This document shows positions 1 to 64,000 of a DNA stretch of 64,000 nucleotides, piece by piece. The translations under genes and the position numbers were made by a program. The notes under the pieces are model-generated. The model saw only the letters and a list, made by a program, of their open reading frames with translations. It did not search any database and was not told the DNA's origin. Where the stretch lies: contig JAUJOY010000003.1 of assembly GCA_030447385.1 (NCBI GenBank), positions 77,362-141,361 of the forward strand, given 5' to 3'. Within the stretch, counting starts at the first letter, position 1. The number at the start of each line of letters is the position of its first letter. This DNA comes from Mycobacteriales bacterium. Lineage in GTDB: Bacteria; Actinomycetota; Actinomycetes; Mycobacteriales; SCTD01.

Positions 1-379
1 GCCGGATGGCCTCAGGGTCGATGAGGCGCACGGCGCACGCCTCCAGCGTGACGGCGTCCAGGCACGCGGTGCCGCCGTCGTTGCCGTCGTCGTACTTCCA
101 GCCTGCCGGCACGACCACCCGGGCACCGTGGAAGAGCTCGATCCGGTCACCGGGCTGACGCTGCGCGACGGCGGCGGAGGGGACTGCGGTGGCGGAGCCC
201 CCGGGCGGCGCCACTGCGGGGGAAGCCGACCCACCTGCAGGCGAGGGCGGGGCAGGCGAGGCGGCGGCGCTCGCGGAGGCCTGCGCGCGATCGTCGCCCG
301 CCGGGGCCCCGCTGTCCGCGCATCCCACTGCCAGCGCGAGCAGCAGCACCGCGACGGACCTGCGGGTGCGGCGTCTCAT
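1..379 (-). CDS. Putative secreted lipoprotein; start is in the window, 3' end runs off the window edge
   Basis: Reverse-strand ATG at 379-377 opens a frame still open at position 1, so it is absent from the ORF track. Translation MRRRTRRSVAVLLLALAVGCADSG... gives a signal peptide with lipobox LAVGC, followed by an Ala/Pro/Ser-rich linker. Confidence 0.45.
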   Translation of the reverse strand, partial: MRRRTRRSVAVLLLALAVGCADSGAPAGDDRAQASASAAASPAPPSPAGGSASPAVAPPGGSATAVPSAAVAQRQPGDRIELFHGARVVVPAGWKYDDGNDGGTACLDAVTLEACAVRLIDPEAIR

Positions 380-515
380 GGGATGCCCTAGCAGCGTGGG
401 GGTGTCAGGCTGTCACAGGCCTGCCGCCGCACGCGGCCGAAGCCGGTGAACGCCTGCCCGGCGTGTCGGCGCTGGGACGGCAGTGACGGGTGGTACGGAG
501 CGGTAGCGTCCCGAC

Positions 516-3077
516 ATGACCAGCCGCGGACCCACGTCGACCCGTCCTCGCGGCGGCAGCGAGACGCGCCCTGCCTCGCGCAAGGTCCCCGCGGCGCGTT
601 CCGCAGGCGCACGAGCCGGCGGCGGCTCGGCCGGCACCCGCAAGAAGCCGGTGGCGAAGGCTCCCGCCGCCCGCCGACCCGCCTCCGCGACCGTCCGCTC
701 GACGACCCGTCGCCCTGCAGCGAGGCGGCCGGCCGTCCGCCGCGGTCCGAGCATGGCCGCCCGGCTGGTCGGGGCCGTGGGGATCGTGCTGTCCCTTGTC
801 GCGCGGTTGCTCGTACGGGTGCTGCAGCTCACCGCGTCCGCTGTCGGCAGTGCCTCGCGGGCGGCGGGCTCCAGCGCCCGCGACCTCGACCCCGCGCACC
901 GACGGGACGGGCTGGGGCTCCTGCTCGCGGCGGCCGCGCTGGTCACCGCGTGCTCGCTGTGGTGGCGTGCCGGTGCAGTGGGCGAGTCGGTGGCCGAGGG
1001 GCTCACCTCGGTGCTCGGCATCGGAGCGATGCTGTTCCCGCCGCTGCTCGCGCTGTGCGCGTGGCGGGTGCTGCGTCATCCGGACGGCAAGGGCGGGCGC
1101 GGGCGGCTGGCGGTCGGGTGGGCCGCGCTGTCGCTGGGGGCGCTCGGGGTGGTGCACATCGTCCGGGGCGCGCTTCCGACGGACGACAAGGGCGGGCTCG
1201 TCGGCTACCTGCTGGGCGACCCGCTGCGGCAGGGCCTCACGTCGTGGCTCGCCGTACCCGTCCTCGTGCTCCTCGCGGCGTTCGGCCTGCTCGTGGTGAC
1301 CGCCACCCCGATCTCGCAGCTCCCCCAGGGGCTGCGCACGATCCGCGACCGCCTGCTGCGCCGACCGGCGCCGCCGGACGCCTCGGACGAGGCGCCGGCG
1401 CACCAGGTCCCGCCACCGCCTCCCCCCTTGCGGCGCAGCCCGCCCCGGCGGCGCGTCGGGCTGCTCGCGGACCAGGAGGAGCCCGAGGACGGTTCCCCGG
1501 TCCTGGTCGAGCAGGTGCAGCCGGCCGCGCTGCCGGTCCTCCTGCCGCCGCACACACCGCTGCCGAAGAAGGCCGAGCAGCTGCAGCTCACCCCGCCCGA
1601 GGACGGCTACCGCCTGCCGCCTGCGGAGATCCTCGCCGCCGGGACCCCGCCGAAGAAGCGCAGCGCGGCCAACGACGAGGTCATCGCGGCGCTGACCGGG
1701 GTCCTCGACGACTTCCAGGTGGACGCGCAGGTCACCGGCTTCTCGCGGGGCCCGACCGTGACCCGCTACGAGGTGGAGCTCGGGCCGGCCGTCAAGGTCG
1801 AGCGGATCATCCAGCTCAGCCGCAACATCGCCTACGCCGTGAAGAGCCCGGACGTGCGGATCCTCAGCCCGATCCCCGGCAAGTCGGCCGTCGGCATCGA
1901 GATCCCCAACACCGACCGGGAGAACGTCAGCCTCGGCGACATCCTGCGCAGCAGCGTCGCGGTGCACGACCACCACCCGATGCTCGTCGCGCTCGGCAAG
2001 GACATCGAAGGCGGCTTCGTCTGCGCCAACATCGCCAAGACGCCGCACATCCTCATCGCCGGCGCGACCGGCGCCGGCAAGTCGGTGTGCATCAACAGCC
2101 TGCTGGTGAGCATCCTCACCCGGGCCACCCCCGATGACGTGCGCATGGTGCTCGTGGACCCCAAGCGGGTCGAGCTCACCGCGTACGAAGGGGTCCCGCA
2201 CCTCATCACCCCGATCATCACCAACCCGAAGAAGGCGGCGGAGGCGCTGCAGTGGGTGGTGCGTGAGATGGACATGCGCTACGACGACCTGTCGGCCAGC
2301 GGGTTCCGGCACGTGGACGACTTCAACGCCGCCGTACGCGCGGGCAAGCTCGTCTCACCGCCGGGCAGCGAGCGGGTCTACGCGCCCTACCCCTACCTCC
2401 TCGTCGTGATCGACGAGCTGGCCGACCTGATGATGGTGGCGCCCCGCGACGTGGAGGACTCCATCGTGCGCATCACCCAGCTCGCCCGGGCCGCCGGCAT
2501 CCACCTCGTCATCGCCACGCAGCGCCCGAGCGTGGACGTCGTCACCGGGCTGATCAAGGCCAACGTGCCGAGCCGGCTGGCCTTCGCGACGAGCAGCGGC
2601 ACCGACTCCAAGGTCATCCTCGACCAGCCGGGAGCGGAGAAGCTCATCGGCAAGGGGGACAGCCTGTTCCTGCCGATGGGCGCCAACAAGCCGATGCGGA
2701 TCCAGGGCGCGCTCGTCACCGACGCCGAGGTCGCGGCCGTGGTGAAGCACTGCAAGGAGCAGCGCCAGCCCGCGTTCCGCTCGGACGTCACCGCGGGGGC
2801 GGCGGAGACGAAGGAGCCCGACGAGGAGATCGGCGACGACCTCGACCTGCTGTGCCAGGCCGTCGAGCTGGTCGTCCAGTCCCAGTTCGGGTCGACCTCG
2901 ATGCTGCAGCGCAAGCTGCGGGTGGGCTTCGCCAAGGCCGGGCGGCTCATGGACCTGATGGAGAGCCGCGGCATCGTGGGACCGACGGAGGGGAGCAAGG
3001 CGCGGGACGTGCTCATCCGGCCGGAGGAGCTCGAGAGCGTCCTGGTCGTGCTGCGCGGGGACGGCATCGAGCTGTAG
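516..3077 (+). CDS. ftsK: DNA translocase FtsK/SpoIIIE
   Basis: 853 aa with a basic N-terminus, TM helices and a Pro-rich linker. The motor domain has Walker A GATGAGKSVCIN, plus VVIDELADLMM and HLVIATQRPSVDV. C-terminal gamma domain includes SMLQRKLRVGFAKAGRLMDLME. Confidence 0.95.
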   Translation: MTSRGPTSTRPRGGSETRPASRKVPAARSAGARAGGGSAGTRKKPVAKAPAARRPASATVRSTTRRPAARRPAVRRGPSMAARLVGAVGIVLSLVARLLVRVLQLTASAVGSASRAAGSSARDLDPAHRRDGLGLLLAAAALVTACSLWWRAGAVGESVAEGLTSVLGIGAMLFPPLLALCAWRVLRHPDGKGGRGRLAVGWAALSLGALGVVHIVRGALPTDDKGGLVGYLLGDPLRQGLTSWLAVPVLVLLAAFGLLVVTATPISQLPQGLRTIRDRLLRRPAPPDASDEAPAHQVPPPPPPLRRSPPRRRVGLLADQEEPEDGSPVLVEQVQPAALPVLLPPHTPLPKKAEQLQLTPPEDGYRLPPAEILAAGTPPKKRSAANDEVIAALTGVLDDFQVDAQVTGFSRGPTVTRYEVELGPAVKVERIIQLSRNIAYAVKSPDVRILSPIPGKSAVGIEIPNTDRENVSLGDILRSSVAVHDHHPMLVALGKDIEGGFVCANIAKTPHILIAGATGAGKSVCINSLLVSILTRATPDDVRMVLVDPKRVELTAYEGVPHLITPIITNPKKAAEALQWVVREMDMRYDDLSASGFRHVDDFNAAVRAGKLVSPPGSERVYAPYPYLLVVIDELADLMMVAPRDVEDSIVRITQLARAAGIHLVIATQRPSVDVVTGLIKANVPSRLAFATSSGTDSKVILDQPGAEKLIGKGDSLFLPMGANKPMRIQGALVTDAEVAAVVKHCKEQRQPAFRSDVTAGAAETKEPDEEIGDDLDLLCQAVELVVQSQFGSTSMLQRKLRVGFAKAGRLMDLMESRGIVGPTEGSKARDVLIRPEELESVLVVLRGDGIEL

Positions 3078-3132
3078 CGCGCGCCGGATGCGGGCCGCAC
3101 GGAGGATGCCCCCGCACCCCTAGACTCCTCCG

Positions 3133-4590
3133 GTGACCTTGCCTACTCCGCCGCCGAAGCGCGTGGCGATGGTGACGCTCGGCTGCGCCCGCAACGAGGT
3201 CGACTCCGAGGAGCTGGCCGGCCGGCTCGATGCCGCGGGCTGGGAGCTGGTCGACGACGACGCCGAGGTCGTGGTGGTCAACACCTGCGGCTTCGTGGAG
3301 AGCGCCAAGAAGGACTCGATCGACACCCTGCTCGCCGTGTCCGGAGGCGACGCGAAGGTGGTCGCCGTCGGCTGCCTCGCCGAGCGCTACGGCGTGCAGC
3401 TCGCGGAGCAGCTGCCCGAGGCCGCGGCGGTGCTGGGCTTCGACGCCTACGCCACGCTGCCGGACGCGCTGACGCGCATCCTGTCCGGGGAGCGGCCGGA
3501 CAGCCACCAGCCCGGCGACCGGCGCAGGCTGCTGCCGCTCAGCCCGGTCGACCGTGGCGCCGTCGTCGAGCGGCTGGCCCTCGAGCCGGGGGCCATCGAC
3601 ATCGGGCTCCCCGGGCACGCCGGGGGTCCGGCGGTGGTGCGTCGCCGCCTCGGCGACAGCCCGGTGGCTCCGCTCAAGCTGGCCTCCGGCTGCGACCGCC
3701 GGTGCGCGTTCTGCGCGATCCCGAGCTTTCGGGGGGCGTTCGTGTCACGGCGGCCGTCCGACGTGCTGGCCGAGGCCCGCTGGCTGGCCGACCACGGCGT
3801 ACGCGAGCTCGTCCTCGTCAGCGAGAACTCCACGTCCTACGGCAAGGACCTCGGCGACCTGCGGCTGCTCGAGACGCTCCTGCCCGAGCTCGCGGTGGTG
3901 GAGGGCATCGAGCGGGTGCGCCTGTCCTACCTGCAGCCCGCCGAGCTGCGGCCGAGCCTGGTGGAGACGCTGACCTCGACCCCGGGTGTCGCGCCCTACT
4001 TCGACCTCAGCTTCCAGCACTCGTCTGCGTCGGTGCTGCGGCGGATGCGCCGCTTCGGCGACACCGACCGCTTCCTGGGGCTGCTCGCGCAGATCCGCAC
4101 GGCGAGTCCGACAGCCGCGGTGCGCAGCAACGTGATCGTCGGCTTCCCCGGCGAGACGGTGGCCGATGTCGCGGAGCTGGAGCGGTTCCTGCTGGCCGCG
4201 CGGCTCGACGCCATCGGCGTCTTCGGCTACTCCGACGAGGACGGCACCGAGGCCGAGCGGCTGCCCGACCACCTGCCGCCCGAGGTCGTCGCCGAGCGCG
4301 TGCACCGGCTGACGTCGCTGGTCGAGGAGCTCACGGCGCAGCGGGCACAGGAGCGCATCGGCGAGATCGTCGAGGCGCTCGTGGAGGCCGTGTCGGGCGA
4401 CACCGCGGAGGGCCGCACGGCCGGGCAGGCTCCCGAGGTGGACGGCTCCACCACCCTGACCGGGGCCGGCGCCGCAGGACTCGCGGTGGGCGACCTCGTG
4501 CGGGCCCGGGTCGAGGACAGCTGCGGGGTGGACCTGAGCGCGGACGTCGTGGGCGTCGTTACGCCAGCGCGTGCCGGCGTCGCTGCGTGA
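3133..4590 (+). CDS. rimO: Ribosomal protein S12 methylthiotransferase RimO (radical SAM MTTase)
   Basis: N-terminal MTTase motif [13 protein letters not shown], radical-SAM cluster [12 protein letters not shown]-terminal TRAM-like region. It occupies the conserved position downstream of ftsK. Confidence 0.9.
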
Positions 4591-4645
4591 GCGCGCGCTC
4601 AGCGCCGCCACTCCCGGCCCGGGCACCGCTGTCACGCGGCGCGCG

Positions 4646-5302
4646 GTGAGCACCAGCCTGGGGCCGCGGGACCGCCTCACCAGCTCCGAGGCCCCGGTCA
4701 GCGCCTGGAACATCGCCAACTACCTCACGGTGCTGCGGCTGCTGCTCGTCCCGCTCTTCCTGGTGCTGCTGCTCGGCCAGGACGGGAACGACACCGGCTG
4801 GCGCATCGGGGCGGCGCTCGTCTACCTGCTCGCGTCCTACACCGACCTGGTCGACGGGCAGCTGGCGAGAAGCCGCGGGCTCGTCACGTCGTTCGGCAAG
4901 CTGGCCGACCCGATCGCCGACAAGGCACTCGTGGGGGCCGCCTTCGTCGGCCTGTCACTGCTGGGCGAGCTGGCCTGGGCCGTGACGGCGCTGGTGCTCG
5001 TACGCGAGATCGGCGTGACGCTGCTGCGCTTCTTCGTCATCCGCCACGGCGTCATCCCCGCCAGCCGCGGCGGCAAGCTCAAGACGTTCCTGCAGGGCAT
5101 CGCGCTGGTCCTCTACGTCCTGCCCTTCACTGGCCTGCTGGCCACCGCCCGCACGGGCGTCATGGCCGTGGCGGTGGTCGTGACCCTCGTGACCGGTGCC
5201 GACTACGTGCTGCGGGCGCTCACGCTGCGGCGCACGTCCGAGCGGGCGGAGATGAAGCGCGAGCGGCGGGCGACCCAGAGCGGCCGGGCCGCGGGGGCAT
5301 GA
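4646..5302 (+). CDS. pgsA: CDP-diacylglycerol--glycerol-3-phosphate 3-phosphatidyltransferase
   Basis: CDP-alcohol phosphatidyltransferase motif DLVDGQLAR...GKLADPIADK with multiple TM helices. The ORF is open from 4571; the GTG at 4646 is my preferred start, but the start is uncertain. Confidence 0.85.
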   Translation: MSTSLGPRDRLTSSEAPVSAWNIANYLTVLRLLLVPLFLVLLLGQDGNDTGWRIGAALVYLLASYTDLVDGQLARSRGLVTSFGKLADPIADKALVGAAFVGLSLLGELAWAVTALVLVREIGVTLLRFFVIRHGVIPASRGGKLKTFLQGIALVLYVLPFTGLLATARTGVMAVAVVVTLVTGADYVLRALTLRRTSERAEMKRERRATQSGRAAGA

Positions 5303-5312
5303 GGTCCCGCGC

Positions 5313-6560
5313 GTGAGGGCGGCCGTGGTGGCCGTCGGCGACGAGCTGCTGCTGGGCGACATCGTCAACGGCAACGCGACGTGGCTCGGGGCCGAGCTGG
5401 CCGCGGCCGGAGCCCGGGTCGTGCACTCGGCCATGGTCGGCGACGACGTCCCCCGCATCGCCACGGCGCTGCGGCGGGCCCTCGAGGACGCCGACGTGGT
5501 GCTCGTCAGCGGCGGCCTCGGGCCCACGTCCGACGACGTGACCCGCGAGGCTGTCGCGCAGGTGGCCGGGGTCGCCCTCGTGCGGGACCCGGCGCTGGAG
5601 CGGATGCTGCGCGAGCGGTTCACGACGTACGGCGTGGCGATGCCGCCGGCCGCGCTCCAGCAGGCCGACGTGCCTGCCGGCGCACGGGTGCTGGCCAACC
5701 CGGTCGGCACCGCGCCGGGCCTCCGGCTCGAGCTGGGGGACCGGCTGCTGTACGCCCTTCCCGGGCCGCCGCACGAGCTGGCTGCCCTCGCCCGAGTCGC
5801 CGTCCTCGGTGAGCTGGCCGCCCGCAGTGGGACGGTCGTCGTGACCCGCACCCTGCACTGCGCGGGCAGGGCCGAGAGCGTCGTGGCCGAGCGAGCGGAG
5901 GCTGCCGTGCAGGTCCCGCCCGAGGTGCGGCTCGCCTACCTGGCGGGCGGGGGAGTCGTCCGCGTGCGCCTCACCACCGCGGCTGCGACGCGGGCCGCGG
6001 CCGAGGAGGTCCTCGACCCGCTGGTGGCCACCCTGTCGGCCGCTCTGGGTGAGGCGGTGTTCGGCCGCGACGAGGACAGCCTGCCGGGCGTGGTCCAGCG
6101 CCGGCTGGCCGGTGCCGGCGCGACGGTCGCCGTGGCGGAGTCGCTGACCGGCGGGCTGCTCGCCGCGGCGCTGAGCGAGCTGCCGGGCAGCAGCGCCACC
6201 TTCCGGGGCGGGCTGCAGGTCTACGCGACCGACCTCAAGGAGGTCCTCGCCGGGGTGCCTCGCGAGGTCCTGGAGCGACACGGTGCGGTGTCGGCGCAGA
6301 CCGCGGCGGCGCTGGGGCAGGGTGCTCAGGAGCGGCTCGGCGCCACGTACGGCATCGGCGTCACCGGCGTCGCCGGCCCGCAGCTGCAGGAGGATCAGCC
6401 GGCCGGGACGGTGCACGTCGCCGTCGCCGGCCCGGAGGGACTGCGCACCCGCTCAGCCCGGCTCCCCGGGGACCGCGGCCGGGTCAGGGTGCTGTCGGTG
6501 ACGCTCGCGCTGGACGCGCTGCGCCGCGCGCTGCCGCCCGAGCAGGCCGCTGCCGGGTAG
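5313..6560 (+). CDS. cinA: CinA family competence/damage-inducible protein (MoCF-binding domain plus nicotinamide-nucleotide amidohydrolase PncC-like domain)
   Basis: N-terminus VRAAVVAVGDELLLGDIVNGNATWLG is typical CinA. C-terminal CinA/PncC domain shows AVAESLTGGLLAAAL and GTVHVAV. Confidence 0.9.
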   Translation: MRAAVVAVGDELLLGDIVNGNATWLGAELAAAGARVVHSAMVGDDVPRIATALRRALEDADVVLVSGGLGPTSDDVTREAVAQVAGVALVRDPALERMLRERFTTYGVAMPPAALQQADVPAGARVLANPVGTAPGLRLELGDRLLYALPGPPHELAALARVAVLGELAARSGTVVVTRTLHCAGRAESVVAERAEAAVQVPPEVRLAYLAGGGVVRVRLTTAAATRAAAEEVLDPLVATLSAALGEAVFGRDEDSLPGVVQRRLAGAGATVAVAESLTGGLLAAALSELPGSSATFRGGLQVYATDLKEVLAGVPREVLERHGAVSAQTAAALGQGAQERLGATYGIGVTGVAGPQLQEDQPAGTVHVAVAGPEGLRTRSARLPGDRGRVRVLSVTLALDALRRALPPEQAAAG

Positions 6561-6673
6561 GCCGGCGCCGGTCGTCTGCCGCTCTTGCGCTCTGGGCGGA
6601 CAATCCTCGTCGTGCCGCCCCTGGTATGACGCCCCGCGGCGGGTAACCTGCGGGGGGACGAGGAGGTGGTGAC

Positions 6674-7048
6674 ATGGCGGTGCTCCGCACGCTGCTGGGT
6701 GAGGCCCTGCGCACCAACCGGCTGAGCCAGGAGCGCACCCTGCGCGAGGTCTCCTCTGCGGCCCAGGTCAGCCTCGGCTACCTCTCCGAGGTCGAGCGGG
6801 GGCAGAAGGAGGCCTCCTCCGAGCTGCTCGCCAGCATCTGCCGAGCCCTCGGGGTGCGGCTGTCCGACGTCCTGCGGGAGGTCAGCGAGAGCCTGTCCGC
6901 CCTCGAGCCGCTGCCCGCCCCGGTGCGTGTGCCCGACACGATCCCGGCCGACCTGCCGACGCTCGAGACGGTCGGCGCGCCTGCGCAGGAGCCGGCCAGC
7001 CTGCACGGCCCGTCGGCGAGGCTGCACGTGCGCAACGTCGCCGCCTGA
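6674..7048 (+). CDS. clgR: XRE-family HTH regulator, ClgR-like
   Basis: HTH segment [50 protein letters not shown], with a GAGGAGG RBS upstream. Lies in a pgsA-cinA-(clgR)-pspA context, as in Mycobacterium Rv2745c/Rv2744c. Confidence 0.75.
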
Positions 7049-7061
7049 GCGCACCCCACCA

Positions 7062-7128
7062 GCGCCGATCATGGCGTTGTTGCTCGTCTGCTGAGCGTGG
7101 TGGTGTGCGCGTGTTCTGTGATCAGCGG
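7062..7128. repeat. Degenerate third copy of the 67-nt palindromic intergenic repeat (see 37689-37771 and 38311-38390)
   Basis: GCGCCGATCATGGCGTTGTTGC...CTGAGCG...TGATCAGCGG aligns without gaps over 67 nt with the copy at 38324-38390. The GATCATGG, TGAGCG and TGATCAG blocks sit at identical offsets. Overall identity is about two thirds by hand count. Confidence 0.4.
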
Positions 7129-7189
7129 AGGTTGGGGCCCGCCGCGTGCGAGCATCGGGACGCGGGGTCCGGGAGAGGGAGACGCGCAG

Positions 7190-8992
7190 GTGGCGACACG
7201 CAGCCGGATCCCGCTGATGGTCGCGGCCGTGGCGGGTGTCGTGGCCGTCCTGGCCGTACGCGCGGCCGGCTCCGGCGACGGCGGCGACCAGCCAGCGGAT
7301 GGTCCCGAGGCCATCCCGCGGGACTGCGTGGTCCTGCAGGTCAGCGCCTCTTCGGAGAAGGCGGCCCTGCTCGGGGAGATCGCCAGGGACTACGCGGCGG
7401 GTGCCGGATCGGCTGGTGGGAAGTGCGCCCGCATCGCGGTGACCAGCAAGGCCAGCGGGGGCTCCACCGAGTCGCTCGCGCGGGGATGGGACGAGCGGGT
7501 GGATGGGCCGCGGCCTGATGTCTGGTCGCCCGCATCGAGCTCCCTGGGCCGGGCTGCTGCGCCAGCGCACCACCGCCAGGGACGCGGCCGACCTCGTCGG
7601 GGACGCCCAACTGCCCTCGCTGGCGCGCACTCCGCTCGTCATCGCCATGCCCAAGCCGATGGCCGAGGCGCTGGGCTGGCCAGCGAAGGCGCTCGGCTGG
7701 GGCGACATCCTGCAGCTCGCGCAGGATCCGCAGGGCTGGGGGCGGATCGGCAAGCCCTACGGCGCGTTCAAGCTGGGCAAGACGAACCCCAACTTCTCCA
7801 CTTCGGGGCTGCATGCGACGGTCGGGGCCTACTTCGCGGCAACCGGGCTGTCCAGCGACCTCCAGCAGGCCGACCCCGTGAAGCCGGCGGTGGTCGACTA
7901 CGTCCGCGGGGTGGAGAGCTCGGTCGTGCACTACGGCGACACCACCCTGACCTTCCTGTCCAACCTGCAGAAGGCCGACGACGCCGGGCAGGGGCTGACC
8001 TACGTCAGCGCCGTCACCCTCGAGGAGAAGTCGGTCTGGGACTACAACTCCGGCAACCCCAGCGGGGACCCGGCCACCCTCGGCGACCACCCGAAGCCGA
8101 AGATCCCGCTCGTCGGCATCTATCCCAAGGAAGGCACGCTGTTCAGCGACAACCCCTACGTCGTGCTCCGCGCCCCATGGGTCGATGACGCGAAGCGGGC
8201 GGTGGCGGCCGATTTCCTGACGTACGTGCAGGGGGAGGGGTCGCAGCGGCGGTTCGCCGACGCGGCGTTCCGATCCTTCGACGGCAAGGCCGGGCCGAAG
8301 ATCGTCCAGTCCGACGGGATGCTGCCAACGGAGCCGAAGGTGGTCCTCAACCCGCCGCCGCCGCCGGTGCTGGCCGGGGTGCAGGACTCCTGGGAACGGC
8401 TGCGCAAGCGCGCGAGAGTGCTCCTGGTGCTAGATGTCTCAGGATCGATGGGACAGCAGGTCGGGTCGGAGGGTGCCAGCAAGCTCGACCTTGCCAAGCG
8501 CGCCGCCTCCTCCGCGGTCGACCTGCTTGCGCCCGACGACCAGGTCTCGCTGTGGTCTTCTCGACGGGCCTGGACGGCCCCAAGCCCTACCGCGAGCTCG
8601 TGCCGTTCGGCCCGGCAGGCGAGCGCACCGCGACTATCAAGTCCCAGATCGCCGACCTCGGCCCGAGTGGCGGCACCGGGCTCTACGCCACGACGCGCGC
8701 GGCCGCGGCGTCCTTGGCCGGCGAGTTCGACCCATCCCGCATCAATGCGGTGGTGGTGCTGACCGATGGCCGCAACGAGTTCCCCGCCGACAACAACCTC
8801 GAGTCGCTGACTCGGGTGCTGAGGAGTGAGGCCGCCGATCGCGTCGTGCGGGTCTTCCCGATCGCGTACGGCGACGACGCCGATCTCGTTGAGCTCCAAG
8901 CGATCGCCGATGCCTCCCGGGCCGCGGCCTACGACGCGTCCGACCCCGCCTCGCTCGACAAGGTGCTCACCGCCGTGCTGAGCAACTTCTGA
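7190..8992 (+). pseudogene. Membrane-anchored solute-binding-like / von Willebrand factor A (vWA) domain protein, interrupted by two frameshifts
   Basis: One protein is readable across three ORFs. The N-terminus (frame of 7097) ends ...RPDVWSPASSS. The middle (frame of 7503) runs WAGLLRQR...VLLVLDVSGSMG...DDQVSLW. The C-terminus (frame of 8552) runs VFSTGLDG...GGTGLY...VVVLTDGRNE. The shifts are an apparent extra C in the CCC run at 7542-7544 and a missing G at the TGG at 8553-8555. The vWA MIDAS motif (DxSxS...T...D) is split by the second shift. Confidence 0.8.
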
Positions 8993-9007
8993 CGCGACCG
9001 GGCCGAG

Positions 9008-9799
9008 ATGTCGCTGTCTGAGGAGCTGCGCGACCCCTGGGGCTTGCTCGTCGCCGGGGTGTCCGGGGGGATGGCCTGGGCGCTGCTCGCCGCGACGGCA
9101 GCGCCGGCCGTCCCCGTGGGGGTTGCGGTCGGCGTCACTGTCCTCGGGGTCAAGGCAGTTAGCGGGGTGCTGCTCAACCGGGACCGGAAGGCGGACGCCG
9201 CCGGCCCGGTCGAGCGGCCACCGCGCGGCTCTGCTGCGGACAGCTGGCTCCGGCGCGCGGAAGCGGCCGTCCAGGAACTCGGCGACCTCGCCGCCTCCGC
9301 CGGCACCGGGGTGCTCGCCGCCAGCGTCGGTGGCGCGGCTCGGGAGGCACGGGACACCCTCACCGCCCTGAGCCGTCTCGGCGCGCAGGCCACAGCTGTG
9401 GAGCGAGCCCTCGCCCGTGTCGACGCCCCGGGCCTCGACGCGGATGTCGCGCGCCTTTGCGAGGCGGCGCGCCGGGCACCTCCCGGCGTACGCCAGGAGA
9501 TCGACCGGAGCGCCGCCGCGATAAGCGACCGCATCGCCGTCCGGGACCGGCTGCGGGCGGCGCGGGAGACGGTGCTGGCGCGCATGCAGTCGGTCACCCT
9601 CGGCTTGGAGGGACTGGTCGCGCGGCTCGCTGAGGTGCTCGCACTGGCGCAGACGACCGGGCGGATCGACGACCCGGCGGCGGAGGTTGCCGAGCTCGCC
9701 GGGGAGCTCGAGGGACTGCGCGCCGGGCTGACGGAGACCGAGGTGGTGTCCCGGGGAGCGCTCGCGGCTGCCCCGCCAGTGGCACCTGATCCCGGTTGA
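9008..9799 (+). CDS. Hypothetical membrane protein with a TM hairpin and an Ala/Arg-rich helical C-terminal domain, PspM-like architecture
   Basis: 263 aa. Two predicted TM segments ([17 protein letters not shown] and [17 protein letters not shown]), then [21 protein letters not shown] and a long helical region. Lies immediately upstream of pspA. Confidence 0.5.
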
Positions 9800-9879
9800 G
9801 CGGGCTGCTCCTGGTCGGACCTGAGAGGATCACCTCGCCACCTGTCAGACTGTGGCTCATCCCGAACGAGGAGCACCCG

Positions 9880-10698
9880 ATGGCCAACCCTCTGGTCCGT
9901 GGCTGGAAGTACCTCATGGCCCTGATGTCCGGCAAGCTCGACGAGCACGCCGACCCCAAGATCCAGATCCAGCAGGCGATCGAGGAGGCGCAGCGCTCCC
10001 ACCAGCAGCTCACGCAGCAGGCCGCGGCCGTCATCGGCAACCAGCGCCAGCTCGAGATGAAGCTGGCCCGCCAGATGAGCGAGGTCGAGAAGCTCCAGGG
10101 CTCGGCGCGCCAGGCGCTCGTGCTGGCCGAGCAGGCGCGCGCCGCCGGTGACGAGGCCAAGGCCGCGCAGTACGAGCAGACCGCCACGACCTTCGCCACG
10201 CAGCTCGTCGCGGCTGAGCAGTCCATGGAGGACCTCAAGAGCCTGCACGACCAGGCGCTGCAGGCCGCCGTCCAGGCCAAGAAGGCGGTAGAGAACAACG
10301 CCATGGCCGTGCAGCAGAAGCTCGCCGAACGCAGCCAGCTGCTCACCCAGCTCGAGCAGGCCAAGATGCAGGAGCAGGTCTCGGCCAGCCTGACCTCGAT
10401 GTCGGAGTTGGCGGCTCCCGGCAGCACCCCGAGCCTGAACGAGGTCCGCGACAAGATCGAGGCCCGCTACGCCCGGGCCCTGGGCTCGGCCGAGCTTGCG
10501 CAGAACAGCGTCGAGGGGCGCATGCTCGAGGTGCAGAAGTCGACGCTCGAGATGGCCGGGAGCTCGCGGCTGGACCAGATCCGGGCCAGCATGGCCGGCA
10601 AGGAGCTCGCGCCGCCCCCGGCGGCCCCGGTCCCGCCGCTGACGACCGGGAGCAAGACGTCCACCTCGGCGGCCGAGGCCGACGAGACGACCGGCTGA
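9880..10698 (+). CDS. pspA: PspA/IM30 family protein (phage shock protein A, 35-kDa antigen homologue)
   Basis: [38 protein letters not shown]... is the canonical PspA/IM30 N-terminus, followed by coiled coil throughout. GAGGAG RBS sits before the ATG at 9880. The ORF track start at 9796 is probably too long. Confidence 0.9.
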
Positions 10699-10711
10699 CC
10701 GTCCGCCCGCC

Positions 10712-11425
10712 ATGACCCTGGCCCACCTGCCGTACGACCGGCAGCTCGCCCGGCGGCTGGCCCGCGAGGCGCGGGCCGCTGCCAAGGAGCAGGTGCGCGC
10801 CGAGATCGCCTACACCAAGCAGGTCCGGCGGCGCGAGCGCGTGCTGGCGCGGGCCCGCAGGGGGCTGCCCCGGCAGACGCTAATCGCCGCAGGCGCCGCG
10901 GTGGCGACGTGGCCGCTGGACGGGGGGTGGGTGTGGCTGGCGATGACGACGTCCGCCGTCGCGGGACTCGGCGCGTGGAACTGCCTGCAGACGCTGCGCC
11001 GTCCGCCGGAGCCTGCGCAGCCCCTGGCCGCGGCCGCGCCCGTCCTGCCCCCACCGCCCCCGCGACGGTCCGCCACCTTTTCGGCCGTCTGGCGCCTCGA
11101 GGTCGTCCGCGAGGAGCTGCGCCGGCTGCTGCCGCTGGTGGCACCCGCCGGCCGGGAGGTGGCCGAGGAGGCTTGGCGTGCCGCGGCGGAGGCCGACGCC
11201 GCGCTGCGCTGGCAGGCCGCCCGCCTGGCCGCCGCCGAGCCCTACGGCTGCGCCGACGACGCGTTGCTGGGGGCGCTGTTCGAGGGCGTGGCCTGTCAGG
11301 AGCGGCTGGTTGCGGGGGTCGCGGACCTCGTCGCCGCGAGCGCCGACCCCCTCGGCACCCGCCGCCTGCAGGACGCGACCGACGCGCTGCACGGGCTGGC
11401 GCAGGGGATGCGCGAGGTCCGCTGA
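10712..11425 (+). CDS. Membrane protein resembling PspM (Rv2743c-type partner of PspA)
   Basis: 237 aa with a basic N-terminus, a TM hairpin (TLIAAGAAVATWPL and WVWLAMTTSAVAGLGAW), a Pro-rich linker with PPRRSATFSAVWRLEVVREEL, and a helical C-terminus. Lies directly downstream of pspA, as in the mycobacterial clgR-pspA-Rv2743c arrangement. Confidence 0.5.
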   Translation: MTLAHLPYDRQLARRLAREARAAAKEQVRAEIAYTKQVRRRERVLARARRGLPRQTLIAAGAAVATWPLDGGWVWLAMTTSAVAGLGAWNCLQTLRRPPEPAQPLAAAAPVLPPPPPRRSATFSAVWRLEVVREELRRLLPLVAPAGREVAEEAWRAAAEADAALRWQAARLAAAEPYGCADDALLGALFEGVACQERLVAGVADLVAASADPLGTRRLQDATDALHGLAQGMREVR

Positions 11426-11459
11426 GGACGCCGGCGCACCCCTTCGTGGCGTCCAGGTC

Positions 11460-12488
11460 ATGACGCCGGACCTGCGTGCGCTGTTCTCCCCGGAGCCCGG
11501 CTACCTCAACACCGCCTCCCTCGGCGTCCCGCCGTCGACGGCGCTGGCTGCCCTGCACGAGGTCCTCGACGGCTGGCGCCGTGGCCGCCTGCAGCCGCCG
11601 GACTTCGATGCCGCCGTGGAGCGCTCCCGGCGCGCGTGGGCCGCCCTCAGCGCGGTGGATCCGGCGCAGGTCGCGGTCGGGGCGGCGGTGTCGCAGTTCG
11701 TCGGTCTCGTCGCCGCGGCGCTCCCGGACGGCGCCCGCGTCCTCACCGTGCAGGGCGAGTTCACCTCGGTCCTGTTCCCGTTCCTGGTGCACGCCGGCCG
11801 CGGCGTGACCGTCCAGGAGGTCCCGTTGGACGAGCTGCCCGCCTCCTGCGGCTCGGCCGACCTCGTCGCGGTCAGCTGCGTCCAGTCCGCCGACGGCCGG
11901 GTGGTGGACCTCCGGGCGGTGCTGGCTGCCGCGCACGCCGCCGGTGCGCGGGTGCTGCTCGACACGACCCAGTCCTGCGGCTGGCTTCCGCTCGACGTGT
12001 CCGAGGTCGACGTGGTCGTGTGCGGGGGCTACAAGTGGTTGCTGTGCCCGCGCGGCACGGCGTTCCTCTACGTGCGCCCCGAGGTGCTGGCCGAGCTCCG
12101 TCCGCTCGCGGCCGGCTGGTATGCCGGGGACGACCCGTGGACCTCGATCTACGGCTCGCCGCTCCGGCTGGCTGCGGACGCCCGTCGGTTCGACCTGTCG
12201 CCGGCGTGGTTCTCCTGGACGGGCGCCGCGGTCGCCCTGGAGCTGCTCGCCGGGCTGGATGCAGACGCGGTACGCCGGCACGACGTCGCCCTCGCGGACC
12301 TGTTCCTCGACCGGATGGGGCTGCCCTCACGGGGCTCCGCCATCGTGACCGTCGACACCGCCGGCGCGGCGCAGCGGCTCGCTGCAGCCGGTGTTCGGGC
12401 GGCCGTTCGGGCCGGCAGGGCGCGGCTGTCGTTCCACCTCTACAACGACGAGGCCGACGTCGAGCAGGCGGTGGCGGCCCTGCGCTGA
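11460..12488 (+). CDS. Class V aminotransferase-fold PLP-dependent enzyme (cysteine desulfurase/selenocysteine lyase-like)
   Basis: From the ATG at 11460: MTPDLRALFSPEPGYLNTASLGVPP..., with a conserved GGYKWLLCPRG lysine region and a C-terminal RLSFHLYNDEADV. Confidence 0.75.
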   Translation: MTPDLRALFSPEPGYLNTASLGVPPSTALAALHEVLDGWRRGRLQPPDFDAAVERSRRAWAALSAVDPAQVAVGAAVSQFVGLVAAALPDGARVLTVQGEFTSVLFPFLVHAGRGVTVQEVPLDELPASCGSADLVAVSCVQSADGRVVDLRAVLAAAHAAGARVLLDTTQSCGWLPLDVSEVDVVVCGGYKWLLCPRGTAFLYVRPEVLAELRPLAAGWYAGDDPWTSIYGSPLRLAADARRFDLSPAWFSWTGAAVALELLAGLDADAVRRHDVALADLFLDRMGLPSRGSAIVTVDTAGAAQRLAAAGVRAAVRAGRARLSFHLYNDEADVEQAVAALR

Positions 12489-12561
12489 CCTCGGGCTCCT
12501 GACCGGCGCACGGTCAGGGAAGGCTCCGCCTCCGGCGGCAACCGCGCCTACCGTCGTCACC

Positions 12562-13134
12562 GTGCCGCTGCTGAGCGTCGACGACCCGCTGCCGGCCCGC
12601 CCGCGGCGCGTCGTCGTCGCGGGTAGCTCGGGCTCGGGCAAGACGACGCTGGCCGGCCGCATCGCAGAGCTCCTGCGGATCCCCCACGTGGAGATCGACG
12701 GGCTGTTCCACGGACCCGGCTGGACGCCTCGGCCCGAGTTCGAGGACGACGTGCGCCGCTTCGCCGCCACCGAGCGCTGGGTCACCGAGTGGCAGTACAC
12801 CCTGGTACGTCCGCTGCTCGCCGAGCGTGCCGACCTGATGGTGTGGCTCGACCTGCCGCTGCGGGTCGTCCTGCAACAGCTGGTGTGGCGCACGGTGCGG
12901 CGGCGGCTGGCGCGTACTCCGCTGTGGAACGGCAATCTCGAGCCGCCGCTGCGGACGTTCCTCACCGACCCCGACCACATCGTGCGCTGGGCGATGTCGA
13001 CCCACGGCAAGAGCGCCGTGCGGGTGGCGGCGCTGCTCCAGGACCGGCCCGAGCTGCCCATCGTCCGGGTGCAGAGCCGTCCGGCGCTCGAGCGCTGGCT
13101 GGCCGGCCGGCTGGAGCAGGTCGCGCAGGGCTGA
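12562..13134 (+). CDS. P-loop NTPase, adenylate-kinase/FlaR-like family
   Basis: Walker A VVVAGSSGSGKTTLAGRIA close to the proposed GTG start at 12562. Size is about 190 aa. The ORF track start at 12391 overlaps the upstream gene. Confidence 0.65.
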   Translation: MPLLSVDDPLPARPRRVVVAGSSGSGKTTLAGRIAELLRIPHVEIDGLFHGPGWTPRPEFEDDVRRFAATERWVTEWQYTLVRPLLAERADLMVWLDLPLRVVLQQLVWRTVRRRLARTPLWNGNLEPPLRTFLTDPDHIVRWAMSTHGKSAVRVAALLQDRPELPIVRVQSRPALERWLAGRLEQVAQG

Positions 13135-13146
13135 CGCCGGCGCTCG

Positions 13147-14001
13147 TCAGGGGCGGTAGGCGGTCCGCCCGATCGGGCGGTCCTTGTGCCGGGGCGCGGG
13201 AGCCGGGGACGGCGCGGGGCCGGCCTGGCAGTGCGGGCACCAGTAGCTCAACCGCGCGTACGGCGCCGCGCCCTGCTCGGCCGAGACGACCCGTGTGCCG
13301 CAGCGCCTGCACGGCTGGCCGGAGCGCTCGAAGACCCAGTGCATCTGGCCGTAGCGCAGCGACCCGGTCGTGGACTGCTCCCAGCGCCCGCGGTTCGCGA
13401 GCATCAGGCGCCGCGCCTTGTCCACGAGCGCCGGCAGGTCCTGGACGTCGGCCACCGGCGTCCACGGCGTGATCCCCTGCAGGAAGAGCACCTCGGTCCG
13501 GTAGAGGTTGCCCAGGCCCGCGAGGTTGCGCTGGTCGAGCAGGGCCATGCCGATCTCGGCGGACGGCGCCGACCACAGCCGGCGCAGCGCCTCCACCGGG
13601 TCCCAGTCGTCGGCGAGCAGGTCCGGGCCGAGGTGCCCGACCGCGTCCCGCTCCGCGGCGGTGTCCAGCAGCTCGACCACCGGCAGCCGGTAGCCCACGG
13701 CCTGCCACTCGGCGTTCTCGAGGACCGCCCGCACCTGCCACCGGGGCCCCCCCTGCCACCTGTCGCCGTGGCGGTAGAGGTGCCAGGAGCCGTCCATGCG
13801 GAAGTGGGTGTGCAGGGTGTGGCCCCCCGACAGGCGGGTCAGCAGGTGCTTGCCCCTCGGCGCGACCTCCAGGACCGTCCGCCCCGCCAGGTCGACCGTG
13901 GCCAGGGAGGGCACCCGGAAGTCGGTGCGCGTCAGGACCTTGCGGCTCAGCGCGGCATGCAGCCGCTGCGCGGCAAGCCAGACGGTGTCACCCTCGGGCA
14001 A
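13147..14001 (-). CDS. nei: Fpg/Nei family DNA glycosylase (endonuclease VIII-like)
   Basis: MPEGDTVW N-terminus with the catalytic Pro2/Glu3, an H2TH region LLDQRNLAGLGNLYRTEVLF, and a C-terminal zinc finger CRRCGTRV...CPHCQ. Confidence 0.9.
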   Translation of the reverse strand: MPEGDTVWLAAQRLHAALSRKVLTRTDFRVPSLATVDLAGRTVLEVAPRGKHLLTRLSGGHTLHTHFRMDGSWHLYRHGDRWQGGPRWQVRAVLENAEWQAVGYRLPVVELLDTAAERDAVGHLGPDLLADDWDPVEALRRLWSAPSAEIGMALLDQRNLAGLGNLYRTEVLFLQGITPWTPVADVQDLPALVDKARRLMLANRGRWEQSTTGSLRYGQMHWVFERSGQPCRRCGTRVVSAEQGAAPYARLSYWCPHCQAGPAPSPAPAPRHKDRPIGRTAYRP

Positions 14002-14893
14002 GGCCGGCCCCGCCGGACAGCCGCCGGGTGCGTGACCCGAAGGACTCCTCGTTCACCCCGCGGCGAAGGCCCGGCCGGGTCGGTCGTTCCGCCAGCGACG
14101 GAGCGGGGCCGGGCTGGCAGTGCGGGCACCACCACGTCTCCCTGGCGTACGCGCCGCCCGGCACGCTGTCGCGGTAGTCGACCGGTGTCGCGCACCGGCG
14201 GCAGGGCCGGCCCGCGCGGCCGTACACCCAGTGCGTTCGCCCGCGCCGGGTGTCGCCGGTCGTCACCTGTCCCGGGTGCTCCAGCGAGTGCCGCATCATC
14301 CGGCGTACCAGCTGCACGGTCGCGGTCAGGTCCACCTGCTGCACCGGCGTCCAGGGCGAGTGCCCGCGCAGGTAGCAGGTCTCCACCGCCCGCCACAGGT
14401 TGCCGATCCCGGCCAGGTTGCGCTGGTCCAGCAGCGCCTCGACCAGCGGCCGTTCCGGCCCGCCCAGGAGGCGGCGAACGGCCTCCGCCTCGTCCCATGC
14501 CAGGCCCAGCAGGTCGGGCCCCAGGTGCCCGACGACAGCCGGCTCGTCGGCTGTCGGCAGCAGCTCCAGGACGGGCATGCGCAGGGCGTACGCGGTCGGA
14601 CCCTCGGTCGCCAGCACCAGGCGGATCTCGTCCTCGAAACGGGGTGGCAGGGCCTTGCCGGGCCCCGCCACCTCCCAGGCACCGTCCATCTCGAGGTGGG
14701 TGTGCAGCGTCAGGCCGCCGCTGAAGCGGGCCAGCAGATGCTTGCCGTAGGAGTCGAAGGTGAGAACCTCCCGCCCCGACAGGTCCGACGTCGCGTGCTG
14801 CGGGACGCGGAAGTCCGAGCGGCGGACGGTGCGGCCGACCACGTGCCCACGCATCCGGCGGGCCGCCTTCCAGACGCTGTCACCTTCGGGCAC
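13988..14893 (-). CDS. nei: Fpg/Nei family DNA glycosylase, tandem paralogue
   Basis: MPEGDSVW N-terminus, H2TH region LLDQRNLAGIGNLWRAVETCY, zinc finger CRRCATPV...CPHCQ. The 3' end overlaps the start of the downstream nei by 14 nt. Confidence 0.9.
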   Translation of the reverse strand: MPEGDSVWKAARRMRGHVVGRTVRRSDFRVPQHATSDLSGREVLTFDSYGKHLLARFSGGLTLHTHLEMDGAWEVAGPGKALPPRFEDEIRLVLATEGPTAYALRMPVLELLPTADEPAVVGHLGPDLLGLAWDEAEAVRRLLGGPERPLVEALLDQRNLAGIGNLWRAVETCYLRGHSPWTPVQQVDLTATVQLVRRMMRHSLEHPGQVTTGDTRRGRTHWVYGRAGRPCRRCATPVDYRDSVPGGAYARETWWCPHCQPGPAPSLAERPTRPGLRRGVNEESFGSRTRRLSGGAGLARG

Positions 14894-14943
14894 CCGCCCA
14901 TCCTGCCCAGACCCCGCAGGTGCGGCACCTCGAGTCGTCGAAC

Positions 14944-17217
14944 ATGCTGGTAGTCATGCGCCTTCGCCCGACCGCCCTGCTGATGCTCGCGGCGCTCGCG
15001 GCTTCCGCGGCCATGGCGGCGCCGGCCGCGTCCGCAGCCGATCCCGTGCGACTGCTGACCGGCCCCACGCCCGAGACCGGTGCGTTCCCCGCCGACCGGT
15101 TCACCGTCGCCGACCCGGCGCAGCTGACCGGGCGCCGCGTGTCACTGCCGGTGCCGACGTGCACCGCGCAGACGCGCACGGTCTGCGACTCCCTGTCCCT
15201 GCTGAACACCCTCGACGGATTCGACCTCCAGCCGCGGGTGTTCCTGCCCTTCAGCGGCCGCATCGACGTGGGCACCGTGACCCCCGACACCGTCTACGTG
15301 GAGGGGGCCGGCCGACGGGTGGGCCTGCAGCAGCTCACCCTCGACCGCTCGCGCAACGTGCTCGCCGGCACCACCCGCGAGCAGCTGCAGGAGCAGACCG
15401 GCTACGTCCTCGTCGTCACCCGCAGCGTCCGGGACGCGTCCGGGGCACCACTGGAGCGCGAGGTCCGTACGCCCTTCACGACGATGAGCGGCACCACCGA
15501 GCTGGACCGGCTGCGCCGGGCACTCGACGACGGCTCCGCCTACACCCAGGCCGGCATCGGGAGCCGGGTGGCGAGCTTCACCCAGGGGAGCACGACCACG
15601 GTCTTCCCCCCGACGGCGAGCGAGCTCATGATGCGGCTCGACCAGCAGTCGGCCGACCCGAACGCCCCGCTGGTCAGCTCGCAGGTGCCGAACCTCGCGC
15701 TGGCCGGGGTCGGCTGCTACGCCTTCGGCAGCTTCGAGAGCCCGCAGTTCACCCGCCCGGACTCGACCATCCCGCCGACCCCCTCGGGCGCCACGGCCCG
15801 GGCTCTCGGCAGCGCGCGGCTGGGCTTCGCGCTCATCGTCCCGGCCGGCCCCCCTCCGCCGGGCGGCTGGCCGACGGCGGTCTACGGGCCGGGCTTCACC
15901 CGCAGCTACTTCGACCTGTTCGTCACGAGCGACCTCAACGCCGCCGCGGGCATCGCCACCCTGGCGACGCATCCGCTCGGTCACGGCTACGGCCCGGCCA
16001 GCACGATCTCGGTCGGAGCGCCCGGGGCGGAGACGACCTTCCTGTCGTACGGCAGGGGGCGTGACCTCGACGCGGACGGCGCGATCGCCGCAGCGGAAGG
16101 ATCGCAGCCGATCGAGACCCGCTCGCCAGCAGGCACGGTGGAGGCGAGCCCCAACGCGCTGCACGGGCTGCGGGGATCGCTGACCCAGACGGTCGTGGAC
16201 AACATGGCGCTGGTGCGCGCGGTGCAGGCCGGCATCTCCGTGCCCGGCTGCACCCTCAGCCCCGGCGCCACGCTGGCTCGCGCGGACGTGAAGTACTTCG
16301 GGCTGTCCTTCGGTGGGATCTACGGAACGATGCTGATGGGCACCGACCCGAGCGTGCGGACGGCCCTGCTCAACGTGCCGGGCGGGCCGGTGGTGGACAT
16401 CGCCCGGCTCGGCGGCTTCCGCCCGCGCCTGGCCGCCACGCTCGGCGCCAGCAGGCCCTCGCTGCTCAACGGCGGCCCGGGGCTCGACGGGTTCACCGAG
16501 TCGATCCCCGAACCGCACGACCCGCCGATCCTCGACCCGGCCCCCGGTGCGATGGAGCTGCAGCGCTACCTGGCCTACGCCACCTGGTACGGCCGCCCTG
16601 GTGGTCCTGAGACCTACGCCCCCCTGATCCGCAGGCAGCCCCGCAACGGCGTGAAGTCGCTGCTGTTGCAGGTCGCGTTCGGCGACCACACCGTCCCGAA
16701 TGTGACGAGCGGCAACATCCTGCGCGCGGGCGAGCTGTTCGACCGGACCACCTACTACCGCAACGACCTGACACCGACCGCTGACCAGGATCCGCACGGC
16801 TTCCTCGCTGATCCGAGGCGGACCGGCCGCCAGATGGGTCAGGCGCAGCTGACCGCCTTCCTGACCACCGGCCAGATCGTCGACCCGGACGGCCCGGCAC
16901 CGGTGTTCGAGGTGCCGATCGCGAACCGCGACAACCTCCAGTGCCTGCACTACCCGCCCCCTCAGACGGGCCGGGACGCCTTCCCGCCACCCGCCGCCGG
17001 ACCCTGTCCGGCCCGTCCGGCCGACGCCCAGGTGGCGGTCCCCAGTCCGCCGGCACCGGCGCCGGGCAGGGGCGCGGTGCAGGCTCCGGCCGCCCCGACG
17101 ACAGCGGCCGCCGGCCAGAGCGGCGCCCTTCCAGCGACCGGCAGCGAGGTCGTCCTGCCCGCGCTCGCCGTCCTGGCGATGGCCGCGGCCGTCGGGATGC
17201 GGCGCACCCGTCGCTGA
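14944..17217 (+). CDS. Secreted, sortase-anchored alpha/beta-hydrolase-like protein (LPXTG cell-wall anchor)
   Basis: Signal peptide MRLRPTALLMLAALAASAAMAAPAASA. Candidate nucleophile elbow YFGLSFGGIYG (GxSxG). C-terminal sorting signal LPATGSEVVLPALAVLAMAAAVGMRRTRR, i.e. LPXTG plus TM plus a basic tail. Alternative starts at 14920 and 14956. Confidence 0.65.
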   Translation: MLVVMRLRPTALLMLAALAASAAMAAPAASAADPVRLLTGPTPETGAFPADRFTVADPAQLTGRRVSLPVPTCTAQTRTVCDSLSLLNTLDGFDLQPRVFLPFSGRIDVGTVTPDTVYVEGAGRRVGLQQLTLDRSRNVLAGTTREQLQEQTGYVLVVTRSVRDASGAPLEREVRTPFTTMSGTTELDRLRRALDDGSAYTQAGIGSRVASFTQGSTTTVFPPTASELMMRLDQQSADPNAPLVSSQVPNLALAGVGCYAFGSFESPQFTRPDSTIPPTPSGATARALGSARLGFALIVPAGPPPPGGWPTAVYGPGFTRSYFDLFVTSDLNAAAGIATLATHPLGHGYGPASTISVGAPGAETTFLSYGRGRDLDADGAIAAAEGSQPIETRSPAGTVEASPNALHGLRGSLTQTVVDNMALVRAVQAGISVPGCTLSPGATLARADVKYFGLSFGGIYGTMLMGTDPSVRTALLNVPGGPVVDIARLGGFRPRLAATLGASRPSLLNGGPGLDGFTESIPEPHDPPILDPAPGAMELQRYLAYATWYGRPGGPETYAPLIRRQPRNGVKSLLLQVAFGDHTVPNVTSGNILRAGELFDRTTYYRNDLTPTADQDPHGFLADPRRTGRQMGQAQLTAFLTTGQIVDPDGPAPVFEVPIANRDNLQCLHYPPPQTGRDAFPPPAAGPCPARPADAQVAVPSPPAPAPGRGAVQAPAAPTTAAAGQSGALPATGSEVVLPALAVLAMAAAVGMRRTRR

Positions 17218-17263
17218 GGGCCTCGGGCCGACGTCGAGCGAAGCGGCGAGAGGAGCTTCGGCG

Positions 17264-20200
17264 TCAGGCCCGCAGGCGAAGACCCCGCGGGGTCGGCCGG
17301 AAGCCGGCCGCTTCCAGCGCCGCCCCGAGCGGTGAGGTCAGGGCCGCCTCACCGTCGGCCTTGGTGACCGTCATCCGGCCGAGCGCTCCGTCGCGCACGG
17401 CCAGGGCCAGCGCGTCCACCGCCGGGATGAGGAGGCTGTCCTCGGCCTGGAACGACAGCAGCGTCTTGCCGCCGCGCTCGACGTACAGCACCAGGACGCC
17501 GTCGACGAGGACCACGAGAGCGCCCGCCTTCCGGGCGGGCTTGTGGCCGGTCGGTGCGTCCTGCTCGGTCACCGCACGCTCCGGCCACGGCAGAGCCGCA
17601 CCGTAGGGGTTGGCCGGATCGGTCGCCGCCAGCACGACCGCCCTCGCGTCGTCGCGCCGCTTGCGCTGCCGGACGGAGGAGGAGTCGGCATCCCAACCAC
17701 CGGGGACCGGGGTCTGCCACAGCGGCTCGTCCGCCGCCGGACGCGCGGCGGCCAGCGCACGCATCCGGTCGACCGCACCGGCGGCGGCGAACTGCGACGC
17801 ACCGAGCCCCTCGACGAAGTAGCCACGACGGACCCGCCCCGCCTCCTCGAAGGCCTTCAGCACCGCGTAGACAGCAGCGAAGCCGCCCGGCGCCCGCTCG
17901 GCCATCACGCTGCCGCGGGTGAGGACACCGTGGCGGTCGAGCAGCGTCTCGGCCAGCGCATGCAGCCGCCGGGTGGCGTCACCGTCCCGGGTGGGCAGCC
18001 GCGACCAGCGCCCCGCAACGGTGGGCGGGGATCCGCGGGTGGGCAGCACCGGGCGGCCGTACCGGCTGCGCTGGCGGGTCGGCGCCCGCCGCGCGGTGAG
18101 CGCGGTCTTCCCGGTGCCGAGCAGGGCGCGCAGCGGACCGAGGGTGTCGTTGGTGAGGTGGCCGGCCCAGACGAGGTCCCACAGGACCGCGGTCAGCGCC
18201 GGGTCGTCCGCCGGACCGACGCGCTCGGACAGCGAGCGGAAGAACAGCGCCTGCCCTCCGTCGAGGACGTCGAGGACCCGGTCGTGCAACGGCGTCGACG
18301 ACAGCTCGCCGAGCGCGGGCAGGACGAGGTCGGCGGAGTCGGCGAGCTGCAGGGACACCCACCCGTCGCTGCCGGGCAGCGAGCCCTGCCCGGCCCACAG
18401 GACCTCTCCGGAGGTGGTCAGCTCGTCGAGCATCGAGGGCGTGTAGCCGGGAACCCGCGAGGGCAGGACGAGCGTCTCCAGCGCCGAGGCCGGCACGGAC
18501 GCGCCCTGCAGCTGCTCGACGACCCGCACCAGCGCATCGAGCCCGCGGCCAGAAGCCCCGGACGAGATCCCCTGCCACTGGGGCAGGAAGCGGGCCAGAG
18601 CCTGCGGCGGGACCGGCTCGACCTCCTGGCGCAGCTTGGCCAGCGAGCGGCGGCGCAGCAGGCGCAGCACCTCCGCGTCGCACCACTCCAGCCCGGTGCC
18701 GCCCGGCCGGAACTCCCCGTGCACGACGCGTCCGCTCGCCGACAGCCGGGCGAGCGCGCCGTCGACCACAGCCACCCCGAGGCCGTAGCGTGCCGCGACG
18801 TCGCGTGGATGGAAGGGCCCGTGCGTACGCGCGTAGCGCGACACCAGGTCCCCCACCGGATCCCTGACCGGCTCCAGGAACGCCTCGGCGATCCCGACCG
18901 GCAGCGCTGCCCCCAGTGCGTCCCGCAGCCGCCCGGCGTCCTCCACCGGCACCCATCGCTCCTGTCCCGCGATGCGCACCCGCAGGACCCGTCTCTGCGA
19001 CTCCAGCTCGACCAGCCAGCCCGGCTCCCCACCGCGGTCGATCACCTCCTCGGTGGTCAGGTCGCCCAGCATCCGCAGCAGGTCGGCCACACCCTCGAGG
19101 TCCTTCGCACGCCGGTCCGGGGTGCGCCGTGAGATCTCGGCCTCGACCTCCTCGAGCGCCTCGGGCGAGAGCAGCTCGCGCAGCTCGGCCTGCCCGAGGA
19201 GCTCGGCCAGCAGGGTGCTGTCGAGCGAGAGCGCCTGGGCGCGGCGCTCGGCCAGCGGCGCATCCCCCTCGTACATGAAGGCCCCGATGTAGCCGAACAG
19301 CAGCGACCGGGCGAACGGCGACGGCATGGGCGTCTCGACCTCGACGACGCGTACGCGGCGGGCCTCGACGTCGCGCATCAGCCCGACCAGCCCGGGCACG
19401 TCGAAGACGTCCTGCAGCACCTCGCGCATCGTCTCGAGGACGATCGGGAAGCTGCCGTACTGCGCCGCCACCGACAGCAGCTGCGCGGAGCGCTGGCGCT
19501 GCTGCCACAGCGGGGTCCGCCGCGTGGGGTTGCGCCGGGGGAGCAGCAGCGCACGCGCCGCGCACTCCCGGAAGCGGCTGGCGAACAGCGCGCTCCCGCC
19601 GACCTCGGCCTGCACCGACCGCTCGACCTCGTCGGCGGCGAACACCGCGACCGAGCCGTCCGGCGCCGACTCGGTCTCGGGCAGCCGCAGCACGATCCCG
19701 TCGTCGGAGTGCATCGACTGCACGTCGACTCCGTGGGTCTCCCTCAGCCGCGCGGACAGCGCCAACGCCCACGGCTGGTTGACCTGCGCGCCGAACGGCG
19801 AGTGGATCGCGAGCCGCCAGTCGCCGAGCTCGTCGCGGAAGCGCTCGACCAGCACGGTCCGGTCATCGGGAAGGGTGCCGGTGGCCTCGCGCTGCTCGGC
19901 CAGGTAGGTCAGCAGGTTCTCGGCGGCGAAGGCGTCCAGACCTGCGTCCAGCAGGCGGCTGCGGGCGTCCTGGTCGGACAGCGCCGACAGCTCTCGCAGG
20001 AACGCGCCGAGGGCCCGGCCCAGCTCGATCGGCCGGCCAGGGGCATCCCCGTGCCAGTAGGGCATCCGCCCCGGCTGCCCGGGCGCCGGCGTGACGAGCA
20101 CCCGGTCGTGCGTGATGTCTTCGATCCGCCACGCGGAGGAGCCCAGCAGGAAGACGTCGCCGACGCGTGACTCGTAGACCATCTCCTCGTCGAGCTCGCC

Positions 20201-21997
20201 GACCCGCGACTGCTTCTCACCCACGAGGAAGACACCGAACATGCCGCGGTCGGGGATGGTGCCGCCGGAGGTGACGGCCAGGCGCTGCGCACCCGGTCGG
20301 CCGGCGAGGACCCCAGTGACGCGGTCCCACGTGATGCGCGGCCGCAGCTCGGCGAAGTCGTCGCTGGGGTAGCGCCCCGCAAGCATGTCGAGCACGGCTT
20401 CCAGAGCCGACTGCGGCAGGGCGGAGAAAGGCGCACACCGGCGTACGACCGCAGCGAGGTCGTCCACCTGCCAGGGCTCCATCGCGCACATGGCGACGAC
20501 CTGCTGGGCCAGCACGTCGAGCGGGTTGCGCGGGTAGGTCGTGGCCTCGATGCCCCCGTCCACCATCCGCTCCGCGACCACAGCGCACTGCACGAGGTCA
20601 CCTCGGTACTTCGGCAGGATCACCCCGCGGCTGATCGCCCCGACCTGGTGCCCGGCGCGGCCGACGCGCTGCAGGCCGGATGCCACGGACGGCGGCGACT
20701 CCACCTGGATGACGAGGTCGACGGCGCCCATGTCGATGCCGAGCTCGAGTGAGCTGGTCGCGACGACCGCCGGAAGCCGCCCCGACTTCAGCGCCTCCTC
20801 GATCTGCATCCGCTGCTCCCGCGACACCGATCCGTGGTGGGCCCGCGCGATCTCGACCGTCCGCTCGCCGTCGACGGGGGTGCCGTTGCCCCAGGCGGTT
20901 CTGGACGGGGTGCCGACACCGCCCTGCCCCGGGTGCTGGGCCGGGCCGCGCGAGAAGGACACGCCGTCCGGCTTCACCCCTGACGATCCCGGCGGGCGGT
21001 CGAGGTCAACCGGCTCGACGTCCGGCGGGCCGTACGCGCGCTCGGTCGCGATCTCGTTCAGCCGGCTGGTGAGGCGCTCGGCCAGCCGACGGCTGTTGGC
21101 GAACACGATCGTCGCCCGGTGCTGCTCGACGAGGTCGACGATGCGCTCCTCGACCGCGGGCCAGATGGAGGCGCGTGGCTCCGCTCCGGCGGCCGACCCG
21201 CCGCTGACGGGGCCGCTCGACTCCCCGAGGGCGCCCAGATCCTCGACGGGGACGACGACCTGGACCTCGATCGTCTTGCGGCTCGGCGGCTGCACGACCA
21301 CCACCTCGCGCGCCCCGCCGAGGAAGCGGGCCACCTCGTCGGTCGGGCGCACCGTCGCCGACAGCCCGATGCGTTGCGCTGGTTGCTCCAGCAGCTCGTC
21401 GAGCCGCTCCAGTGACAGGGCGAGGTGGGCACCGCGCTTGGTGCCCGAGACGGCGTGCACCTCGTCGATGATGACGGTCTGGACACCGCGCAGCGACTCC
21501 CGTGCTGCGCTGGTGAGGATCAGGAACAGCGACTCCGGCGTGGTGATGAACACGTCCGGCGGGAGCTTGGAGAACCGCCGCCGCTCATCCGCCGGCGTGT
21601 CGCCGGAGCGGACCCCGACGGTGATGTCCGGCACCGCGATCTGCAGACGGGCGGCGGTCTGCCGGATACCGGACAGGGGCGCGCGCAGGTTGCGCTCGAC
21701 GTCCACGGCGAGGGCCTTGAGCGGGGAGACGTAGAGCACGCGGCAGCGGTGACGTGGCTCGTCCGGAACCGGTGTCGAGGCCAGCCGGTCGAGGGACCAC
21801 AGGAACGCGCTCAGCGTCTTGCCCGATCCGGTGGGCGCGACGACGAGGGTGTGCCGGCCACTGGAGATCGCCGCCCAGGCGCCCTCCTGGGCCGGGGTCG
21901 GCGACTCGAACGCGGCGGTGAACCACGCCCGGGTCGCGGGGGAGAAACGGTCGAGCGCGGTCACCCGTTCATGGTCCCCCAGGGCGACGTGCACCAC
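17264..21997 (-). CDS. lhr: ATP-dependent helicase Lhr (large helicase-related, superfamily 2)
   Basis: 1577 aa. Walker A APTGSGKT, DEVH box (IIDEVHAV), motif VATSSLELGIDMG, HHGSVS, and the long Lhr-specific C-terminal extension. Confidence 0.95.
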   Translation of the reverse strand: MVHVALGDHERVTALDRFSPATRAWFTAAFESPTPAQEGAWAAISSGRHTLVVAPTGSGKTLSAFLWSLDRLASTPVPDEPRHRCRVLYVSPLKALAVDVERNLRAPLSGIRQTAARLQIAVPDITVGVRSGDTPADERRRFSKLPPDVFITTPESLFLILTSAARESLRGVQTVIIDEVHAVSGTKRGAHLALSLERLDELLEQPAQRIGLSATVRPTDEVARFLGGAREVVVVQPPSRKTIEVQVVVPVEDLGALGESSGPVSGGSAAGAEPRASIWPAVEERIVDLVEQHRATIVFANSRRLAERLTSRLNEIATERAYGPPDVEPVDLDRPPGSSGVKPDGVSFSRGPAQHPGQGGVGTPSRTAWGNGTPVDGERTVEIARAHHGSVSREQRMQIEEALKSGRLPAVVATSSLELGIDMGAVDLVIQVESPPSVASGLQRVGRAGHQVGAISRGVILPKYRGDLVQCAVVAERMVDGGIEATTYPRNPLDVLAQQVVAMCAMEPWQVDDLAAVVRRCAPFSALPQSALEAVLDMLAGRYPSDDFAELRPRITWDRVTGVLAGRPGAQRLAVTSGGTIPDRGMFGVFLVGEKQSRVGELDEEMVYESRVGDVFLLGSSAWRIEDITHDRVLVTPAPGQPGRMPYWHGDAPGRPIELGRALGAFLRELSALSDQDARSRLLDAGLDAFAAENLLTYLAEQREATGTLPDDRTVLVERFRDELGDWRLAIHSPFGAQVNQPWALALSARLRETHGVDVQSMHSDDGIVLRLPETESAPDGSVAVFAADEVERSVQAEVGGSALFASRFRECAARALLLPRRNPTRRTPLWQQRQRSAQLLSVAAQYGSFPIVLETMREVLQDVFDVPGLVGLMRDVEARRVRVVEVETPMPSPFARSLLFGYIGAFMYEGDAPLAERRAQALSLDSTLLAELLGQAELRELLSPEALEEVEAEISRRTPDRRAKDLEGVADLLRMLGDLTTEEVIDRGGEPGWLVELESQRRVLRVRIAGQERWVPVEDAGRLRDALGAALPVGIAEAFLEPVRDPVGDLVSRYARTHGPFHPRDVAARYGLGVAVVDGALARLSASGRVVHGEFRPGGTGLEWCDAEVLRLLRRRSLAKLRQEVEPVPPQALARFLPQWQGISSGASGRGLDALVRVVEQLQGASVPASALETLVLPSRVPGYTPSMLDELTTSGEVLWAGQGSLPGSDGWVSLQLADSADLVLPALGELSSTPLHDRVLDVLDGGQALFFRSLSERVGPADDPALTAVLWDLVWAGHLTNDTLGPLRALLGTGKTALTARRAPTRQRSRYGRPVLPTRGSPPTVAGRWSRLPTRDGDATRRLHALAETLLDRHGVLTRGSVMAERAPGGFAAVYAVLKAFEEAGRVRRGYFVEGLGASQFAAAGAVDRMRALAAARPAADEPLWQTPVPGGWDADSSSVRQRKRRDDARAVVLAATDPANPYGAALPWPERAVTEQDAPTGHKPARKAGALVVLVDGVLVLYVERGGKTLLSFQAEDSLLIPAVDALALAVRDGALGRMTVTKADGEAALTSPLGAALEAAGFRPTPRGLRLRA

Positions 21998-22099
21998 CGC
22001 CCGAGCGGGGTTGCGAGTTCGCCCGCGAGCGGCCTGCGGTTGTGGGAGGTTCCGTACCGCCCGGGAGCGACTCGCGGCGCCTAGCCGGAGGATCTCCTC

Positions 22100-22873
22100 G
22101 TGAACCGCAGTGCGCCTGCCCTGCTCGCCCTCTCGCTCACCGCGCTGCTGAGCGCCTGCTCCGGCGGGGACGGTGGGGCCACGGCGGCGCCGTCACCCTC
22201 CGCGTCGGTGTCTCCGAGCGCGTCCCCCTCCCCGTCGCCGTCGCCCTCTCCGTCGCCGGTCGATCTCAAGACCGGCGGGAGCGCTGCGGCGAACAAGATC
22301 AATCTGCAAGCGGCCGATCTCCCGCCCGGGTTTACGACGTCACCGGCCTCCGACATCGAGTCAGCCGAGAACACCAAGGCGGAGAAGGAGATCACGGCCT
22401 GCATCGGCATCCCCTACGTGGAGCCGGTGGTCACGGCGTCCTCCGACGACTTCATCAAGGGCGTCGACTTCCCGACCCTGGAGTACTCCAGTTCAGTCGA
22501 CTTCTATGCCGACGAGGCCACCGTGGTGGCTGAGACGGCCGCCCTGCAGGGCGAGAAGGCGGCGGACTGCTTGGCCAAGCAGTTCAAGAAGGAGCTGACG
22601 GCCGGGGGTGACGGAGTCACCTTCTCACCGATCGCGGTGACCCGTTTCACGCCGGCCGCGCCGGGAGCGGACGGTTCGTTCGGCCTGCGCTTCAGCACCA
22701 CCGGGAAGGGCGGAGGACAGTCGATCCCCTTCACCTTCGACATCCTCGGCTTCGCGAAGGACCGGACGGCGGTCACCTTGTTCGCGGTGGCCGCGGGCGC
22801 CAAGACCAACGACGCACAGCGCGACGAGCTGTTCGCCAAGATCGCGGCACGCGGGGTCTCGAACGCCCTGTAG
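22100..22873 (+). CDS. Putative lipoprotein of unknown function
   Basis: Signal peptide with lipobox LLSACSGG, then an SPSASPSPSPSPSP linker and a globular domain with no motif I recognise. Confidence 0.6.
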   Translation: MNRSAPALLALSLTALLSACSGGDGGATAAPSPSASVSPSASPSPSPSPSPSPVDLKTGGSAAANKINLQAADLPPGFTTSPASDIESAENTKAEKEITACIGIPYVEPVVTASSDDFIKGVDFPTLEYSSSVDFYADEATVVAETAALQGEKAADCLAKQFKKELTAGGDGVTFSPIAVTRFTPAAPGADGSFGLRFSTTGKGGGQSIPFTFDILGFAKDRTAVTLFAVAAGAKTNDAQRDELFAKIAARGVSNAL

Positions 22874-22895
22874 CGGCCACAGTCGGGCCGGGCGG

Positions 22896-23150
22896 CTAGC
22901 CGTTCTGCGAGAGCCAGCTCCGTACGTAGGAGCACTGGGGGTCGATCGACAGCGACTGCTCGCGCGCCCACCGCACGGCCGTCTCGGTGAGCCGCCCGGC
23001 GATCCCGCGGCCCTCGATCTCGCGCGGCACGATGGTGTGCGTCATCGCCACCGTGTTCCCGTGCCGCTCGTAGGTCAGGTAGGCGATCTTGCCGTCGACC
23101 TCCACCTCGAAGCGGGCGCGGTCCTCGGCGTGTACGGGCGTCACGTCCAT
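22896..23150 (-). CDS. Small GNAT-like N-acetyltransferase (YjdJ/Acetyltransf_CG type)
   Basis: MDVTPVHAEDRARFEVEVDGKIAYLTYERHGNTVAMTHTIVPREIEGRGIAGRL... matches the short GCN5-related family pattern. GGAGGA RBS precedes the ATG at 23150; the track start at 23183 is a TTG. Confidence 0.6.
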   Translation of the reverse strand: MDVTPVHAEDRARFEVEVDGKIAYLTYERHGNTVAMTHTIVPREIEGRGIAGRLTETAVRWAREQSLSIDPQCSYVRSWLSQNG

Positions 23151-23221
23151 GCGGTCCTCCTTCCCCGCGTCGTCGCCGGGCAACAGGATGCGGCCGCACA
23201 GCCCGATCTATCGTCGGGAGC

Positions 23222-23416
23222 GTGCGGCTCACCGAGTTCTGGCGGCGGATGGACGGCCGCTTCGGGGCCGCGTACGCCCGGTCCTACGCCGCGGACCAGG
23301 TGCTCGCGACGCTCGGCGGGCGGACCGTGCAGCAGGCGCTCGAGGACGGGGACGACGTGAAGTCCGTGTGGCGGGCCGTCTGCGAGGCGGTCGATGCGCC
23401 GGCGGCGGAGCGGTAG
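23222..23416 (+). CDS. DUF3046 domain protein (conserved actinobacterial gene upstream of recA)
   Basis: 64 aa: MRLTEFWRRMDGRFGAAYARSYAADQVLATLGGRTVQQALEDGDDVKSVWRAVCEA. This matches the family pattern as I recall it, and it sits in the conserved position before recA. Confidence 0.8.
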   Translation: MRLTEFWRRMDGRFGAAYARSYAADQVLATLGGRTVQQALEDGDDVKSVWRAVCEAVDAPAAER

Positions 23417-23431
23417 TCCGGCCGGGGGGCT

Positions 23432-23470
23432 GCGGGCGGGCCGTTCTCGGTGCCACCAGCGCCCGCCCGC
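23432..23470 (+). terminator. GC-rich hairpin downstream of the DUF3046 gene (possible terminator or attenuator)
   Basis: Perfect 10-bp inverted repeat, GCGGGCGGGC (23432-23441) with GCCCGCCCGC (23461-23470), and a 19-nt loop. No U-tract follows. Confidence 0.3.
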
Positions 23471-23607
23471 CTCGGGCCGCCGGCACCGGGAACCGCAATG
23501 GCTCTGCGCAACCGTGCCTCCTTTCGAACCGCGCGATCTGGTGCCGGTCAGGGGGTGGCCGCAGGCCCGGCCGGCTCGTGGGATGGCTCCGGCGTGTCGG
23601 TCCGCGT

Positions 23608-23623
23608 TCGAACGGCCGTTCGT
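23608..23623. promoter_or_regulatory. LexA operator (actinobacterial SOS box) upstream of recA
   Basis: TCGAACGGCCGTTCGT matches the mycobacterial consensus TCGAAC-N4-GTTCGA at 11 of 12 defined positions. It lies 133 nt upstream of the recA ATG. Confidence 0.75.
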
Positions 23624-23677
23624 ACTACCGTCGTCCGCAGTCCGGGTGTCCACAGAGCTGCTCCGCCCCCTGCGAAC

Positions 23678-23699
23678 TGTCGCAGGTCGCTCGTAGCGT
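23678..23699 (+). promoter_or_regulatory. RecA-NDp-type (LexA/RecA-independent, PafBC-associated) DNA-damage promoter motif upstream of recA
   Basis: TGTCGCAG-GTCGCTCG-TAGCGT fits the published motif tTGTCRgtg-N8-TAnnnT: TGTCG core, exact 8-nt spacer, and a -10 hexamer TAnnnT. The -10 lies 57 nt upstream of the recA ATG. Confidence 0.5.
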
Positions 23700-23755
23700 C
23701 ATCGCCGATCGGACCGCAGCACGGGCGTCGAGCTCGTCGACCACTGGAGAGACAC

Positions 23756-24793
<1,038 letters not shown>

Positions 24794-24804
24794 CCCGTTG
24801 CGCC

Positions 24805-25464
24805 ATGCCCTTCCCCTCCCGGCCGCCTGCGTCTGGCTCGCGCTCCTCCCGAGCCGGACGCGACGGGGCGGGCGGCGCCCGGTGGGCACAGGCCCGCGAC
24901 GAGGAGCAGGCCGGCCAGGCGCCGGCCGACCCCGCCGAGGTGGCGCGGCAGATCTGTCTGCACCAGCTGGAGCACGCACCGCGCACGCGCACGGAGCTGG
25001 CCACCGCGCTGCGGCGCAAGGGCGTGCCGGACGACGTGGCTGACGCGGTGCTCTCCCGGTTCGCCGACGTCGGGATCATCGACGACGCGATGTTGGCCCA
25101 GATGTGGGTCAGCTCCCGCCGGCGCAGCAAGGGCATCGCCGGCCGTGCCCTCGGTGTGGAGCTGCGTCGCAAGGGTGTGGACGACGCGACGGTCGCCGAG
25201 GCCCTCGCCGGCATCGACCCGGACAGCGAGCTGACGGCCGCACGCGCACTTGTCGACCGCCGGATCAGGGCCACCGCGGGGCTGGCTCCTGACACCAGGG
25301 TCCGCCGCCTCGCGGGGATGCTGGCCCGCAAGGGCTACCCGGCGGGCACAGCCTTCCGGGTCGTCCGCGAGGCGCTCGCTGCCGACGGCGACGAGGTGGA
25401 GGAGCTGGGCGAGCTGGCGGCACTGGGCGGCGAGGACGCTGAGCCACCCCTGGAGGGCAGATGA
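24805..25464 (+). CDS. recX: Recombination regulator RecX
   Basis: RecX three-helix repeats (ARQICLHQLEHAPRTRTELATALRRKGVPDDVADAVLSRFADVGIIDD...), located immediately downstream of recA. ATG at 24805. Confidence 0.9.
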   Translation: MPFPSRPPASGSRSSRAGRDGAGGARWAQARDEEQAGQAPADPAEVARQICLHQLEHAPRTRTELATALRRKGVPDDVADAVLSRFADVGIIDDAMLAQMWVSSRRRSKGIAGRALGVELRRKGVDDATVAEALAGIDPDSELTAARALVDRRIRATAGLAPDTRVRRLAGMLARKGYPAGTAFRVVREALAADGDEVEELGELAALGGEDAEPPLEGR

Positions 25465-25512
25465 CGCAGGCGGCGCCCGGATAGGCGGCAGCGCCCTGGG
25501 CATCATGTCGAG

Positions 25513-27255
25513 GTGACGCCCCGCTCGCTGCGCAAGCCACCGGGAACCCGTCTGCCGGATGCGCTCCAGGCCCTGCGCGACCAGGTCGCCGTGCTGCCGC
25601 TGGCGCTGGACACCCCGAACAGCGAGGCCCATCGCCGGACCGCGACATCGATCGTCGACCAGGTGGACGACTACCTGCTCCCGCGCCTGCGCGATCTGGA
25701 TGCCCCGCTGCTCACCGTGGTAGGCGGGTCGACCGGCGCCGGCAAGTCCACGCTGGTCAACAGCATTCTCGGCACGGAGGTCAGCAGCTCCGGGGTGCTG
25801 CGCCCCACGACGCGCGCACCCGTTCTGGTCTGCGCGACCGCCGACCGGGCCTACTTCGCCGACGGCCGGGTGCTGCCCGGGTTGGCCCGCATGACCGGGG
25901 GAGGAGCAGGCGGCTCCGCGCTGGCCGATGCCGGTCCGGGTGCGCTCCGCCTCGTACCGCGTGACGACGTCCCAGCTGGTCTCGCGCTGCTGGACGCGCC
26001 CGACGTGGACTCGGTCGTGGAGGCCAACCGGCTGCTGGCGGGTCAGCTGCTGGCCGCGGCTGACCTGTGGGTGTTCGTCACGACCGCGGCCCGTTACGCC
26101 GACGCAGTTCCCTGGGACCTGCTGCGCACCGCGCAGGAGCGCGGCACCGCCCTCGCGGTCGTGCTGGACCGGGTGCCGCCCGAGGCGGTGACCGAAGTGG
26201 CCGAGGACCTGGCGGGGATGCTCCGGCGTGCCGGGCTGCCCGAGGCGCGGCTGTTCGTCATCGAGGAGCGCCCCCTCGTCGAGGGACTGCTTCCCGAGGA
26301 CCAGGTGGCTCCGCTGCGGGACTGGCTGCGCGCCCTGGCCGCGGACCAGGAGCAGCGGGCGGCTGTCGTGCGCCAGACCCTCGCCGGTGCGCTGGAGAGC
26401 CTCGACGCGAGGGTGGGTGGGCTGCTGACCGCCGTGCAGGCCCAGGACGACGCGGCTGAGGCGCTCCGCTCGGCCGCACAGGCGGCCTACGACGGTGCGC
26501 GCAGCGCCGTGGACGACGGGGTGCGCAGCGGCACCCTGCTACGGGGTGAGGTGCTCGCCCGCTGGCAGGAGTTCGTCGGCACCGGCGAGTGGATGAGAAG
26601 CCTGCAGGCCCAGGTCGGCCGGCTGCGGGACCGCATCGTGGCCACCGCGACCGGTCGGCCGCTCCCTGGGGAGGACCTCAAGGTCGCGCTCGAGTCCAGT
26701 GTCGAGCAGCTCCTGCGTGCCGAGGCCGACCGGGCCGCCGAGCGGGCCGTGGCGTCGTGGCGGTCACTGCCCGCCGGTCCCGGACTCGTGGCCGGGCGGG
26801 AGCGCGAGCTCGAGACGGTGTCCCCGGGCTTTCCGGACGCGGCGGCGGACGAGGTACGCGCCTGGCAGGGGCACGTCCTTGACCTCGTCCGCACCGAAGG
26901 CGCCGGTCGCCGGTCCACGGCCCGGTTCCTGTCGTTCGGCGTCAACGGCGCCGGCCTCGTGGTCATGGTGGCGGTGTTCGCGCAGACCGGCGGGCTGACC
27001 GGCGGGGAGGTGGCCGTCGCCGGCGGGACCACCGCGATCGGCCAGCGGGTGCTCGAGGCGGTGTTCGGTGACGCGGCCGTGCGCGCGCTCGCCGCCAAGG
27101 CGCGGGCCGACCTCGGAGTACGCGCCGACCGGCTGATGCGCGAGGAGCAGGCGCGCTTCGAGAGCCTGTTGTCGGGCGTGGCACCCGCGCCCGGCACGGC
27201 CGAGCGCCTGCGTGCGGCCCTGCAGAGCCTGCTGGTCGCCCGGAAGTCCGCGTGA
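25513..27255 (+). CDS. Dynamin-like GTPase, first of a pair
   Basis: P-loop GGSTGAGKSTLVNS, G2-like RPTTRAP, G3 LLDAPDVDS, a long helical stalk, and a hydrophobic paddle FLSFGVNGAGLVVMVAVFAQTGG. Confidence 0.7.
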   Translation: MTPRSLRKPPGTRLPDALQALRDQVAVLPLALDTPNSEAHRRTATSIVDQVDDYLLPRLRDLDAPLLTVVGGSTGAGKSTLVNSILGTEVSSSGVLRPTTRAPVLVCATADRAYFADGRVLPGLARMTGGGAGGSALADAGPGALRLVPRDDVPAGLALLDAPDVDSVVEANRLLAGQLLAAADLWVFVTTAARYADAVPWDLLRTAQERGTALAVVLDRVPPEAVTEVAEDLAGMLRRAGLPEARLFVIEERPLVEGLLPEDQVAPLRDWLRALAADQEQRAAVVRQTLAGALESLDARVGGLLTAVQAQDDAAEALRSAAQAAYDGARSAVDDGVRSGTLLRGEVLARWQEFVGTGEWMRSLQAQVGRLRDRIVATATGRPLPGEDLKVALESSVEQLLRAEADRAAERAVASWRSLPAGPGLVAGRERELETVSPGFPDAAADEVRAWQGHVLDLVRTEGAGRRSTARFLSFGVNGAGLVVMVAVFAQTGGLTGGEVAVAGGTTAIGQRVLEAVFGDAAVRALAAKARADLGVRADRLMREEQARFESLLSGVAPAPGTAERLRAALQSLLVARKSA

Positions 27256-28826
27256 GGCGCGAGCTGCCCCTGACCGACCGCCTGACCGCCCTGCGGAAGG
27301 CGGTCGAGGTCGCGGAGGGCCGGATCGAGGTCCCCGAGGTCGGCCGTGCGCGCACGCTGCTGGCCAAGGCCGGCGCCCGGGAGGCGCTCGGCGACGCCAC
27401 CGTCGTCGCGCTGGCCGGGGCGACCGGAAGCGGCAAGTCCACCCTGTTCAACGCCCTGTCCGGCAGCGAGGTCAGCTCGCCGGGGGTGCGCCGGCCGACG
27501 ACCGGCGTCGCGCACGCAACGGTCTGGGGAGAGGGTGCCGACCGGCTGCTTGACTGGCTCGAGGTCCCGCGCCGGCACGTGCTCGAGCGGCCGGACCCGG
27601 CCCTTCAGGGCCTCGTGCTGCTCGACCTGCCCGACCACGACAGCACCAAGCTCGAGCACCGGCTGGAGGTCGACCGGCTCGTCGAGCTGGTGGACGTCCT
27701 GGTCTGGGTGCTGGACCCGCAGAAGTACGCCGACGCCGCCGTCCACGACCGCTACCTCGCCCCGCACGCCGATCACGCCGAGGTGCTCCTGGTCGTGCTC
27801 AACCAGATCGACCGGCTGGACGAACGGGCGGCCAAGGAGTGCCTGGTCGACCTGCGCGGGTTGCTCGACCGGGAGGGGCTCGACGCCGCGCCGCTGCTGG
27901 CCGTCTCCGCGCGCACCGGCGAGGGCCTGCCGGACCTGCACGCCGAGCTCGTCGCACGCGTACGCGCGCGGCGGGCGGCCACCGACCGCCTCACCGCAGA
28001 CGTGCGCACCGCGGCCACCGCGCTGGGCGCGCACTGCGGTGGCGAGGCCGCCGGGAACGAGCTCGGCCGCCAGGAGCGCAGCGCCCTCACCGCCGCCCTG
28101 GCCACCGCCGCCGGGGTTCCCGTCGTCGTGTCGGCTCTGGAGCGCTCCACCCGTCGGCGCGGTACGGCCAGCACCGGCTGGCCACTCGTGCGCTGGGTGC
28201 GCAAGCTGCGGCCGGACCCCCTGGCGCGCCTGCACGTCGGCGACTCGGCCGCGCGTACCTCTTTGCAGCCGGCGACGCCGGTCCAGCAGGCGGCCGTCAC
28301 CACCGCGCTTCGCCGGGCCCGGGATCGCGCTGGGGAGGGGCTGCCTCAGGCCTGGCGCGACGACCTGCGCCGCACGGTCGACGTCCGGGAGGAGCGGCTC
28401 GCCGACGAGCTCGACCGGGCCGTCGCGGGCACCGATCTCGGGCCGGACCGCACGCCGCTGTGGCAGCGCATGCTCGGCGGCCTGCAGTGGCTGCTGCTGC
28501 TCGCGGCGGTGACCGGTGCACTGTGGCTGCTCGCCCTCGTGGCGCTCGCCTACCTGCAGCTCGACGACGTCGTACCCCTTCCGAAGGTGGAGGGGATCCC
28601 GCTCCCCACGCTGCTGCTCGGCGCCGGGCTGCTGGCGGGCGCGCTGCTGGCCGTCCTCGTCCGGCCGCTGGTGGCTGCCAGCGCCCGTCGACGGGGCAGG
28701 GCCGCCGAGCGTCGGCTGCGGGTGGCTGTCGCCGAGGTGGCCTTCGCCGAGCTGCTCGAACCGGTCGAGCAGGCCCGCACCGATCACGCCACGTTCTGCG
28801 CCGCCCTCGCCCGCGCCCGGTCCTGA
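27252..28826 (+). CDS. Dynamin-like GTPase with C-terminal transmembrane hairpin, second of a pair
   Basis: GTGA start/stop overlap with the upstream gene. P-loop GATGSGKSTLFNA, RRPTTG, LLDLPDHDS, NQID. Two C-terminal TM helices (LQWLLLLAAVTGALWLLALVAL and LLLGAGLLAGALLAVLV). Confidence 0.7.
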   Translation: MRRELPLTDRLTALRKAVEVAEGRIEVPEVGRARTLLAKAGAREALGDATVVALAGATGSGKSTLFNALSGSEVSSPGVRRPTTGVAHATVWGEGADRLLDWLEVPRRHVLERPDPALQGLVLLDLPDHDSTKLEHRLEVDRLVELVDVLVWVLDPQKYADAAVHDRYLAPHADHAEVLLVVLNQIDRLDERAAKECLVDLRGLLDREGLDAAPLLAVSARTGEGLPDLHAELVARVRARRAATDRLTADVRTAATALGAHCGGEAAGNELGRQERSALTAALATAAGVPVVVSALERSTRRRGTASTGWPLVRWVRKLRPDPLARLHVGDSAARTSLQPATPVQQAAVTTALRRARDRAGEGLPQAWRDDLRRTVDVREERLADELDRAVAGTDLGPDRTPLWQRMLGGLQWLLLLAAVTGALWLLALVALAYLQLDDVVPLPKVEGIPLPTLLLGAGLLAGALLAVLVRPLVAASARRRGRAAERRLRVAVAEVAFAELLEPVEQARTDHATFCAALARARS

Positions 28827-28847
28827 ACGACCCAGAAGGAGCACGCA

Positions 28848-30626
28848 GTGTTCACGACCCGGCCCGAGCTCGCCGGCAGCTTCGGCATGGTCGCCTCGAC
28901 GCACTGGATCGCCTCGGCCTGCGGCATGTCGGTCCTCGAGCGCGGGGGTAATGCGGTGGACGCCGCCGTCGCCGCGGGCTTCGTCCTGCAGGTCGTCGAG
29001 CCACACCTCAACGGGCCGGGCGGAGACGTCCCGATCCTCGTCAGCGGGCCGCAGGGCCCCGTACAGGTCTACTGCGGCCAGGGCACCAGCCCCGCGGCGG
29101 CGAGCATCGAGCACTACCGCGCGCTCGGCCTGGACCTCGTGCCGGGCACCGGGCTGCTGGCCGCCGTCGTCCCCGGGGCCTTCGGTGCCTGGACGCTGCT
29201 GCTCGAGCAGCTCGGCACCTGGTCGCTGCGGGACGTGCTCGCGCCGGCGATGGCCTACGCGGACGATGGCTTCCCCCTGTTGCCCGCGACCGCGAGGACG
29301 ATCCGGACCGTCGAGCGGCTGTTCCGCGACGACTGGACGACCTCCGCGCAGACCTACCTGAGCGAGGGGGCAGCGCCGCAGGCCGGGTCCCGGTTCCGCA
29401 ACCGGGTGCTCGCCGCCACCTACCGCCGGATCGTCGCCGACGCCGAAGCCGCCGCTGCCGGCCGCGAGGAGCAGATCGCGGCGGGCCGGGCGGTGTTCTA
29501 CCGGGGCTTCGTCGCGGAGGAGATCGCCAGGTTCTGCGCGGCCGCACCGGTGCTGGACACCTCCGGACGACGCCACCTCGGGCTGCTCAGCGGCGACGAC
29601 CTCGCGGGCTGGGAGCCGACCGTCGAGGACCCGGTGTCGGTCGACTACCGGGGGCTGACTGTCCACAAGACCGGCCCGTGGGGGCAGGGTCCGGTGCTGC
29701 TGCAGAGCCTGCGACTCCTGGAGGGGTTCGACCTGGACGCGATGGGGTTGCTGTCGGCGGACTACGTCCACACGGTGACCGAGTGCGCCAAGCTCGCCTT
29801 CGCCGACCGGGAGGCCTGGTACGCCGACCCGCTGCACGTCGACGTGCCGATGGAGGAGCTGCTGAGCCCGTCCTACGCCGAGCAGCGCCGCCGCCTGGTC
29901 GGTGCCGAGGCGTCCCACGAGCTGCGTCCCGGAAGCCCCGGCGGCCGGACCCCGAGACTGCCCACCGGCACGAGCGCGGCCCCCTCCGGGTCCTGGGCAG
30001 GCGCCGGCGAGCCAGCTGTCCTGGCGGACGGAACCACCTCCGGCGACACCTGCCACGTCGACGTCGTCGACTCGACCGGTCTCATGGTGTCGGCGACGCC
30101 GAGCGGTGGCTGGCTGCAGAGCTCACCGGTGATCCCGGAGCTGGGCTTCTGCCTCGGGACCCGGGCCCAGATGTTCTGGCTGGAGCCCGGGCTGCCGACG
30201 TCCCTGGCCGGGGGCCGGCGACCGCGGACCACCTTGTCGCCCTCCCTCGCCACCCGCGACGGCTCGGCCTGCCTCGCCTTCGGCACCCCCGGCGGCGACC
30301 AGCAGGACCAGTGGCAGTTGGCCTTCCTGCTCGCCCACCTGCACGGCGGGCTCGACCTGCAGGCCGCGATCGACGCGCCCATGTTCCACACGGCGCACTT
30401 CCCCAGCTCGTTCTACCCGCGGCGTGCCGAGCCTGGGCGAGTCGTCCTGGAGGCCCGCGTCGAGCCCGCCGTGGTGGACGTACTACGACAACGCGGACAT
30501 GACGTCGAGGTTGCCGATCCGTGGTCGCAGGGCCGGTTGTCCGCCGTGGCAAGGGATCTGGGGAGCGGCTTCCTGCGGGCGGGCGCCAACCCGCGCGGCA
30601 TGCAGGGCTACGCCGCGGGCAGATGA
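28848..30626 (+). CDS. ggt: Gamma-glutamyltransferase family protein
   Basis: 592 aa. N-terminal GMVASTHWIASACGMSVLERGGNAVDAAVA, and a candidate autoprocessing/nucleophile region SGDTCHVDVVDSTG. Both are typical of the GGT/Ntn-hydrolase family. Confidence 0.8.
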   Translation: MFTTRPELAGSFGMVASTHWIASACGMSVLERGGNAVDAAVAAGFVLQVVEPHLNGPGGDVPILVSGPQGPVQVYCGQGTSPAAASIEHYRALGLDLVPGTGLLAAVVPGAFGAWTLLLEQLGTWSLRDVLAPAMAYADDGFPLLPATARTIRTVERLFRDDWTTSAQTYLSEGAAPQAGSRFRNRVLAATYRRIVADAEAAAAGREEQIAAGRAVFYRGFVAEEIARFCAAAPVLDTSGRRHLGLLSGDDLAGWEPTVEDPVSVDYRGLTVHKTGPWGQGPVLLQSLRLLEGFDLDAMGLLSADYVHTVTECAKLAFADREAWYADPLHVDVPMEELLSPSYAEQRRRLVGAEASHELRPGSPGGRTPRLPTGTSAAPSGSWAGAGEPAVLADGTTSGDTCHVDVVDSTGLMVSATPSGGWLQSSPVIPELGFCLGTRAQMFWLEPGLPTSLAGGRRPRTTLSPSLATRDGSACLAFGTPGGDQQDQWQLAFLLAHLHGGLDLQAAIDAPMFHTAHFPSSFYPRRAEPGRVVLEARVEPAVVDVLRQRGHDVEVADPWSQGRLSAVARDLGSGFLRAGANPRGMQGYAAGR

Positions 30627-30725
30627 CGAGCGCGAACCCCTGCGGCCGAACGGGGGGAACCGCCCGGGAGCGCTCCTGGCGCGTGGCAGGCTGAGGACGT
30701 TCCTGGTGAGCCGACGGAGGTTCTC

Positions 30726-31844
30726 GTGCCGACCGATCCGACAGCCCCGCTCCGCCTGCACCTCGGGAGCCGGCCGGTGTCCGTGGTCGGCCGCGCACGG
30801 ATCTACGTGTGCGGCGTCACGCCGTACGACGTCACGCACCTCGGCCACGCCGCCACGTTCGTGTGGGTGGACGCGGCGGACCGGGTGCTGCGCAGGATCG
30901 GGGTCCAGGTCGAGGTCTGCCGCAACATCACCGACGTGGACGACGTGCTGTTCGACGCGGCCACCCGAGCGGGCGCGCACTACGACCGGTTCGCCGCCGT
31001 CCAGCAGTTCCACTTCGAGCGCGACATGGACGCGCTCGGCGTGCGCCGGCCGACCCACGAGCCTCGCGCGCACAGCTACGTGCCCCAGGTGGTCGCCCTC
31101 GCCGCGGCCCTGCTCGACACCGGCGCCGCGTACGTCTCCGGCGGCAGCGTCTACTTCCTCGCAGCCGGCGCCGTCGGGGGGTACGGACTGATGCGCGAGG
31201 AGGCGCTGGCGCTGCTGGCGGACAGCGGCGGGCGCATCGACGACCCGGCCAAGAAGGACCCGCTCGACCAGGCGGTCTGGCAGGCCAGCACCGCCGACGA
31301 GCCGGCGTGGCCGTCGCCGTGGGGCCCCGGCCGCCCCGGCTGGCACGCCGAGTGCACGGCGATGGCGCTGTCGACGTACGGGTCCTCGCTGGACCTGCAC
31401 GCCGGCGGCGCGGACCTGCGCTTCCCGCACCACGCCTACGAGAGCGCGCAGGCCGAGGCGGCGACGGGCGTCACGCCCTTCGCCCGGTCATGGCTGCACG
31501 TCGGGACCGTGCGCCTGCACGGCGAGAAGATGGCCAAGTCCACCGGCAACCTCGTCTTCGTCTCGGACCTCCTGGCGCAGGTCGGCGGGCCGGTCCTGCG
31601 GATGCTGCTGCTCGACCGGCGCTACGGCGTCCCGTGGGACTACAGCTCGCAGGCCCTCGAGCACGCGGGTGCACGTCTGGACGCGCTGCGCTCAGCAGCG
31701 GGACGGGCGTACGGGCCGGAGAGCTCCCCGGAGGCGGTGCTCGACGCGCTCATGGACGACCTCGATGTCCCGCGCGCGCTGGACATCGCGGTCGAGGACG
31801 GCGGCCAGGCCGCCCGGGACCTGCTGTCGATCCTGGGGCTGTGA
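30726..31844 (+). CDS. mshC: Cysteine:1D-myo-inosityl 2-amino-2-deoxy-alpha-D-glucopyranoside ligase (MshC)-like class I aaRS-fold enzyme
   Basis: HIGH-type motif TPYDVTHLGHAAT and KMSKS-type motif KMAKSTGN. WPSPWGPGRPGWHAECTAMAL and the C-terminal DDLDVPRAL closely resemble MshC as I recall it. It is shorter than CysS and lacks an anticodon-binding domain. Confidence 0.65.
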   Translation: MPTDPTAPLRLHLGSRPVSVVGRARIYVCGVTPYDVTHLGHAATFVWVDAADRVLRRIGVQVEVCRNITDVDDVLFDAATRAGAHYDRFAAVQQFHFERDMDALGVRRPTHEPRAHSYVPQVVALAAALLDTGAAYVSGGSVYFLAAGAVGGYGLMREEALALLADSGGRIDDPAKKDPLDQAVWQASTADEPAWPSPWGPGRPGWHAECTAMALSTYGSSLDLHAGGADLRFPHHAYESAQAEAATGVTPFARSWLHVGTVRLHGEKMAKSTGNLVFVSDLLAQVGGPVLRMLLLDRRYGVPWDYSSQALEHAGARLDALRSAAGRAYGPESSPEAVLDALMDDLDVPRALDIAVEDGGQAARDLLSILGL

Positions 31845-31845
31845 G

Positions 31846-34572
31846 GTGAGCCGGCCCCGCGGGGAGGCGGCCGACGAGGTAGCGCGCGTCCAGGTGCAGC
31901 TGGCGGCGGCGGCCGCCGGCATGACCCCGCTCGCCGAGCTGGAGCAGACGACCAGCGACCTCACCCGCGTCGCGCCGCTGCTCGCCCAGCTCGCGGCGGC
32001 CGTGGCCGGCCTCCTGGGCACCGACATCGCCGCGGTGTGGGTGACCGATCCCGCCAAGGACATCCTCATCCCCGTCGCGTGGGTGGGGTTTCCGGAGGAC
32101 TACATCAGCGCGCTGCGCGTGCCTTACGGCACCGGATCCGCCGGGCGCGCGGTGTCCGAGCGGCGGATCGTCCACGTCGAGGACATCGGCACCTCGGCGC
32201 ACTACGACGCCTTCCGCGCCGGGGCCTACGAGCACGGCGTGCGCGCGGCCCTGTCCGTCCCGATGCTGACCTTGACCGGCGAGCCGATGGGGGCGCTGTC
32301 GGCCTACTACCGCTCGATCGTGGAGCCCGATCCCCGCGATCTGGAGCTGGTCGAGCTCTACGCCCGTCAAGCCGCGGAGATCGTGGAGCGGGCGCGCCTG
32401 CACGGCGCCGCGCGGGAGCTGGCCGCCCGCGAGCGCCGGCGGGCTGTGCAGCTGCGGGCACTGGCGGACAGCGCGCTGGCGCTGTCCGCTGCGGACAGCC
32501 TCGACGAGCTGCTGCGTCTGGTGACGGATGCGGCGATGGAGGTCGTCGGCTGCCAGCTCGCGGTCACGACCCGCCTGGCCTCCAGCCGGGTCGAGGCGCG
32601 AGCCCACGTGTCGCTGTCGGAGGAGTACGCCGCGGAGCAGACCGCCGACGTGCTGCTGGGGGACCGCGGGCTGGTCGAGCAGGTCCTGCGCGGGAAGCGG
32701 CCGCTGCGGCTGACCTGCGACGAGCTCGCGGCGCGTCCTGGCCCGGCGCTGGGGTCGGTCCCGCTGCCGGACTACCTCGGCGCGCCGCTTCTCGGACGCG
32801 ATGGCAGCACCCTGGGGGCGGTGCAGCTGAGCGACAAGCTGGACGGCTGCCCCTTCACCGCCGAGGACGAGGCGATCCTCGTGCAGCTCGCGCAGATGGC
32901 GAGCGCGACGATGGAGCGGCTCGAGGCCTTCGAGGGCGAGCGCAGCGCGCGCCGCGAGGCGCAGCGTGTCGGGGAGCTGCAGAGCGTGCTCTCCGAGGCG
33001 TCCGCGATGTTCGCGGAGAGCTTCGATCCGCAGGGCATCGCCACGACCCTCACCCATCTCGCCGTGCCACGGCTCGCGGAGGTCGCGCTCCTGCACCTGC
33101 TCGAGGACGGCGGCGACCTGGTGCTCCAGTCCTGCCAGGCAGCGGACAGCTCCGCCCTGCCGATGCTCCAGGGGTTCTTCAGCGCCGCTCCGGTGATGCT
33201 GCACGTGCCCTACGGCCCTGGAGCCGTGATCGCCACCGGGCAGCCGCAGCTGCTGTCGGCGACGCCCGAGTTGATGCGGGCCGTGACCCGCAGCGACGAG
33301 CAGGCGGCGGAGCTCGGGAAGCTCCTCAGCGGCAGCAACATCTGCGTGCCGCTGACGGCCCGGGGCCGCACGCTCGGGGTGCTGACCTTGTCACGCAACG
33401 AGCCCTACACCCCGGCCGACGTTGAGCACGCCCTGGACCTGGTCCGTCGGGCGGCCCTCGCGTTCGACAACGCGACGCGGTACGCCTTCGAGCGCGACCT
33501 CGCCCTCACGCTGCAGCGCAGCCTGCTCCCGCGCTCCCTGCCGACGGGGGCGGCCTTTCGGGCAGCGGCCCGCTACCTGCCCGGTGCGCGCGGGACGCAC
33601 GTCGGCGGTGACTGGTACGACGTCATCGAGATCGGCGAGATCCTGGTCGTGGTCATCGGCGACGTCATGGGCCGGGGGGTCCAGGCCGCCGCCGTGATGG
33701 GCCAGCTGCAGGCGACGGTGCGGGCGTACGCCCTGGAGGGCCACAGCCCCGCCGAGGTCCTGACGCGGCTCGACCGCGTCGTGCTGGCGACCGAGGACCC
33801 GCTGTTCACGACCTGCGTCGTGGCCTGCCTCGACCTGTCGACCCGGCGGCTGTGCGTGGCGTCCGCGGGTCACCTGCCTCCGGTGGTCGTCGATCCGGAC
33901 GGGGGGTCTCGCCTGCTGGAGCTCGATCCCGGGTTGCCGCTCGGCGTGGGCGGAGCGCGGTTCCTGGAGCAGAACTACGACCTCCCGCTCGGCTCGCTCC
34001 TCCTGCTCTACACCGACGGCCTGGTGGAGTCCCGACAGGCCTCCCTGCAGGAGGGGCTGGACCGGCTGGTGGAGGCGCTGCGCGAACCCGTGATCTCCCC
34101 GGACGAGGCGTGCGACCGGGTGCTGCGAACGCTCGGCCGCGACGGCGACCACGACGACGACACCGCGCTTCTCGCGCTCATGGTCGCGACACCTCCCGAC
34201 CTGCACCTGAAGCTGCCGACGGTTGCGGCCTCGGGTCGGCTCGCCCGGCATGCAGTACGCGACCTGCTCGCCGCCAGGGGGCTCGACTCCGAGGCGGCGC
34301 AGCTGCTCGTCACCGAGCTCGTGGCAAATGCCGTGCGGCACGCCGGAAGGGGCCACGTCGACGTCCGCGTCACGCTGCACGGTGACCTCGTAAGGATCGA
34401 GGTCGATGACGACTCGGGTCAGCTTCCCGGCGGCTGGCGCGAACCGCGGTGGCGGGAGGAGTCCGGCCGGGGGCTGCTCCTGGTCGAGGTGCTCTCCGAG
34501 CGGTGGGGAGCCGAGTCGGTCCCCACCGGCAAGCGGGTGTGGTTCGAGCTGCGGCCGGAGCGGGTCGACTGA
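31846..34572 (+). CDS. Multidomain sensor: GAF domains, PP2C/SpoIIE phosphatase, and a C-terminal HATPase (anti-sigma-kinase-like) domain
   Basis: GAF-like segments (GSAGRAVSERRIVHVEDI and GAPLLGRDGSTLGAVQLSDK). PP2C motifs GGDWYDVIEIG...VIGDVMGRGVQAAAVMGQL and LLLYTDGLVE. C-terminal LVTELVANAVRHAG...ESGRGLLLVEVLSERWG. The GTG at 31846 follows the mshC stop; the ORF is open from 31669. Confidence 0.8.
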   Translation: MSRPRGEAADEVARVQVQLAAAAAGMTPLAELEQTTSDLTRVAPLLAQLAAAVAGLLGTDIAAVWVTDPAKDILIPVAWVGFPEDYISALRVPYGTGSAGRAVSERRIVHVEDIGTSAHYDAFRAGAYEHGVRAALSVPMLTLTGEPMGALSAYYRSIVEPDPRDLELVELYARQAAEIVERARLHGAARELAARERRRAVQLRALADSALALSAADSLDELLRLVTDAAMEVVGCQLAVTTRLASSRVEARAHVSLSEEYAAEQTADVLLGDRGLVEQVLRGKRPLRLTCDELAARPGPALGSVPLPDYLGAPLLGRDGSTLGAVQLSDKLDGCPFTAEDEAILVQLAQMASATMERLEAFEGERSARREAQRVGELQSVLSEASAMFAESFDPQGIATTLTHLAVPRLAEVALLHLLEDGGDLVLQSCQAADSSALPMLQGFFSAAPVMLHVPYGPGAVIATGQPQLLSATPELMRAVTRSDEQAAELGKLLSGSNICVPLTARGRTLGVLTLSRNEPYTPADVEHALDLVRRAALAFDNATRYAFERDLALTLQRSLLPRSLPTGAAFRAAARYLPGARGTHVGGDWYDVIEIGEILVVVIGDVMGRGVQAAAVMGQLQATVRAYALEGHSPAEVLTRLDRVVLATEDPLFTTCVVACLDLSTRRLCVASAGHLPPVVVDPDGGSRLLELDPGLPLGVGGARFLEQNYDLPLGSLLLLYTDGLVESRQASLQEGLDRLVEALREPVISPDEACDRVLRTLGRDGDHDDDTALLALMVATPPDLHLKLPTVAASGRLARHAVRDLLAARGLDSEAAQLLVTELVANAVRHAGRGHVDVRVTLHGDLVRIEVDDDSGQLPGGWREPRWREESGRGLLLVEVLSERWGAESVPTGKRVWFELRPERVD

Positions 34573-34575
34573 GCG

Positions 34576-35937
34576 CTACTTGACCAGGGCGCCGCTGGCA
34601 TCGAGCCGGCCGCCGCTGACGGTCTTGCCGGCCAGCGATGCGGTGGGCACCGTGCTGCTGAGGATCGCGGCCTTGATGGTCGCGGCCGAGGCCCCAGGTC
34701 TGGCGGAGGCGTAGAGGGCTGCCGCGCCGGTGACGTGTGGCGTGGCCATCGACGTGCCGTTGTAGGAGGAGTAGGTGTTGAACGCGGTCGTCGACCAGAC
34801 GTCCACGCCCGGTGCACCCAGGTCGACGGTGGTCGCGCCGTACTGGCTGAACGAGGCGAGGCCACCGGCCTTGTCGATCGCGGCCACCGCGATGACGTTC
34901 GGCGCGTCGTAGTTGGCCGGGTAGGACGCGGTCGTGTCGTTGTCGGTGCCGGAGTTGCCGGCCGCGGCGATGAACAGGATGTTCGCGGCGTCGGCGCGCG
35001 TGATCGCGTCCAACAGGGCCTGCGAGAACCCGCCGCCGCCCCAGCTGTTGTTGGTCGCCACGATGTTCAGGCCGTGCCGGGTCTTGAGGTCGGTGAAGTA
35101 GTCGACGGCCTTCACGGCGTTCGCCAGTGAGCCACCCCGGCGGCCGAGGAACTTGCCACTGATCAGCGTGACGTCCCAGTTGACGCCGACGGCGCCGGCG
35201 GCGTTGTTGGCCTTCGCCCCGATCGTGCCGGACACGTGGGTGCCGTGGTCGTCAGCGGTCCCGCTCTTGCCGCCGTCGTAGATGGTGTTGTCGTTGCCGA
35301 CGAAGTCCCAGCCGTGGATGTCGTCGACGTAGCCGTTGCCGTCGTCGTCGATCCCATCGGCCGGGTCGTGGGGGTTGGTCCAGACCTGCCCGGAAAGGTC
35401 CGGGTGGGTGAACTGGATGCCCTCGTCGATGACGCCGACGTAGACATCCGCGGAGCCGGTGTGGCCCCCCGCCCAAGCCTCCCCGGCCTGGCTGCCGTAC
35501 TGGTTGGCCGGCGACGTCACGTCCCCGTACATGCCCCAGAGTCTGCCGTCGGCGTAGTAGGGGTCGGTGGACGTCGCCTGGTGCGTGTAGATCCAGTTCG
35601 GCTCGGCGTAGGCGACGGCGGGGTCGCTGCGCAGCTCGGCGATCGCCGAGTCGCGGTTCTTGCCCTGCGGCAGGCGGACCAGCTCGACCTCGGTCCGGTC
35701 GGCCCGGGCGGTGACGACCCGCTCGGCCAGCTGAGCGGAGGCACGCCCACGAGCCCGCGCCCGCTCCTCGGCAGTGGCGCCGGCGACGTAGCCCACGACG
35801 AGCTCGTCGGGCACAGCCGCCGGCGCAGTGGGGTTCGCCTGTCCCGCCGGAGCGGCGGAGGCAGGGGCTCCGGCCACGACTCCGGACAGGGACAGGGCGG
35901 TGAGGCAGAGGACGCAGACCCAACGGCGAAGACGCAT
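34576..35937 (-). CDS. Secreted S8 family (subtilisin-like) serine peptidase with an inhibitor-I9-like propeptide
   Basis: ATG at 35937 gives signal peptide MRLRRWVCVLCLTALSLSGVVAGAPASA. Catalytic triad contexts are VGVIDEGI (Asp), DDHGTHVSGTIG (His) and GTSMATPHVTGAAALY (Ser). Confidence 0.85.
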   Translation of the reverse strand: MRLRRWVCVLCLTALSLSGVVAGAPASAAPAGQANPTAPAAVPDELVVGYVAGATAEERARARGRASAQLAERVVTARADRTEVELVRLPQGKNRDSAIAELRSDPAVAYAEPNWIYTHQATSTDPYYADGRLWGMYGDVTSPANQYGSQAGEAWAGGHTGSADVYVGVIDEGIQFTHPDLSGQVWTNPHDPADGIDDDGNGYVDDIHGWDFVGNDNTIYDGGKSGTADDHGTHVSGTIGAKANNAAGAVGVNWDVTLISGKFLGRRGGSLANAVKAVDYFTDLKTRHGLNIVATNNSWGGGGFSQALLDAITRADAANILFIAAAGNSGTDNDTTASYPANYDAPNVIAVAAIDKAGGLASFSQYGATTVDLGAPGVDVWSTTAFNTYSSYNGTSMATPHVTGAAALYASARPGASAATIKAAILSSTVPTASLAGKTVSGGRLDASGALVK

Positions 35938-36239
35938 GGAGACTCCGGACCGACGTGAAGGTTTCGACAAGCCGACATCGTCTGTAGCGTTTTCCTCCTC
36001 GAGGGGCGTTCTGTCCAGGGGCGTCCTGAACATGACGCCGTCTTTGCCCGGGGCTGTACCGGTTGATGACGTGGCTGCGGCCGCCGAGCCGGAGACAGCC
36101 CGGGTGCGCCTGCAGGTTCCGCTGCTGGCCCGGATGCGCGGGTACCGGCTCGCTGCCGGAGGGTCGACAGGGGCTGCCCGCCGGTCGCTGCCGTAGGCTG
36201 GTCCTCCGTGCGATCCGGCAGCAGCTGCGGGCTCCAGAC

Positions 36240-37709
36240 ATGACGGCTGGTGCACACCAGGACGCGCGGCCCAGGAGCTACGAGGTCCGCACGTACGGGT
36301 GTCAGATGAACGTCCACGACTCCGAGCGCATCCGGGGGCTGCTGGACGCGGCCGGCTACCAGCCGGCGCAGCCTGACGCGGAGCCCGACCTGATCGTGTT
36401 CAACACCTGCGCGGTACGAGAGAACGCCGACAACCGGCTCTACGGCAACCTCGGTCACCTCAAGCCGGTCAAGGACCGCAGGCCCGGGATGCAGATCGCC
36501 GTCGGCGGCTGCCTGGCGCAGAAGGACCAGAGCCTCGTCACGACCCGCGCTCCGTGGGTCGACGTCGTGTTCGGCACGCACAACGTCGGGGCGCTGCCGG
36601 TCCTGCTCGAGCGGGCGCGCATCGAGCAGGAGAGCCAGGTCGAGCTGCTCGAAGCCCTCGAGGTGTTCCCGAGCACCCTGCCCGCGCGGCGCGAGAGCAG
36701 CTACTCCGCCTGGGTGTCGATCAGTGTGGGCTGCGACAACACGTGCACCTTCTGCATCGTCCCGTCGCTGCGCGGCAAGGAGAAGGACCGCGCCCCCGAC
36801 GACATCCTGCGCGAGGTCGAGATGCTCGCCGCCCAGGGTGTGCTCGAGGTGACCCTCCTGGGGCAGAACGTCAACTCCTACGGCCGCGAGTTCGGCGAGC
36901 GGCACGCCTTCGGTGAGCTGCTGCGCCAGGTGGGCGGGCTCGTGGAGCGGGTCCGCTTCACCAGCCCGCACCCGCGTGACTTCACCGACGACGTCATCGC
37001 GGCGATGGCCCGGACACCCGCGGTGTGCCCGAGCCTGCACATGCCGCTGCAGTCGGGCAGCGACGCGGTGCTGCGGGCGATGCGCCGCTCCTACCGCAGC
37101 GAGCGCTTCCTCGGCATCCTGGCCCGCGTCCGCGAGCAGATCCCCGACGCCGCCATCACCACCGACGTCATCGTCGGGTTCCCCGGCGAGACCGAGGCCG
37201 ACTTCGAGAACACCCTGCGCGTCGTGCAGGCCAGCCGCTTCGCCGGCGCGTTCACCTTCCAGTACTCCCCCCGTCCAGGCACGCCGGCCGCCGACCTGGC
37301 TCCGCTGCCCTTCGCCGTGGTCCAGGAGCGCTACGAGCGCCTGGTGGCGCTGCAGGACCGGATCACCTACGAGGGGATGCAGGCCCAGGTGGGCCGGAGC
37401 GTCGAGGTGCTGGTCAGCCAGGGAGAGGGCCGCAAGGACGCGGCCGGCCGGCTGACCGGACGCGCCCGCGACAACCGGCTGGTCCACCTGGCGGCCGCGG
37501 CGGGCGTACGCCCTGGTGACGTGGTCGAGACCGTCGTCACCCGGGCGGGCCCGCACTACCTGGTTGCGGAGGGGCCGCTGCTGTCGCACCGGCGGACCGC
37601 CGCCGGCGACGCCTCCGCGGCCGGTCGGCGCCCGGTCACCACCGGGGTCAGCCTCGGCATGCCGTCCGTGGGAGCACCACCCCCACCCGCAGCCGCACCC
37701 CTGCGCTGA
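36240..37709 (+). CDS. miaB: tRNA-i6A37 methylthiotransferase MiaB
   Basis: [18 protein letters not shown]-terminal cluster, radical-SAM [11 protein letters not shown], and a TRAM domain. ATG at 36240. The stop codon TGA (37707-37709) lies inside the left arm of the palindromic repeat. Confidence 0.95.
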
Positions 37710-37771
37710 TCATGGAGTTGGTGCCCACCTCCTGAGCGTGCCGGGCGGGCAACACCTGCATGATCAGCCGG
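37689..37771. repeat. Palindromic intergenic repeat, copy A, between convergent miaB and GNAT
   Basis: GCAGCCGCACCCCTGCGCTGATCATGGAGTTGGTGCCCACCTCCTGAGCGTGCCGGGCGGGCAACACCTGCATGATCAGCCGG. Arms TGATCATGGAGTTG (37707-37720) and CACCTGCATGATCA (37753-37766) pair at 12 of 14 positions. About 85% identical to copy B with two small indels. The arms contain the stop codons of both flanking genes. Confidence 0.6.
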
Positions 37772-38285
37772 GGTGCCAGTCGCTCGCCAGCACCGCCAGA
37801 AGGACCACGTCGTCGTAGCGCCCCTCCACCCACGCGTGCTCGCACAGCCGGCCCTCCTCGACGAACCCGACCGCGCGGTAGCAGCGCAGCGCGGCCTGAT
37901 GGGAGGCCAGCGTCTGCAGGTGCACCCGGCGAAGGTTGCGGGTGCGGAAGGCGTAGCCCAGCAGCACCCTCAGCACGTCCCGGCCGTACCCCTTGTCCCG
38001 TTCCCCCGGCAGCAGGTTCAGCCCCACCTCCGCGCTGCGGGCAAGGGTGTCCACTCGGAACAGGCTGGCAGCGCCCACGAGTGCCTCGTCGACCTCCACC
38101 GCGAAGTCAGCCGCGCCCGGCTCGCCCGGCTCCGCCCGCCGCGTCCGATAGGCCTCGAGCGTCTCCGGCACCAGCGGCGCCTCCGTTGTCCGCGCCCACG
38201 TCAGCGGGTCGAGCCGCGCGCGCCACAGCGGCTCGGCGTCCTCAGGTCGCAGCGGTCGCAGCCGGACGCGGTTCCCCACGAGCAC
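37764..38285 (-). CDS. GNAT family N-acetyltransferase (RimJ/RimL-like)
   Basis: 173 aa: LVGNRVRLRPLRPEDAEPLW..., the acetyl-CoA binding region GERDKGYGRDVLRVLLGYAF, and LRRVHLQTLASHQAALRCYRAVGFVEEG. Confidence 0.8.
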   Translation of the reverse strand: MLVGNRVRLRPLRPEDAEPLWRARLDPLTWARTTEAPLVPETLEAYRTRRAEPGEPGAADFAVEVDEALVGAASLFRVDTLARSAEVGLNLLPGERDKGYGRDVLRVLLGYAFRTRNLRRVHLQTLASHQAALRCYRAVGFVEEGRLCEHAWVEGRYDDVVLLAVLASDWHPG

Positions 38286-38310
38286 GTGCGGACCCTACGC
38301 CTGGCGAGGT

Positions 38311-38390
38311 GCAGCCGCACCCTGCGCTGATCATGGAGTTGGTGCGCACCTCCTGAGCGCGCGGGTGAGCAACAACTCCATGATCAGTGG
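38311..38390. repeat. Palindromic intergenic repeat, copy B, between the GNAT start and the next + strand gene
   Basis: GCAGCCGCACCCTGCGCTGATCATGGAGTTGGTGCGCACCTCCTGAGCGCGCGGGTGAGCAACAACTCCATGATCAGTGG. It has a perfect 14-bp inverted repeat, TGATCATGGAGTTG (38328-38341) with CAACTCCATGATCA (38373-38386), extendable to 17 of 18, and a 31-nt loop. Confidence 0.6.
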
Positions 38391-38490
38391 CGGTGTTCGG
38401 CGGAGGACCGCGTCGGCGTTCCTTATACTTGTCGGTGTCCCACTGACCCGCAGACGAGCCAGCGGGCACGGGCATGCGGAGGTCACACCG

Positions 38491-38793
38491 ATGGCGAAGC
38501 CGGAGGACGTCGCGGCGGTGCGCGAGGCTGTCCGCGCGCTGGACAAGGCCGTCTCCGTCCTCACGGGGCACTACCCCGAGTCCGTGGACGCGCGCCGGCT
38601 GCAGGTCGGGTGCAGCCGAGTACGCGAGGACCTCGACCTGCTCTGCGGGGCCGAGGACGCCGCCCCCGAGCCGTCCGCTCCGCCGGATCCGCCACCCCAG
38701 CGGATGATCATCGCGGACACCCCCTACGCGCACGACTTCTGGATGGATGCCGAGGACGAGGGCCTCGGCCGGGCGGACTACCGCAAGCGCTAG
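38491..38793 (+). CDS. Hypothetical protein (about 100 aa, acidic)
   Basis: ATG at 38491 preceded by a GGAGG RBS. Translation MAKPEDVAAVREAVRALDKAV...DFWMDAEDEGLGRADYRKR, with GC3-rich codon usage. No motif recognised. The track start at 38365 lies inside the repeat. Confidence 0.45.
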   Translation: MAKPEDVAAVREAVRALDKAVSVLTGHYPESVDARRLQVGCSRVREDLDLLCGAEDAAPEPSAPPDPPPQRMIIADTPYAHDFWMDAEDEGLGRADYRKR

Positions 38794-38846
38794 CCGCGGC
38801 CCGCCTCTCCTTCGACGTCAGGACCCCGCACGATGACCTCTGCACG

Positions 38847-39644
38847 ATGACCGCCGTCGCCCCTGCCGGCACCGGCGCCGACGGCCGGCCCCGGCTTGCT
38901 GCGCGGACGCTGCGCACCGACCGGTGGTGGCTCCAGCCGCTGCTGACGGTTGCGGCCCTCGTCGCGTTCATCGTCTACTCGACGGTGCGCGCGTTCGAGA
39001 ACGCGCACTACTTCGCCGAGCCCTACATCTCCCCGTTCTACTCGCCCTGCCTGACCACCTCGTGCGAGGGCGACACCTTCCCCGAGCTGTTCAGCGGACC
39101 GTCGTTCCTCTCGCCGGCCCTCTACATCCTGATCGTGCCGCTGGGCTTCCGGCTCACCTGCTACTACTACCGCAAGGCCTACTACCGCTCGTTCTGGCTG
39201 TCGCCGCCCGCGTGTGCCGTGGCCGAGCCGCACCGCTCCTACACGGGTGAGACGCGCTTCCCGCTGGTCTTCCAGAACCTGCACCGCTACTTCTTCTACG
39301 CCGGCCTGGCGTTCAACGCGGTCCTCACCTACGACGCCGTCCTCGCCTTCCGCAACAGCGAGGGTGAGTGGTTCCACATGGGCGTCGGCACCCTCGTGCT
39401 CCTGACCAACGCCGCGCTCCTGTGGCTCTACTCGCTGTCGTGCCACTCCTGCCGGCACATCGTCGGTGGCCGCCTGGTGCACTTCTCCAGGCACCCGATC
39501 CGCTACCGCGCCTGGACGTTCGTCTCCAGGCTCAACGGCAAGCACATGCAGCTCGCGTGGGTGAGCCTGGTCTTCGTGGCGTTCACCGACTTCTACGTAC
39601 GCCTGCTCGCGACCGGTGCGCTCGACGACCCCCGGTTCTTCTGA
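38847..39644 (+). CDS. Succinate dehydrogenase/fumarate reductase membrane anchor (Rv0249c-type, Cys-rich polytopic)
   Basis: Five or so TM helices with conserved Cys/His (SPCLTTSCEG and LSCHSCRHIVGG). TGATG overlap with the downstream flavoprotein gene. Gene order anchor-flavoprotein-FeS matches mycobacterial Sdh1. Confidence 0.7.
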   Translation: MTAVAPAGTGADGRPRLAARTLRTDRWWLQPLLTVAALVAFIVYSTVRAFENAHYFAEPYISPFYSPCLTTSCEGDTFPELFSGPSFLSPALYILIVPLGFRLTCYYYRKAYYRSFWLSPPACAVAEPHRSYTGETRFPLVFQNLHRYFFYAGLAFNAVLTYDAVLAFRNSEGEWFHMGVGTLVLLTNAALLWLYSLSCHSCRHIVGGRLVHFSRHPIRYRAWTFVSRLNGKHMQLAWVSLVFVAFTDFYVRLLATGALDDPRFF

Positions 39645-41446
39645 TGGCGGACGCAGGCAGCGTGGAGCGGCACGACTACGACGTCGTCGTTCTCGGCGCG
39701 GGCGGGGCCGGGCTGCGGGCCGCGATCGAGGCGCACGAGCGCGGCGCGCGTACGGCCGTCGTGTGCAAGTCGCTGCTCGGCAAGGCGCACACCGTCATGG
39801 CCGAGGGCGGCATCGCCGCGGCGATGGGCAACGTCTACCCGGAGGACAACTGGCGGGTGCACTTCCGCGACACCATGCGCGGCGGGAAGATGCTCAACCA
39901 CTGGCGCATGGCGCAGCTGCACGCGCAGGAGGCACCGGAGCGGGTGCGCGAGCTCGAGGACTGGGGTGCGCTGTTCGACCGCACCCCGGCCGGCCTGATC
40001 TCGCAGCGCGACTTCGGCGGGCACCGCTACGCGCGGCTCGCTCACGTCGGTGACCGCACCGGGCTGGAGCTGATCCGCACCCTGCAGCAGCGCACCGTCG
40101 CCCTCGGCATCGACGTCTTCATGGAGTGCACGATCACCCGGCTGCTCACCGCCGAGGACGGCAGCCTGTGCGGCGCCTTCGGCTACCGACGGGTGTCCGG
40201 CGAGTTCCTCGCCTTCCGGGCGCCGGCGATCGTGCTCGCCACCGGCGGGATCGGCAAGTCCTACCAGGTGACGTCCAACTCCTGGGAGTACACCGGCGAC
40301 GGACACTCGCTGGCGCTCACCGCCGGGGCGACGCTGGTCAACATGGAGTTCGTGCAGTTCCACCCGACGGGAATGGTCTGGCCGCCTTCGGTACGCGGGA
40401 TCCTCGTCACCGAGTCGGTGCGCGGCGACGGCGGGGTGCTGAAGAACTCCGCCGGCAACCGCTTCATGTTCGACTACATCCCCGATTACTTCCGCAAGGA
40501 GACCGCCGAGACCGAGGAGGAGGCCGACCGCTGGTACACCGACAAGCGCAACAACCGGCGTCCCCCCGAGCTGCTCCCGCGTGACGAGGTCGCTCGGGCG
40601 ATCAACAGCGAGGTCAAGGCCGGTCGCGGATCCCCCACGGCGGGGTGTTCCTCGACATCGCGTCGCGCCGCGACGAGGACTACATCCGCAAGCGGCTGCC
40701 CTCGATGTACCACCAGTTCAAAGAGCTGGCCGAGGTGGACATCACCACCGAGCCGATGGAGGTCGGGCCGACTTGCCACTACGTGATGGGCGGTGTGGAG
40801 GTCGACCCGGAGACGGCGGGCGCGAAGGTCGCGGGGCTGTTCGCCGCCGGTGAGGTCGCGGGCGGGATGCACGGCTCCAACCGGCTCGGCGGCAACTCGC
40901 TGTCGGACCTGCTCGTCTTCGGCAAGCGTGCGGGCACGGCCTCGGCGGAGCACGCGGCACGCAAGCCCGCCCCCCGCTGTCCCAGGCGGCGCTGCGCGAG
41001 GCGGAGGCCGCGGCGCTGGCGCCGTTCACCAGGAAGGGCGGCGAGAACCCCTACACCGTCCAGCACGACCTGCAGGAGGCGATGAACGCGCTCGTCGGCA
41101 TCATCCGCACCGCCGACGAGGTCGAGCAGGCGCTGAAGCGGATCGACGAGCTGAAGGTGCGGGCGCAGGCGCTGACGGTCGGGGCCCCCGCCAGTACAAC
41201 CCCGGCTGGCACCTCGCGCTGGACCTGCCCCACATGCTGCGGGTGTCGGAGTGCATCGCCCGCGCCGCGCTGGAGCGGCAGGAGAGCCGGGGCGGGCACA
41301 CCCGCGACGACTACCCGGGCCCGAGTGACGAGTGGGCGCGGCTCAACCTCATCTGCACCCAGGACGCAGACGCGGTGGCGGTCTCGCGTCAGGCCCTGCC
41401 GGTCATGCCGGCCGACCTCGCCGAGATCTTCGAGGAGCACCCATGA
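39644..41446 (+). pseudogene. sdhA: Succinate dehydrogenase/fumarate reductase flavoprotein subunit, interrupted by three single-base frameshifts
   Basis: FAD-binding N-terminus DVVVLGAGGAGLRAAIEA and conserved HPTG. After ...KAGRGSP the protein continues in the frame of 40645 (GGVFLDI...MGGVEVD...GEVAGGMHGSNRLGGNSL). It then moves to the frame of 41082 (LSQAALREAE...MNALVGIIRT) and finally to the frame of 40793 (RQYNPGWHLALDL...ESRGGHTRDDYP). The shifts fall in the C5 run at 40632-40636, the C6 run at 40970-40975 and the G4C5 run at 41181-41189. Confidence 0.85.
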
Positions 41447-42207
41447 GCTACGACGCGAGGATGCGGGTCTGGCGCGGCGACGCCGCGGGCGGGGAGCTGC
41501 AGGACTTCAGCGTCGAGGTGAACGAGGGCGAGGTCGTCCTCGACATCCTGCACCGGTTGCAGGCCAGCCAGACCCCGGACCTGGCGGTCCGGTGGAACTG
41601 CAAGGCGGGCAAGTGCGGCTCGTGCAGCGCCGAGATCAACGGCCGCCCCCGGCTGCTGTGCCTGACCCGGATGGGGACGTTCGCCGAGGACGAGGTCGTG
41701 ACGATCACGCCGCTGCGCGCGTTCCCGGTGGTGCGCGACCTCGTCACGGACGTCTCCTACAACTTCGAGAAGGCCCGGGAGATCCCGCCGCTGGTGCCCC
41801 GCGAGCGCGACCCGGACGGCAACCACCGGATGCAGCAGATCGACGTGGAGCGCTCGCAGGAGTTCCGCAAGTGCATCGAGTGCTTCCTGTGCCAGGACGT
41901 CTGCCACGTGCTGCGCGACCACGAGGAGAACGTGCCTGCGTTCGCCGGGCCGCGCTACCTCATGCGGCTGGCAGAGCTCGACATGCACCCGCTCGACGGC
42001 GTCGACCGGCGCCGCCTGGCGCAGGAGCACTTCGGCCTGGGGATGTGCAACATCACCAAGTGCTGCAGCGAGGTCTGCCCCGAGGGAATCAAGATCACCG
42101 ACAACGGGCTCATCCCGATGAAGGAGCGCGTGGTCGACCGCAAGTACGTGCCCTCGACCTGGCTCGGCAGCACGATCCGCCGCCGCAAGCGGTCCGCGGA
42201 GGCCTGA
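41443..42207 (+). CDS. sdhB: Succinate dehydrogenase/fumarate reductase iron-sulfur subunit
   Basis: 2Fe-2S motif CKAGKCGSCSAEINGRPRLLC. Ferredoxin-type clusters CIECFLCQDVC and CNITKCCSEVCP. ATGA overlap with the sdhA stop. Confidence 0.9.
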   Translation: MSYDARMRVWRGDAAGGELQDFSVEVNEGEVVLDILHRLQASQTPDLAVRWNCKAGKCGSCSAEINGRPRLLCLTRMGTFAEDEVVTITPLRAFPVVRDLVTDVSYNFEKAREIPPLVPRERDPDGNHRMQQIDVERSQEFRKCIECFLCQDVCHVLRDHEENVPAFAGPRYLMRLAELDMHPLDGVDRRRLAQEHFGLGMCNITKCCSEVCPEGIKITDNGLIPMKERVVDRKYVPSTWLGSTIRRRKRSAEA

Positions 42208-42222
42208 GCCCGGCCGGAGCGG

Positions 42223-42432
42223 TCAGCCCTCGAGCCGGAAGCCGACCTTGAGCGAGACCTGGTAGGACGCCACGAGGCCGTTCTCGACGCGCCCGCGGAT
42301 CTCGGTGGCCTCGAACCACTCGACGTTGCGCACCGTCCGCGAGACCCGCTCGAGGCCGTTCTGGATCGCCTGCTGGACCGAGTCACCGGACGTGCCGACG
42401 ACCTCGGTGATGCGGTAGACGTGCTCGCTCAT
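42223..42432 (-). CDS. Dodecin family flavin-binding protein
   Basis: 69 aa: MSEHVYRITEVVGTSGDSVQQAIQNGLERVSRTVRNVEWFEATEIRGRVENGLVASYQVSLKVGFRLEG, the classic dodecin sequence pattern. GGAGG RBS. The track ORF extending to 42981 is an over-extension. Confidence 0.85.
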   Translation of the reverse strand: MSEHVYRITEVVGTSGDSVQQAIQNGLERVSRTVRNVEWFEATEIRGRVENGLVASYQVSLKVGFRLEG

Positions 42433-42574
42433 GGAACCTCCAGGTGGCAGGGGTGGTCCCGCAGGATGACACGCTGGCAACGGTCGGGTCACGATCAACC
42501 GGCGGGCCGTACGCGAGGGGAGGTTCTCGCTTTCCTCGGGGATAGGGTCCGCACACCAAGAGATCGGAGCGGAA

Positions 42575-43315
42575 GTGGCTGAGCCGCTGGTCGTCCTCGA
42601 GGGCGTGAACAAGCACTTCGGCCCCCTGCACGTGCTCAAGGACATCGACCTGACGGTGGACCGGGGCGAGGTCGTCGTCGTCATCGGGCCGTCCGGCTCG
42701 GGCAAGTCCACCCTGTGCCGCACCATCAACCGGCTCGAGTCGGTCGATTCCGGGCGGATCACCATCGACGGCAAGCCCCTGCCTGAGGAGGGCAAGGAGC
42801 TCGCCCAGCTGCGCGCGCAGGTCGGCATGGTCTTCCAGTCGTTCAACCTGTTCGCCCACAAGACGGTTCTGCAGAACGTCACGCTCGGCCCGATGAAGGT
42901 GCTGGGCAAGAAGAAGGCCGACGCGGAGACGCGGGGACGGGAGCTGCTCGAACGGGTCGGCATCGCCAACCAGGCGGACAAGTACCCCGCACAGCTATCC
43001 GGCGGTCAGCAGCAGCGCGTCGCCATCGCCAGGGCCCTCGCGATGGACCCCAAGGTGATGCTCTTCGACGAGCCCACCTCGGCCCTCGACCCGGAGATGA
43101 TCAACGAGGTGCTCGACGTCATGACCTCGCTGGCGACCGGCGGGATGACGATGGTCGTCGTCACCCACGAGATGGGCTTCGCCCGCCGGGCGGCCAACCG
43201 CGTGGTGTTCATGGATGAGGGCAGCATCGTCGAGTCGAGCGTCCCGAAGCAGTTCTTCACCTCGCCCAGCAGCGACCGCGCCAAGGACTTCCTGTCAAAG
43301 ATCCTCACCCACTAG
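42575..43315 (+). CDS. gluA: Glutamate/polar amino acid ABC transporter ATP-binding protein
   Basis: Walker [10 protein letters not shown], signature [15 protein letters not shown], Walker [12 protein letters not shown]. Confidence 0.9.
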
Positions 43316-43355
43316 GCCGGCTTCGCCGTGTCGACCCCTGAAAGAGGTATTGCCG

Positions 43356-44246
43356 ATGCGCACACCACGTCTGGCTTCCGTCGCCGCGGCGGCAGCCGTC
43401 CTGTCCCTGCTGCTGTCGGCCTGTGGCGGTGACAGCGGCAGCGACGTCGCCAAGGTCGACGAGAACGCCAAGGAGCAGTTCGCTCCCGGCAGCCGTATGA
43501 AGGAGCTCGCCGATGCGGGCAAGATCACTGTCGGCACGAAGTTCGACCAGCCGCTGTTCGGCCTCAAGGGCCTGAGCGGTCAGCCGGAGGGCTTCGACGT
43601 CGAGATCGCCAAGCTCATCGCGGCCAAGCTCGGCATTGACGAGAAGGGCATCACCTTCGTCGAGACGGTGTCCGCCAACCGGGAGCCCTTCCTCGAGCAG
43701 AAGAAGGTCGACATGGTGGTGGCCACCTACACGATCAACGACAAGCGCGACATGGTCGTCGACTTCGCCGGCCCCTACTTCTCGGCGGGGCAGGACATCC
43801 TGGTCGCCAAGGGCAACCCGAAGGGCGTGAAGGGCCCGGAGGACCTGACCGGCCTGAAGACCTGCTCGGTCAGCGGCTCCACCCCGGCCTCCACCATCCA
43901 GACCAAGTACCCGCAGGCCGAGCTGGTGCTGTTCGACAACTACACCAAGTGCCGTGACGCGCTCGGCAACGGCCAGGTGGACGCGGTGACGACCGACAAC
44001 GTGATCCTGTCCGGTTACGTCGACCAGGCGCCCGACAAGTTCGAGCTGGTGGGCAAGCCCTTCACCGAGGAGCCCTACGGGATCGGCATCCCCGAGGGCC
44101 AGGAAGCCTTCTGCGACTTCATCAACAAGACCCTCGCCGAGGCGCAGGAGAACGGCGACTACGCGAAGGCCTTCGAGTCCACGGCCGGCAAGGTCATCAA
44201 GAACACCCCGAAGCTGCCGACGCCGCCCCGGGGCTGCGACAAGTAG
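43356..44246 (+). CDS. gluB: Glutamate/polar amino acid ABC transporter substrate-binding lipoprotein
   Basis: ATG at 43356. Signal peptide with lipobox LLLSACGGD. Family-3 solute-binding motifs (KITVGTKFDQPLFG, VDMVVATYTINDKR, VDAVTTDNVIL). Confidence 0.85.
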   Translation: MRTPRLASVAAAAAVLSLLLSACGGDSGSDVAKVDENAKEQFAPGSRMKELADAGKITVGTKFDQPLFGLKGLSGQPEGFDVEIAKLIAAKLGIDEKGITFVETVSANREPFLEQKKVDMVVATYTINDKRDMVVDFAGPYFSAGQDILVAKGNPKGVKGPEDLTGLKTCSVSGSTPASTIQTKYPQAELVLFDNYTKCRDALGNGQVDAVTTDNVILSGYVDQAPDKFELVGKPFTEEPYGIGIPEGQEAFCDFINKTLAEAQENGDYAKAFESTAGKVIKNTPKLPTPPRGCDK

Positions 44247-44276
44247 GGACGAGCAGAACGCGGGGGCACCTGGTCA

Positions 44277-44921
44277 GTGGACGCCGTCCTCGACAACCTC
44301 GACGTCTTCGTCGAGGGGTTCACGACCACGCTGTCGCTGACGCTGCTGGCGGCGGCAGGGGCGCTGATCCTCGGCACCCTGCTCGCCGCCATGCGCGTGT
44401 CCCCGGTTCCGCCGCTGCGCTGGTTCGCGACGCTCTACGTGCAGGCCGTGCGCAACACGCCGCTGACGGTGGTGTTCTTCCTCGTCGTCTTCGGGCTTCC
44501 CGAGGTGGGCGTGATCGTGAGCTTTTACCGCTTCGCCGTGGTGGCGCTCACGATCTACACCGCGGCGTTCGTCGCCGAGGCGGTGCGGTCGGGCATCAAC
44601 TCGGTGGCCTCCGGGCAGGCGGAGGCGTCCCGCTCGATCGGCATGACCTTCTCGCAGACCCTGCGGCTGGTGGTGCTGCCGCAGGCGTTCGCCAACATCG
44701 TCCCGCCCCTGGCGAGCATCTTCATCGCGCTGCTCAAGAACACCTCCATCGCGTACGCCTTCGGGGTCTTCGAGGCGACGCAGGCGATGAACCGGCTGAT
44801 CAACGACAACGGCAGCGACGTCATCGCCATCATCGCGGCGGCTGCCCTCGCCTACCTCCTGCTGGCGCTGCTCGCGGCTGCGCTGTTCAGCCGGCTCGAG
44901 CGGGCGGTGCGGCCGGCATGA
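44277..44921 (+). CDS. gluC: Glutamate/polar amino acid ABC transporter permease
   Basis: His/Glu/Gln/Arg-type permease with an EAA-like loop (FVAEAVRSGINSVASGQAEASRSIGM). Confidence 0.85.
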   Translation: MDAVLDNLDVFVEGFTTTLSLTLLAAAGALILGTLLAAMRVSPVPPLRWFATLYVQAVRNTPLTVVFFLVVFGLPEVGVIVSFYRFAVVALTIYTAAFVAEAVRSGINSVASGQAEASRSIGMTFSQTLRLVVLPQAFANIVPPLASIFIALLKNTSIAYAFGVFEATQAMNRLINDNGSDVIAIIAAAALAYLLLALLAAALFSRLERAVRPA

Positions 44922-45787
44922 GCGAGGCGGTGCTCTACGACGTCCAGGGCCCGCGAGCCCGGCGGCGGGTGCTGATCGGGAGCATTTTCGGCGCGCTGTT
45001 CGTCGGGCTGCTGGTGCTGCTCGCGGTGCGCCGCCTCGCGGCCAACGGCCAGTTCGCGGGGGAGCTGTACGAGCCGTTCGTCTCCGAGCCCGACCTGTAC
45101 AGGCGGCTCGGGACCGGGCTGCTCAACACGCTGAGGGCGGCGGGGTACGCGCTGGTGCTCGCGCTCCTGCTCGGGACCCTGCTGGCCTTCGGGCGGCTGT
45201 CGTCCCGGGCCTGGCTGCGGGCACCGGCCGTCGCGGTGATCGAGTTCTTCCGTGGCGTCCCGCTGCTGCTGCTGATCCTGTTCTTCTTCCTCGCCTTCCC
45301 GCTGGCCTTCGGCATCGACCTGCCCCCGCTCTACGCGCTGGTGTTCGGGCTGACGCTCTACAACGGCGCGGTCATCGCCGAGATCATCCGGGCCGGGGTG
45401 CTGTCGCTGCCCAAGGGCCAGACCGAGGCCGCCGTGGCGATCGGCCTCAGGCGCGGGCAGACCCTGCGGCTGGTGCTGCTCCCGCAAGCCCTGCGCATCA
45501 TGCTGCCGGCGCTGGTCAGCCAGCTGGTCGTGCTGCTCAAGGACACCTCGCTCGGGTTCGTCATCGGCTTCGAGGAGCTGCTGCGCATCGGCGGGCAGGC
45601 GGTCCAGGTGCTCGACAACCCGATCCAGCTCTACGTCCTGATCGCGCTGATCTACATCACCCTCAACGTGGGCCTGGGCCGGCTGGCCGGCTACCTCGAA
45701 GGGCGCCAGCGCAAGACCTACGGGCCGGACCTGCCCTCGCAGAAGGTCGAGGAGAGCGGGCTCGGGCAGGTCAGCGCAGCGCCGTAG
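44918..45787 (+). CDS. gluD: Glutamate/polar amino acid ABC transporter permease
   Basis: ATGA overlap with gluC. EAA-like loop (VIAEIIRAGVLSLPKGQTEAAVAIGL). Completes a gluABCD arrangement like that of Corynebacterium. Confidence 0.85.
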   Translation: MSEAVLYDVQGPRARRRVLIGSIFGALFVGLLVLLAVRRLAANGQFAGELYEPFVSEPDLYRRLGTGLLNTLRAAGYALVLALLLGTLLAFGRLSSRAWLRAPAVAVIEFFRGVPLLLLILFFFLAFPLAFGIDLPPLYALVFGLTLYNGAVIAEIIRAGVLSLPKGQTEAAVAIGLRRGQTLRLVLLPQALRIMLPALVSQLVVLLKDTSLGFVIGFEELLRIGGQAVQVLDNPIQLYVLIALIYITLNVGLGRLAGYLEGRQRKTYGPDLPSQKVEESGLGQVSAAP

Positions 45788-45796
45788 GGTCGCCGG

Positions 45797-46708
45797 GTGA
45801 GCCCGACCGCGCACGGAGGCCGGGTGATCGCAGTCGTCGGGCCGACGGCCGCGGGCAAGTCCGACCTGGCGCTCGCGGTCGCTCTCGCGGTGGGCGGAGA
45901 GGTCGTCAACGCCGACTCGATGCAGCTCTACCGCGGCATGGACATCGGGACGGCGAAGCTCCCGGTGAAGGACCGCGGCGAGGTCCCGCACCACCTGCTG
46001 GACGTCTGGCCGGTGACCCGGACCGCGACGGCCGCCGACTACCAGCAGCTGTGCCGGGAGGTGGTCGACCGGCTGCTCACGCAAGGGCGGACGCCCATCC
46101 TGGTCGGCGGCTCCGGGCTCTACCTGCGCGCGGCGCTCGACGCGCTGGACTTCCCGGGCACCGATCCGCAGCTGCGGGCCGCCCTGGAGGCTGACCTCGA
46201 GCGGGACGGAGCCGTCGCGCTGCACGCCCGCCTGGCTGCTCTGGACCCGCAGGCCGCGCTGCGCATGGAGCCCGGCAACGGCCGGCGCATCGTGCGGGCG
46301 CTGGAGGTGGTGACGCTGACCGGGTCCATGCCCGGGAGGCTGGAGTCCTACGAGGGCCACTACGACGTGACCTACCTGGGTCTCGACCGCCCCGACCTGG
46401 CGGAGCGGATCACCTTGCGCGTCGACCGCATGTGGGAGCAGGGCCTCGTGCAGGAGGTGCGTGCCCTGGAAGGGGAGGGCCTGCGGAAGGGGGTGACGGC
46501 GAGCCGGGCGCTGGGGTACGCGCAGGTGCTCGGCGCGTTCGACGCCCGGTGGGACGTGGCGACCGCCCGGACCCTGACCGTTCGCGCCACGCGCCGCTTC
46601 GCCCGGCGCCAGCGGGCGTGGTTCGGTCGTGACCCCCGCATCCACTGGCTGGCCGCCGACGAGCCGCTGCTGGACCAGGCCCTGGCGGTTCTCGACGCGG
46701 GAAGCTGA
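45797..46708 (+). CDS. miaA: tRNA dimethylallyltransferase MiaA
   Basis: P-loop VVGPTAAGKSDLAL, ADSMQLYRGMDIGTAK, and HHLLD. Confidence 0.95.
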   Translation: MSPTAHGGRVIAVVGPTAAGKSDLALAVALAVGGEVVNADSMQLYRGMDIGTAKLPVKDRGEVPHHLLDVWPVTRTATAADYQQLCREVVDRLLTQGRTPILVGGSGLYLRAALDALDFPGTDPQLRAALEADLERDGAVALHARLAALDPQAALRMEPGNGRRIVRALEVVTLTGSMPGRLESYEGHYDVTYLGLDRPDLAERITLRVDRMWEQGLVQEVRALEGEGLRKGVTASRALGYAQVLGAFDARWDVATARTLTVRATRRFARRQRAWFGRDPRIHWLAADEPLLDQALAVLDAGS

Positions 46709-46716
46709 ACGTCCGG

Positions 46717-47547
46717 GTGCCCGCGACATACCCTCGACCCGTGCGCGCCGGCCTGCGGTTCCTCAAGGGGCACGGCACGGAGAACGACTTCGTGCTGCTC
46801 CCGGATCTCGACGGGCAGCTGGACCTCTCGCCCGAGCTGGTCCGCCGGGTGTGCGACCGCCGGGCGGGTCTGGGCGCCGACGGGGTGTTGCGCGTCGTCC
46901 CCTCGCGGCTGGCACCCGAGGCTGCGCGTGACGCCGACGAGGCGCCGTTCTTCATGGACTACCGCAATGCCGACGGGTCCGCCGCCGAGATGTGCGGCAA
47001 CGGCATCCGCGTCTATGCGCGCTACCTGGTCGCCGCCGGGCTGTGCCCGCCCGGCCACCTGCGCCTCGCGACCCGTGGCGGTATCAAGGAGGTCGACCTC
47101 GAGGACGGGCCGGGCCCGGTCAGCGTGGACATGGGGCCGGCGGCCGTGGGGGATCCGGTGGACATCGACGGAGTGGCAGCCACGTTCGTCGACATGGGCA
47201 ACCCGCACGCCGTCGTCCCGGTCGGGTCCGTGTCCGCGCTGGGACAGCTGCGGCCGGCGCGTACCGACCTCAACGTCGAGTACGTCGAGGACCTCGGGCC
47301 GACCGCGATCGCCATGCGGGTGCACGAGCGGGGAGTGGGGGAGACCCGCTCCTGCGGTACGGGCGCGTGCGCTGCCGTCGTCGCGACGTCGCTGCGCATC
47401 GGCGCTCCACGCGACACCGCCTTCGACGTGGCCGTCCCCGGGGGGAAGCTGGTCGTCACGTGGCGGGCGGACGGGCACGTCGTGCTCTGCGGACCCGCGG
47501 TCCTGCTCGCGGAGGGTGTGCTGGACGCTTCCTGGCTCGGCGCCTGA
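46717..47547 (+). CDS. dapF: Diaminopimelate epimerase
   Basis: FLKGHGTENDFVLL, and the two catalytic Cys contexts EMCGNGIR and SCGTGACA. Confidence 0.95.
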   Translation: MPATYPRPVRAGLRFLKGHGTENDFVLLPDLDGQLDLSPELVRRVCDRRAGLGADGVLRVVPSRLAPEAARDADEAPFFMDYRNADGSAAEMCGNGIRVYARYLVAAGLCPPGHLRLATRGGIKEVDLEDGPGPVSVDMGPAAVGDPVDIDGVAATFVDMGNPHAVVPVGSVSALGQLRPARTDLNVEYVEDLGPTAIAMRVHERGVGETRSCGTGACAAVVATSLRIGAPRDTAFDVAVPGGKLVVTWRADGHVVLCGPAVLLAEGVLDASWLGA

Positions 47548-47636
47548 GTGCGGGGTGTTCGGGCTGGGGGCGGCCCCGCGTACGCCCGTGGAGAACTGCG
47601 TGGTCCTCCGGCTCGAGACGTGTCACCCTGAAGGGG

Positions 47637-49109
47637 ATGACCTCACCCCTGCATGGCGCCGCCCCGCCGGCGACCTCCCCCGCCTCGTCCGCCGACGCCG
47701 ACGTACGCCTCGATGACGACCTTCTCGAGTTCCACGAGATCGAGGGGGAGGGGTTCGAGCTCGAGGCCCGGCAGGGCCTGCGCCGGGTCGCGGGGATCCG
47801 CACCGACCTCGAGGACATCAGCGAGGTCGAGTACCGCGCGCTGCGCCTCGAGCGCGTCGTGCTCATGGGCGTCTACGCGTACGGCGACGCTGTCGGCGCG
47901 CAGAACTCGCTTCAGGAGCTGCAGGCGCTGGCGGAGACCGCGGGCTGCGAGGTGCTCGAGGGGCTGGCGCAGCGGCGGGAGAAGCCCGATCCGAAGAGCT
48001 ACGTCGGCTCGGGCAAGGCGAAGGAGCTGCGTGCGGCGGTGGTGGCCTCGGGCGCGGACACGGTCATCTGCGACGGCGAGCTGACGCCGGGCCAGCTGCG
48101 TGCGCTCGAGGAGATCGTCAAGGTCAAGGTCATCGACCGGACCTGGCTGATCCTCGACATCTTCGCGCAGCACGCCACGTCCCGGGAGGGCAAGGCACAG
48201 GTCGAGCTCGCCCAGATGACCTACATGCTGCCGCGGCTGCGCGGCTGGGGTGAGTCGCTGTCCCGGCAGGGCGGTGGCGCCGGTGGCTCCGGTTCCGGTG
48301 GTGTCGGGACGCGCGGACCCGGTGAGACGAAGATCGAGACCGACCGTCGCCGGATCCGGGCGCGCAAGGCCAAGCTCACCAGCGAGATCAAGCAGATGAA
48401 GACCGCGCGCGACACCAAGCGTCAGGAGCGGGTACGCGGGGGCGTCCCCTCTGTCGCCATCGCCGGCTACACCAACGCGGGCAAGAGCTCGCTGCTCAAC
48501 AGGCTGACCGGCGCGGGCGTGCTCGTCGAGAACGCGCTGTTCGCGACGCTCGACCCGACGGTGCGCCGTGCCGTGACACCCAGCGGTCGCGAGTTCACCC
48601 TCACCGACACCGTGGGCTTCGTGCGGATGCTGCCGCACCAGCTGATCGAGGCGTTCCGCTCGACGCTCGAGGAGGTCGCCGACGCGGACCTGATCCTGCA
48701 CGTCGTCGACGGCTCGCACCCGGACCCGGAGGGGCAGCTGGCCGCCGTGCGGGAGGTCGTCGCCGACCTCGACGCCCAGCGCATCCCGGAAGTCGTCGTG
48801 GTCAACAAGTGCGACCTGGCCGACCCGCTGGTGCTCGGCCGCCTGCAGCGGCGCGAAAAGCACGTCGTGCTCGTGTCCGCGCTGACCGGTGCGGGGCTCC
48901 CCGAGCTGCTTCAGGTGCTGGAGGACGAGGTCCCGCACCCCAACACGCTGGTACGCGTCGTGCTGCCGTACGCGGCGGGCGCCCTCGTGTCGCGGATCCA
49001 CTCCCAGGGTGAGGTGCTGTCCGAGGAGCACCGTGAGGAGGGCACGCACCTGGTGGCCCGCGTGGGTCCCCAGCTGGCCGCGGAGCTGGACGCTTACCTC
49101 GTCGCCTGA
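47637..49109 (+). CDS. hflX: GTPase HflX
   Basis: HflX N-domain YVGSGKAKEL and LILDIFAQHATSREGKAQVELAQ. G domain GYTNAGKSSLLN, DTVGF and NKCD. ATG at 47637 within the longer track ORF. Confidence 0.95.
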   Translation: MTSPLHGAAPPATSPASSADADVRLDDDLLEFHEIEGEGFELEARQGLRRVAGIRTDLEDISEVEYRALRLERVVLMGVYAYGDAVGAQNSLQELQALAETAGCEVLEGLAQRREKPDPKSYVGSGKAKELRAAVVASGADTVICDGELTPGQLRALEEIVKVKVIDRTWLILDIFAQHATSREGKAQVELAQMTYMLPRLRGWGESLSRQGGGAGGSGSGGVGTRGPGETKIETDRRRIRARKAKLTSEIKQMKTARDTKRQERVRGGVPSVAIAGYTNAGKSSLLNRLTGAGVLVENALFATLDPTVRRAVTPSGREFTLTDTVGFVRMLPHQLIEAFRSTLEEVADADLILHVVDGSHPDPEGQLAAVREVVADLDAQRIPEVVVVNKCDLADPLVLGRLQRREKHVVLVSALTGAGLPELLQVLEDEVPHPNTLVRVVLPYAAGALVSRIHSQGEVLSEEHREEGTHLVARVGPQLAAELDAYLVA

Positions 49110-49217
49110 GCGCGGCGTCGTTCGGGGTCGTCTCGTCAGCGGCGCGGGACACCCCTGCGAGCGAGGCCTTTCCATAGGCCCTCTAGCGACAGGGGCAGAT
49201 CTCGGTACCCTCCCGGC

Positions 49218-49766
49218 GTGGTGAAGCGGGTGCTCGGGGCAACGCTGGCACTCGCCGTCGTCCTGGCCGGGTGCACGTCGCCGGAGAAGGAGCCGACGGT
49301 GCTGCCGCCGGCCCCGTCGCCCTCGCCGACTGCGGTGCTTCTCTCGCCACCACCCGAGGTGGCTGCTGAGACTGCCGAGGGGGCAAGTGCGTTCGCGCGG
49401 TACTACATGGCTGTGCTTAGTCAGGCGTTTCAGACGGCTAATCCGGATCTGCTTGAGAAACTGAGCGACCCGGGCTGTGGTGGCTGCCGAAACTTCATAC
49501 GGGCTGTTGAGGGGGCACGAGACGCGCGCGAGGTCACGCGAGGTGGGGACGTCAACGTATTGTTCGTAGCGGCGCCTCCTGTGAGCAAGGGCGAGGTGAT
49601 CGTCGATCTGCGTTACGAGCGTTCTGCGGCAATGCTGTTCAACGCTTCTGGTGCCCTAGTCGGACAACTGCCGCCGGACAAGCCCTTGGATGCCCAGCTG
49701 CGGCTGATGCGTCGAGCAAACAGCTGGGTAGTCATGGGATTCCGTGCAGCACGTGTCGCGCCATGA
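49218..49766 (+). CDS. Lipoprotein, DUF6318-like (actinobacterial secreted protein with a CGGC motif)
   Basis: Signal peptide with lipobox VLAGCTSP and a Pro-rich linker, then GASAFARYYMAVLSQAFQTANPDLLEKLSDPGCGGCRNF. G+C is visibly lower than in the flanks. Confidence 0.55.
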   Translation: MVKRVLGATLALAVVLAGCTSPEKEPTVLPPAPSPSPTAVLLSPPPEVAAETAEGASAFARYYMAVLSQAFQTANPDLLEKLSDPGCGGCRNFIRAVEGARDAREVTRGGDVNVLFVAAPPVSKGEVIVDLRYERSAAMLFNASGALVGQLPPDKPLDAQLRLMRRANSWVVMGFRAARVAP

Positions 49767-50647
49767 GTCGGCTCTTGATCTTTATCATCTTGTTGTCGGG
49801 AACTGCGTCACACATGCCCGCCCTGGCCGTGGAGGTAGGTGCACCACCATGTGATCGCAGATCCTTTTCTACCTGCGCGCTCGCGTCCGGTGACGCCTTC
49901 ACTGTGGAGGGAAATGAGGCCAGCGGCACGAGACCGCCTCGCGACATCAGCAGCGGGCCACTGCGGTCAACCTCGCCGCTCCTGAACCAGTCTCGCCACG
50001 TCCCCACGTGCGCTGGCAATACGGTCGGCGGTGAAGATGCCCTCTGTGCGGAATCCGGCGAGACCTGCCCAGAGCCCGGCCAGGTCAGGTTCTGGGTCTT
50101 CCGCCGGACTGTCGACACGCGTGTCCCGAACGACGACCCGCCGTTCATCCGTGACACGACGCCGCCGTTCGTCTGCCTAGAGCCCGACGCACCTGAGCTG
50201 GACCCGCGCACGGCGATCCAGGCGATCGTGAACCGGGACTTCCAGCGGATCGTGGTGCTGAAAGGCGTACCGGAGGTGTCGCCGCGCCCGGACACGCTGG
50301 TGAGCGTCGACACCATCTTCACCACGTCGAGCCCGTCGAGCTACGCCATTCCGCTGACGCTGCTCGGTCGCTCGGTCGTGGTCACCGCGACCGCGTCCCG
50401 TTGGACCTGGCACTTCGGTGACGGCGCGACGGCGGGAACGTCCACTCCCGGGTCGAAGGGGCGGGTGACGCACAGGTACACGCAGTCCGGGACACGCAGC
50501 GCGTACGTCGTCATCGAGTGGACCGGGACCTTCCGCGTCGCCGGCGGTCCGGTCCAGCAGGTCGACGGGACAGCGACGACCACCGGCGACCCGGTGCAGG
50601 TCGGTGTGAAGCAGGCCCGGACCGAGCTGGTCGACCGACCCTCGTAG
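49763..50647 (+). CDS. Secreted protein with a C-terminal PKD-like domain
   Basis: ATGA overlap with the upstream gene. Hydrophobic N-terminus MSRLLIFIILLSGTASHMPALA. C-terminal WTWHFGDGATAGTSTPGSKGRVTHRYTQSGTRSAYVVIEWTG resembles the PKD signature (WxFGDG...H.Y...G.Y). The 5' half is the lowest-GC DNA in the window. Confidence 0.5.
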   Translation: MSRLLIFIILLSGTASHMPALAVEVGAPPCDRRSFSTCALASGDAFTVEGNEASGTRPPRDISSGPLRSTSPLLNQSRHVPTCAGNTVGGEDALCAESGETCPEPGQVRFWVFRRTVDTRVPNDDPPFIRDTTPPFVCLEPDAPELDPRTAIQAIVNRDFQRIVVLKGVPEVSPRPDTLVSVDTIFTTSSPSSYAIPLTLLGRSVVVTATASRWTWHFGDGATAGTSTPGSKGRVTHRYTQSGTRSAYVVIEWTGTFRVAGGPVQQVDGTATTTGDPVQVGVKQARTELVDRPS

Positions 50648-50656
50648 CGGGGTGGA

Positions 50657-51412
50657 TCAGACCTTTCGCAGCACCGTGACGACCCGTCCGAGGATGACCG
50701 CGCGCTCGCCGTCGATCGGGGCGTAGGCGTCGTTGTGCGGCATCAACCAGACCCGTCCGTCGCGACGCTTGTAGGTCTTCACGGTCGCCTCCCCATCGAT
50801 CATCGCGGCGACGATCTCGCCGTTGCTCGCCGTGGGCTGCTGGCGGACCACGACCCAATCACCGTCGGCGATGGCGGCGTCGACCATCGAGTCACCTACC
50901 ACCCTGAGCATGAACAGCGTGCCGCTGCCCACGAGCTCGCGCGGCAGCGGGAAGACGTCCTCCACGGCCTGCTCAGCGAGGATCGGCCCGCCGGCGGCGA
51001 TCCGGCCCAGAACCGGGACGTACGCGGGGGTCGGCCGCGCCGCACGCTCGGCGGCCTCGTCCTGCGCCTGGTCGGCTGCGGCGATAGCAGCAGCGGCGTC
51101 ACCCGGCAACCGTACGTCGACCGCCCGGGGCTTCGAGGGGTCCCGACGCAGGAACCCCTTCTTCTGCAGGGTGTCGAGCTGGTAGGAGACGCTGCTGGTG
51201 CTCGTCAGACCCACGGCCTGTCCGATCTCCCGGACGGTCGGCGGATAGCCCCGCCGCTCGACCGAGTCGCGGATGACCTCGAGCACCTTGCGCTGGCGGG
51301 GGGTGAGCCCCGACTCGTCGGCGGGACCGTCGGGAAGGTCCCGAACCACACCGGGATCGTCAGGGGAGCGAGAGCCGTCTGTGGAGGGAGAGCCGGTCCG
51401 GGGGCGCGCCAT
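50657..51412 (-). CDS. lexA: SOS repressor LexA
   Basis: w[47 protein letters not shown], cleavage site region [13 protein letters not shown], and S24 peptidase motifs VVGDSM and TVKTY. The ATG at 51412 has a GGAGG RBS. The track start, a GTG at 51478, is possible but less likely. Confidence 0.95.
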
Positions 51413-51481
51413 GGAAACCTCCGCTGCTCGGGGCCTTTGGCCCGGTGACGGAGAGGACGTTATCGCTTCCGAGGTCACAGA

Positions 51482-51497
51482 TCAAACACATGTTCGA
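51482..51497. promoter_or_regulatory. LexA operator (SOS box) in the lexA / LysM-gene divergent region
   Basis: TCAAACACATGTTCGA matches TCGAAC-N4-GTTCGA at 11 of 12 defined positions. Confidence 0.6.
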
Positions 51498-51513
51498 AGG
51501 TGTCCTGGATTTC

Positions 51514-51535
51514 TGTCGGACCGGCGAGGTACAAC
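51514..51535 (+). promoter_or_regulatory. Imperfect RecA-NDp-like promoter motif facing the LysM gene
   Basis: TGTCGGAC-CGGCGAGG-TACAAC has the TGTCG core and the exact 8-nt spacer, but the -10 hexamer ends in C rather than the consensus T. It lies 60 nt upstream of the ATG at 51595. Confidence 0.3.
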
Positions 51536-51552
51536 TTCGACCAGGCGTTCGA

Positions 51553-51568
51553 TCGAACGCGGGTTCGT
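51553..51568. promoter_or_regulatory. LexA operator (SOS box) in the lexA / LysM-gene divergent region
   Basis: TCGAACGCGGGTTCGT matches TCGAAC-N4-GTTCGA at 11 of 12 defined positions. Confidence 0.7.
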
Positions 51569-51594
51569 TCGACGAGGAGACGAAGGAGCCACTC

Positions 51595-51993
51595 ATGGCA
51601 ACCCAGATGAAGTCCAGGGCGACGTCCCGCCCGACCCGGAGGCCGGGTCCCCCCCGGTGCGACCGGGTGCCGCCGCCAAGCATGCCCTGCCAGGCTCCGT
51701 CCGTGCACCTGACGCGCCGCGGACGTGTCCTGCTTCTCGCCCTCCTGGTGGCTGTCCTGTTCGGCGCCTTCTCCTTGGGGCGGGCAGCACCGCAGGCAGC
51801 GTCGGCCGCGCCGTCGACTCCCGCGCTGGAGCAGATCACCGTCCAGCAGGGGGAGTCCTTGTGGACGGTGGCCCGCCGCATCGCGCCGGACAACGACCCG
51901 CGTGAGGTGATCGCCCAGATCCGCCGAATCAACGACCTGACCACCTGGCAGCTGCAGGCCGGTCAGCAGCTGCTGCTGCCTGTCGCGGGCTGA
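51595..51993 (+). CDS. LysM-domain membrane protein, ChiZ (Rv2719c)-like candidate SOS-induced division inhibitor
   Basis: Arg/Pro-rich N-terminus, a single TM (VLLLALLVAVLFGAFSL), and a C-terminal LysM domain (ITVQQGESLWTVARRIAPDNDPREVIAQIRRINDLTTWQLQAGQQLLLP). It is divergent from lexA, as in Mycobacterium. Confidence 0.7.
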   Translation: MATQMKSRATSRPTRRPGPPRCDRVPPPSMPCQAPSVHLTRRGRVLLLALLVAVLFGAFSLGRAAPQAASAAPSTPALEQITVQQGESLWTVARRIAPDNDPREVIAQIRRINDLTTWQLQAGQQLLLPVAG

Positions 51994-52110
51994 GCGCGCC
52001 ACCGTCTCGCCCTACAGCGCGAAAGGTGAAGATCAGGAGGAACGCATCCGGCAGTTCCGGCGTTATCTGCCCACGTCGGCGTTCTTCCGCCAGCCTCTCG
52101 AGGAGCCTCC

Positions 52111-53295
<1,185 letters not shown>

Positions 53296-53307
53296 CCCAC
53301 TGCCCGC

Positions 53308-53350
53308 CCGCGTCACCCGCTACTGCGCCAAGGCCTGGGGGGTGACGCGG
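53308..53350 (+). terminator. Hairpin downstream of the S8 peptidase gene (possible terminator)
   Basis: 11-bp inverted repeat, CCGCGTCACCC (53308-53318) with GGGTGACGCGG (53340-53350). The loop is 21 nt and there is no U-tract. Confidence 0.3.
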
Positions 53351-53511
53351 CCGGGCGTGCACCGCCTCCGTGCCTGATCCTGCGGCGAGGGCGAGCACCC
53401 TGAGCGCGGAGCGCACGCCACACGATCGGGTGCGGCGTCACTCCTCACCGCCCGCGACGCCCGGGGAACCACGTCTGCGCGCTGCTGGGCCCCGCATGCC
53501 AAGATCTCCCG

Positions 53512-55824
53512 ATGCCCTCCGTCGCCCCGAGCCCTGCGGGGGTACGCGCGGCCCTCGCCGGCTGCCGCGTCTTCCTGACCGGAGCCACCGGCTTCCTGGG
53601 GGAGGCGGTGCTGGAGCGTCTGCTCGTCGACCTGCCGGCCACGCGGGTCGTCCTCCTGGTGCGCGGAAAGGACGGTTTCGCGGCGGCGCAGCGCGTCGAG
53701 CAGCTGCTCGCGAAGCCCGCCTTCACCACGCTCCGCGAGCGCATCGGACCGGACGGCGCACCCGAGCTGCTCCGCGAGCGCATCGACGTGCTCGACGGCG
53801 ACCTGACCCACTGGCCCGCGCTCCCCGGCGACCTCGACGTGGTGGTGCACTGTGCCGGAGAGGTCTCCTTCGACCCGGCCATCGACGACGGGTTCGCCAC
53901 CAACGCCCTCGGCGTCGAGCGGCTGCTGCACGCCGTGGCGAGCAGCGGCTCGCGGCCCCACGTGGTGCACGTCTCCACCGCGTACGTCAACGGGATGGTC
54001 AAGGGCAGCGTCGCCGAAGGCCGGCTGCCCCATCAGGTCGACTGGCGGGTGGAGGCGGACGCGGCCACCCGGCGGCGCCGAGCGGTCGAGGATGCCAGCC
54101 GTGGTGCGGCGCAGCTGGCGAGCTTCCTGGGCCAGGCGCGCGAGGACCACGCCCGCGAGGGCCCGCAGGTGGTGAGTTCCGCGGCGGAGCGCGGCCGCCG
54201 GGCCTGGGTCGAGGAGCAGCTCGTGGCCGCCGGCCGCGAGCGGGCGCAGAGTCTGGGCTTCACCGACTGCTACACCTTCACCAAGGCGATGGGGGAGCGG
54301 GTCGTCGAGGAGCTGGCCGGCGACCTTCCGGTGACGGTCGTCCGGCCGTCGATCATCGAGAGCGCCCTCGAGAAGCCCTACCCGGGGTGGATCGAGGGCT
54401 ACAAGATGGCCGACCCGATCATCCTGGCGTACGGCCGCGGGGTCCTCCCCGACTTCCCTGGGGTGCCCGATGGGGTGGTCGACATCGTGCCGGTCGACCT
54501 CGTCGTCTCCGCGATCCTCACCGCGGCGGCCCACCCACCCGAGCCCGGCGGACGCCGCTACCTCCACCTGTGCACCGGCGCCCGCAACCCGCTGACGCTG
54601 GCCGCCCTGCACGGCAGCGTCCGCGAGCACTTCCGCCGCCACCCGCTGCAGGTCCGCGACCGCGGGACGATCGCCGTGCAGGCCTGGACCTTTCCCGGCT
54701 CGGCGCACCTCGAACGACGGCTGCGCGCCGGGGAGCGCCTGGTGGATGTCGCGGACAGCGTGCTGGGCGCTCTGCCGCGCAGCGACCGGGTGCGCAGCGC
54801 GGCCCTGGCGCTGGACCGCAGCCGGGCCCAGCTGGAGTTCCTGCGGCGCTACTTGGACCTGTTCGGGGTGTACGCCGCGGCCGAGGTGGTCTACCTCGAC
54901 GACGGGGTCGCCGAGCTGGAGGCGCTGCTGCCGGACGACGAGCGGGACCTGTTCGGCTTCGACCCGCGCCGCATCGACTGGCAGCACTACCTGAGCGAGG
55001 TGCACATCCCGAGCATCACCGGGCTGATCCGCACCATCACCGCCTCGCCGCGCGGTCCTCGAGACCGCGTCGACCCGGACCTGAGCCTCGAGGCCGACTC
55101 TGAGCACCACTCCTCCGTAGCCCCGCGCGACCAGGACCGCATCGTCGCCGTGTTCGACATGGACGGCACGCTGCTGCCCTCCAACGTCGTCGAGTCCTAC
55201 CTGCGGCTGCGCCTGGCGGGGCTGGCCCTGCCCGACCGGGCGCGCGAGATCGGCCTCGCCGCAAGGCAGTTCCCTGGCTGGGTGCTCACCGAGCGGAAGG
55301 ACCGCGGCACGTTCCTGCGCGAGATCTACCGCCAGTACGCAGGGGCGTCCCTTGAGGAGCTCGACGCGCTCGTGGACGACGAGGTCGGGCCGGACATGCT
55401 CGCCCGCCTCAGCCCGGCTGCCCTCCGGCAGGTCCGCCGGCACCGGGCCGCGGGCCACCGCACGGTGCTCATCACCGGCGCCATCCTGGCCCTCACCCGC
55501 CCGCTGGCGCCGCTGTTCGATGACGTCGCCGCCGCGGAGCTCGAGGTCGACCGGGAGGGACGGGCCACCGGGCGGCTCTCCTGCCCTCCGCCTGTGGGTG
55601 AGGCCCGGCCCGCGTGGCTGCGCCACTACGCCGCCCTGCACGACCTCGACCTGACCGCCTCGTACGCCTATGCCGACTCCGCCAGCGACCTGCCGCTGCT
55701 TCGGGCGGTGGGCCGGCCCGTCGCGGTCAACCCCGACGTCACGACGTTGCGCGCCGCCCGCGCCGCGCGATGGCCGGTGAAGGAGTGGCGCACCTCCGGC
55801 CGTCCCCTCAGCAGAGCCACCTGA
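53512..55824 (+). CDS. Fusion protein: N-terminal fatty acyl-CoA/ACP reductase-type SDR domain (NAD_binding_4-like) and C-terminal HAD-IB family hydrolase
   Basis: Rossmann motif FLTGATGFLGEAV, catalytic YTFTKAMGE (YxxxK) and VVRPSIIES, as in fatty acyl reductases. C-terminal HAD motif I AVFDMDGTLLPS, and motif IV region AYADSASDLPLL. Confidence 0.8.
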   Translation: MPSVAPSPAGVRAALAGCRVFLTGATGFLGEAVLERLLVDLPATRVVLLVRGKDGFAAAQRVEQLLAKPAFTTLRERIGPDGAPELLRERIDVLDGDLTHWPALPGDLDVVVHCAGEVSFDPAIDDGFATNALGVERLLHAVASSGSRPHVVHVSTAYVNGMVKGSVAEGRLPHQVDWRVEADAATRRRRAVEDASRGAAQLASFLGQAREDHAREGPQVVSSAAERGRRAWVEEQLVAAGRERAQSLGFTDCYTFTKAMGERVVEELAGDLPVTVVRPSIIESALEKPYPGWIEGYKMADPIILAYGRGVLPDFPGVPDGVVDIVPVDLVVSAILTAAAHPPEPGGRRYLHLCTGARNPLTLAALHGSVREHFRRHPLQVRDRGTIAVQAWTFPGSAHLERRLRAGERLVDVADSVLGALPRSDRVRSAALALDRSRAQLEFLRRYLDLFGVYAAAEVVYLDDGVAELEALLPDDERDLFGFDPRRIDWQHYLSEVHIPSITGLIRTITASPRGPRDRVDPDLSLEADSEHHSSVAPRDQDRIVAVFDMDGTLLPSNVVESYLRLRLAGLALPDRAREIGLAARQFPGWVLTERKDRGTFLREIYRQYAGASLEELDALVDDEVGPDMLARLSPAALRQVRRHRAAGHRTVLITGAILALTRPLAPLFDDVAAAELEVDREGRATGRLSCPPPVGEARPAWLRHYAALHDLDLTASYAYADSASDLPLLRAVGRPVAVNPDVTTLRAARAARWPVKEWRTSGRPLSRAT

Positions 55825-57044
55825 TGAGCGCCAGCACGATGCGGCGGGTGGAGGTCTACCGCTCTCTGCCCCGCTACGCCGCGACGCGGGTCCTGTCGAC
55901 GCGGCTGCCGGGGGTCAGCAGCACCTCGGCGGCCCCGCTGCGGCTCAGCCGCGGCCCGGGACCGGCACTGCCGGGGACGCGTTGGGGGAGGGTGCGTCCC
56001 CGGCTGTCCGGGATCTGCGGCTCGGACCTGTCGACGGTGCGGGGCACGTCCTCGCTGTACTTCTCCCCGCTCGTGTCACTGCCGTTCACCCCGGGGCACG
56101 AGATCGTCGGGGACCTGCTCGACGACGTGGACGACCTGCCGGCCGGCACCCGCGTCGTGGTCGACCCGCTGCTGACCTGCGTGCCCCGCGGCCTCGATCC
56201 CTGCGGTGCCTGCCGGGACGGTGCCCGCAGCCGCTGCGACCGGATCACGGTCGGCCACATCTCCCCGGGGCTGCAGACCGGCTTCTGCGCGGACACCGGG
56301 GGCGGCTGGAGTGACGGGCTCGTCGCCCACCGCAGCCAGCTGCACCCGGTTCCCGACGACCTGACCGACGAGCGCGCGGTGCTCGTGGAGCCGCTGGCGT
56401 GTGCGATCCACACCGCGCTGCGGCTGGCGCCGAAGGAGGGGGAGCACGTCCTGGTGGTGGGGGCCGGCGCGGTCGGGTTGTTCACCGTGCTCGCGCTGCG
56501 CGCGTTCACGCTCGCCGGCCGCATCACCGTCGTCGCCAAGCACCCCCGTCAGAAGGAGCTGGCCCGCCAGTTCGGGGCGACGGATCTGCTGGGTCCGGGT
56601 GAGGCGATGGCAGGCGTACGCCGCGCGACCCGCGCCATGCACGTCCAGCCCGAGCAGGGAGCGCCGTTCCTGCTCGGCGGCGTCGACGCGGCGATCGACT
56701 GCGTCGGCAGCAAGGGCTCGCTCGACACGGCGCTGCGGGCCACCCGGGCCGGTGGTCGGGTGCTGCTCAGCGCGATGCCGGCCGCCGGCGTCGACCTGTC
56801 GCCGGTGTGGTTCCGGGAGCTGACCGTCCTCGGGTCCTACGCCACCGGGGCTGAGCAGGTTCACGACGACGAGCCGCGCAGCTCGTTCGCCCTGGCGATG
56901 GAGTTGGCCTGCGAGGCACCACTGGACGACGTGGCGCAGACTGGCTACCCCCTGGAACGATGGCGCGAGGCGCTCGAGCACGCAGGGGACGCGGGCCGGC
57001 TCGGGACGGTGAAGGTGCACTTCGATCTGAGGGAGACGTCGTGA
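55824..57044 (+). CDS. Zinc-dependent medium-chain alcohol/polyol dehydrogenase
   Basis: TGATG overlap with the upstream gene. Motifs GICGSDL and PGHEIVG, a structural-zinc Cys cluster (CVPRGLDPCGACRDGARSRC), and Rossmann VVGAGAVGL. Confidence 0.85.
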   Translation: MSASTMRRVEVYRSLPRYAATRVLSTRLPGVSSTSAAPLRLSRGPGPALPGTRWGRVRPRLSGICGSDLSTVRGTSSLYFSPLVSLPFTPGHEIVGDLLDDVDDLPAGTRVVVDPLLTCVPRGLDPCGACRDGARSRCDRITVGHISPGLQTGFCADTGGGWSDGLVAHRSQLHPVPDDLTDERAVLVEPLACAIHTALRLAPKEGEHVLVVGAGAVGLFTVLALRAFTLAGRITVVAKHPRQKELARQFGATDLLGPGEAMAGVRRATRAMHVQPEQGAPFLLGGVDAAIDCVGSKGSLDTALRATRAGGRVLLSAMPAAGVDLSPVWFRELTVLGSYATGAEQVHDDEPRSSFALAMELACEAPLDDVAQTGYPLERWREALEHAGDAGRLGTVKVHFDLRETS

Positions 57045-58618
57045 GCCGGCCAGGGTTCGTGCTGGAGGTCGACGAGCGCACCCCGCCGCTGCTCGTGCAC
57101 GAGGGGGAGCGGCTGCGCCTCGAGACCTTCCCGCTGGGCACCCGGGTCGTCTACCCGCCGGAGTCGCTGCCGGGGCTGCCGGACGTGGACGCGGCGATCC
57201 GGCAGGCGCTGCTGAACCCGCTTGGCACCGACCCGCTCCCCGAGCTCCTCTTCCGCGGTATGCGGCTCACGATCGCCTTCGACGACATCTCCTTGCCCCT
57301 GCCGCAGATGCAGCTCCCCGATGTGCGGCAGCGAATCGTGGAGGCCGTCCTGACGATGGCCGCCGAGGCGGGTGTAGACGACGTGAAGCTGGTGGCGGCG
57401 AATGCGCTGCACCGCCGCATGACACCTGCGGAGCTGCGACGGTGCCTGGGGGAGAGAGTCTTTCGTTCGTTCTTCCCGGATTCCTTGACCAACCACGATG
57501 CCGAGGACGGGCAGAACCTGCTGCACCTGGGCACCACCGACCGGGGCGAGGACGTCGAGATCAACCGTCGCGCGGCGGAGTCCGACCTGCTGGTCTACGT
57601 CAACATCAACCTGGTCGCGATGGACGGCGGGCACAAGTCCGTGCCGATCGGCCTGGCGTCCTACAAGAGCTTGAAGCACCACCACAACACCCACACGATG
57701 CTGCACAGCAAGAGCTACATGGACCCGCCGCGATCGGCGCTGCACGGCTCCGCGGCGCGCATGGGTGCGCTGGTCGCGGACACGGTGAAGGTCTTCCACA
57801 TCGAGACGACGCTCAACAACGACGCGTTCCCGTCGCCGTACCGCTTCCTCACCAAGCGCGAGTGGGAGTGGTCGGGCAAGGAGCAGGCCACGATGCTGGC
57901 CGTCAAGCGGGGACTCGACCTCGCGCCGGCGAAGGTGCGCCATCGCATCTTCCGCTCCATGGAGGCGCCGTACGGCGTGACGTCCGTGCAGGCCGGCGCG
58001 ACCGATCAGGTGCACGAGCGCACGCTGGCCGCCGTGCACCGCCAGCAGCTGGTCGAGGTGGACGGGCAGAGCGACGTGCTCGTGGTCGGGGTGCCCTACG
58101 TCGGCCCGTACAACGTCAACAGCGTGCTCAACCCGATCCTCGCGATGTGCCTCGGGATGGGCTACTTCTTCAACATGTACCGCGGTCGCCCGCTGGTGCG
58201 GCCCGGCGGTGCGATGATCCTGTATCACCCGGTGCCGTGGCAGTTCTCGCAGCTGCACCATCCGAGCTACCTCGACTTCTTCGAGGAGGTCCTCGCCGAG
58301 TCCACGGACCCGGCGACGATCGAGAAGAAGTTCGAGCAGCAGTACGCGACCGACCCCTGGTACATCCACCTTTACCGGACGTCGTACGCCTACCACGGCG
58401 TCCACCCCTTCTACATGTGGTACTGGGGTGCGCATGCGATGGACCACCTCGACGACGTGATCTGGGTCGGTGCCGACCCGCGCACCGTCGGGCGGATGGG
58501 CTTCCGGTCCGCCTCGACGATGCAGGACGCGCTGCAGATGGCGAGCGGCTCGGTCGGTCGCTCGCCGTCGATCACCTACCTGCACTCGCCGCCGTTCGCC
58601 CTCGCCGACGTGCGGTGA
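57041..58618 (+). CDS. LarA-like protein (lactate racemase N-terminal domain / DUF2088 family)
   Basis: GTGA overlap with the upstream gene. About 525 aa. LTIAFDDISLPLP...VKLVAANALHRRMT...NINLVAMDGGHKS resembles the LarA-N family as I recall it. The assignment needs HMM confirmation. Confidence 0.6.
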   Translation: MSRPGFVLEVDERTPPLLVHEGERLRLETFPLGTRVVYPPESLPGLPDVDAAIRQALLNPLGTDPLPELLFRGMRLTIAFDDISLPLPQMQLPDVRQRIVEAVLTMAAEAGVDDVKLVAANALHRRMTPAELRRCLGERVFRSFFPDSLTNHDAEDGQNLLHLGTTDRGEDVEINRRAAESDLLVYVNINLVAMDGGHKSVPIGLASYKSLKHHHNTHTMLHSKSYMDPPRSALHGSAARMGALVADTVKVFHIETTLNNDAFPSPYRFLTKREWEWSGKEQATMLAVKRGLDLAPAKVRHRIFRSMEAPYGVTSVQAGATDQVHERTLAAVHRQQLVEVDGQSDVLVVGVPYVGPYNVNSVLNPILAMCLGMGYFFNMYRGRPLVRPGGAMILYHPVPWQFSQLHHPSYLDFFEEVLAESTDPATIEKKFEQQYATDPWYIHLYRTSYAYHGVHPFYMWYWGAHAMDHLDDVIWVGADPRTVGRMGFRSASTMQDALQMASGSVGRSPSITYLHSPPFALADVR

Positions 58619-59529
58619 GCGGCGACCTGCGGACCGCGGCGCGTGGCTGGCGCTGGGGGCGTACGCCGTTGGTGCCCGCCGGCGCCGAGCCGCACCGCCT
58701 GCCCGTCGAGGACCGGGTGTTCCCCACCGACTGGGCCCGCTCCCCCGCGGCGGTGGCGGTACGCGGCGCGGTGCAGCGGTACGGGCTCCGGCCGCTCGTG
58801 CACTCGCAGCTGCGCGTGCAGGTCGAGGGGCTCGAGGCGCTGCGCGACCTGCGGGGTCCCGTCGTGTTCGTCTCCGACCACACGTCCCACCTCGACGCGC
58901 CGCTGGTGCTGACCACGCTGCCCGAGCGGTGGCGCCGCCGCACGGCTGTGGCGGCCGCGGCCGACTACTTCTTCGACACCTGGCCCCGAGCCGTGGGCTC
59001 GACGATGGCCTTCTCCACCTTCCCGATGGAGCGTCGCGCCGGCGGCGCCTCGACAGCCGCGGAGCTGCTGTTCGAGGGCTGGAGCCTGCTGGTGTTCCCG
59101 GAGGGTACGCGGTCGCGGGACGGCTGGGCGGCGCCGTACAAGCGTGGCGCGGCCTACCTGGCGCTGAGCGCCGGGGTGCCGCTCGTGCCGATCGCGGTAC
59201 GCGGCTCCTTCCGGGCCATGCCCCGCGGGCGGGCCTGGCCGGTCGGGGGCCGGCCGGCTGTGCGCGTGCGCTACGGGACGGCGGTGCATCCCCTTCCTGG
59301 TGAGGCCGCGGCTGCGCTCACCACCCGCCTTCGCGCGCAGGTGTCGCGGCTTCGCGACGAGGACGCCACCGACTGGTACGCCTCCATGCGCCGCTCGGCG
59401 GACGGCAGCACGCCGTCGGCCGCCGGACCGGAGGCGGCCCGCTGGCGGCGGGTGTGGGCCGCCACCGAGCCGGTCGCGCCGGTGCGGGCGACCGAGCCGC
59501 GGGCGGCCTGGCGCAAGCGCCCCCGATAG
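58615..59529 (+). CDS. PlsC/AGPAT-family (lysophospholipid) acyltransferase
   Basis: GTGA overlap with the upstream gene. Motif [10 protein letters not shown] (HX4D), motif [13 protein letters not shown], motif [11 protein letters not shown]. Confidence 0.8.
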
Positions 59530-59783
59530 CAGAGGTCCTCGCCCCCGGGCAGGCACCCACGACGGCAGGGCCGGAGCCGGGCTCTGGCGCCCCGGACCTG
59601 TCGTACCCCGGCCGCACGCTGGAGGGGTGAACCTCCACCACGCGGACTGTCGGCACCCCCGGCCGCAGAGCCCGGCTCGCGACCCGCTGCGCCCGCGAGA
59701 GCAACACGCCGTACGACCTGCGGCTTCGCGTCTTCTCCCCGCGTGTCGCTTGCCTCAGGGGCTGTGCGGAGCTACTGTCCCCG

Positions 59784-59799
59784 ACACAACATCTAGGGA
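59784..59799. promoter_or_regulatory. Candidate NrdR box upstream of nrdR-nrdJ
   Basis: ACACAACATCTAGGGA matches the published NrdR-box consensus acaCwAtATaTwGtgt at 12 of 16 positions by my count. It lies 86 nt upstream of the nrdR start. I could not find a convincing second box. Confidence 0.3.
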
Positions 59800-59884
59800 T
59801 TACACGGTTGTAGTTCTCCACATGCTGTGGGCAACCGGATCCACAGGTGTGGACACGCCGCCGCGACGAGAGGGGATCCAGACC

Positions 59885-60403
59885 GTGCGCTGCCCGTTCT
59901 GCCGGCACCCCGACAGCCGCGTCGTCGACAGCCGCGAGACGAGCGAGGGCGACGCCATCCGGCGCCGCCGCTCGTGCCCGGAGTGCGGCCGGCGCTTCAC
60001 CACGGTCGAGGAGATGTCCCTGGCCGTGGTGAAGCGCAGCGGCGTGCACGAGCCGTTCAGCCGCGCGAAGATCGTCAGCGGAGTGCGCAAGGCCTGCCAG
60101 GGACGGCCGGTGAGCGAGGACGCGCTGGCGCTGCTCGCGGCCCGTGTCGAGGACGCCATCCGCGCCGGCGGCAACCCCGAGGTCCCCGCCGACGAGGTGG
60201 GACTGGCGATCCTCGAACCCCTCCGCGAGCTCGACGTCGTGGCCTACCTGCGGTTCGCGAGCGTCTACCGCGCCTTCGAGTCGCTCGCCGACTTCGAGGC
60301 CGAGATCACCGCCCTTCGGGTTAGCGCACCCGGCGGCAAGCACGACCCCCGCCCGCCGGATCGACAGGCCACCCCGCCGAACCGGCTCAGCCCCGCGCGC
60401 TGA
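59885..60403 (+). CDS. nrdR: Transcriptional repressor NrdR
   Basis: From the GTG at 59885: [42 protein letters not shown] (zinc ribbon), followed by an ATP-cone ([24 protein letters not shown]...). Confidence 0.95.
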
Positions 60404-60494
60404 GTCAACCCCGGACGGCACTCCCGCCCCACCCACGAGCGAATGCGGCAGACGCCGCGGTTGTTGACCACAGAGACGGCAGAAGGAGCACGGC

Positions 60495-63278
60495 ATGACG
60501 GAGACGGTCACCGGCACATCGCGCCAGCACAGGCGCCTGCCGATCGAGCGGGTCTACACGACGCCCGGCGTGCACCCCTACGCGGAGGTGACGTGGCAGC
60601 AGCGCGACATCGTCATGACCAACTGGCGCGACGGCACGGTCAACTTCGAGCAGCGCGGCGTGGAGTTCCCCGACTTCTGGTCGGTCAACGCCGCCAACAT
60701 CGTCACGACGAAGTACTTCCGCGGCGCCGTCGGGACGCCCGAGCGCGAGTTCAGCCTGCGCCAGCTGATCGACCGGGTGGTGCTGAAGTACACCGAGGCC
60801 GGGCGCGAGCACGGCTACTTCGCGAGCGAGGACGACGCGACGCTGTTCGAGCACGAGCTGACCTGGATGCTGCTGCACCAGGTGTTCAGCTTCAACTCGC
60901 CCGTCTGGTTCAACGTGGGAACGTCCGCGCCACAGCAGGTTGCCGCGTGCTTCATCCTCGCCGTGGACGACCAGATGGACTCGATTCTGAACTGGTACCG
61001 CGAGGAGGGCCTGATCTTCAAGGGCGGCTCGGGAGCCGGTCTCAACCTCTCCCGTATCCGCTCCTCGAAGGAGCTGCTCAGCAGCGGCGGCACCGCGAGC
61101 GGTCCGGTGTCGTTCATGCGGGGTGCGGATGCGTCGGCCGGCACCATCAAGAGCGGTGGCGCGACCCGTCGGGCCGCGAAGATGGTCGTGCTCGACGTGG
61201 ACCACCCCGACATCGAGGAGTTCATCGAGACGAAGGCGCGGGAGGAGGACAAGATCCGCGCACTGCGTGACGCCGGTTTCGACATGGACCTCGGTGGCAG
61301 GGACATCGTCAGCGTCCAGTACCAGAACGCCAACAACTCGGTACGCGTCAGCGACGAGTTCATGCGCGCAGTCGAGGACGGCAAGCCGTTCGGGCTGCGG
61401 GGCCGGCTCGACGGCCAGGTGATCGAGACGGTGGAGGCTCGGGCGCTGTGGCGCAAGCTCGCGCAGGCCGCTTGGGAGTGCGCCGACCCCGGCATCCAGT
61501 ACGACGACACGATCAACGACTGGCACACCAACCCCGAGACCGGCCGGATCACGGCGAGCAACCCCTGCTCCGAGTACATGAGCCTCGACAACTCCTCGTG
61601 CAACCTCGCGTCGCTCAACCTCATGGCGTTCCTGCGTCCGGACGGCACGTTCGAGGCGCACAAGTTCGCCCAGGCCGTCGAGGTGATCATCACCGCGATG
61701 GACATCTCGATCTGCTTCGCCGACTTTCCGACCGAGCCGATCGCCCAGACCACCCGTGCCTACCGCCAGCTCGGCATCGGCTACGCCAACCTCGGTGCGC
61801 TGCTGATGGCGACCGGTCACGCATACGACTCCGACGGCGGCCGGGCGCTGGCCGGAGCGATCACGAGCTTGATGACGGCGACCGCGTACCGGCGCTCGGC
61901 GGAGCTCGCCGGGATGGTCGGGCCGTACGACGGCTACGCGCGCAACGCCGACGCCCACAAGCGGGTGATCCGCAAGCACGCCGCGGCGAACGACTCCGTA
62001 CGCGCGGTGGGCGCGGACGACGGGCGGATCCTGCACGAGGCCACCCGTGCCTGGCAGGAGTGCCTCGAGTTCGGCGAGCGCAACGGCTACCGCAACGCGC
62101 AGGCCAGCGTCATCGCGCCGACCGGCACCATCGGCCTGATGATGGACTGCGACACCACAGGCCTCGAGCCCGATCTGGCGCTCGTGAAGTTCAAGAAGCT
62201 GGTCGGCGGCTCGTCCATGCAGATCGTCAACGGCACCGTCTCGCGTGCCCTGCGGGCTCTGGGCTACCAGGAGGAGTCGGTCGAGGCGATCGTCGAGCAC
62301 ATCGCCGACAAGGGCAACGTCGTCGACGCGCCAGGGCTGAAGCCGGAGCACTACTCGGTCTTCGACTGCGCCATGGGGGAGCGGTCCATCTCCCCGATGG
62401 GCCACGTGAAGATGATGGCGGCCATCCAGCCGTTCGTCTCGGGGGCCCTGTCCAAGACCGTCAACCTGCCGGCCGAGGCGAGCGTCGAGGACGTCGAGAA
62501 GGTCTACTTCCAGGGCTGGAAGATGGGACTGAAGGCGCTGGCGATCTACCGCAACAACTCCAAGGTCGGCCAGCCCCTCACGGACAACAAGCAGAAGGCG
62601 CAGACGCTGGACGAGCTCGTGGCCGCCCAGCCGATTCGCCGGCGACTGCCGAAGAAGCGCCGCTCGCAGACGATCTCGTTCTCGGTCGCGGGCGCTGAGG
62701 GTTACATGACCTCCGGCGAGTACGACGACGGCAACGTCGGCGAGGTCTTCATCAAGATGAGCAAGCAGGGCTCGACCCTCGCCGGGGTGATGGATGCCTT
62801 CTCGGTCAGCATCTCGATCGGCCTGCAGTACGGCGTACCGCTCGAGGCCTTCGTCTCGAAGTTCACCAACATGCGGTTCGACCCGGCCGGCATGACCGAC
62901 GACGCCGACATCCGCATCGCCCAGTCGGTGATGGACTACCTGTTCCGCCGCCTCGCCCTGGACTACCTGCCGTACGAGAAGCGGGCGGACCTCGGGATCT
63001 TCTCGGCGGAGGAGCGGGCAGCCAAGCTGTCGGAACCGGCTCTGGCCGCCGCCGACGAGGTGGACGTGGAAGGCCTGGCGCAGTCGGTGCCGGTCGTCGC
63101 CACTCCGCGGGCCGTCCAGCCGGCGCCGCCCAAGGTCGGCTCCTCGACCGAGCTGCTCGAGTCGCAGCAGGGCACGGCCGCGGACGCTCCGCTCTGCATG
63201 ACCTGCGGGGTCAAGATGCGGCCGGCCGGGTCCTGCTACGTGTGCGAGAGCTGCGGGAGCACCAGCGGGTGCAGCTGA
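60495..63278 (+). CDS. nrdJ: Vitamin B12-dependent (class II) ribonucleotide reductase
   Basis: 927 aa with TKYFRG, ACFILAVDD, GGSGAGLNLSRIR, GGATRRAAKM, SNPCSEY...CNLASLNL, and a C-terminal Cys-rich tail CMTCGVKMRPAGSCYVCESCGS. The nrdR-nrdJ arrangement matches that of Streptomyces. Confidence 0.95.
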   Translation: MTETVTGTSRQHRRLPIERVYTTPGVHPYAEVTWQQRDIVMTNWRDGTVNFEQRGVEFPDFWSVNAANIVTTKYFRGAVGTPEREFSLRQLIDRVVLKYTEAGREHGYFASEDDATLFEHELTWMLLHQVFSFNSPVWFNVGTSAPQQVAACFILAVDDQMDSILNWYREEGLIFKGGSGAGLNLSRIRSSKELLSSGGTASGPVSFMRGADASAGTIKSGGATRRAAKMVVLDVDHPDIEEFIETKAREEDKIRALRDAGFDMDLGGRDIVSVQYQNANNSVRVSDEFMRAVEDGKPFGLRGRLDGQVIETVEARALWRKLAQAAWECADPGIQYDDTINDWHTNPETGRITASNPCSEYMSLDNSSCNLASLNLMAFLRPDGTFEAHKFAQAVEVIITAMDISICFADFPTEPIAQTTRAYRQLGIGYANLGALLMATGHAYDSDGGRALAGAITSLMTATAYRRSAELAGMVGPYDGYARNADAHKRVIRKHAAANDSVRAVGADDGRILHEATRAWQECLEFGERNGYRNAQASVIAPTGTIGLMMDCDTTGLEPDLALVKFKKLVGGSSMQIVNGTVSRALRALGYQEESVEAIVEHIADKGNVVDAPGLKPEHYSVFDCAMGERSISPMGHVKMMAAIQPFVSGALSKTVNLPAEASVEDVEKVYFQGWKMGLKALAIYRNNSKVGQPLTDNKQKAQTLDELVAAQPIRRRLPKKRRSQTISFSVAGAEGYMTSGEYDDGNVGEVFIKMSKQGSTLAGVMDAFSVSISIGLQYGVPLEAFVSKFTNMRFDPAGMTDDADIRIAQSVMDYLFRRLALDYLPYEKRADLGIFSAEERAAKLSEPALAAADEVDVEGLAQSVPVVATPRAVQPAPPKVGSSTELLESQQGTAADAPLCMTCGVKMRPAGSCYVCESCGSTSGCS

Positions 63279-63294
63279 GCACGGAGTGCTGACC

Positions 63295-63324
63295 GGCCGG
63301 GCGTCGCGAGCGCGACGCCCGGCC
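63295..63324. terminator. Strong GC hairpin between convergent nrdJ and a small reverse-strand ORF (possible bidirectional terminator)
   Basis: Perfect 14-bp inverted repeat, GGCCGGGCGTCGCG (63295-63308) with CGCGACGCCCGGCC (63311-63324). It begins 17 nt after the nrdJ stop. Confidence 0.45.
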
Positions 63325-63330
63325 CAGAGC

Positions 63331-63393
63331 TCACTTGCTGTCGTCCTTCTTGGTGTCCTTCGGTGCTGGTTCGCAGCCGCACTCCTCGCACAT
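63331..63393 (-). CDS. Candidate 20-aa Cys-rich small protein
   Basis: Reverse-strand GGAGAGGAGG, then 6 nt, then the ATG at 63393. It encodes MCEECGCEPAPKDTKKDDSK and a stop. G/C occupies the third codon position in most codons. Absent from the ORF track because it is too short. Divergent from the ArsR-type gene. Confidence 0.35.
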   Translation of the reverse strand: MCEECGCEPAPKDTKKDDSK

Positions 63394-63492
63394 GTCCGTC
63401 CTCCTCTCCCGGGTTGTGCCAACGACTGTTGTTGTTACCCCGTCACCGGGATTGCGTCAACAGGTGTTGTCGAAAGCCTGTACGGTGGCGTC

Positions 63493-64000
63493 ATGGCGCT
63501 CGAGCAGGACATCGAGACGCTGGGCCTGTTCACCGAGCCGCAGCGCCTTCGGTTGTTCGAGCAGGTCCAGGCTGCGCGGACGTGCACGGTGAACGAGCTG
63601 GCCGCCGCGCTGGGGATCGGCCGGAGCCTGGTCACCTTCCACCTGGGCAAGCTGATCGAGGCGGGGTTCGTCGAGGTGGCCGCACCGGAGCGCGCCACGG
63701 GAGGCCGGGGACGGCCCGCGGCGCGCTACCGCGTCACCGGTCGTGAGACGGCCGTGACCGTCCCCCACCGTCGCTACGACCTGCTCGCCGGCATCCTGCT
63801 CGACAGCGTCGCGGAGCACCGACCCGGCGAGAGCGCACAGGCGAGCGGGCTGCGCGCCGCCCGCCGCCGCGGCACAGAGCTCGGACACCGGTTCCGGGAG
63901 AAGCGGGACGTGCGCACCAACGCAGGGCGGCTCGCGCGCGTGGAGCGGCTGCTGGCGGCTCTGGGCTACGCCCCTTGCCGGCGGGGCGACGAGGTCGTCG
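63493..64000 (+). CDS. ArsR/SmtB-like winged-helix transcriptional regulator; 3' end runs off the window
   Basis: From the ATG at 63493: MALEQDIETLGLFTEPQRLRLFEQVQAARTCTVNELAAALGIGRSLVTFHLGKLIEAGFVEV..., the typical ArsR-family wHTH pattern. The frame is still open at 64000, so it is not in the ORF track. Confidence 0.65.
   Translation, partial: MALEQDIETLGLFTEPQRLRLFEQVQAARTCTVNELAAALGIGRSLVTFHLGKLIEAGFVEVAAPERATGGRGRPAARYRVTGRETAVTVPHRRYDLLAGILLDSVAEHRPGESAQASGLRAARRRGTELGHRFREKRDVRTNAGRLARVERLLAALGYAPCRRGDEVV

Follow-up and report, generated by a model that had tools for sequence, protein, structure and literature searches.

Has a repeat that brackets a single chromosomal gene played a part in bringing the gene there? 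This question is raised by an actinobacterial DNA stretch of 64,000 nucleotides (the window), in which an acetyltransferase gene lies downstream of miaB between two copies of a palindromic element, here called E. The features concerned are:

7052-7136, forward strand: copy C, a decayed member of the E family (nhmmer E = 6.5e-13)
36240-37709, forward strand: miaB, radical SAM methylthiotransferase of 489 aa, the left neighbour (Pfam, gene call)
37689-37775, forward strand: copy A of element E (nhmmer E = 6e-18, repeat comparison, folding)
37764-38285, reverse strand: GNAT (RimJ/RimL-like) acetyltransferase of 173 aa, the passenger between the copies (PF13302/PF00583)
38286-38310, reverse strand: 25-nt stretch upstream of GNAT, which arrived with the gene and is conserved in relatives
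38311-38397, forward strand: copy B of element E (nhmmer E = 4.5e-18, repeat comparison, folding)
38491-38793, forward strand: ORF100, 100 aa, the right neighbour and first gene of a succinate dehydrogenase-like cluster

The GNAT ORF matches Pfam PF13302 with E = 2.9e-17, and ORF100 is a conserved protein without a family match.

The repeat and its family

Copies A and B are direct repeats with approximately 85% identity. Their matching blocks are 37699-37744/38320-38365 (46 nt, 93% identical), 37742-37775/38362-38395 (34 nt, 79%) and 37689-37700/38311-38322 (12/12), all in direct orientation and spaced by 620-622 nt. According to the gene table they enclose exactly one gene, the reverse-strand GNAT. 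Each copy is itself an imperfect palindrome, the arms being 84% complementary in copy A (37705-37729/37744-37768) and 92% in copy B (38327-38350/38364-38387). The latter contains perfect 14-nt arms, TGATCATGGAGTTG and CAACTCCATGATCA, around a 31-nt spacer, and is situated between two divergent gene starts, that of GNAT at 38285 and that of the 100-aa gene at 38491. On all these points the sequence-only reading of this DNA, which our analysis follows up, was borne out. Both copies form long hairpins, with cores at 37708-37765 (copy A, with the 27-bp stem at approximately 37704-37769) and 38329-38385 (copy B). Folded as RNA they give -45.8 and -47.8 kcal/mol (z = -3.0 and -4.7), and as DNA z-scores of -2.8 and -5.3. 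Outside E the enrichment of TGATCA in the window is unremarkable.

The further copies which had been predicted exist. Copy C brings the number of E copies within the 64-kb window to three; it lies directly after the stop codon of a ClgR-like HTH gene (6674-7048) and on folding does not form the canonical hairpin. More than 100 copies occur in related metagenome and MAG sequences, with nhmmer reporting 121 elements in 97 loci. All members are in actinobacterial sequence of 70-77% GC, namely Frankiales/Mycobacteriales metagenome sequences and MAGs (soil actinobacteria). E is thus a family of palindromic intergenic DNA elements, apparently undescribed; no prior description was found in the literature on actinobacterial REP/MITE elements or on DUF559 genes with flanking repeats.

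At the core of the element is a hairpin of about 58 nt, its stem 27 bp long; C-rich sequence to the left and G-rich sequence to the right extend the whole to approximately 85-95 nt. Its basal stem (GATCATGGAG/CTCCATGATC) and loop (CTGAGCGTG) are conserved, and the middle stem is variable with compensatory changes. Terminal inverted repeats are present, the outer arms CGCYGATCATGGAG and CTCCATGATCRGCG being conserved over 58 copies. Given a 27-bp structure supplied by hand, and after anchored counting of the arms, the stem is paired in 81% of cases in these 58 copies versus 75.5% after shuffling (a value of 81% was reached in 0 of 500 shufflings) and 31-46% with slid partners. On the same basis compensatory cells number 112 versus 61.6 expected, with double changes in 17 of the 27 pairs. 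Register shifts in the MAFFT alignment kept RNAalifold from recovering more than the invariant basal stem.

With one to two exact-pattern matches per GTDB genome, the copy number looks low. Viral contigs gave three pattern matches and no family members. The flanks of the 58 copies revealed no copy-specific direct repeat or pairing, only their C-rich and G-rich composition. A short ORF within the hairpin (ATG...TGA, 7 codons) was considered and rejected since neither its frame nor its length is conserved; "GCCGCCTGA", which precedes several copies, was likewise rejected as the mark of a common upstream gene, the flanking genes being unrelated.

The acetyltransferase gene at the miaB locus

Relatives were compared for the presence or absence of GNAT and of the repeats, and in sister genomes the same place was found to be occupied by one repeat copy without GNAT. 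In L173 and L174, whose ORF100 is 93% identical to that of the window and whose miaB is about 90% identical at the DNA level, miaB is followed by a single E and then by ORF100. This E contains the same miaB tail and stop codon. Its flanks are the left flank of copy A and the right flank of copy B, the latter reading ...TATACTTG...CCCACTGACC...ATGGCGAAG in both, and it differs from the right half of copy B by one base. Both E and GNAT are absent from the locus in three outgroups (L175-L177), and in all five of these sequences (L173-L177) ORF100 lies directly downstream of miaB.

At L007, copy A is gone between the CAGCC(G) repeats and the reading frames are fused. The reading that L007 is a cleanly empty copy A site was rejected, since the tryptophan conserved in the GNAT family is lost and the window-specific GCAG junction is kept; L007 is, by these signs, a secondary deletion of copy A. 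The window, L007 and L173/L174 form a trichotomy with too few informative sites (5/4/2) for rooting, and the solo E may either predate the insertion or have arisen by recombination between A and B.

In all four relatives with long contigs (L005, L006, L167, L168) the gene order PFK-GNAT-Rv2179c-like-AsnB was observed, and the GNAT orthologues at this PFK/Rv2179c-like locus have 70-75% identity. A conserved TAGGGTCCGCnCGTG start region and a TGG-nnn-nCC-GGC-TGA end identify the segment as this same gene and give it tight borders; in the window it measures approximately 545 bp, is in reverse orientation, and comprises only GNAT and 25 nt upstream. These 25 nt include a -10-like TAGGGT (38292-38297, reverse strand), 6 nt before the GTG start of GNAT, and TAGGGTCCGC(A/C)CGTG is conserved in the window, in L007 and in the PFK-locus copies of L168 and L005. 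The TAGGGT stretch is a putative leaderless promoter of GNAT. The sisters with a single E, the distant relatives lacking E and GNAT, and the PFK-locus orthologues in four relatives together indicate that GNAT has been relocated to an E site, with E ending up on both sides. The single-E sisters and the presence of GNAT elsewhere in relatives also support the original proposal that a small non-autonomous palindromic repeat mediated or accompanied the insertion of GNAT after miaB.

The junctions retain some details of this event. Left of the palindrome, the repeat unit takes in about 17 nt from the end of miaB. In copy A these 17 nt are the last codons of miaB, and a duplicate of this tail adjoins copy B on the left (GCAGCCGCACCC-TGCGC). 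The left half of copy A has copy B as its nearest family member (1 difference in 16, versus 3 for the next-best), and its right half is no nearer to B than to random family members (rank 8/57); the divergence of this right arm could be simple decay instead of foreign origin. Both the miaB stop codon (TGA, 37707-37709) and that of GNAT (TCA on the forward strand, 37764-37766) lie within copy A, as had been recognized. The accompanying idea that the element newly supplied the GNAT stop did not hold, since the ending ...GGC TGA is common to the L167 orthologue. The overlap of this stop with E is junction microhomology: TCAGC(C)GGGG(A)TG connects the end of GNAT with the sequence flanking E on the right. 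At the PFK locus, GNAT was not seen between two E copies in any relative; the suggestive cases are a solo E exactly at the PFK-locus GNAT site in L017 and an E adjoining PFK in L167.

The best explanation, and in our judgement a probable one, is that E served as portable homology and that GNAT was captured by repair between E copies, recombination or template switching between these copies being the likeliest mechanism. Besides providing such homology, E would be a fragile site that forms hairpins. A break at the resident E, or a fork stalled there, would be followed by repair that copies from another E adjoining GNAT, after which synthesis would switch back upstream of the resident E. The product would be a copy A composed of the resident left half and a foreign right half, followed by GNAT and then by a copy B representing the full resident element with its duplicated miaB tail. 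Such a pair might later collapse, as in L007 without copy A, and the solo-E alleles are perhaps excision products. Because two stop codons fall within the repeats, which are also situated upstream of the promoter region of ORF100 and the sdh-like genes, E matters for the annotation and expression of miaB, GNAT and the sdh-like cluster.

An endonuclease gene between E copies

In relatives E also brackets a gene of the DUF559/REase_MTES_1575 type. When DUF559 loci were chosen by protein alone, all three independent ones (L169/L170, L171, L172) had E on both sides, direct and co-oriented; the same E-gene-E layout was found at L014, L116, L139 and L056, which were reached through E. The neighbours of these units are conserved housekeeping genes (purC/purS, tsaD/rimI, upstream of rpmE). 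The encoded protein possesses an AbiEi-like wHTH N-terminus and a Vsr/EDxHD-type nuclease domain. A PDB search with its sequence gave nothing and a fold search was needed. In the AlphaFold2 model (pLDDT 93) the C-terminal domain is predicted by Foldseek to resemble the catalytic domain of I-Bth0305I (3r3p; TM 0.80, rmsd 3.0 Å) and also Vsr (1cw0). Residues E187, D218 and H236 are invariant and D245 nearly so (at least 90%) in 40 homologues, and the E/D/H/D spacing of 31/18/9 compares with 26/17/9 for the EDxHD residues of I-Bth0305I (PMC3239194). PADLOC gave only weak AbiEi matches with this protein, which is thus not a known defence system, and no homologue was found on plasmids. Since E-gene-E is the regular layout of the DUF559 gene in relatives, its nuclease is likely, though unproven, to cut E and so to set off events of the kind proposed above.

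One may go further and regard E as the recognition and cleavage site of the DUF559 endonuclease, and E-DUF559-E as a selfish, homing-like unit which is copied into solo E, with genes between two E copies, here GNAT, having moved likewise. The layout, seen at three of three protein-picked loci and at least four more found via E, fits this, as does the siting of the units between housekeeping genes, which recalls free-standing homing endonuclease genes. The predicted Vsr/I-Bth0305I-like fold with its conserved E-D-H-D residues is consistent with it too. Moreover, the two E copies of one unit have unit-specific variants in common (e.g., GCAG/CTGC in both L172 copies), and solo E are approximately eight times commoner than the units. 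However, the 64-kb window contains no DUF559 gene, and the duplicated miaB tail is more easily reconciled with a single template switch than with a clean site-specific reaction. DUF559 copies from one and the same locus (purC/purS) show as much divergence (65%) as those from different loci, so that the gene is perhaps a long-standing resident and not an active invader; L101 has no such unit at purC-purS. On balance we regard this reading as possible but rather doubtful.

A second alternative is that E functions mainly at the RNA level, for instance by ending transcription, by stabilising RNA 3' ends or as a regulatory hairpin, that each of the two flanking transcription units requires its own copy, and that the association of E with GNAT is incidental. 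The hairpin is strong and its stem is preserved by compensatory changes, many copies lie 10-30 nt past a stop codon, and of 48 cases that could be scored, 32 have E in the same orientation as the upstream gene. A U-tract is often missing from the terminators of actinobacteria. Copy A might then double as a bidirectional terminator, as had been suggested from the sequence alone. Nevertheless, neither copy A nor copy B is followed by a T-tract, about one third of the family copies are antisense to the upstream gene, eight of them to both neighbours, and copy B lies where two genes diverge. A terminator scan of 37000-39000 gave no terminator-like site at copy A or B, its only match (38397-38416) starting at the last base of copy B and lying otherwise downstream. 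The window region and three related loci had no family match in Rfam, where chance-level miRNA matches were returned (mir-4868, E = 5; MIR2950, 30 bits versus a gathering score of 76). Tandem arrays of E, which do occur, and the fixed E-DUF559-E layout would not be expected of a terminator, and the conservation of basal stem and loop sequence across different loci suggests common descent or recognition by a protein, and not stem strength alone. We consider a mainly RNA-level role improbable.

Two independent MITE insertions beside a resident GNAT, with the transposase supplied in trans, or a MITE-flanked composite transposon, are very improbable. The palindrome arms do resemble terminal inverted repeats, copy A is bordered on both sides by a 6-bp direct repeat (CAGCCG), and MITE-flanked genes are known, blaPER-1 and class 1 integrons being found between two MITE copies in Acinetobacter (PMC10969869). 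Against this stands the single-E allele without GNAT, the flanks of which, copy A left and copy B right, rule out both a resident GNAT and a composite inserted into an E-free site. The outgroups also lack GNAT here, the duplicated unit includes miaB sequence foreign to the element, no Y1 transposase occurs in any gene table of the window or the related loci, and no transposase is associated with the E family across approximately 1 Mb of loci. Chance similarity or conserved coding sequence in place of an independent element has next to no probability, since only the last ~17 nt of miaB form part of the repeat, copy B is non-coding, the 18-mer CTGATCATGGAGTTGGTG has five matches in the window with up to three mismatches versus 0.02 expected, and more than 100 members lie at unrelated loci.

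Capture by repair between E copies therefore remains our preferred explanation, and it provides a sequence-level example of a dispersed palindromic repeat relocating a single housekeeping-type gene in actinobacterial chromosomes. Three states are seen in natural relatives: the repeat without the gene, repeat-gene-repeat, and a later partial loss. It is conceivable, if somewhat unlikely, that E and the AbiEi-like/EDxHD-type endonuclease constitute an undescribed chromosomal mobile system in which the nuclease targets a dispersed hairpin repeat and spreads to any solo E, and genes between two E become movable single-gene cassettes. If the nuclease does act on the repeat, this would amount to a new way for genes to move, and the enzyme would be a candidate sequence- or structure-specific nuclease.

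Comparison with known systems

The attC sites of integrons are imperfect palindromes of 60-140 nt which fold as hairpins and have an R''/L''...L'/R' organisation, beginning with RYYYAAC and closing with GTTRRRY. Integron cassettes resemble the present case in that a promoter-poor single gene lies between palindromes and a two-site cassette alternates with a lone site. E differs in that, on either strand, its 5' arm carries GTTG and its 3' arm CAAC, which is not the attC organisation, and arrays of different cassettes are not found at E; neither an intI integrase nor attI was present in the gene table of the window or in related loci.

As in the Acinetobacter MITE cassettes, the enclosed gene lies between two small non-autonomous palindromic repeats which are read as its means of movement. 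MITE cassettes, however, insert as composites and leave target-site duplications, whereas the alternative allele here is a single E rather than an empty site, and the duplicated stretch includes host sequence. No parent IS or transposase, with ends matching E, was found, and the only recurring gene between E copies is that of the DUF559 endonuclease.

The DUF559 protein shares with EDxHD homing endonucleases of the I-Bth0305I type (PMC3239194) its C-terminal fold, the E-D-H-D spacing and a location among housekeeping genes, and a pseudopalindromic target is plausible. It differs in having an AbiEi-like N-terminus instead of NUMOD, and in residing in a bacterial chromosome rather than a phage intron or intein. 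A flanking dispersed hairpin repeat is undescribed for that family. The EDxHD Vsr-like catalytic domain was found in the E-DUF559-E units of relatives and not in the window.

The inverted ectopic segment, the junction microhomology and the duplication around a hairpin site at this locus are features in common with MMBIR/FoSTeS. Templated insertions with flanking duplication at palindromes are products of such replication template switching. This is a general mutational mechanism, and it leaves the conservation and dispersal of E and the bracketing of DUF559 unexplained.

REP elements are short extragenic palindromes with tens to hundreds of copies per genome, and RAYT is a Y1/HUH transposase, IS200/IS605-like, flanked by such repeats. 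REP/REPIN elements and RAYT genes were reportedly treated by Nunvar et al. in 2010 and by Bertels and Rainey in 2011. Calling E "MITE/REP-like" holds as an analogy and fails as a statement of membership, since neither a transposase nor a RAYT accompanies it and the associated gene is for a Vsr/EDxHD-like endonuclease. That gene, with its AbiEi-like wHTH fused to the nuclease domain, is not of the Y1/HUH class; its flanking E copies are direct whereas those of REP are inverted, and the E hairpin is much longer (27 bp), with a conserved loop and an apparently low copy number. Like the REP/REPIN-RAYT system, E comprises short imperfect intergenic palindromes near gene ends, the stem of which is kept by compensatory change, and one protein gene is regularly flanked by the repeat while solo copies are far commoner. 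The E family, tied as it is to a Vsr/EDxHD-type endonuclease gene, thus parallels REP/RAYT with another class of enzyme.

Element E, its hairpin and its family

The GNAT acetyltransferase gene of the window lies between two copies of a palindromic repeat, here called E. The features concerned are:

7052-7136 (+), copy C of E, found through a low-stringency match at 7065
36240-37709 (+), miaB
37689-37775 (+), copy A of E
37764-38285 (-), GNAT gene (PF13302, E = 2.9e-17)
38311-38397 (+), copy B of E
38397-38416 (+), terminator-like stem, then CGTTCCTTAT
38405-38460, TATACTTG...CCCACTGACC, probably the promoter region of ORF100 and its cluster
38491-38793 (+), ORF100, a conserved 100-aa gene, first of a succinate dehydrogenase-like cluster

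The sequence-only reading had described imperfectly palindromic direct repeats enclosing a single GNAT gene, and this description holds. A repeat search places the similarity in three direct blocks, 93% identical across 46 nt (37699-37744/38320-38365), 79% identical across 34 nt (37742-37775/38362-38395) and identical throughout in a 12-mer (37689/38311), with a spacing of 620-622 nt. Each copy contains an internal inverted repeat (25 nt, 84% complementary in A; 24 nt, 92% in B) and forms a single long hairpin whichever strand is folded, with z-scores for A and B of -3.0 and -4.7 as RNA and -2.8 and -5.3 as DNA. The stop codons of miaB (37707-37709) and GNAT (37764-37766) do both lie inside copy A, and copy B does separate the divergent starts of GNAT and ORF100. 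The terminator-like site (one found versus 0.1 expected) begins at the last base of copy B; since it is upstream of ORF100, a terminator there makes little sense. The region at 38405-38460, immediately right of copy B, is conserved in two related loci, L173 and L174.

E is a genuine family. The left-arm 18-mer has five matches in the window at ≤3 mismatches (0.02 expected), and the further copies that had been anticipated include, besides those in related sequences, the diverged copy C, which has the same orientation as A and B and follows directly on the stop codon of a ClgR-like HTH gene (6674-7048). Copy C is decayed: with its right arm degenerate, it does not fold into the canonical hairpin any more. 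Among 185,579 species genomes a structure-aware pattern scan made 36 matches, mostly chance, the true ones all in Frankiales/Mycobacteriales/Actinomycetota MAGs; JGI metagenomes, scanned in a similar way, gave at least 120 loci. Across all collected loci the family profile recognises at least 121 elements in at least 97 loci, and the sequence around every member from the first metagenome pass has a GC content of 70-77%. The pattern scan found no member in viral contigs, and no Rfam family matches E. Nearly all copies lie between genes, often with a stop codon 10-30 nt away, and their orientation relative to the upstream gene is mixed (32 co-oriented, 16 antisense, from crude gene calls). Tandem arrays of 2-3 copies, 10-60 nt apart, occur at L082:10356-10529, L094:877-1179, L160:1760-1918, L050:6248-6455, L125:13131-13265 and L117:3534-3687.

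The alignment of 58 distinct copies has an invariant basal stem (GATCATGG...CCATGATC, with CGCY before and RGCG after), a variable middle stem and an invariant apical loop, CTGAGCG(TG); the flanks are C-rich on the left and G-rich on the right, as composition only. When a 27-bp stem is imposed on this alignment 81% of cells pair, versus 75.5% in shuffles (0/500 reach 81%), and pairing falls to 31-46% when the partners are slid. Both sides have changed in 17 of the 27 pairs, with 112 compensatory cells versus 61.6 expected. Counting without an alignment, from the basal stem as anchor, leads to the same result; at position 15, for instance, 21 copies have T:A and 19 have G:C. A hairpin or cruciform is therefore maintained, at the DNA or RNA level.

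A single-copy allele, a relocated gene and a secondary loss at miaB

Five related loci (L173-L177) were reached through ORF100 homologues. The earlier proposal of an insertion downstream of miaB agrees with their arrangement: L173 and L174 (ORF100 93% and miaB DNA ca. 90% identical to the window) have the order miaB, one E, ORF100, without GNAT, and in the more distant L175, L176 and L177 ORF100 follows miaB directly, with neither E nor GNAT. The left arm of the solo E (a single E without a gene) holds the miaB tail and TGA stop, as in copy A, and on its right this E is followed by the right flank of copy B (...TATACTTG...CCCACTGACC...ATGGCGAAG). The closest GNAT homologues with long contigs (L005, L006, L167, L168), 70-75% identical, all stand in the order PFK-GNAT-Rv2179c-like-AsnB. 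GNAT at miaB is therefore a derived relocation, the alternative allele being a single E.

The relocated piece is tightly bounded. Similarity to the PFK-locus copies begins at TAGGGTCCGCnCGTG, where a -10-like hexamer, TAGGGT, precedes the GTG start by 6 nt (38286-38297, -). The PFK-locus orthologues have kept this hexamer too; it is probably a leaderless promoter, which suggests a leaderless transcript with a minimal promoter that moved along with the gene. The similarity stops at a shared ...TGG nnn nCC GGC TGA, which makes the stop codon of GNAT an ancestral part of the gene. Thus the stop does lie within copy A, as had been noted, but was not supplied by the arm of E, with which it overlaps through a microhomology, TCAGC(C)GGGG. 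A solo E at L017:3267-3351 lies exactly between the Rv2179c-like gene and PFK, GNAT's place in relatives, and another E (L167:250-332) just downstream of PFK, which hints that the original locus also holds E.

The miaB tail left of copy A recurs as the 17 nt left of copy B (GCAGCCGCACCC-TGCGC), so that the A/B duplication takes in host sequence; at four positions these 17 nt are unlike the solo-E alleles, and the duplication is thus specific to the window lineage. For the left half of copy A the nearest match is copy B, with 1 difference in 16 (3 for the next family member). Its right half has a CTGCATG variant also found at other loci and resembles B no more than it resembles random family members (rank 8 of 57), and the right half of copy B has one base different from the solo E. 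The simplest reading is a template switch at E and back: repair or replication at the resident E would have moved over to another E beside GNAT and copied the gene, inverted, before returning to a point upstream of the resident E. Alternatively, an E-GNAT circle might have integrated through a crossover inside E, the flank then undergoing gene conversion.

In another relative, L007 (GNAT 90% identical), copy B is present and ca. 100 bp including copy A are absent. Both stop codons have gone with it, such that miaB and GNAT overlap convergently by ca. 160 nt (L007:528-690) and GNAT is called as 209 aa. L007 has lost the tryptophan conserved at the family C-terminus and keeps the window-specific GCAG junction; it is therefore the product of a secondary deletion, between repeats of CAGCC(G). 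Distances among the window, L007 and L173/L174 are roughly equal (90.6, 90.0, 87.3% identity; informative sites 5/4/2); the solo E is either the pre-insertion state or a recombination product of A and B. Whichever came first, solo E, E-GNAT-E and the L007 state are connected through E.

Relatives carry a regular E-endonuclease-E unit

Among loci ascertained through E, a DUF559/REase_MTES_1575 gene of ca. 290 aa recurs immediately downstream of the element and co-oriented with it (L014, L116, L139, L056, L096, L104; frameshifted in L037). As an unbiased test, homologues of the protein were collected (438 at E < 1e-20) and three independent long-contig loci were picked by protein alone; at all three E is present on both sides, direct and co-oriented.

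Units of E, DUF559 gene and E
L169/L170: purC-(E DUF559 E)-purS, unit L169:2875-3982
L171: tsaD-(E DUF559 E)-rimI, unit 2918-4010
L172: (E DUF559 E)-rpmE, unit 141-1238
L116: E-DUF559-E, 300-1385
L014: E-DUF559-E, 5536-6544

The units, of ca. 1.1 kb, are sited between housekeeping genes (purC/purS, tsaD/rimI, upstream of rpmE), the purC/purS position recurring in five loci, and within a unit the two copies of E have unit-specific variants in common, in L172 for example a compensated GCAG/CTGC pair. The AlphaFold model of the protein (pLDDT 93) has two domains, the N-terminal part being AbiEi-like. The best solved match of the C-terminal domain is the catalytic domain of I-Bth0305I (TM 0.80, rmsd 3.0 Å), then Vsr. 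Residues E187, D218 and H236 are invariant and D245 nearly so (at least 90%), and their spacing is similar to that of the EDxHD residues of this homing endonuclease (PMC3239194). The 64-kb window has no DUF559 gene, no homologues were found on plasmids, and no known defence system contains one. Our literature search found no paper on DUF559 genes flanked by hairpin repeats, and E-bracketed endonuclease units seem undescribed.

At the purC/purS site of L037 (2461-3837), where the gene is frameshifted, purS and the second E run opposite to purC and purL, which suggests that a segment was inverted and that one breakpoint lay at E. Between the L172 unit and rpmE (1337-1386) the L31-Actinobacteria ribosomal leader scores just under its threshold (31.8 bits versus a gathering score of 35), and in contig P0200 L31 and the endonuclease are called as one gene. 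Most DUF559-carrying contigs are only 1.0-1.4 kb, about one unit; assemblies could break at the hairpins, or the unit could be multi-copy.

Role of E and comparison with known systems

We consider it reasonably probable that E would act as portable homology and a fragile site for ectopic copying. That the endonuclease cuts E and drives this copying is a more tentative proposal, and we regard it as rather doubtful. That E mainly serves at the RNA level or as a terminator is improbable, and this reading was set aside. Classical MITE transposition is more improbable still, and chance similarity can be dismissed.

E works like REP/RAYT systems in being a palindromic repeat, but no RAYT accompanies it, and like MITE-flanked cassettes, but without a transposase; on these counts it falls outside both classes, and its copies show no consistent target-site duplication. 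An attC site is ruled out by the polarity of the motif and the lack of an integrase, and E is not a canonical terminator either. As far as we found, the partner enzyme class and the relation of single E to filled site have not been described; palindromic repeats and gene capture are themselves familiar themes.

What the first reader, a model, noticed from the sequence alone, without database searches (positions are those of the whole stretch)
53512..59529. Translationally coupled four-gene operon (acyl reductase-HAD fusion / Zn-ADH / LarA-like / PlsC acyltransferase): candidate uncharacterised lipid-tailoring pathway
**Seen in sequence.** Four + strand genes have overlapping stop and start codons: TGATG at 55822-55826, GTGA at 57041-57044 and GTGA at 58615-58618. 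This argues for one co-translated unit.
- Gene 1 fuses a fatty-acyl thioester reductase-type Rossmann domain (GATGFLG, YTFTK) to a HAD-IB phosphatase (DMDGTL).
- Gene 2 is an MDR zinc dehydrogenase.
- Gene 3 looks like a lactate-racemase (LarA, DUF2088) family protein.
- Gene 4 carries the HX4D and FPEGTR motifs of glycerolipid acyltransferases.

**Established knowledge.** In Mycobacterium tuberculosis, nrdR (Rv2718c), chiZ (Rv2719c) and lexA (Rv2720) are immediate neighbours. Here about 7.4 kb (the S8 protease plus this operon) separates the ChiZ-like gene from nrdR, so the block behaves as an accessory insertion in a conserved backbone.

**Inference.** Together the genes could reduce an acyl chain, dephosphorylate, oxidise or epimerise a hydroxyl, and acylate. 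That is what one would expect for making an unusual alkyl/acyl polyol or ether-type lipid. The domain set recalls the reductase-plus-AGPAT logic of myxobacterial ether-lipid synthesis. I know of no characterised pathway with this exact four-gene composition.
Basis: partly seen in the sequence, partly recalled or inferred. Interest (0 to 1): 0.7.

Follow-up and report, generated by a model that had tools for sequence, protein, structure and literature searches.

The report
Actinobacterial ether-lipid operon with nickel-pincer enzyme
This is a real four-gene operon, conserved across hundreds of actinobacterial species, that is a rearranged counterpart of the myxobacterial elb ether-lipid gene cluster, and its best-conserved enzyme is a lactate-racemase-like protein that very probably uses the nickel-pincer cofactor, which points to the unknown step of aerobic bacterial ether-lipid synthesis.

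Summary
There are four + strand genes with 1- or 4-base stop/start overlaps at exactly the stated coordinates, and every domain call holds under HMM search.

The cassette keeps the same gene order in 80 of 80 related genome loci (Frankia, Nocardioides, Kribbella, Actinomadura, Micromonospora, Streptomyces, Pseudonocardiales).

Four of its five domains are homologous to the Myxococcus xanthus elb ether-lipid operon:
- The HAD domain matches ElbB.
- The LarA-like protein matches ElbC (47% identity over the full length). ElbC has been called a protein of unknown function.
- The reductase and the acyltransferase match the two ends of ElbD.

Rubrobacter radiotolerans carries the same cassette with plsY in place of the PlsC-type gene. 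The order Rubrobacterales is reported to be dominated by mixed ether/ester lipids.

The LarA-like protein keeps the cofactor-tethering Lys, the Ni-ligand His, the Asp and one catalytic His in 164 of 164 homologues. It never has the second catalytic His or the carboxylate-binding Arg. The cofactor genes larB, larC and larE lie next to the cassette in 18-19 of the 80 loci.

Best reading: an AGPS-independent 1-O-alkylglycerol(-phosphate) pathway with a nickel-pincer hidden-redox step. The function is inferred and has not been shown. Parts of this were already tabulated or noted in the literature.

The parts
53296..53511 (+). 216-bp intergenic region upstream of g1; presumed promoter region of the operon
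   Evidence: This is the only sizeable gap before the four overlapping genes. The scans found no sigma-70 consensus, no LexA box and no Rfam match here, so the promoter is inferred, not shown.
53512..55824 (+). g1, 770 aa: fusion of a fatty acyl-CoA/ACP reductase (residues ~10-503; NAD_binding_4 plus Sterile) with a HAD-IB phosphatase (residues ~546-760)
   Evidence: Pfam and NCBIfam matches. The PDB entry 7eoz, a fatty acyl-CoA reductase, matches at 2e-51 over residues 10-503, and 3fvv matches the HAD domain. BLASTP against the ElbD reductase domain gives 29% identity and 2e-48; against ElbB it gives 34% identity and 4e-30. Motifs GATGFLG, YTFTK, DMDGT and DSASD are present.
55824..57044 (+). 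g2, 406 aa: zinc-dependent medium-chain dehydrogenase of the polyol/secondary-alcohol type
   Evidence: ADH_N and ADH_zinc_N match. GICGSD and GHE are present, together with four Cys spaced C-x7-C-x2-C-x7-C. The closest solved relatives are ketose reductase, butanediol, sorbitol, L-idonate and galactitol-1-phosphate dehydrogenases. It has no counterpart in the elb operon. A match was found in 78 of the 80 loci; it is absent only from two loci whose contig ends within or before the gene.
57041..58618 (+). g3, 525 aa: LarA homologue of the LarAH14 group with a single catalytic His; orthologue-level relative of ElbC
   Evidence: NF052592 scores 910.8 bits. It is 47% identical to MXAN_1529 (ElbC) over its full length. 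The AlphaFold model has pLDDT 93.3, and its best PDB match is 9q3k with TM 0.77/0.84. D82, H124, K199 and H215 are invariant in 164 homologues. N190 stands where LarA has His174, and L85 where LarA has Arg75.
58615..59529 (+). g4, 304 aa: PlsC/AGPAT-family acyltransferase
   Evidence: PF01553 matches at 2.5e-22. HTSHLD and FPEGTR are present. The closest solved relative is T. maritima PlsC, 5kym, at 9.5e-13. It is 33% identical (2e-22) to the C-terminal acyltransferase domain of ElbD.

Best explanation
The four genes form one operon that is the actinobacterial, split and rearranged version of the myxobacterial elbB-elbE ether-lipid cluster. It most likely makes 1-O-alkyl-glycerol-3-phosphate and then 1-O-alkyl-2-acyl-glycerol lipids without an AGPS flavoenzyme.

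Proposed roles (all inferred):
- The g1 reductase domain turns an acyl thioester into a fatty aldehyde or alcohol.
- g3 (LarAH14, equivalent to ElbC) carries a lysine-tethered nickel-pincer nucleotide. It borrows the hydride from the C2 hydroxyl of the glycerol-phosphate moiety, which allows the ether bond to form at sn-1.
  - In one version the hydride goes to the aldehyde-derived carbon and the product is alkyl-DHAP.
  - In the other version an acyl group is exchanged for an alkyl group on transiently oxidised 1-acyl-G3P.
- The g2 polyol-type zinc dehydrogenase reduces the resulting 2-keto intermediate. It would fill the place that the ElbE short-chain reductase has in Myxococcus.
- The g4 acyltransferase acylates the glycerol backbone.
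- The g1 HAD domain removes the phosphate.

Shown here: the operon structure, the domain identities, the conservation, the homology to elb, the cofactor-binding residues and the linkage to larBCE. Inferred: the product and every individual reaction.
For: - Operon and domains are confirmed.
- Gene order is the same in 80/80 genome loci from at least eight actinobacterial lineages. g3 is the most constrained protein, with a median of 71% identity against 50-58% for the other domains.
- MXAN_1529 lies between elbB and elbD in M. xanthus and is 47% identical to g3. The HAD domain, the reductase and the acyltransferase also match ElbB and ElbD.
- The elb operon is genetically required for alkyl and vinyl ether lipids (Lorenzen 2014, as reviewed in PMC9131029).
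- Rubrobacter radiotolerans has plsY / reductase-HAD / Zn-ADH / LarAH in a row. The order Rubrobacterales is reported to be dominated by mixed ether/ester lipids (Sinninghe Damste 2023, cited in PMC11181052 and PMC11150832).
- The cofactor anchor residues are invariant in 164/164 homologues.
- larB, larC and larE, confirmed by NCBIfam, abut the cassette in 18-19 of 80 loci, in several different arrangements.
- The absence of Arg75 and His174 argues for a non-carboxylate substrate and a non-racemase reaction.
- The closest solved structures are the single-His LarA-like enzymes, which have been linked to triose and sugar phosphates.
- g2 resembles polyol and polyol-phosphate ketone reductases, not fatty-aldehyde reductases.
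Against: - No lipid data exist for this organism. To my knowledge, ether lipids have not been reported for Frankia, Kribbella, Nocardioides, Micromonospora or Streptomyces.
- elbC itself was not among the genes whose disruption the review describes (elbA, elbB, elbD and elbE), so its role in ether-lipid formation is untested.
- No larB, larC or larE gene lies in the 64-kb window or within 10 kb of 80 elb-type metagenome loci.
- The cassette lacks the adenylation and carrier domains of ElbD and the ElbE-type reductase.
- Purified Frankia LarAH14 supplied with the cofactor showed no activity, though only seven 2-hydroxy-acid reactions were assayed.
- The Rubrobacterales paper could not be read here. 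Its mention of a putative operon is from my memory of the abstract.
Confidence: 0.62

Rival explanations
1. The cassette makes a reduced but ester-only lipid. Examples would be fatty alcohols that are then acylated (a wax-type or diol-type storage lipid) or a modified phosphatidic acid. The LarA-like enzyme would do a side reaction unrelated to ether-bond formation.
For: A reductase plus an acyltransferase is also the logic of wax-ester synthesis, and g1 resembles alcohol-forming fatty acyl-CoA reductases. No ether lipid has been shown for these genera. ElbC has never been tested genetically on its own.
Against: PlsC-type enzymes acylate glycerol phosphates, not fatty alcohols (established family knowledge). 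The HAD and LarAH genes are the most constant pair across the elb-type loci: an ElbB match accompanies ElbC in 61 of the 80 metagenome loci, usually immediately upstream. The same cassette occurs in Rubrobacter, which is rich in ether lipids.
Confidence: 0.17
2. g3 is a conventional nickel-pincer 2-hydroxy-acid racemase or epimerase. It might act on 2-hydroxy fatty acids or on glycerate/phosphoglycerate, and so supply a chiral building block to the lipid enzymes.
For: It belongs to the LarA superfamily, whose characterised members all invert C2 of 2-hydroxy acids. NCBIfam names the family a hydroxyacid isomerase.
Against: The second catalytic His is never present and the carboxylate/phosphate-binding Arg75 is always hydrophobic, in 164 homologues. 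Frankia LarAH14 was inactive on all seven 2-hydroxy-acid reactions assayed. Desguin et al. themselves suggest that single-His groups catalyse another hydride-mediated reaction.
Confidence: 0.08
3. g3 inverts the glycerol C2 stereocentre (sn-glycerol-3-phosphate type to sn-glycerol-1-phosphate type) on a lyso-lipid, so that the cassette makes lipids of unusual backbone chirality.
For: Hidden-redox chemistry at a secondary alcohol would allow it. The context is a glycerolipid one.
Against: In the established LarA mechanism, inversion needs an acid/base residue on both faces. Only one His is present.
Confidence: 0.05
4. The four genes are adjacent by chance or are not co-expressed, and the overlaps are incidental.
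For: No promoter or terminator could be located computationally. No transcript data are available.
Against: There are three overlapping junctions, the same order in 80/80 loci, and homologous linkage in a different phylum.
Confidence: 0.02

Closest known systems
Myxococcus xanthus elbA-elbE ether-lipid operon (MIBiG BGC0000871; Lorenzen et al. 2014; reviewed in PMC9131029)
   Same: It contains homologues of the HAD phosphatase (ElbB), the LarA-like protein (ElbC), and the NAD_binding_4/Sterile reductase and PlsC-type acyltransferase domains (ElbD). All are tightly linked and co-directional.
   Different: Here the reductase is fused to the HAD domain instead of to the acyltransferase. There is no adenylation domain and no carrier protein. 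A zinc medium-chain dehydrogenase stands where elb has short-chain (epimerase-family) reductases. The host phylum is Actinomycetota.
Rubrobacter radiotolerans plsY / reductase-HAD / Zn-ADH / LarAH cluster (CP007514). This is probably the 'putative operon' for 1-O-alkyl glycerol phosphate noted by Sinninghe Damste et al. 2023.
   Same: It has the same reductase-HAD fusion, the same Zn-ADH and the same LarAH14-type protein in the same order. It also belongs to Actinomycetota.
   Different: A PlsY-type acyl-phosphate:G3P acyltransferase lies upstream, and there is no PlsC-type gene downstream. The 2023 paper could not be read here, so the identification of this cluster with its 'putative operon' rests on my memory of the abstract.
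LarA_Sp / LarA_Bw, the single-histidine LarA-like nickel-pincer enzymes (PDB 9q2u, 9q3k, 9q3j; PMC12611868)
   Same: These are the closest solved structures (TM 0.77/0.84). They have the same Lys tether, Ni-ligand His, Asp and single catalytic His, with Asn at the His174 position. Their substrates are likewise unknown.
   Different: Sequence identity is only 19-22%. Those enzymes keep a Lys at the Arg75 position and sit among glycolytic genes, whereas g3 has Leu there and sits among lipid genes.
Eukaryotic/peroxisomal ether-lipid pathway (FAR1, GNPAT, AGPS, acyl/alkyl-DHAP reductase, phosphatase)
   Same: It uses the same set of activity types: acyl reduction, glycerone/glycerol-phosphate acylation, keto reduction and dephosphorylation. 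A HAD-type phosphatase domain in ACAD10 acts on 1-O-alkyl-2-acetyl-G3P (PMC13596139).
   Different: The cassette has no AGPS flavoenzyme. A nickel-pincer LarA homologue occupies the only unexplained slot. This is a functional analogy, not homology.

Membership tests
LarA superfamily (nickel-pincer nucleotide enzymes) | Lar_N domain and the two-domain LarA fold | tested here: met
   Lar_N matches at 2e-42. Both domains align to 9q2u. The model has pLDDT 93.3 and TM 0.77/0.84 to 9q3k.
LarA superfamily (nickel-pincer nucleotide enzymes) | Cofactor anchors: Lys184 (covalent tether), His200 (Ni ligand) and Asp72 | tested here: met
   The equivalents K199, H215 and D82 are invariant in 164/164 homologues.
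LarA superfamily (nickel-pincer nucleotide enzymes) | Two catalytic histidines (His108 and His174), as needed for racemisation | tested here: not met
   H124 (the His108 equivalent) is invariant. The His174 position is Asn in 147 homologues and Thr or Ser in 17, and is never His.
LarA superfamily (nickel-pincer nucleotide enzymes) | Arg75, which binds the cofactor phosphate and the substrate carboxylate | tested here: not met
   This position is Leu, Ile, Val or Met in all 164 homologues. Desguin Dataset S2 agrees.
LarA superfamily (nickel-pincer nucleotide enzymes) | larB, larC and larE present in the genome | tested here: inconclusive
   None lies in the 64-kb window. They are adjacent to the cassette in 18-19 of 80 related loci. 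The rest of this genome could not be searched.
NCBIfam NF052592 (LarAH14/15/16) | Score above the curated cut-off over the full length | tested here: met
   910.8 bits against a cut-off of 740, covering residues 6-525 of g3 and positions 1-520 of the 520-position model.
elb-type ether-lipid gene cluster | Linked ElbB (HAD) and ElbC (LarA-like) homologues | tested here: met
   g1 residues 546-760 match ElbB at 4e-30. g3 is 47% identical to ElbC.
elb-type ether-lipid gene cluster | ElbD reductase and acyltransferase domains | tested here: met
   The g1 N-terminal domain matches at 2e-48 and g4 at 2e-22.
elb-type ether-lipid gene cluster | ElbD adenylation and carrier-protein domains, and an ElbE short-chain reductase | tested here: not met
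   The cassette has no match to these. The 80 related loci show no ACP and no ElbA or ElbE gene; the single weak ElbE match, in L009, falls inside the reductase gene itself. AMP-binding genes occur only several kb from the cassette, in 11 loci.
elb-type ether-lipid gene cluster | Production of alkyl ether lipids | not testable with these tools
   This needs lipid analysis of a carrier strain and of a mutant.
Fatty acyl-CoA reductase (NAD_binding_4 / Sterile) | A Rossmann GxxGxxG motif, a catalytic YxxxK motif and a C-terminal Sterile domain | tested here: met
   GATGFLG lies at residue 24 and YTFTK at 254. NAD_binding_4 matches at 3e-50; the Sterile match scores 26.8 bits, below its cut-off. 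7eoz matches at 2e-51.
HAD-IB phosphatase | The DxDxT nucleophile motif, the distal acidic motif, and a TIGR01490 score above the cut-off | tested here: met
   DMDGT lies at residue 549 and DSASD at 722. TIGR01490 scores 99.2 against a cut-off of 98.3, which is marginal.
PlsC/AGPAT acyltransferase | PF01553 with the HX4D and FPEGTR motifs | tested here: met
   PF01553 matches at 2.5e-22. HTSHLD and FPEGTR are present. The TIGR00530 score of 53.7 is below its cut-off of 102.95, so the exact acceptor is open.
Zinc medium-chain dehydrogenase (polyol dehydrogenase type) | ADH_N and ADH_zinc_N domains, catalytic Cys and His, and a structural four-Cys site | tested here: met
   Domain matches. GICGSD, GHE and C-x7-C-x2-C-x7-C are present. 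No equivalog model reaches its cut-off, so the substrate is unknown.

The most novel reading that the evidence does not exclude
LarAH14 (and with it ElbC) is the missing ether-bond-forming enzyme of the AGPS-independent aerobic bacterial pathway. It would use the nickel-pincer cofactor as an internal hydride shuttle, in a 'borrowing-hydrogen' etherification, to join a fatty aldehyde or alcohol to glycerol phosphate. Alkyl ether lipid synthesis in soil Actinomycetota, Myxococcota and Acidobacteriota would then depend on nickel, and many actinomycetes not known for ether lipids would be able to make them.
Probability: 0.3. Interest if true: 0.85.

Novelty: new member of a known kind. Interest (0 to 1): 0.62.

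Why it matters
How aerobic bacteria make alkyl ether bonds through the ElbD route has been open since 2014. [quoted passage not shown]

Two literatures have not been joined in the papers I could search. The lipid papers do not mention LarA. The LarA papers list groups 14 and 15 as 'unknown function' and do not mention lipids.

Recognising that ElbC and this actinobacterial protein are one family of single-histidine nickel-pincer enzymes gives a concrete, testable candidate for the missing step. The family is physically linked to larBCE in many genomes.

That bears on the sources of environmental alkylglycerol biomarkers.

Tried and rejected
- The promoter/terminator scan of 53000-60600 found no sigma-70-like site. 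It found one terminator-like hairpin inside g4, which is at chance level.
- Rfam at E <= 0.1 on 49000-64000 gave nothing.
- There are no tRNA genes in the window.
- The repeat search around the cassette found only short GC-rich chance matches and no flanking direct repeats. Together with matching GC3, this gives no support for a recent mobile insertion.
- larB, larC and larE were sought in the window by tblastn and not found.
- They were also sought within 10 kb of 80 elb-type metagenome loci and not found. The cofactor linkage is therefore seen only in the actinobacterial loci.
- The LexA-box search found sites only in the lexA-LysM intergenic region and none before the operon.
- Neighbour clustering in the elb-type loci showed no further conserved partner.
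- The Rubrobacterales lipid paper is not held.
- A hydropathy scan showed no clear membrane-spanning segment in g3 or g4.
- I considered a wax-ester pathway, a classical 2-hydroxy-acid racemase and a glycerol C2 inversion, and ranked them lower. They appear as rival explanations.

Full report
**1. The observation**

Four + strand ORFs lie at 53512-55824 (g1, 770 aa), 55824-57044 (g2, 406 aa), 57041-58618 (g3, 525 aa) and 58615-59529 (g4, 304 aa). A GGGAG motif precedes the g3 start.

The window matches contig JAUJMM010000003.1 of assembly GCA_030446855.1, where the same four genes are called. The neighbours are:
- upstream: hflX, lexA (- strand), a LysM gene and an S8 protease;
- downstream: nrdR and a class II ribonucleotide reductase.

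**2. Domain calls**

All hold under HMM search.
- g1 has NAD_binding_4 (3e-50), a weak Sterile match and HAD PF12710 (3e-33). TIGR01490 scores just above its cut-off.
- g2 has ADH_N and ADH_zinc_N.
- g3 has Lar_N (2e-42). It scores 910.8 bits on NCBIfam NF052592, 'NPN-dependent hydroxyacid isomerase, LarAH14/15/16 family', whose cut-off is 740.
- g4 has PF01553 (2.5e-22).

The closest solved relatives by sequence are:
- a fatty acyl-CoA reductase (7eoz, 2e-51) and an uncharacterised HAD protein for g1;
- polyol and ketose reductases, including galactitol-1-phosphate 5-dehydrogenase, for g2;
- T. maritima PlsC for g4.

**3. Conservation**

The best 80 loci come from Nocardioides, Kribbella, Frankia, Actinomadura, Actinoallomurus, Micromonospora, Phytohabitans, Streptomyces, Pseudonocardiales, Jiangellaceae and many MAGs. 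In every locus where the contig is long enough, the order is reductase-HAD / Zn-ADH / LarAH / acyltransferase.

g3 is the most constrained protein, with a median of 71% identity. The reductase domain has 50%, the HAD domain 56%, the ADH 58% and the acyltransferase 53%.

None of these loci has lexA or nrdR nearby. The cassette therefore sits at different chromosomal places in different lineages. In this window its GC3 (0.92-0.94) equals that of the flanks. No tRNA, flanking repeat or mobility gene marks an insertion.

**4. What the literature already holds**

Desguin et al. 2020 (PMC7583248) placed Frankia, Kribbella and Rubrobacter proteins of this kind in 'LarAH group 14'. Their supplementary Table S1 lists COG0204, COG0560 and COG1063 (88% each) and COG3320 (50%) as neighbours. 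The gene association is therefore on record, though it is not discussed in the main text, which never mentions lipids.

They purified the Frankia protein, supplied the cofactor and found none of the seven 2-hydroxy-acid activities they assayed. Their Dataset S2 shows that group 14 keeps D72, H108, K184 and H200 but lacks R75, H174 and K298.

A 2025 structural paper (PMC12611868) repeats that groups 14 and 15 lack His174. It solved two group-17 enzymes with a single catalytic His and unknown substrates.

**5. The link to ether lipids**

Group 15 in the same dataset contains MXAN_1529. I fetched its locus. MXAN_1529 lies between a 221-aa HAD gene and a 1470-aa gene that encodes NAD_binding_4, Sterile, AMP-binding, PP-binding and Acyltransferase domains. 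Two epimerase-family genes flank these three. This is the elbA-E operon, so MXAN_1529 is ElbC, which the 2022 review describes as 'a protein of unknown function'.

BLASTP results:

| Window protein | elb protein | Identity | E-value |
|---|---|---|---|
| g3, full length | ElbC | 47% | ~0 |
| g1 residues 10-502 | ElbD residues 8-539 | 29% | 2e-48 |
| g1 residues 546-760 | ElbB residues 6-221 | 34% | 4e-30 |
| g4 residues 56-224 | ElbD residues 1239-1407 | 33% | 2e-22 |
| g2 | none | - | - |

The review reports that disrupting elbD strongly reduces alkyl and vinyl ether lipids. It also says that the steps from fatty acid to ether lipid are unknown and that elbC was not tested on its own.

In 80 metagenome loci found with ElbC, an ElbB match accompanies ElbC in 61, usually immediately upstream. 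The ElbD reductase domain was found in 48 of them and ElbE in 35. Several long loci have the ElbB-ElbC pair without ElbD within 10 kb.

**6. An actinobacterial organism with the lipids**

Rubrobacter radiotolerans (CP007514) carries plsY, reductase-HAD, Zn-ADH and LarAH as consecutive genes, with no PlsC-type gene after them. Sinninghe Damste et al. [quoted passage not shown] I recall that their abstract mentions a putative operon for 1-O-alkyl glycerol phosphate that resembles the elb operon. The paper is not held, so I could not verify this.

Replacement of a PlsC-type gene by PlsY, which acylates sn-1 of G3P, suggests that the acyltransferase supplies or processes a glycerol-3-phosphate intermediate. 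This is an inference.

**7. The LarA-like enzyme**

In an alignment of 164 homologues (80 actinobacterial, 84 from elb-type and Rubrobacter loci), D82, H124, K199 and H215 of g3 are invariant. They correspond to LarA D72, H108, K184 and H200. The position of LarA His174 is Asn in 147 homologues and Thr or Ser in 17. The position of Arg75 is always hydrophobic.

The AlphaFold model (pLDDT 93.3) matches the single-His enzymes 9q3k and 9q3j best (TM 0.77/0.84). It matches the canonical racemases less well (TMq 0.55-0.65).

Unbiased clustering of flanking ORFs in the 80 genome loci gave three top families. NCBIfam identifies them as LarE (275 bits), LarB (247 bits) and LarC (163 and 99 bits for its two domains). 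They abut the cassette in 18-19 loci, in at least four arrangements:
- co-directional and downstream of the cassette;
- larB-larC co-directional and upstream;
- larE upstream with larB-larC divergent;
- convergent and downstream.

These occur in Actinomadura, Micromonospora, Pseudonocardiales and other lineages. This is strong contextual evidence that the protein uses the nickel-pincer cofactor. No lar gene lies in this 64-kb window or near the elb-type loci.

**8. Mechanism (inferred)**

The cassette supplies every activity type of the eukaryotic ether-lipid pathway except AGPS: acyl reduction, glycerol-phosphate acylation, keto reduction and dephosphorylation. The LarA-like enzyme is the only component without an assigned job.

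A cofactor that transiently removes the hydride from a secondary alcohol could act in either of two ways, given a single acid/base residue and no carboxylate-binding Arg:
- It could oxidise C2 of the glycerol-phosphate moiety and return the hydride to the aldehyde-derived carbon of a hemiacetal. The product would be alkyl-DHAP, which the polyol-type g2 would reduce.
- It could oxidise 1-acyl-G3P in situ so that acyl/alkyl exchange can occur, and then reduce it back.

[quoted passage not shown] I give the ether-lipid assignment a probability of about 0.6. I give the specific claim that g3 forms the ether bond about 0.3.

**9. Novelty and score**

The operon is one more instance of a cassette whose gene association is tabulated (2020), whose Rubrobacter version has apparently been noted (2023), and whose myxobacterial relative is genetically linked to ether lipids (2014). 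I therefore rate it a new member of a known kind.

One thing I did not find in the searchable literature: the recognition that ElbC is a LarA-family, probably nickel-pincer, enzyme. No paper listed for the query combined 'nickel-pincer' with 'ether lipid'. elbC appears only in the 2022 review. The LarA papers and the 2026 nickel-enzyme paper do not mention lipids. That connection makes a long-open biochemical step directly testable, so my interest score is 0.62.

Noticed in passing
window 51482-51568: Three LexA/SOS-box-like sites (TCGAAC-N4-GTTCGA, one mismatch each) cluster in the intergenic region between the divergent lexA and LysM genes. None precedes the lipid operon.
   Followed up: partly
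L011, L012, L019, L033, L034, L038, L050, L053, L055-L058, L060, L063, L064, L067, L069, L074, L079: larB, larC and larE (nickel-pincer cofactor synthesis) lie directly beside the cassette in 18-19 of 80 loci. They occur in several different orders and orientations, which suggests repeated or ancient linkage.
   Followed up: yes
L026 5647-6456 and L030 13168-13938 (Kribbella); L084 1167-4100 (Rubrobacter): In about ten loci, including the Kribbella ones, the cassette sits between HisA/PriA-like and HisF-like genes. In Rubrobacter it lies a few kb downstream of hisF, hisI and trpE. This may be an old chromosomal position, different from the lexA-nrdR position in this window.
   Followed up: no
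L084 5841-6452: In Rubrobacter radiotolerans a plsY gene abuts the reductase-HAD gene, and there is no PlsC-type acyltransferase after the LarA-like gene.
   Followed up: partly
L160, L163, L165: These metagenome loci show an intermediate architecture: ElbB, ElbC, a stand-alone reductase without adenylation, carrier or acyltransferase domains, and an ElbE-like gene, with a PlsY-like gene nearby on the opposite strand.
   Followed up: no
L099, L102, L114, L116: These loci have ElbB-ElbC pairs with no ElbD-like gene within 10 kb downstream. The HAD and LarA-like genes therefore form the most constant unit.
   Followed up: no
PMC7583248 Dataset S2 (group 16: FRAAL3757, Francci3_2278, MLP_28440): In the published table, some Frankia and Microlunatus genomes carry a second, divergent copy next to acyltransferase and HAD genes. 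The copy has Gly or Ala in place of the cofactor-tethering Lys, and two of the three also have Asn in place of the catalytic His. These are probably inactive or repurposed paralogues.
   Followed up: no
window 34645-35433 (- strand): A second S8 protease-like sequence is 33% identical to the S8 gene at 52111-53295.
   Followed up: no
window 53730-53746 and 53769-53785: A perfect 17-nt direct repeat lies inside g1 and encodes LRERI twice, 13 codons apart. It is probably a small internal duplication of no known consequence.
   Followed up: no
window 57000-58500: Overall GC dips to 0.67-0.68 across g3 while GC3 stays at 0.94. The dip reflects the amino-acid composition of a highly conserved protein and does not indicate foreign origin.
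   Followed up: yes
L013, L016, L021, L024, L027, L032, L035, L071, L080 (Nocardioides and related MAGs): AMP-binding (acyl-CoA synthetase-like) genes lie one to several kb from the cassette in 11 loci. They could supply the activation step that ElbD carries in its own adenylation domain.
   Followed up: no
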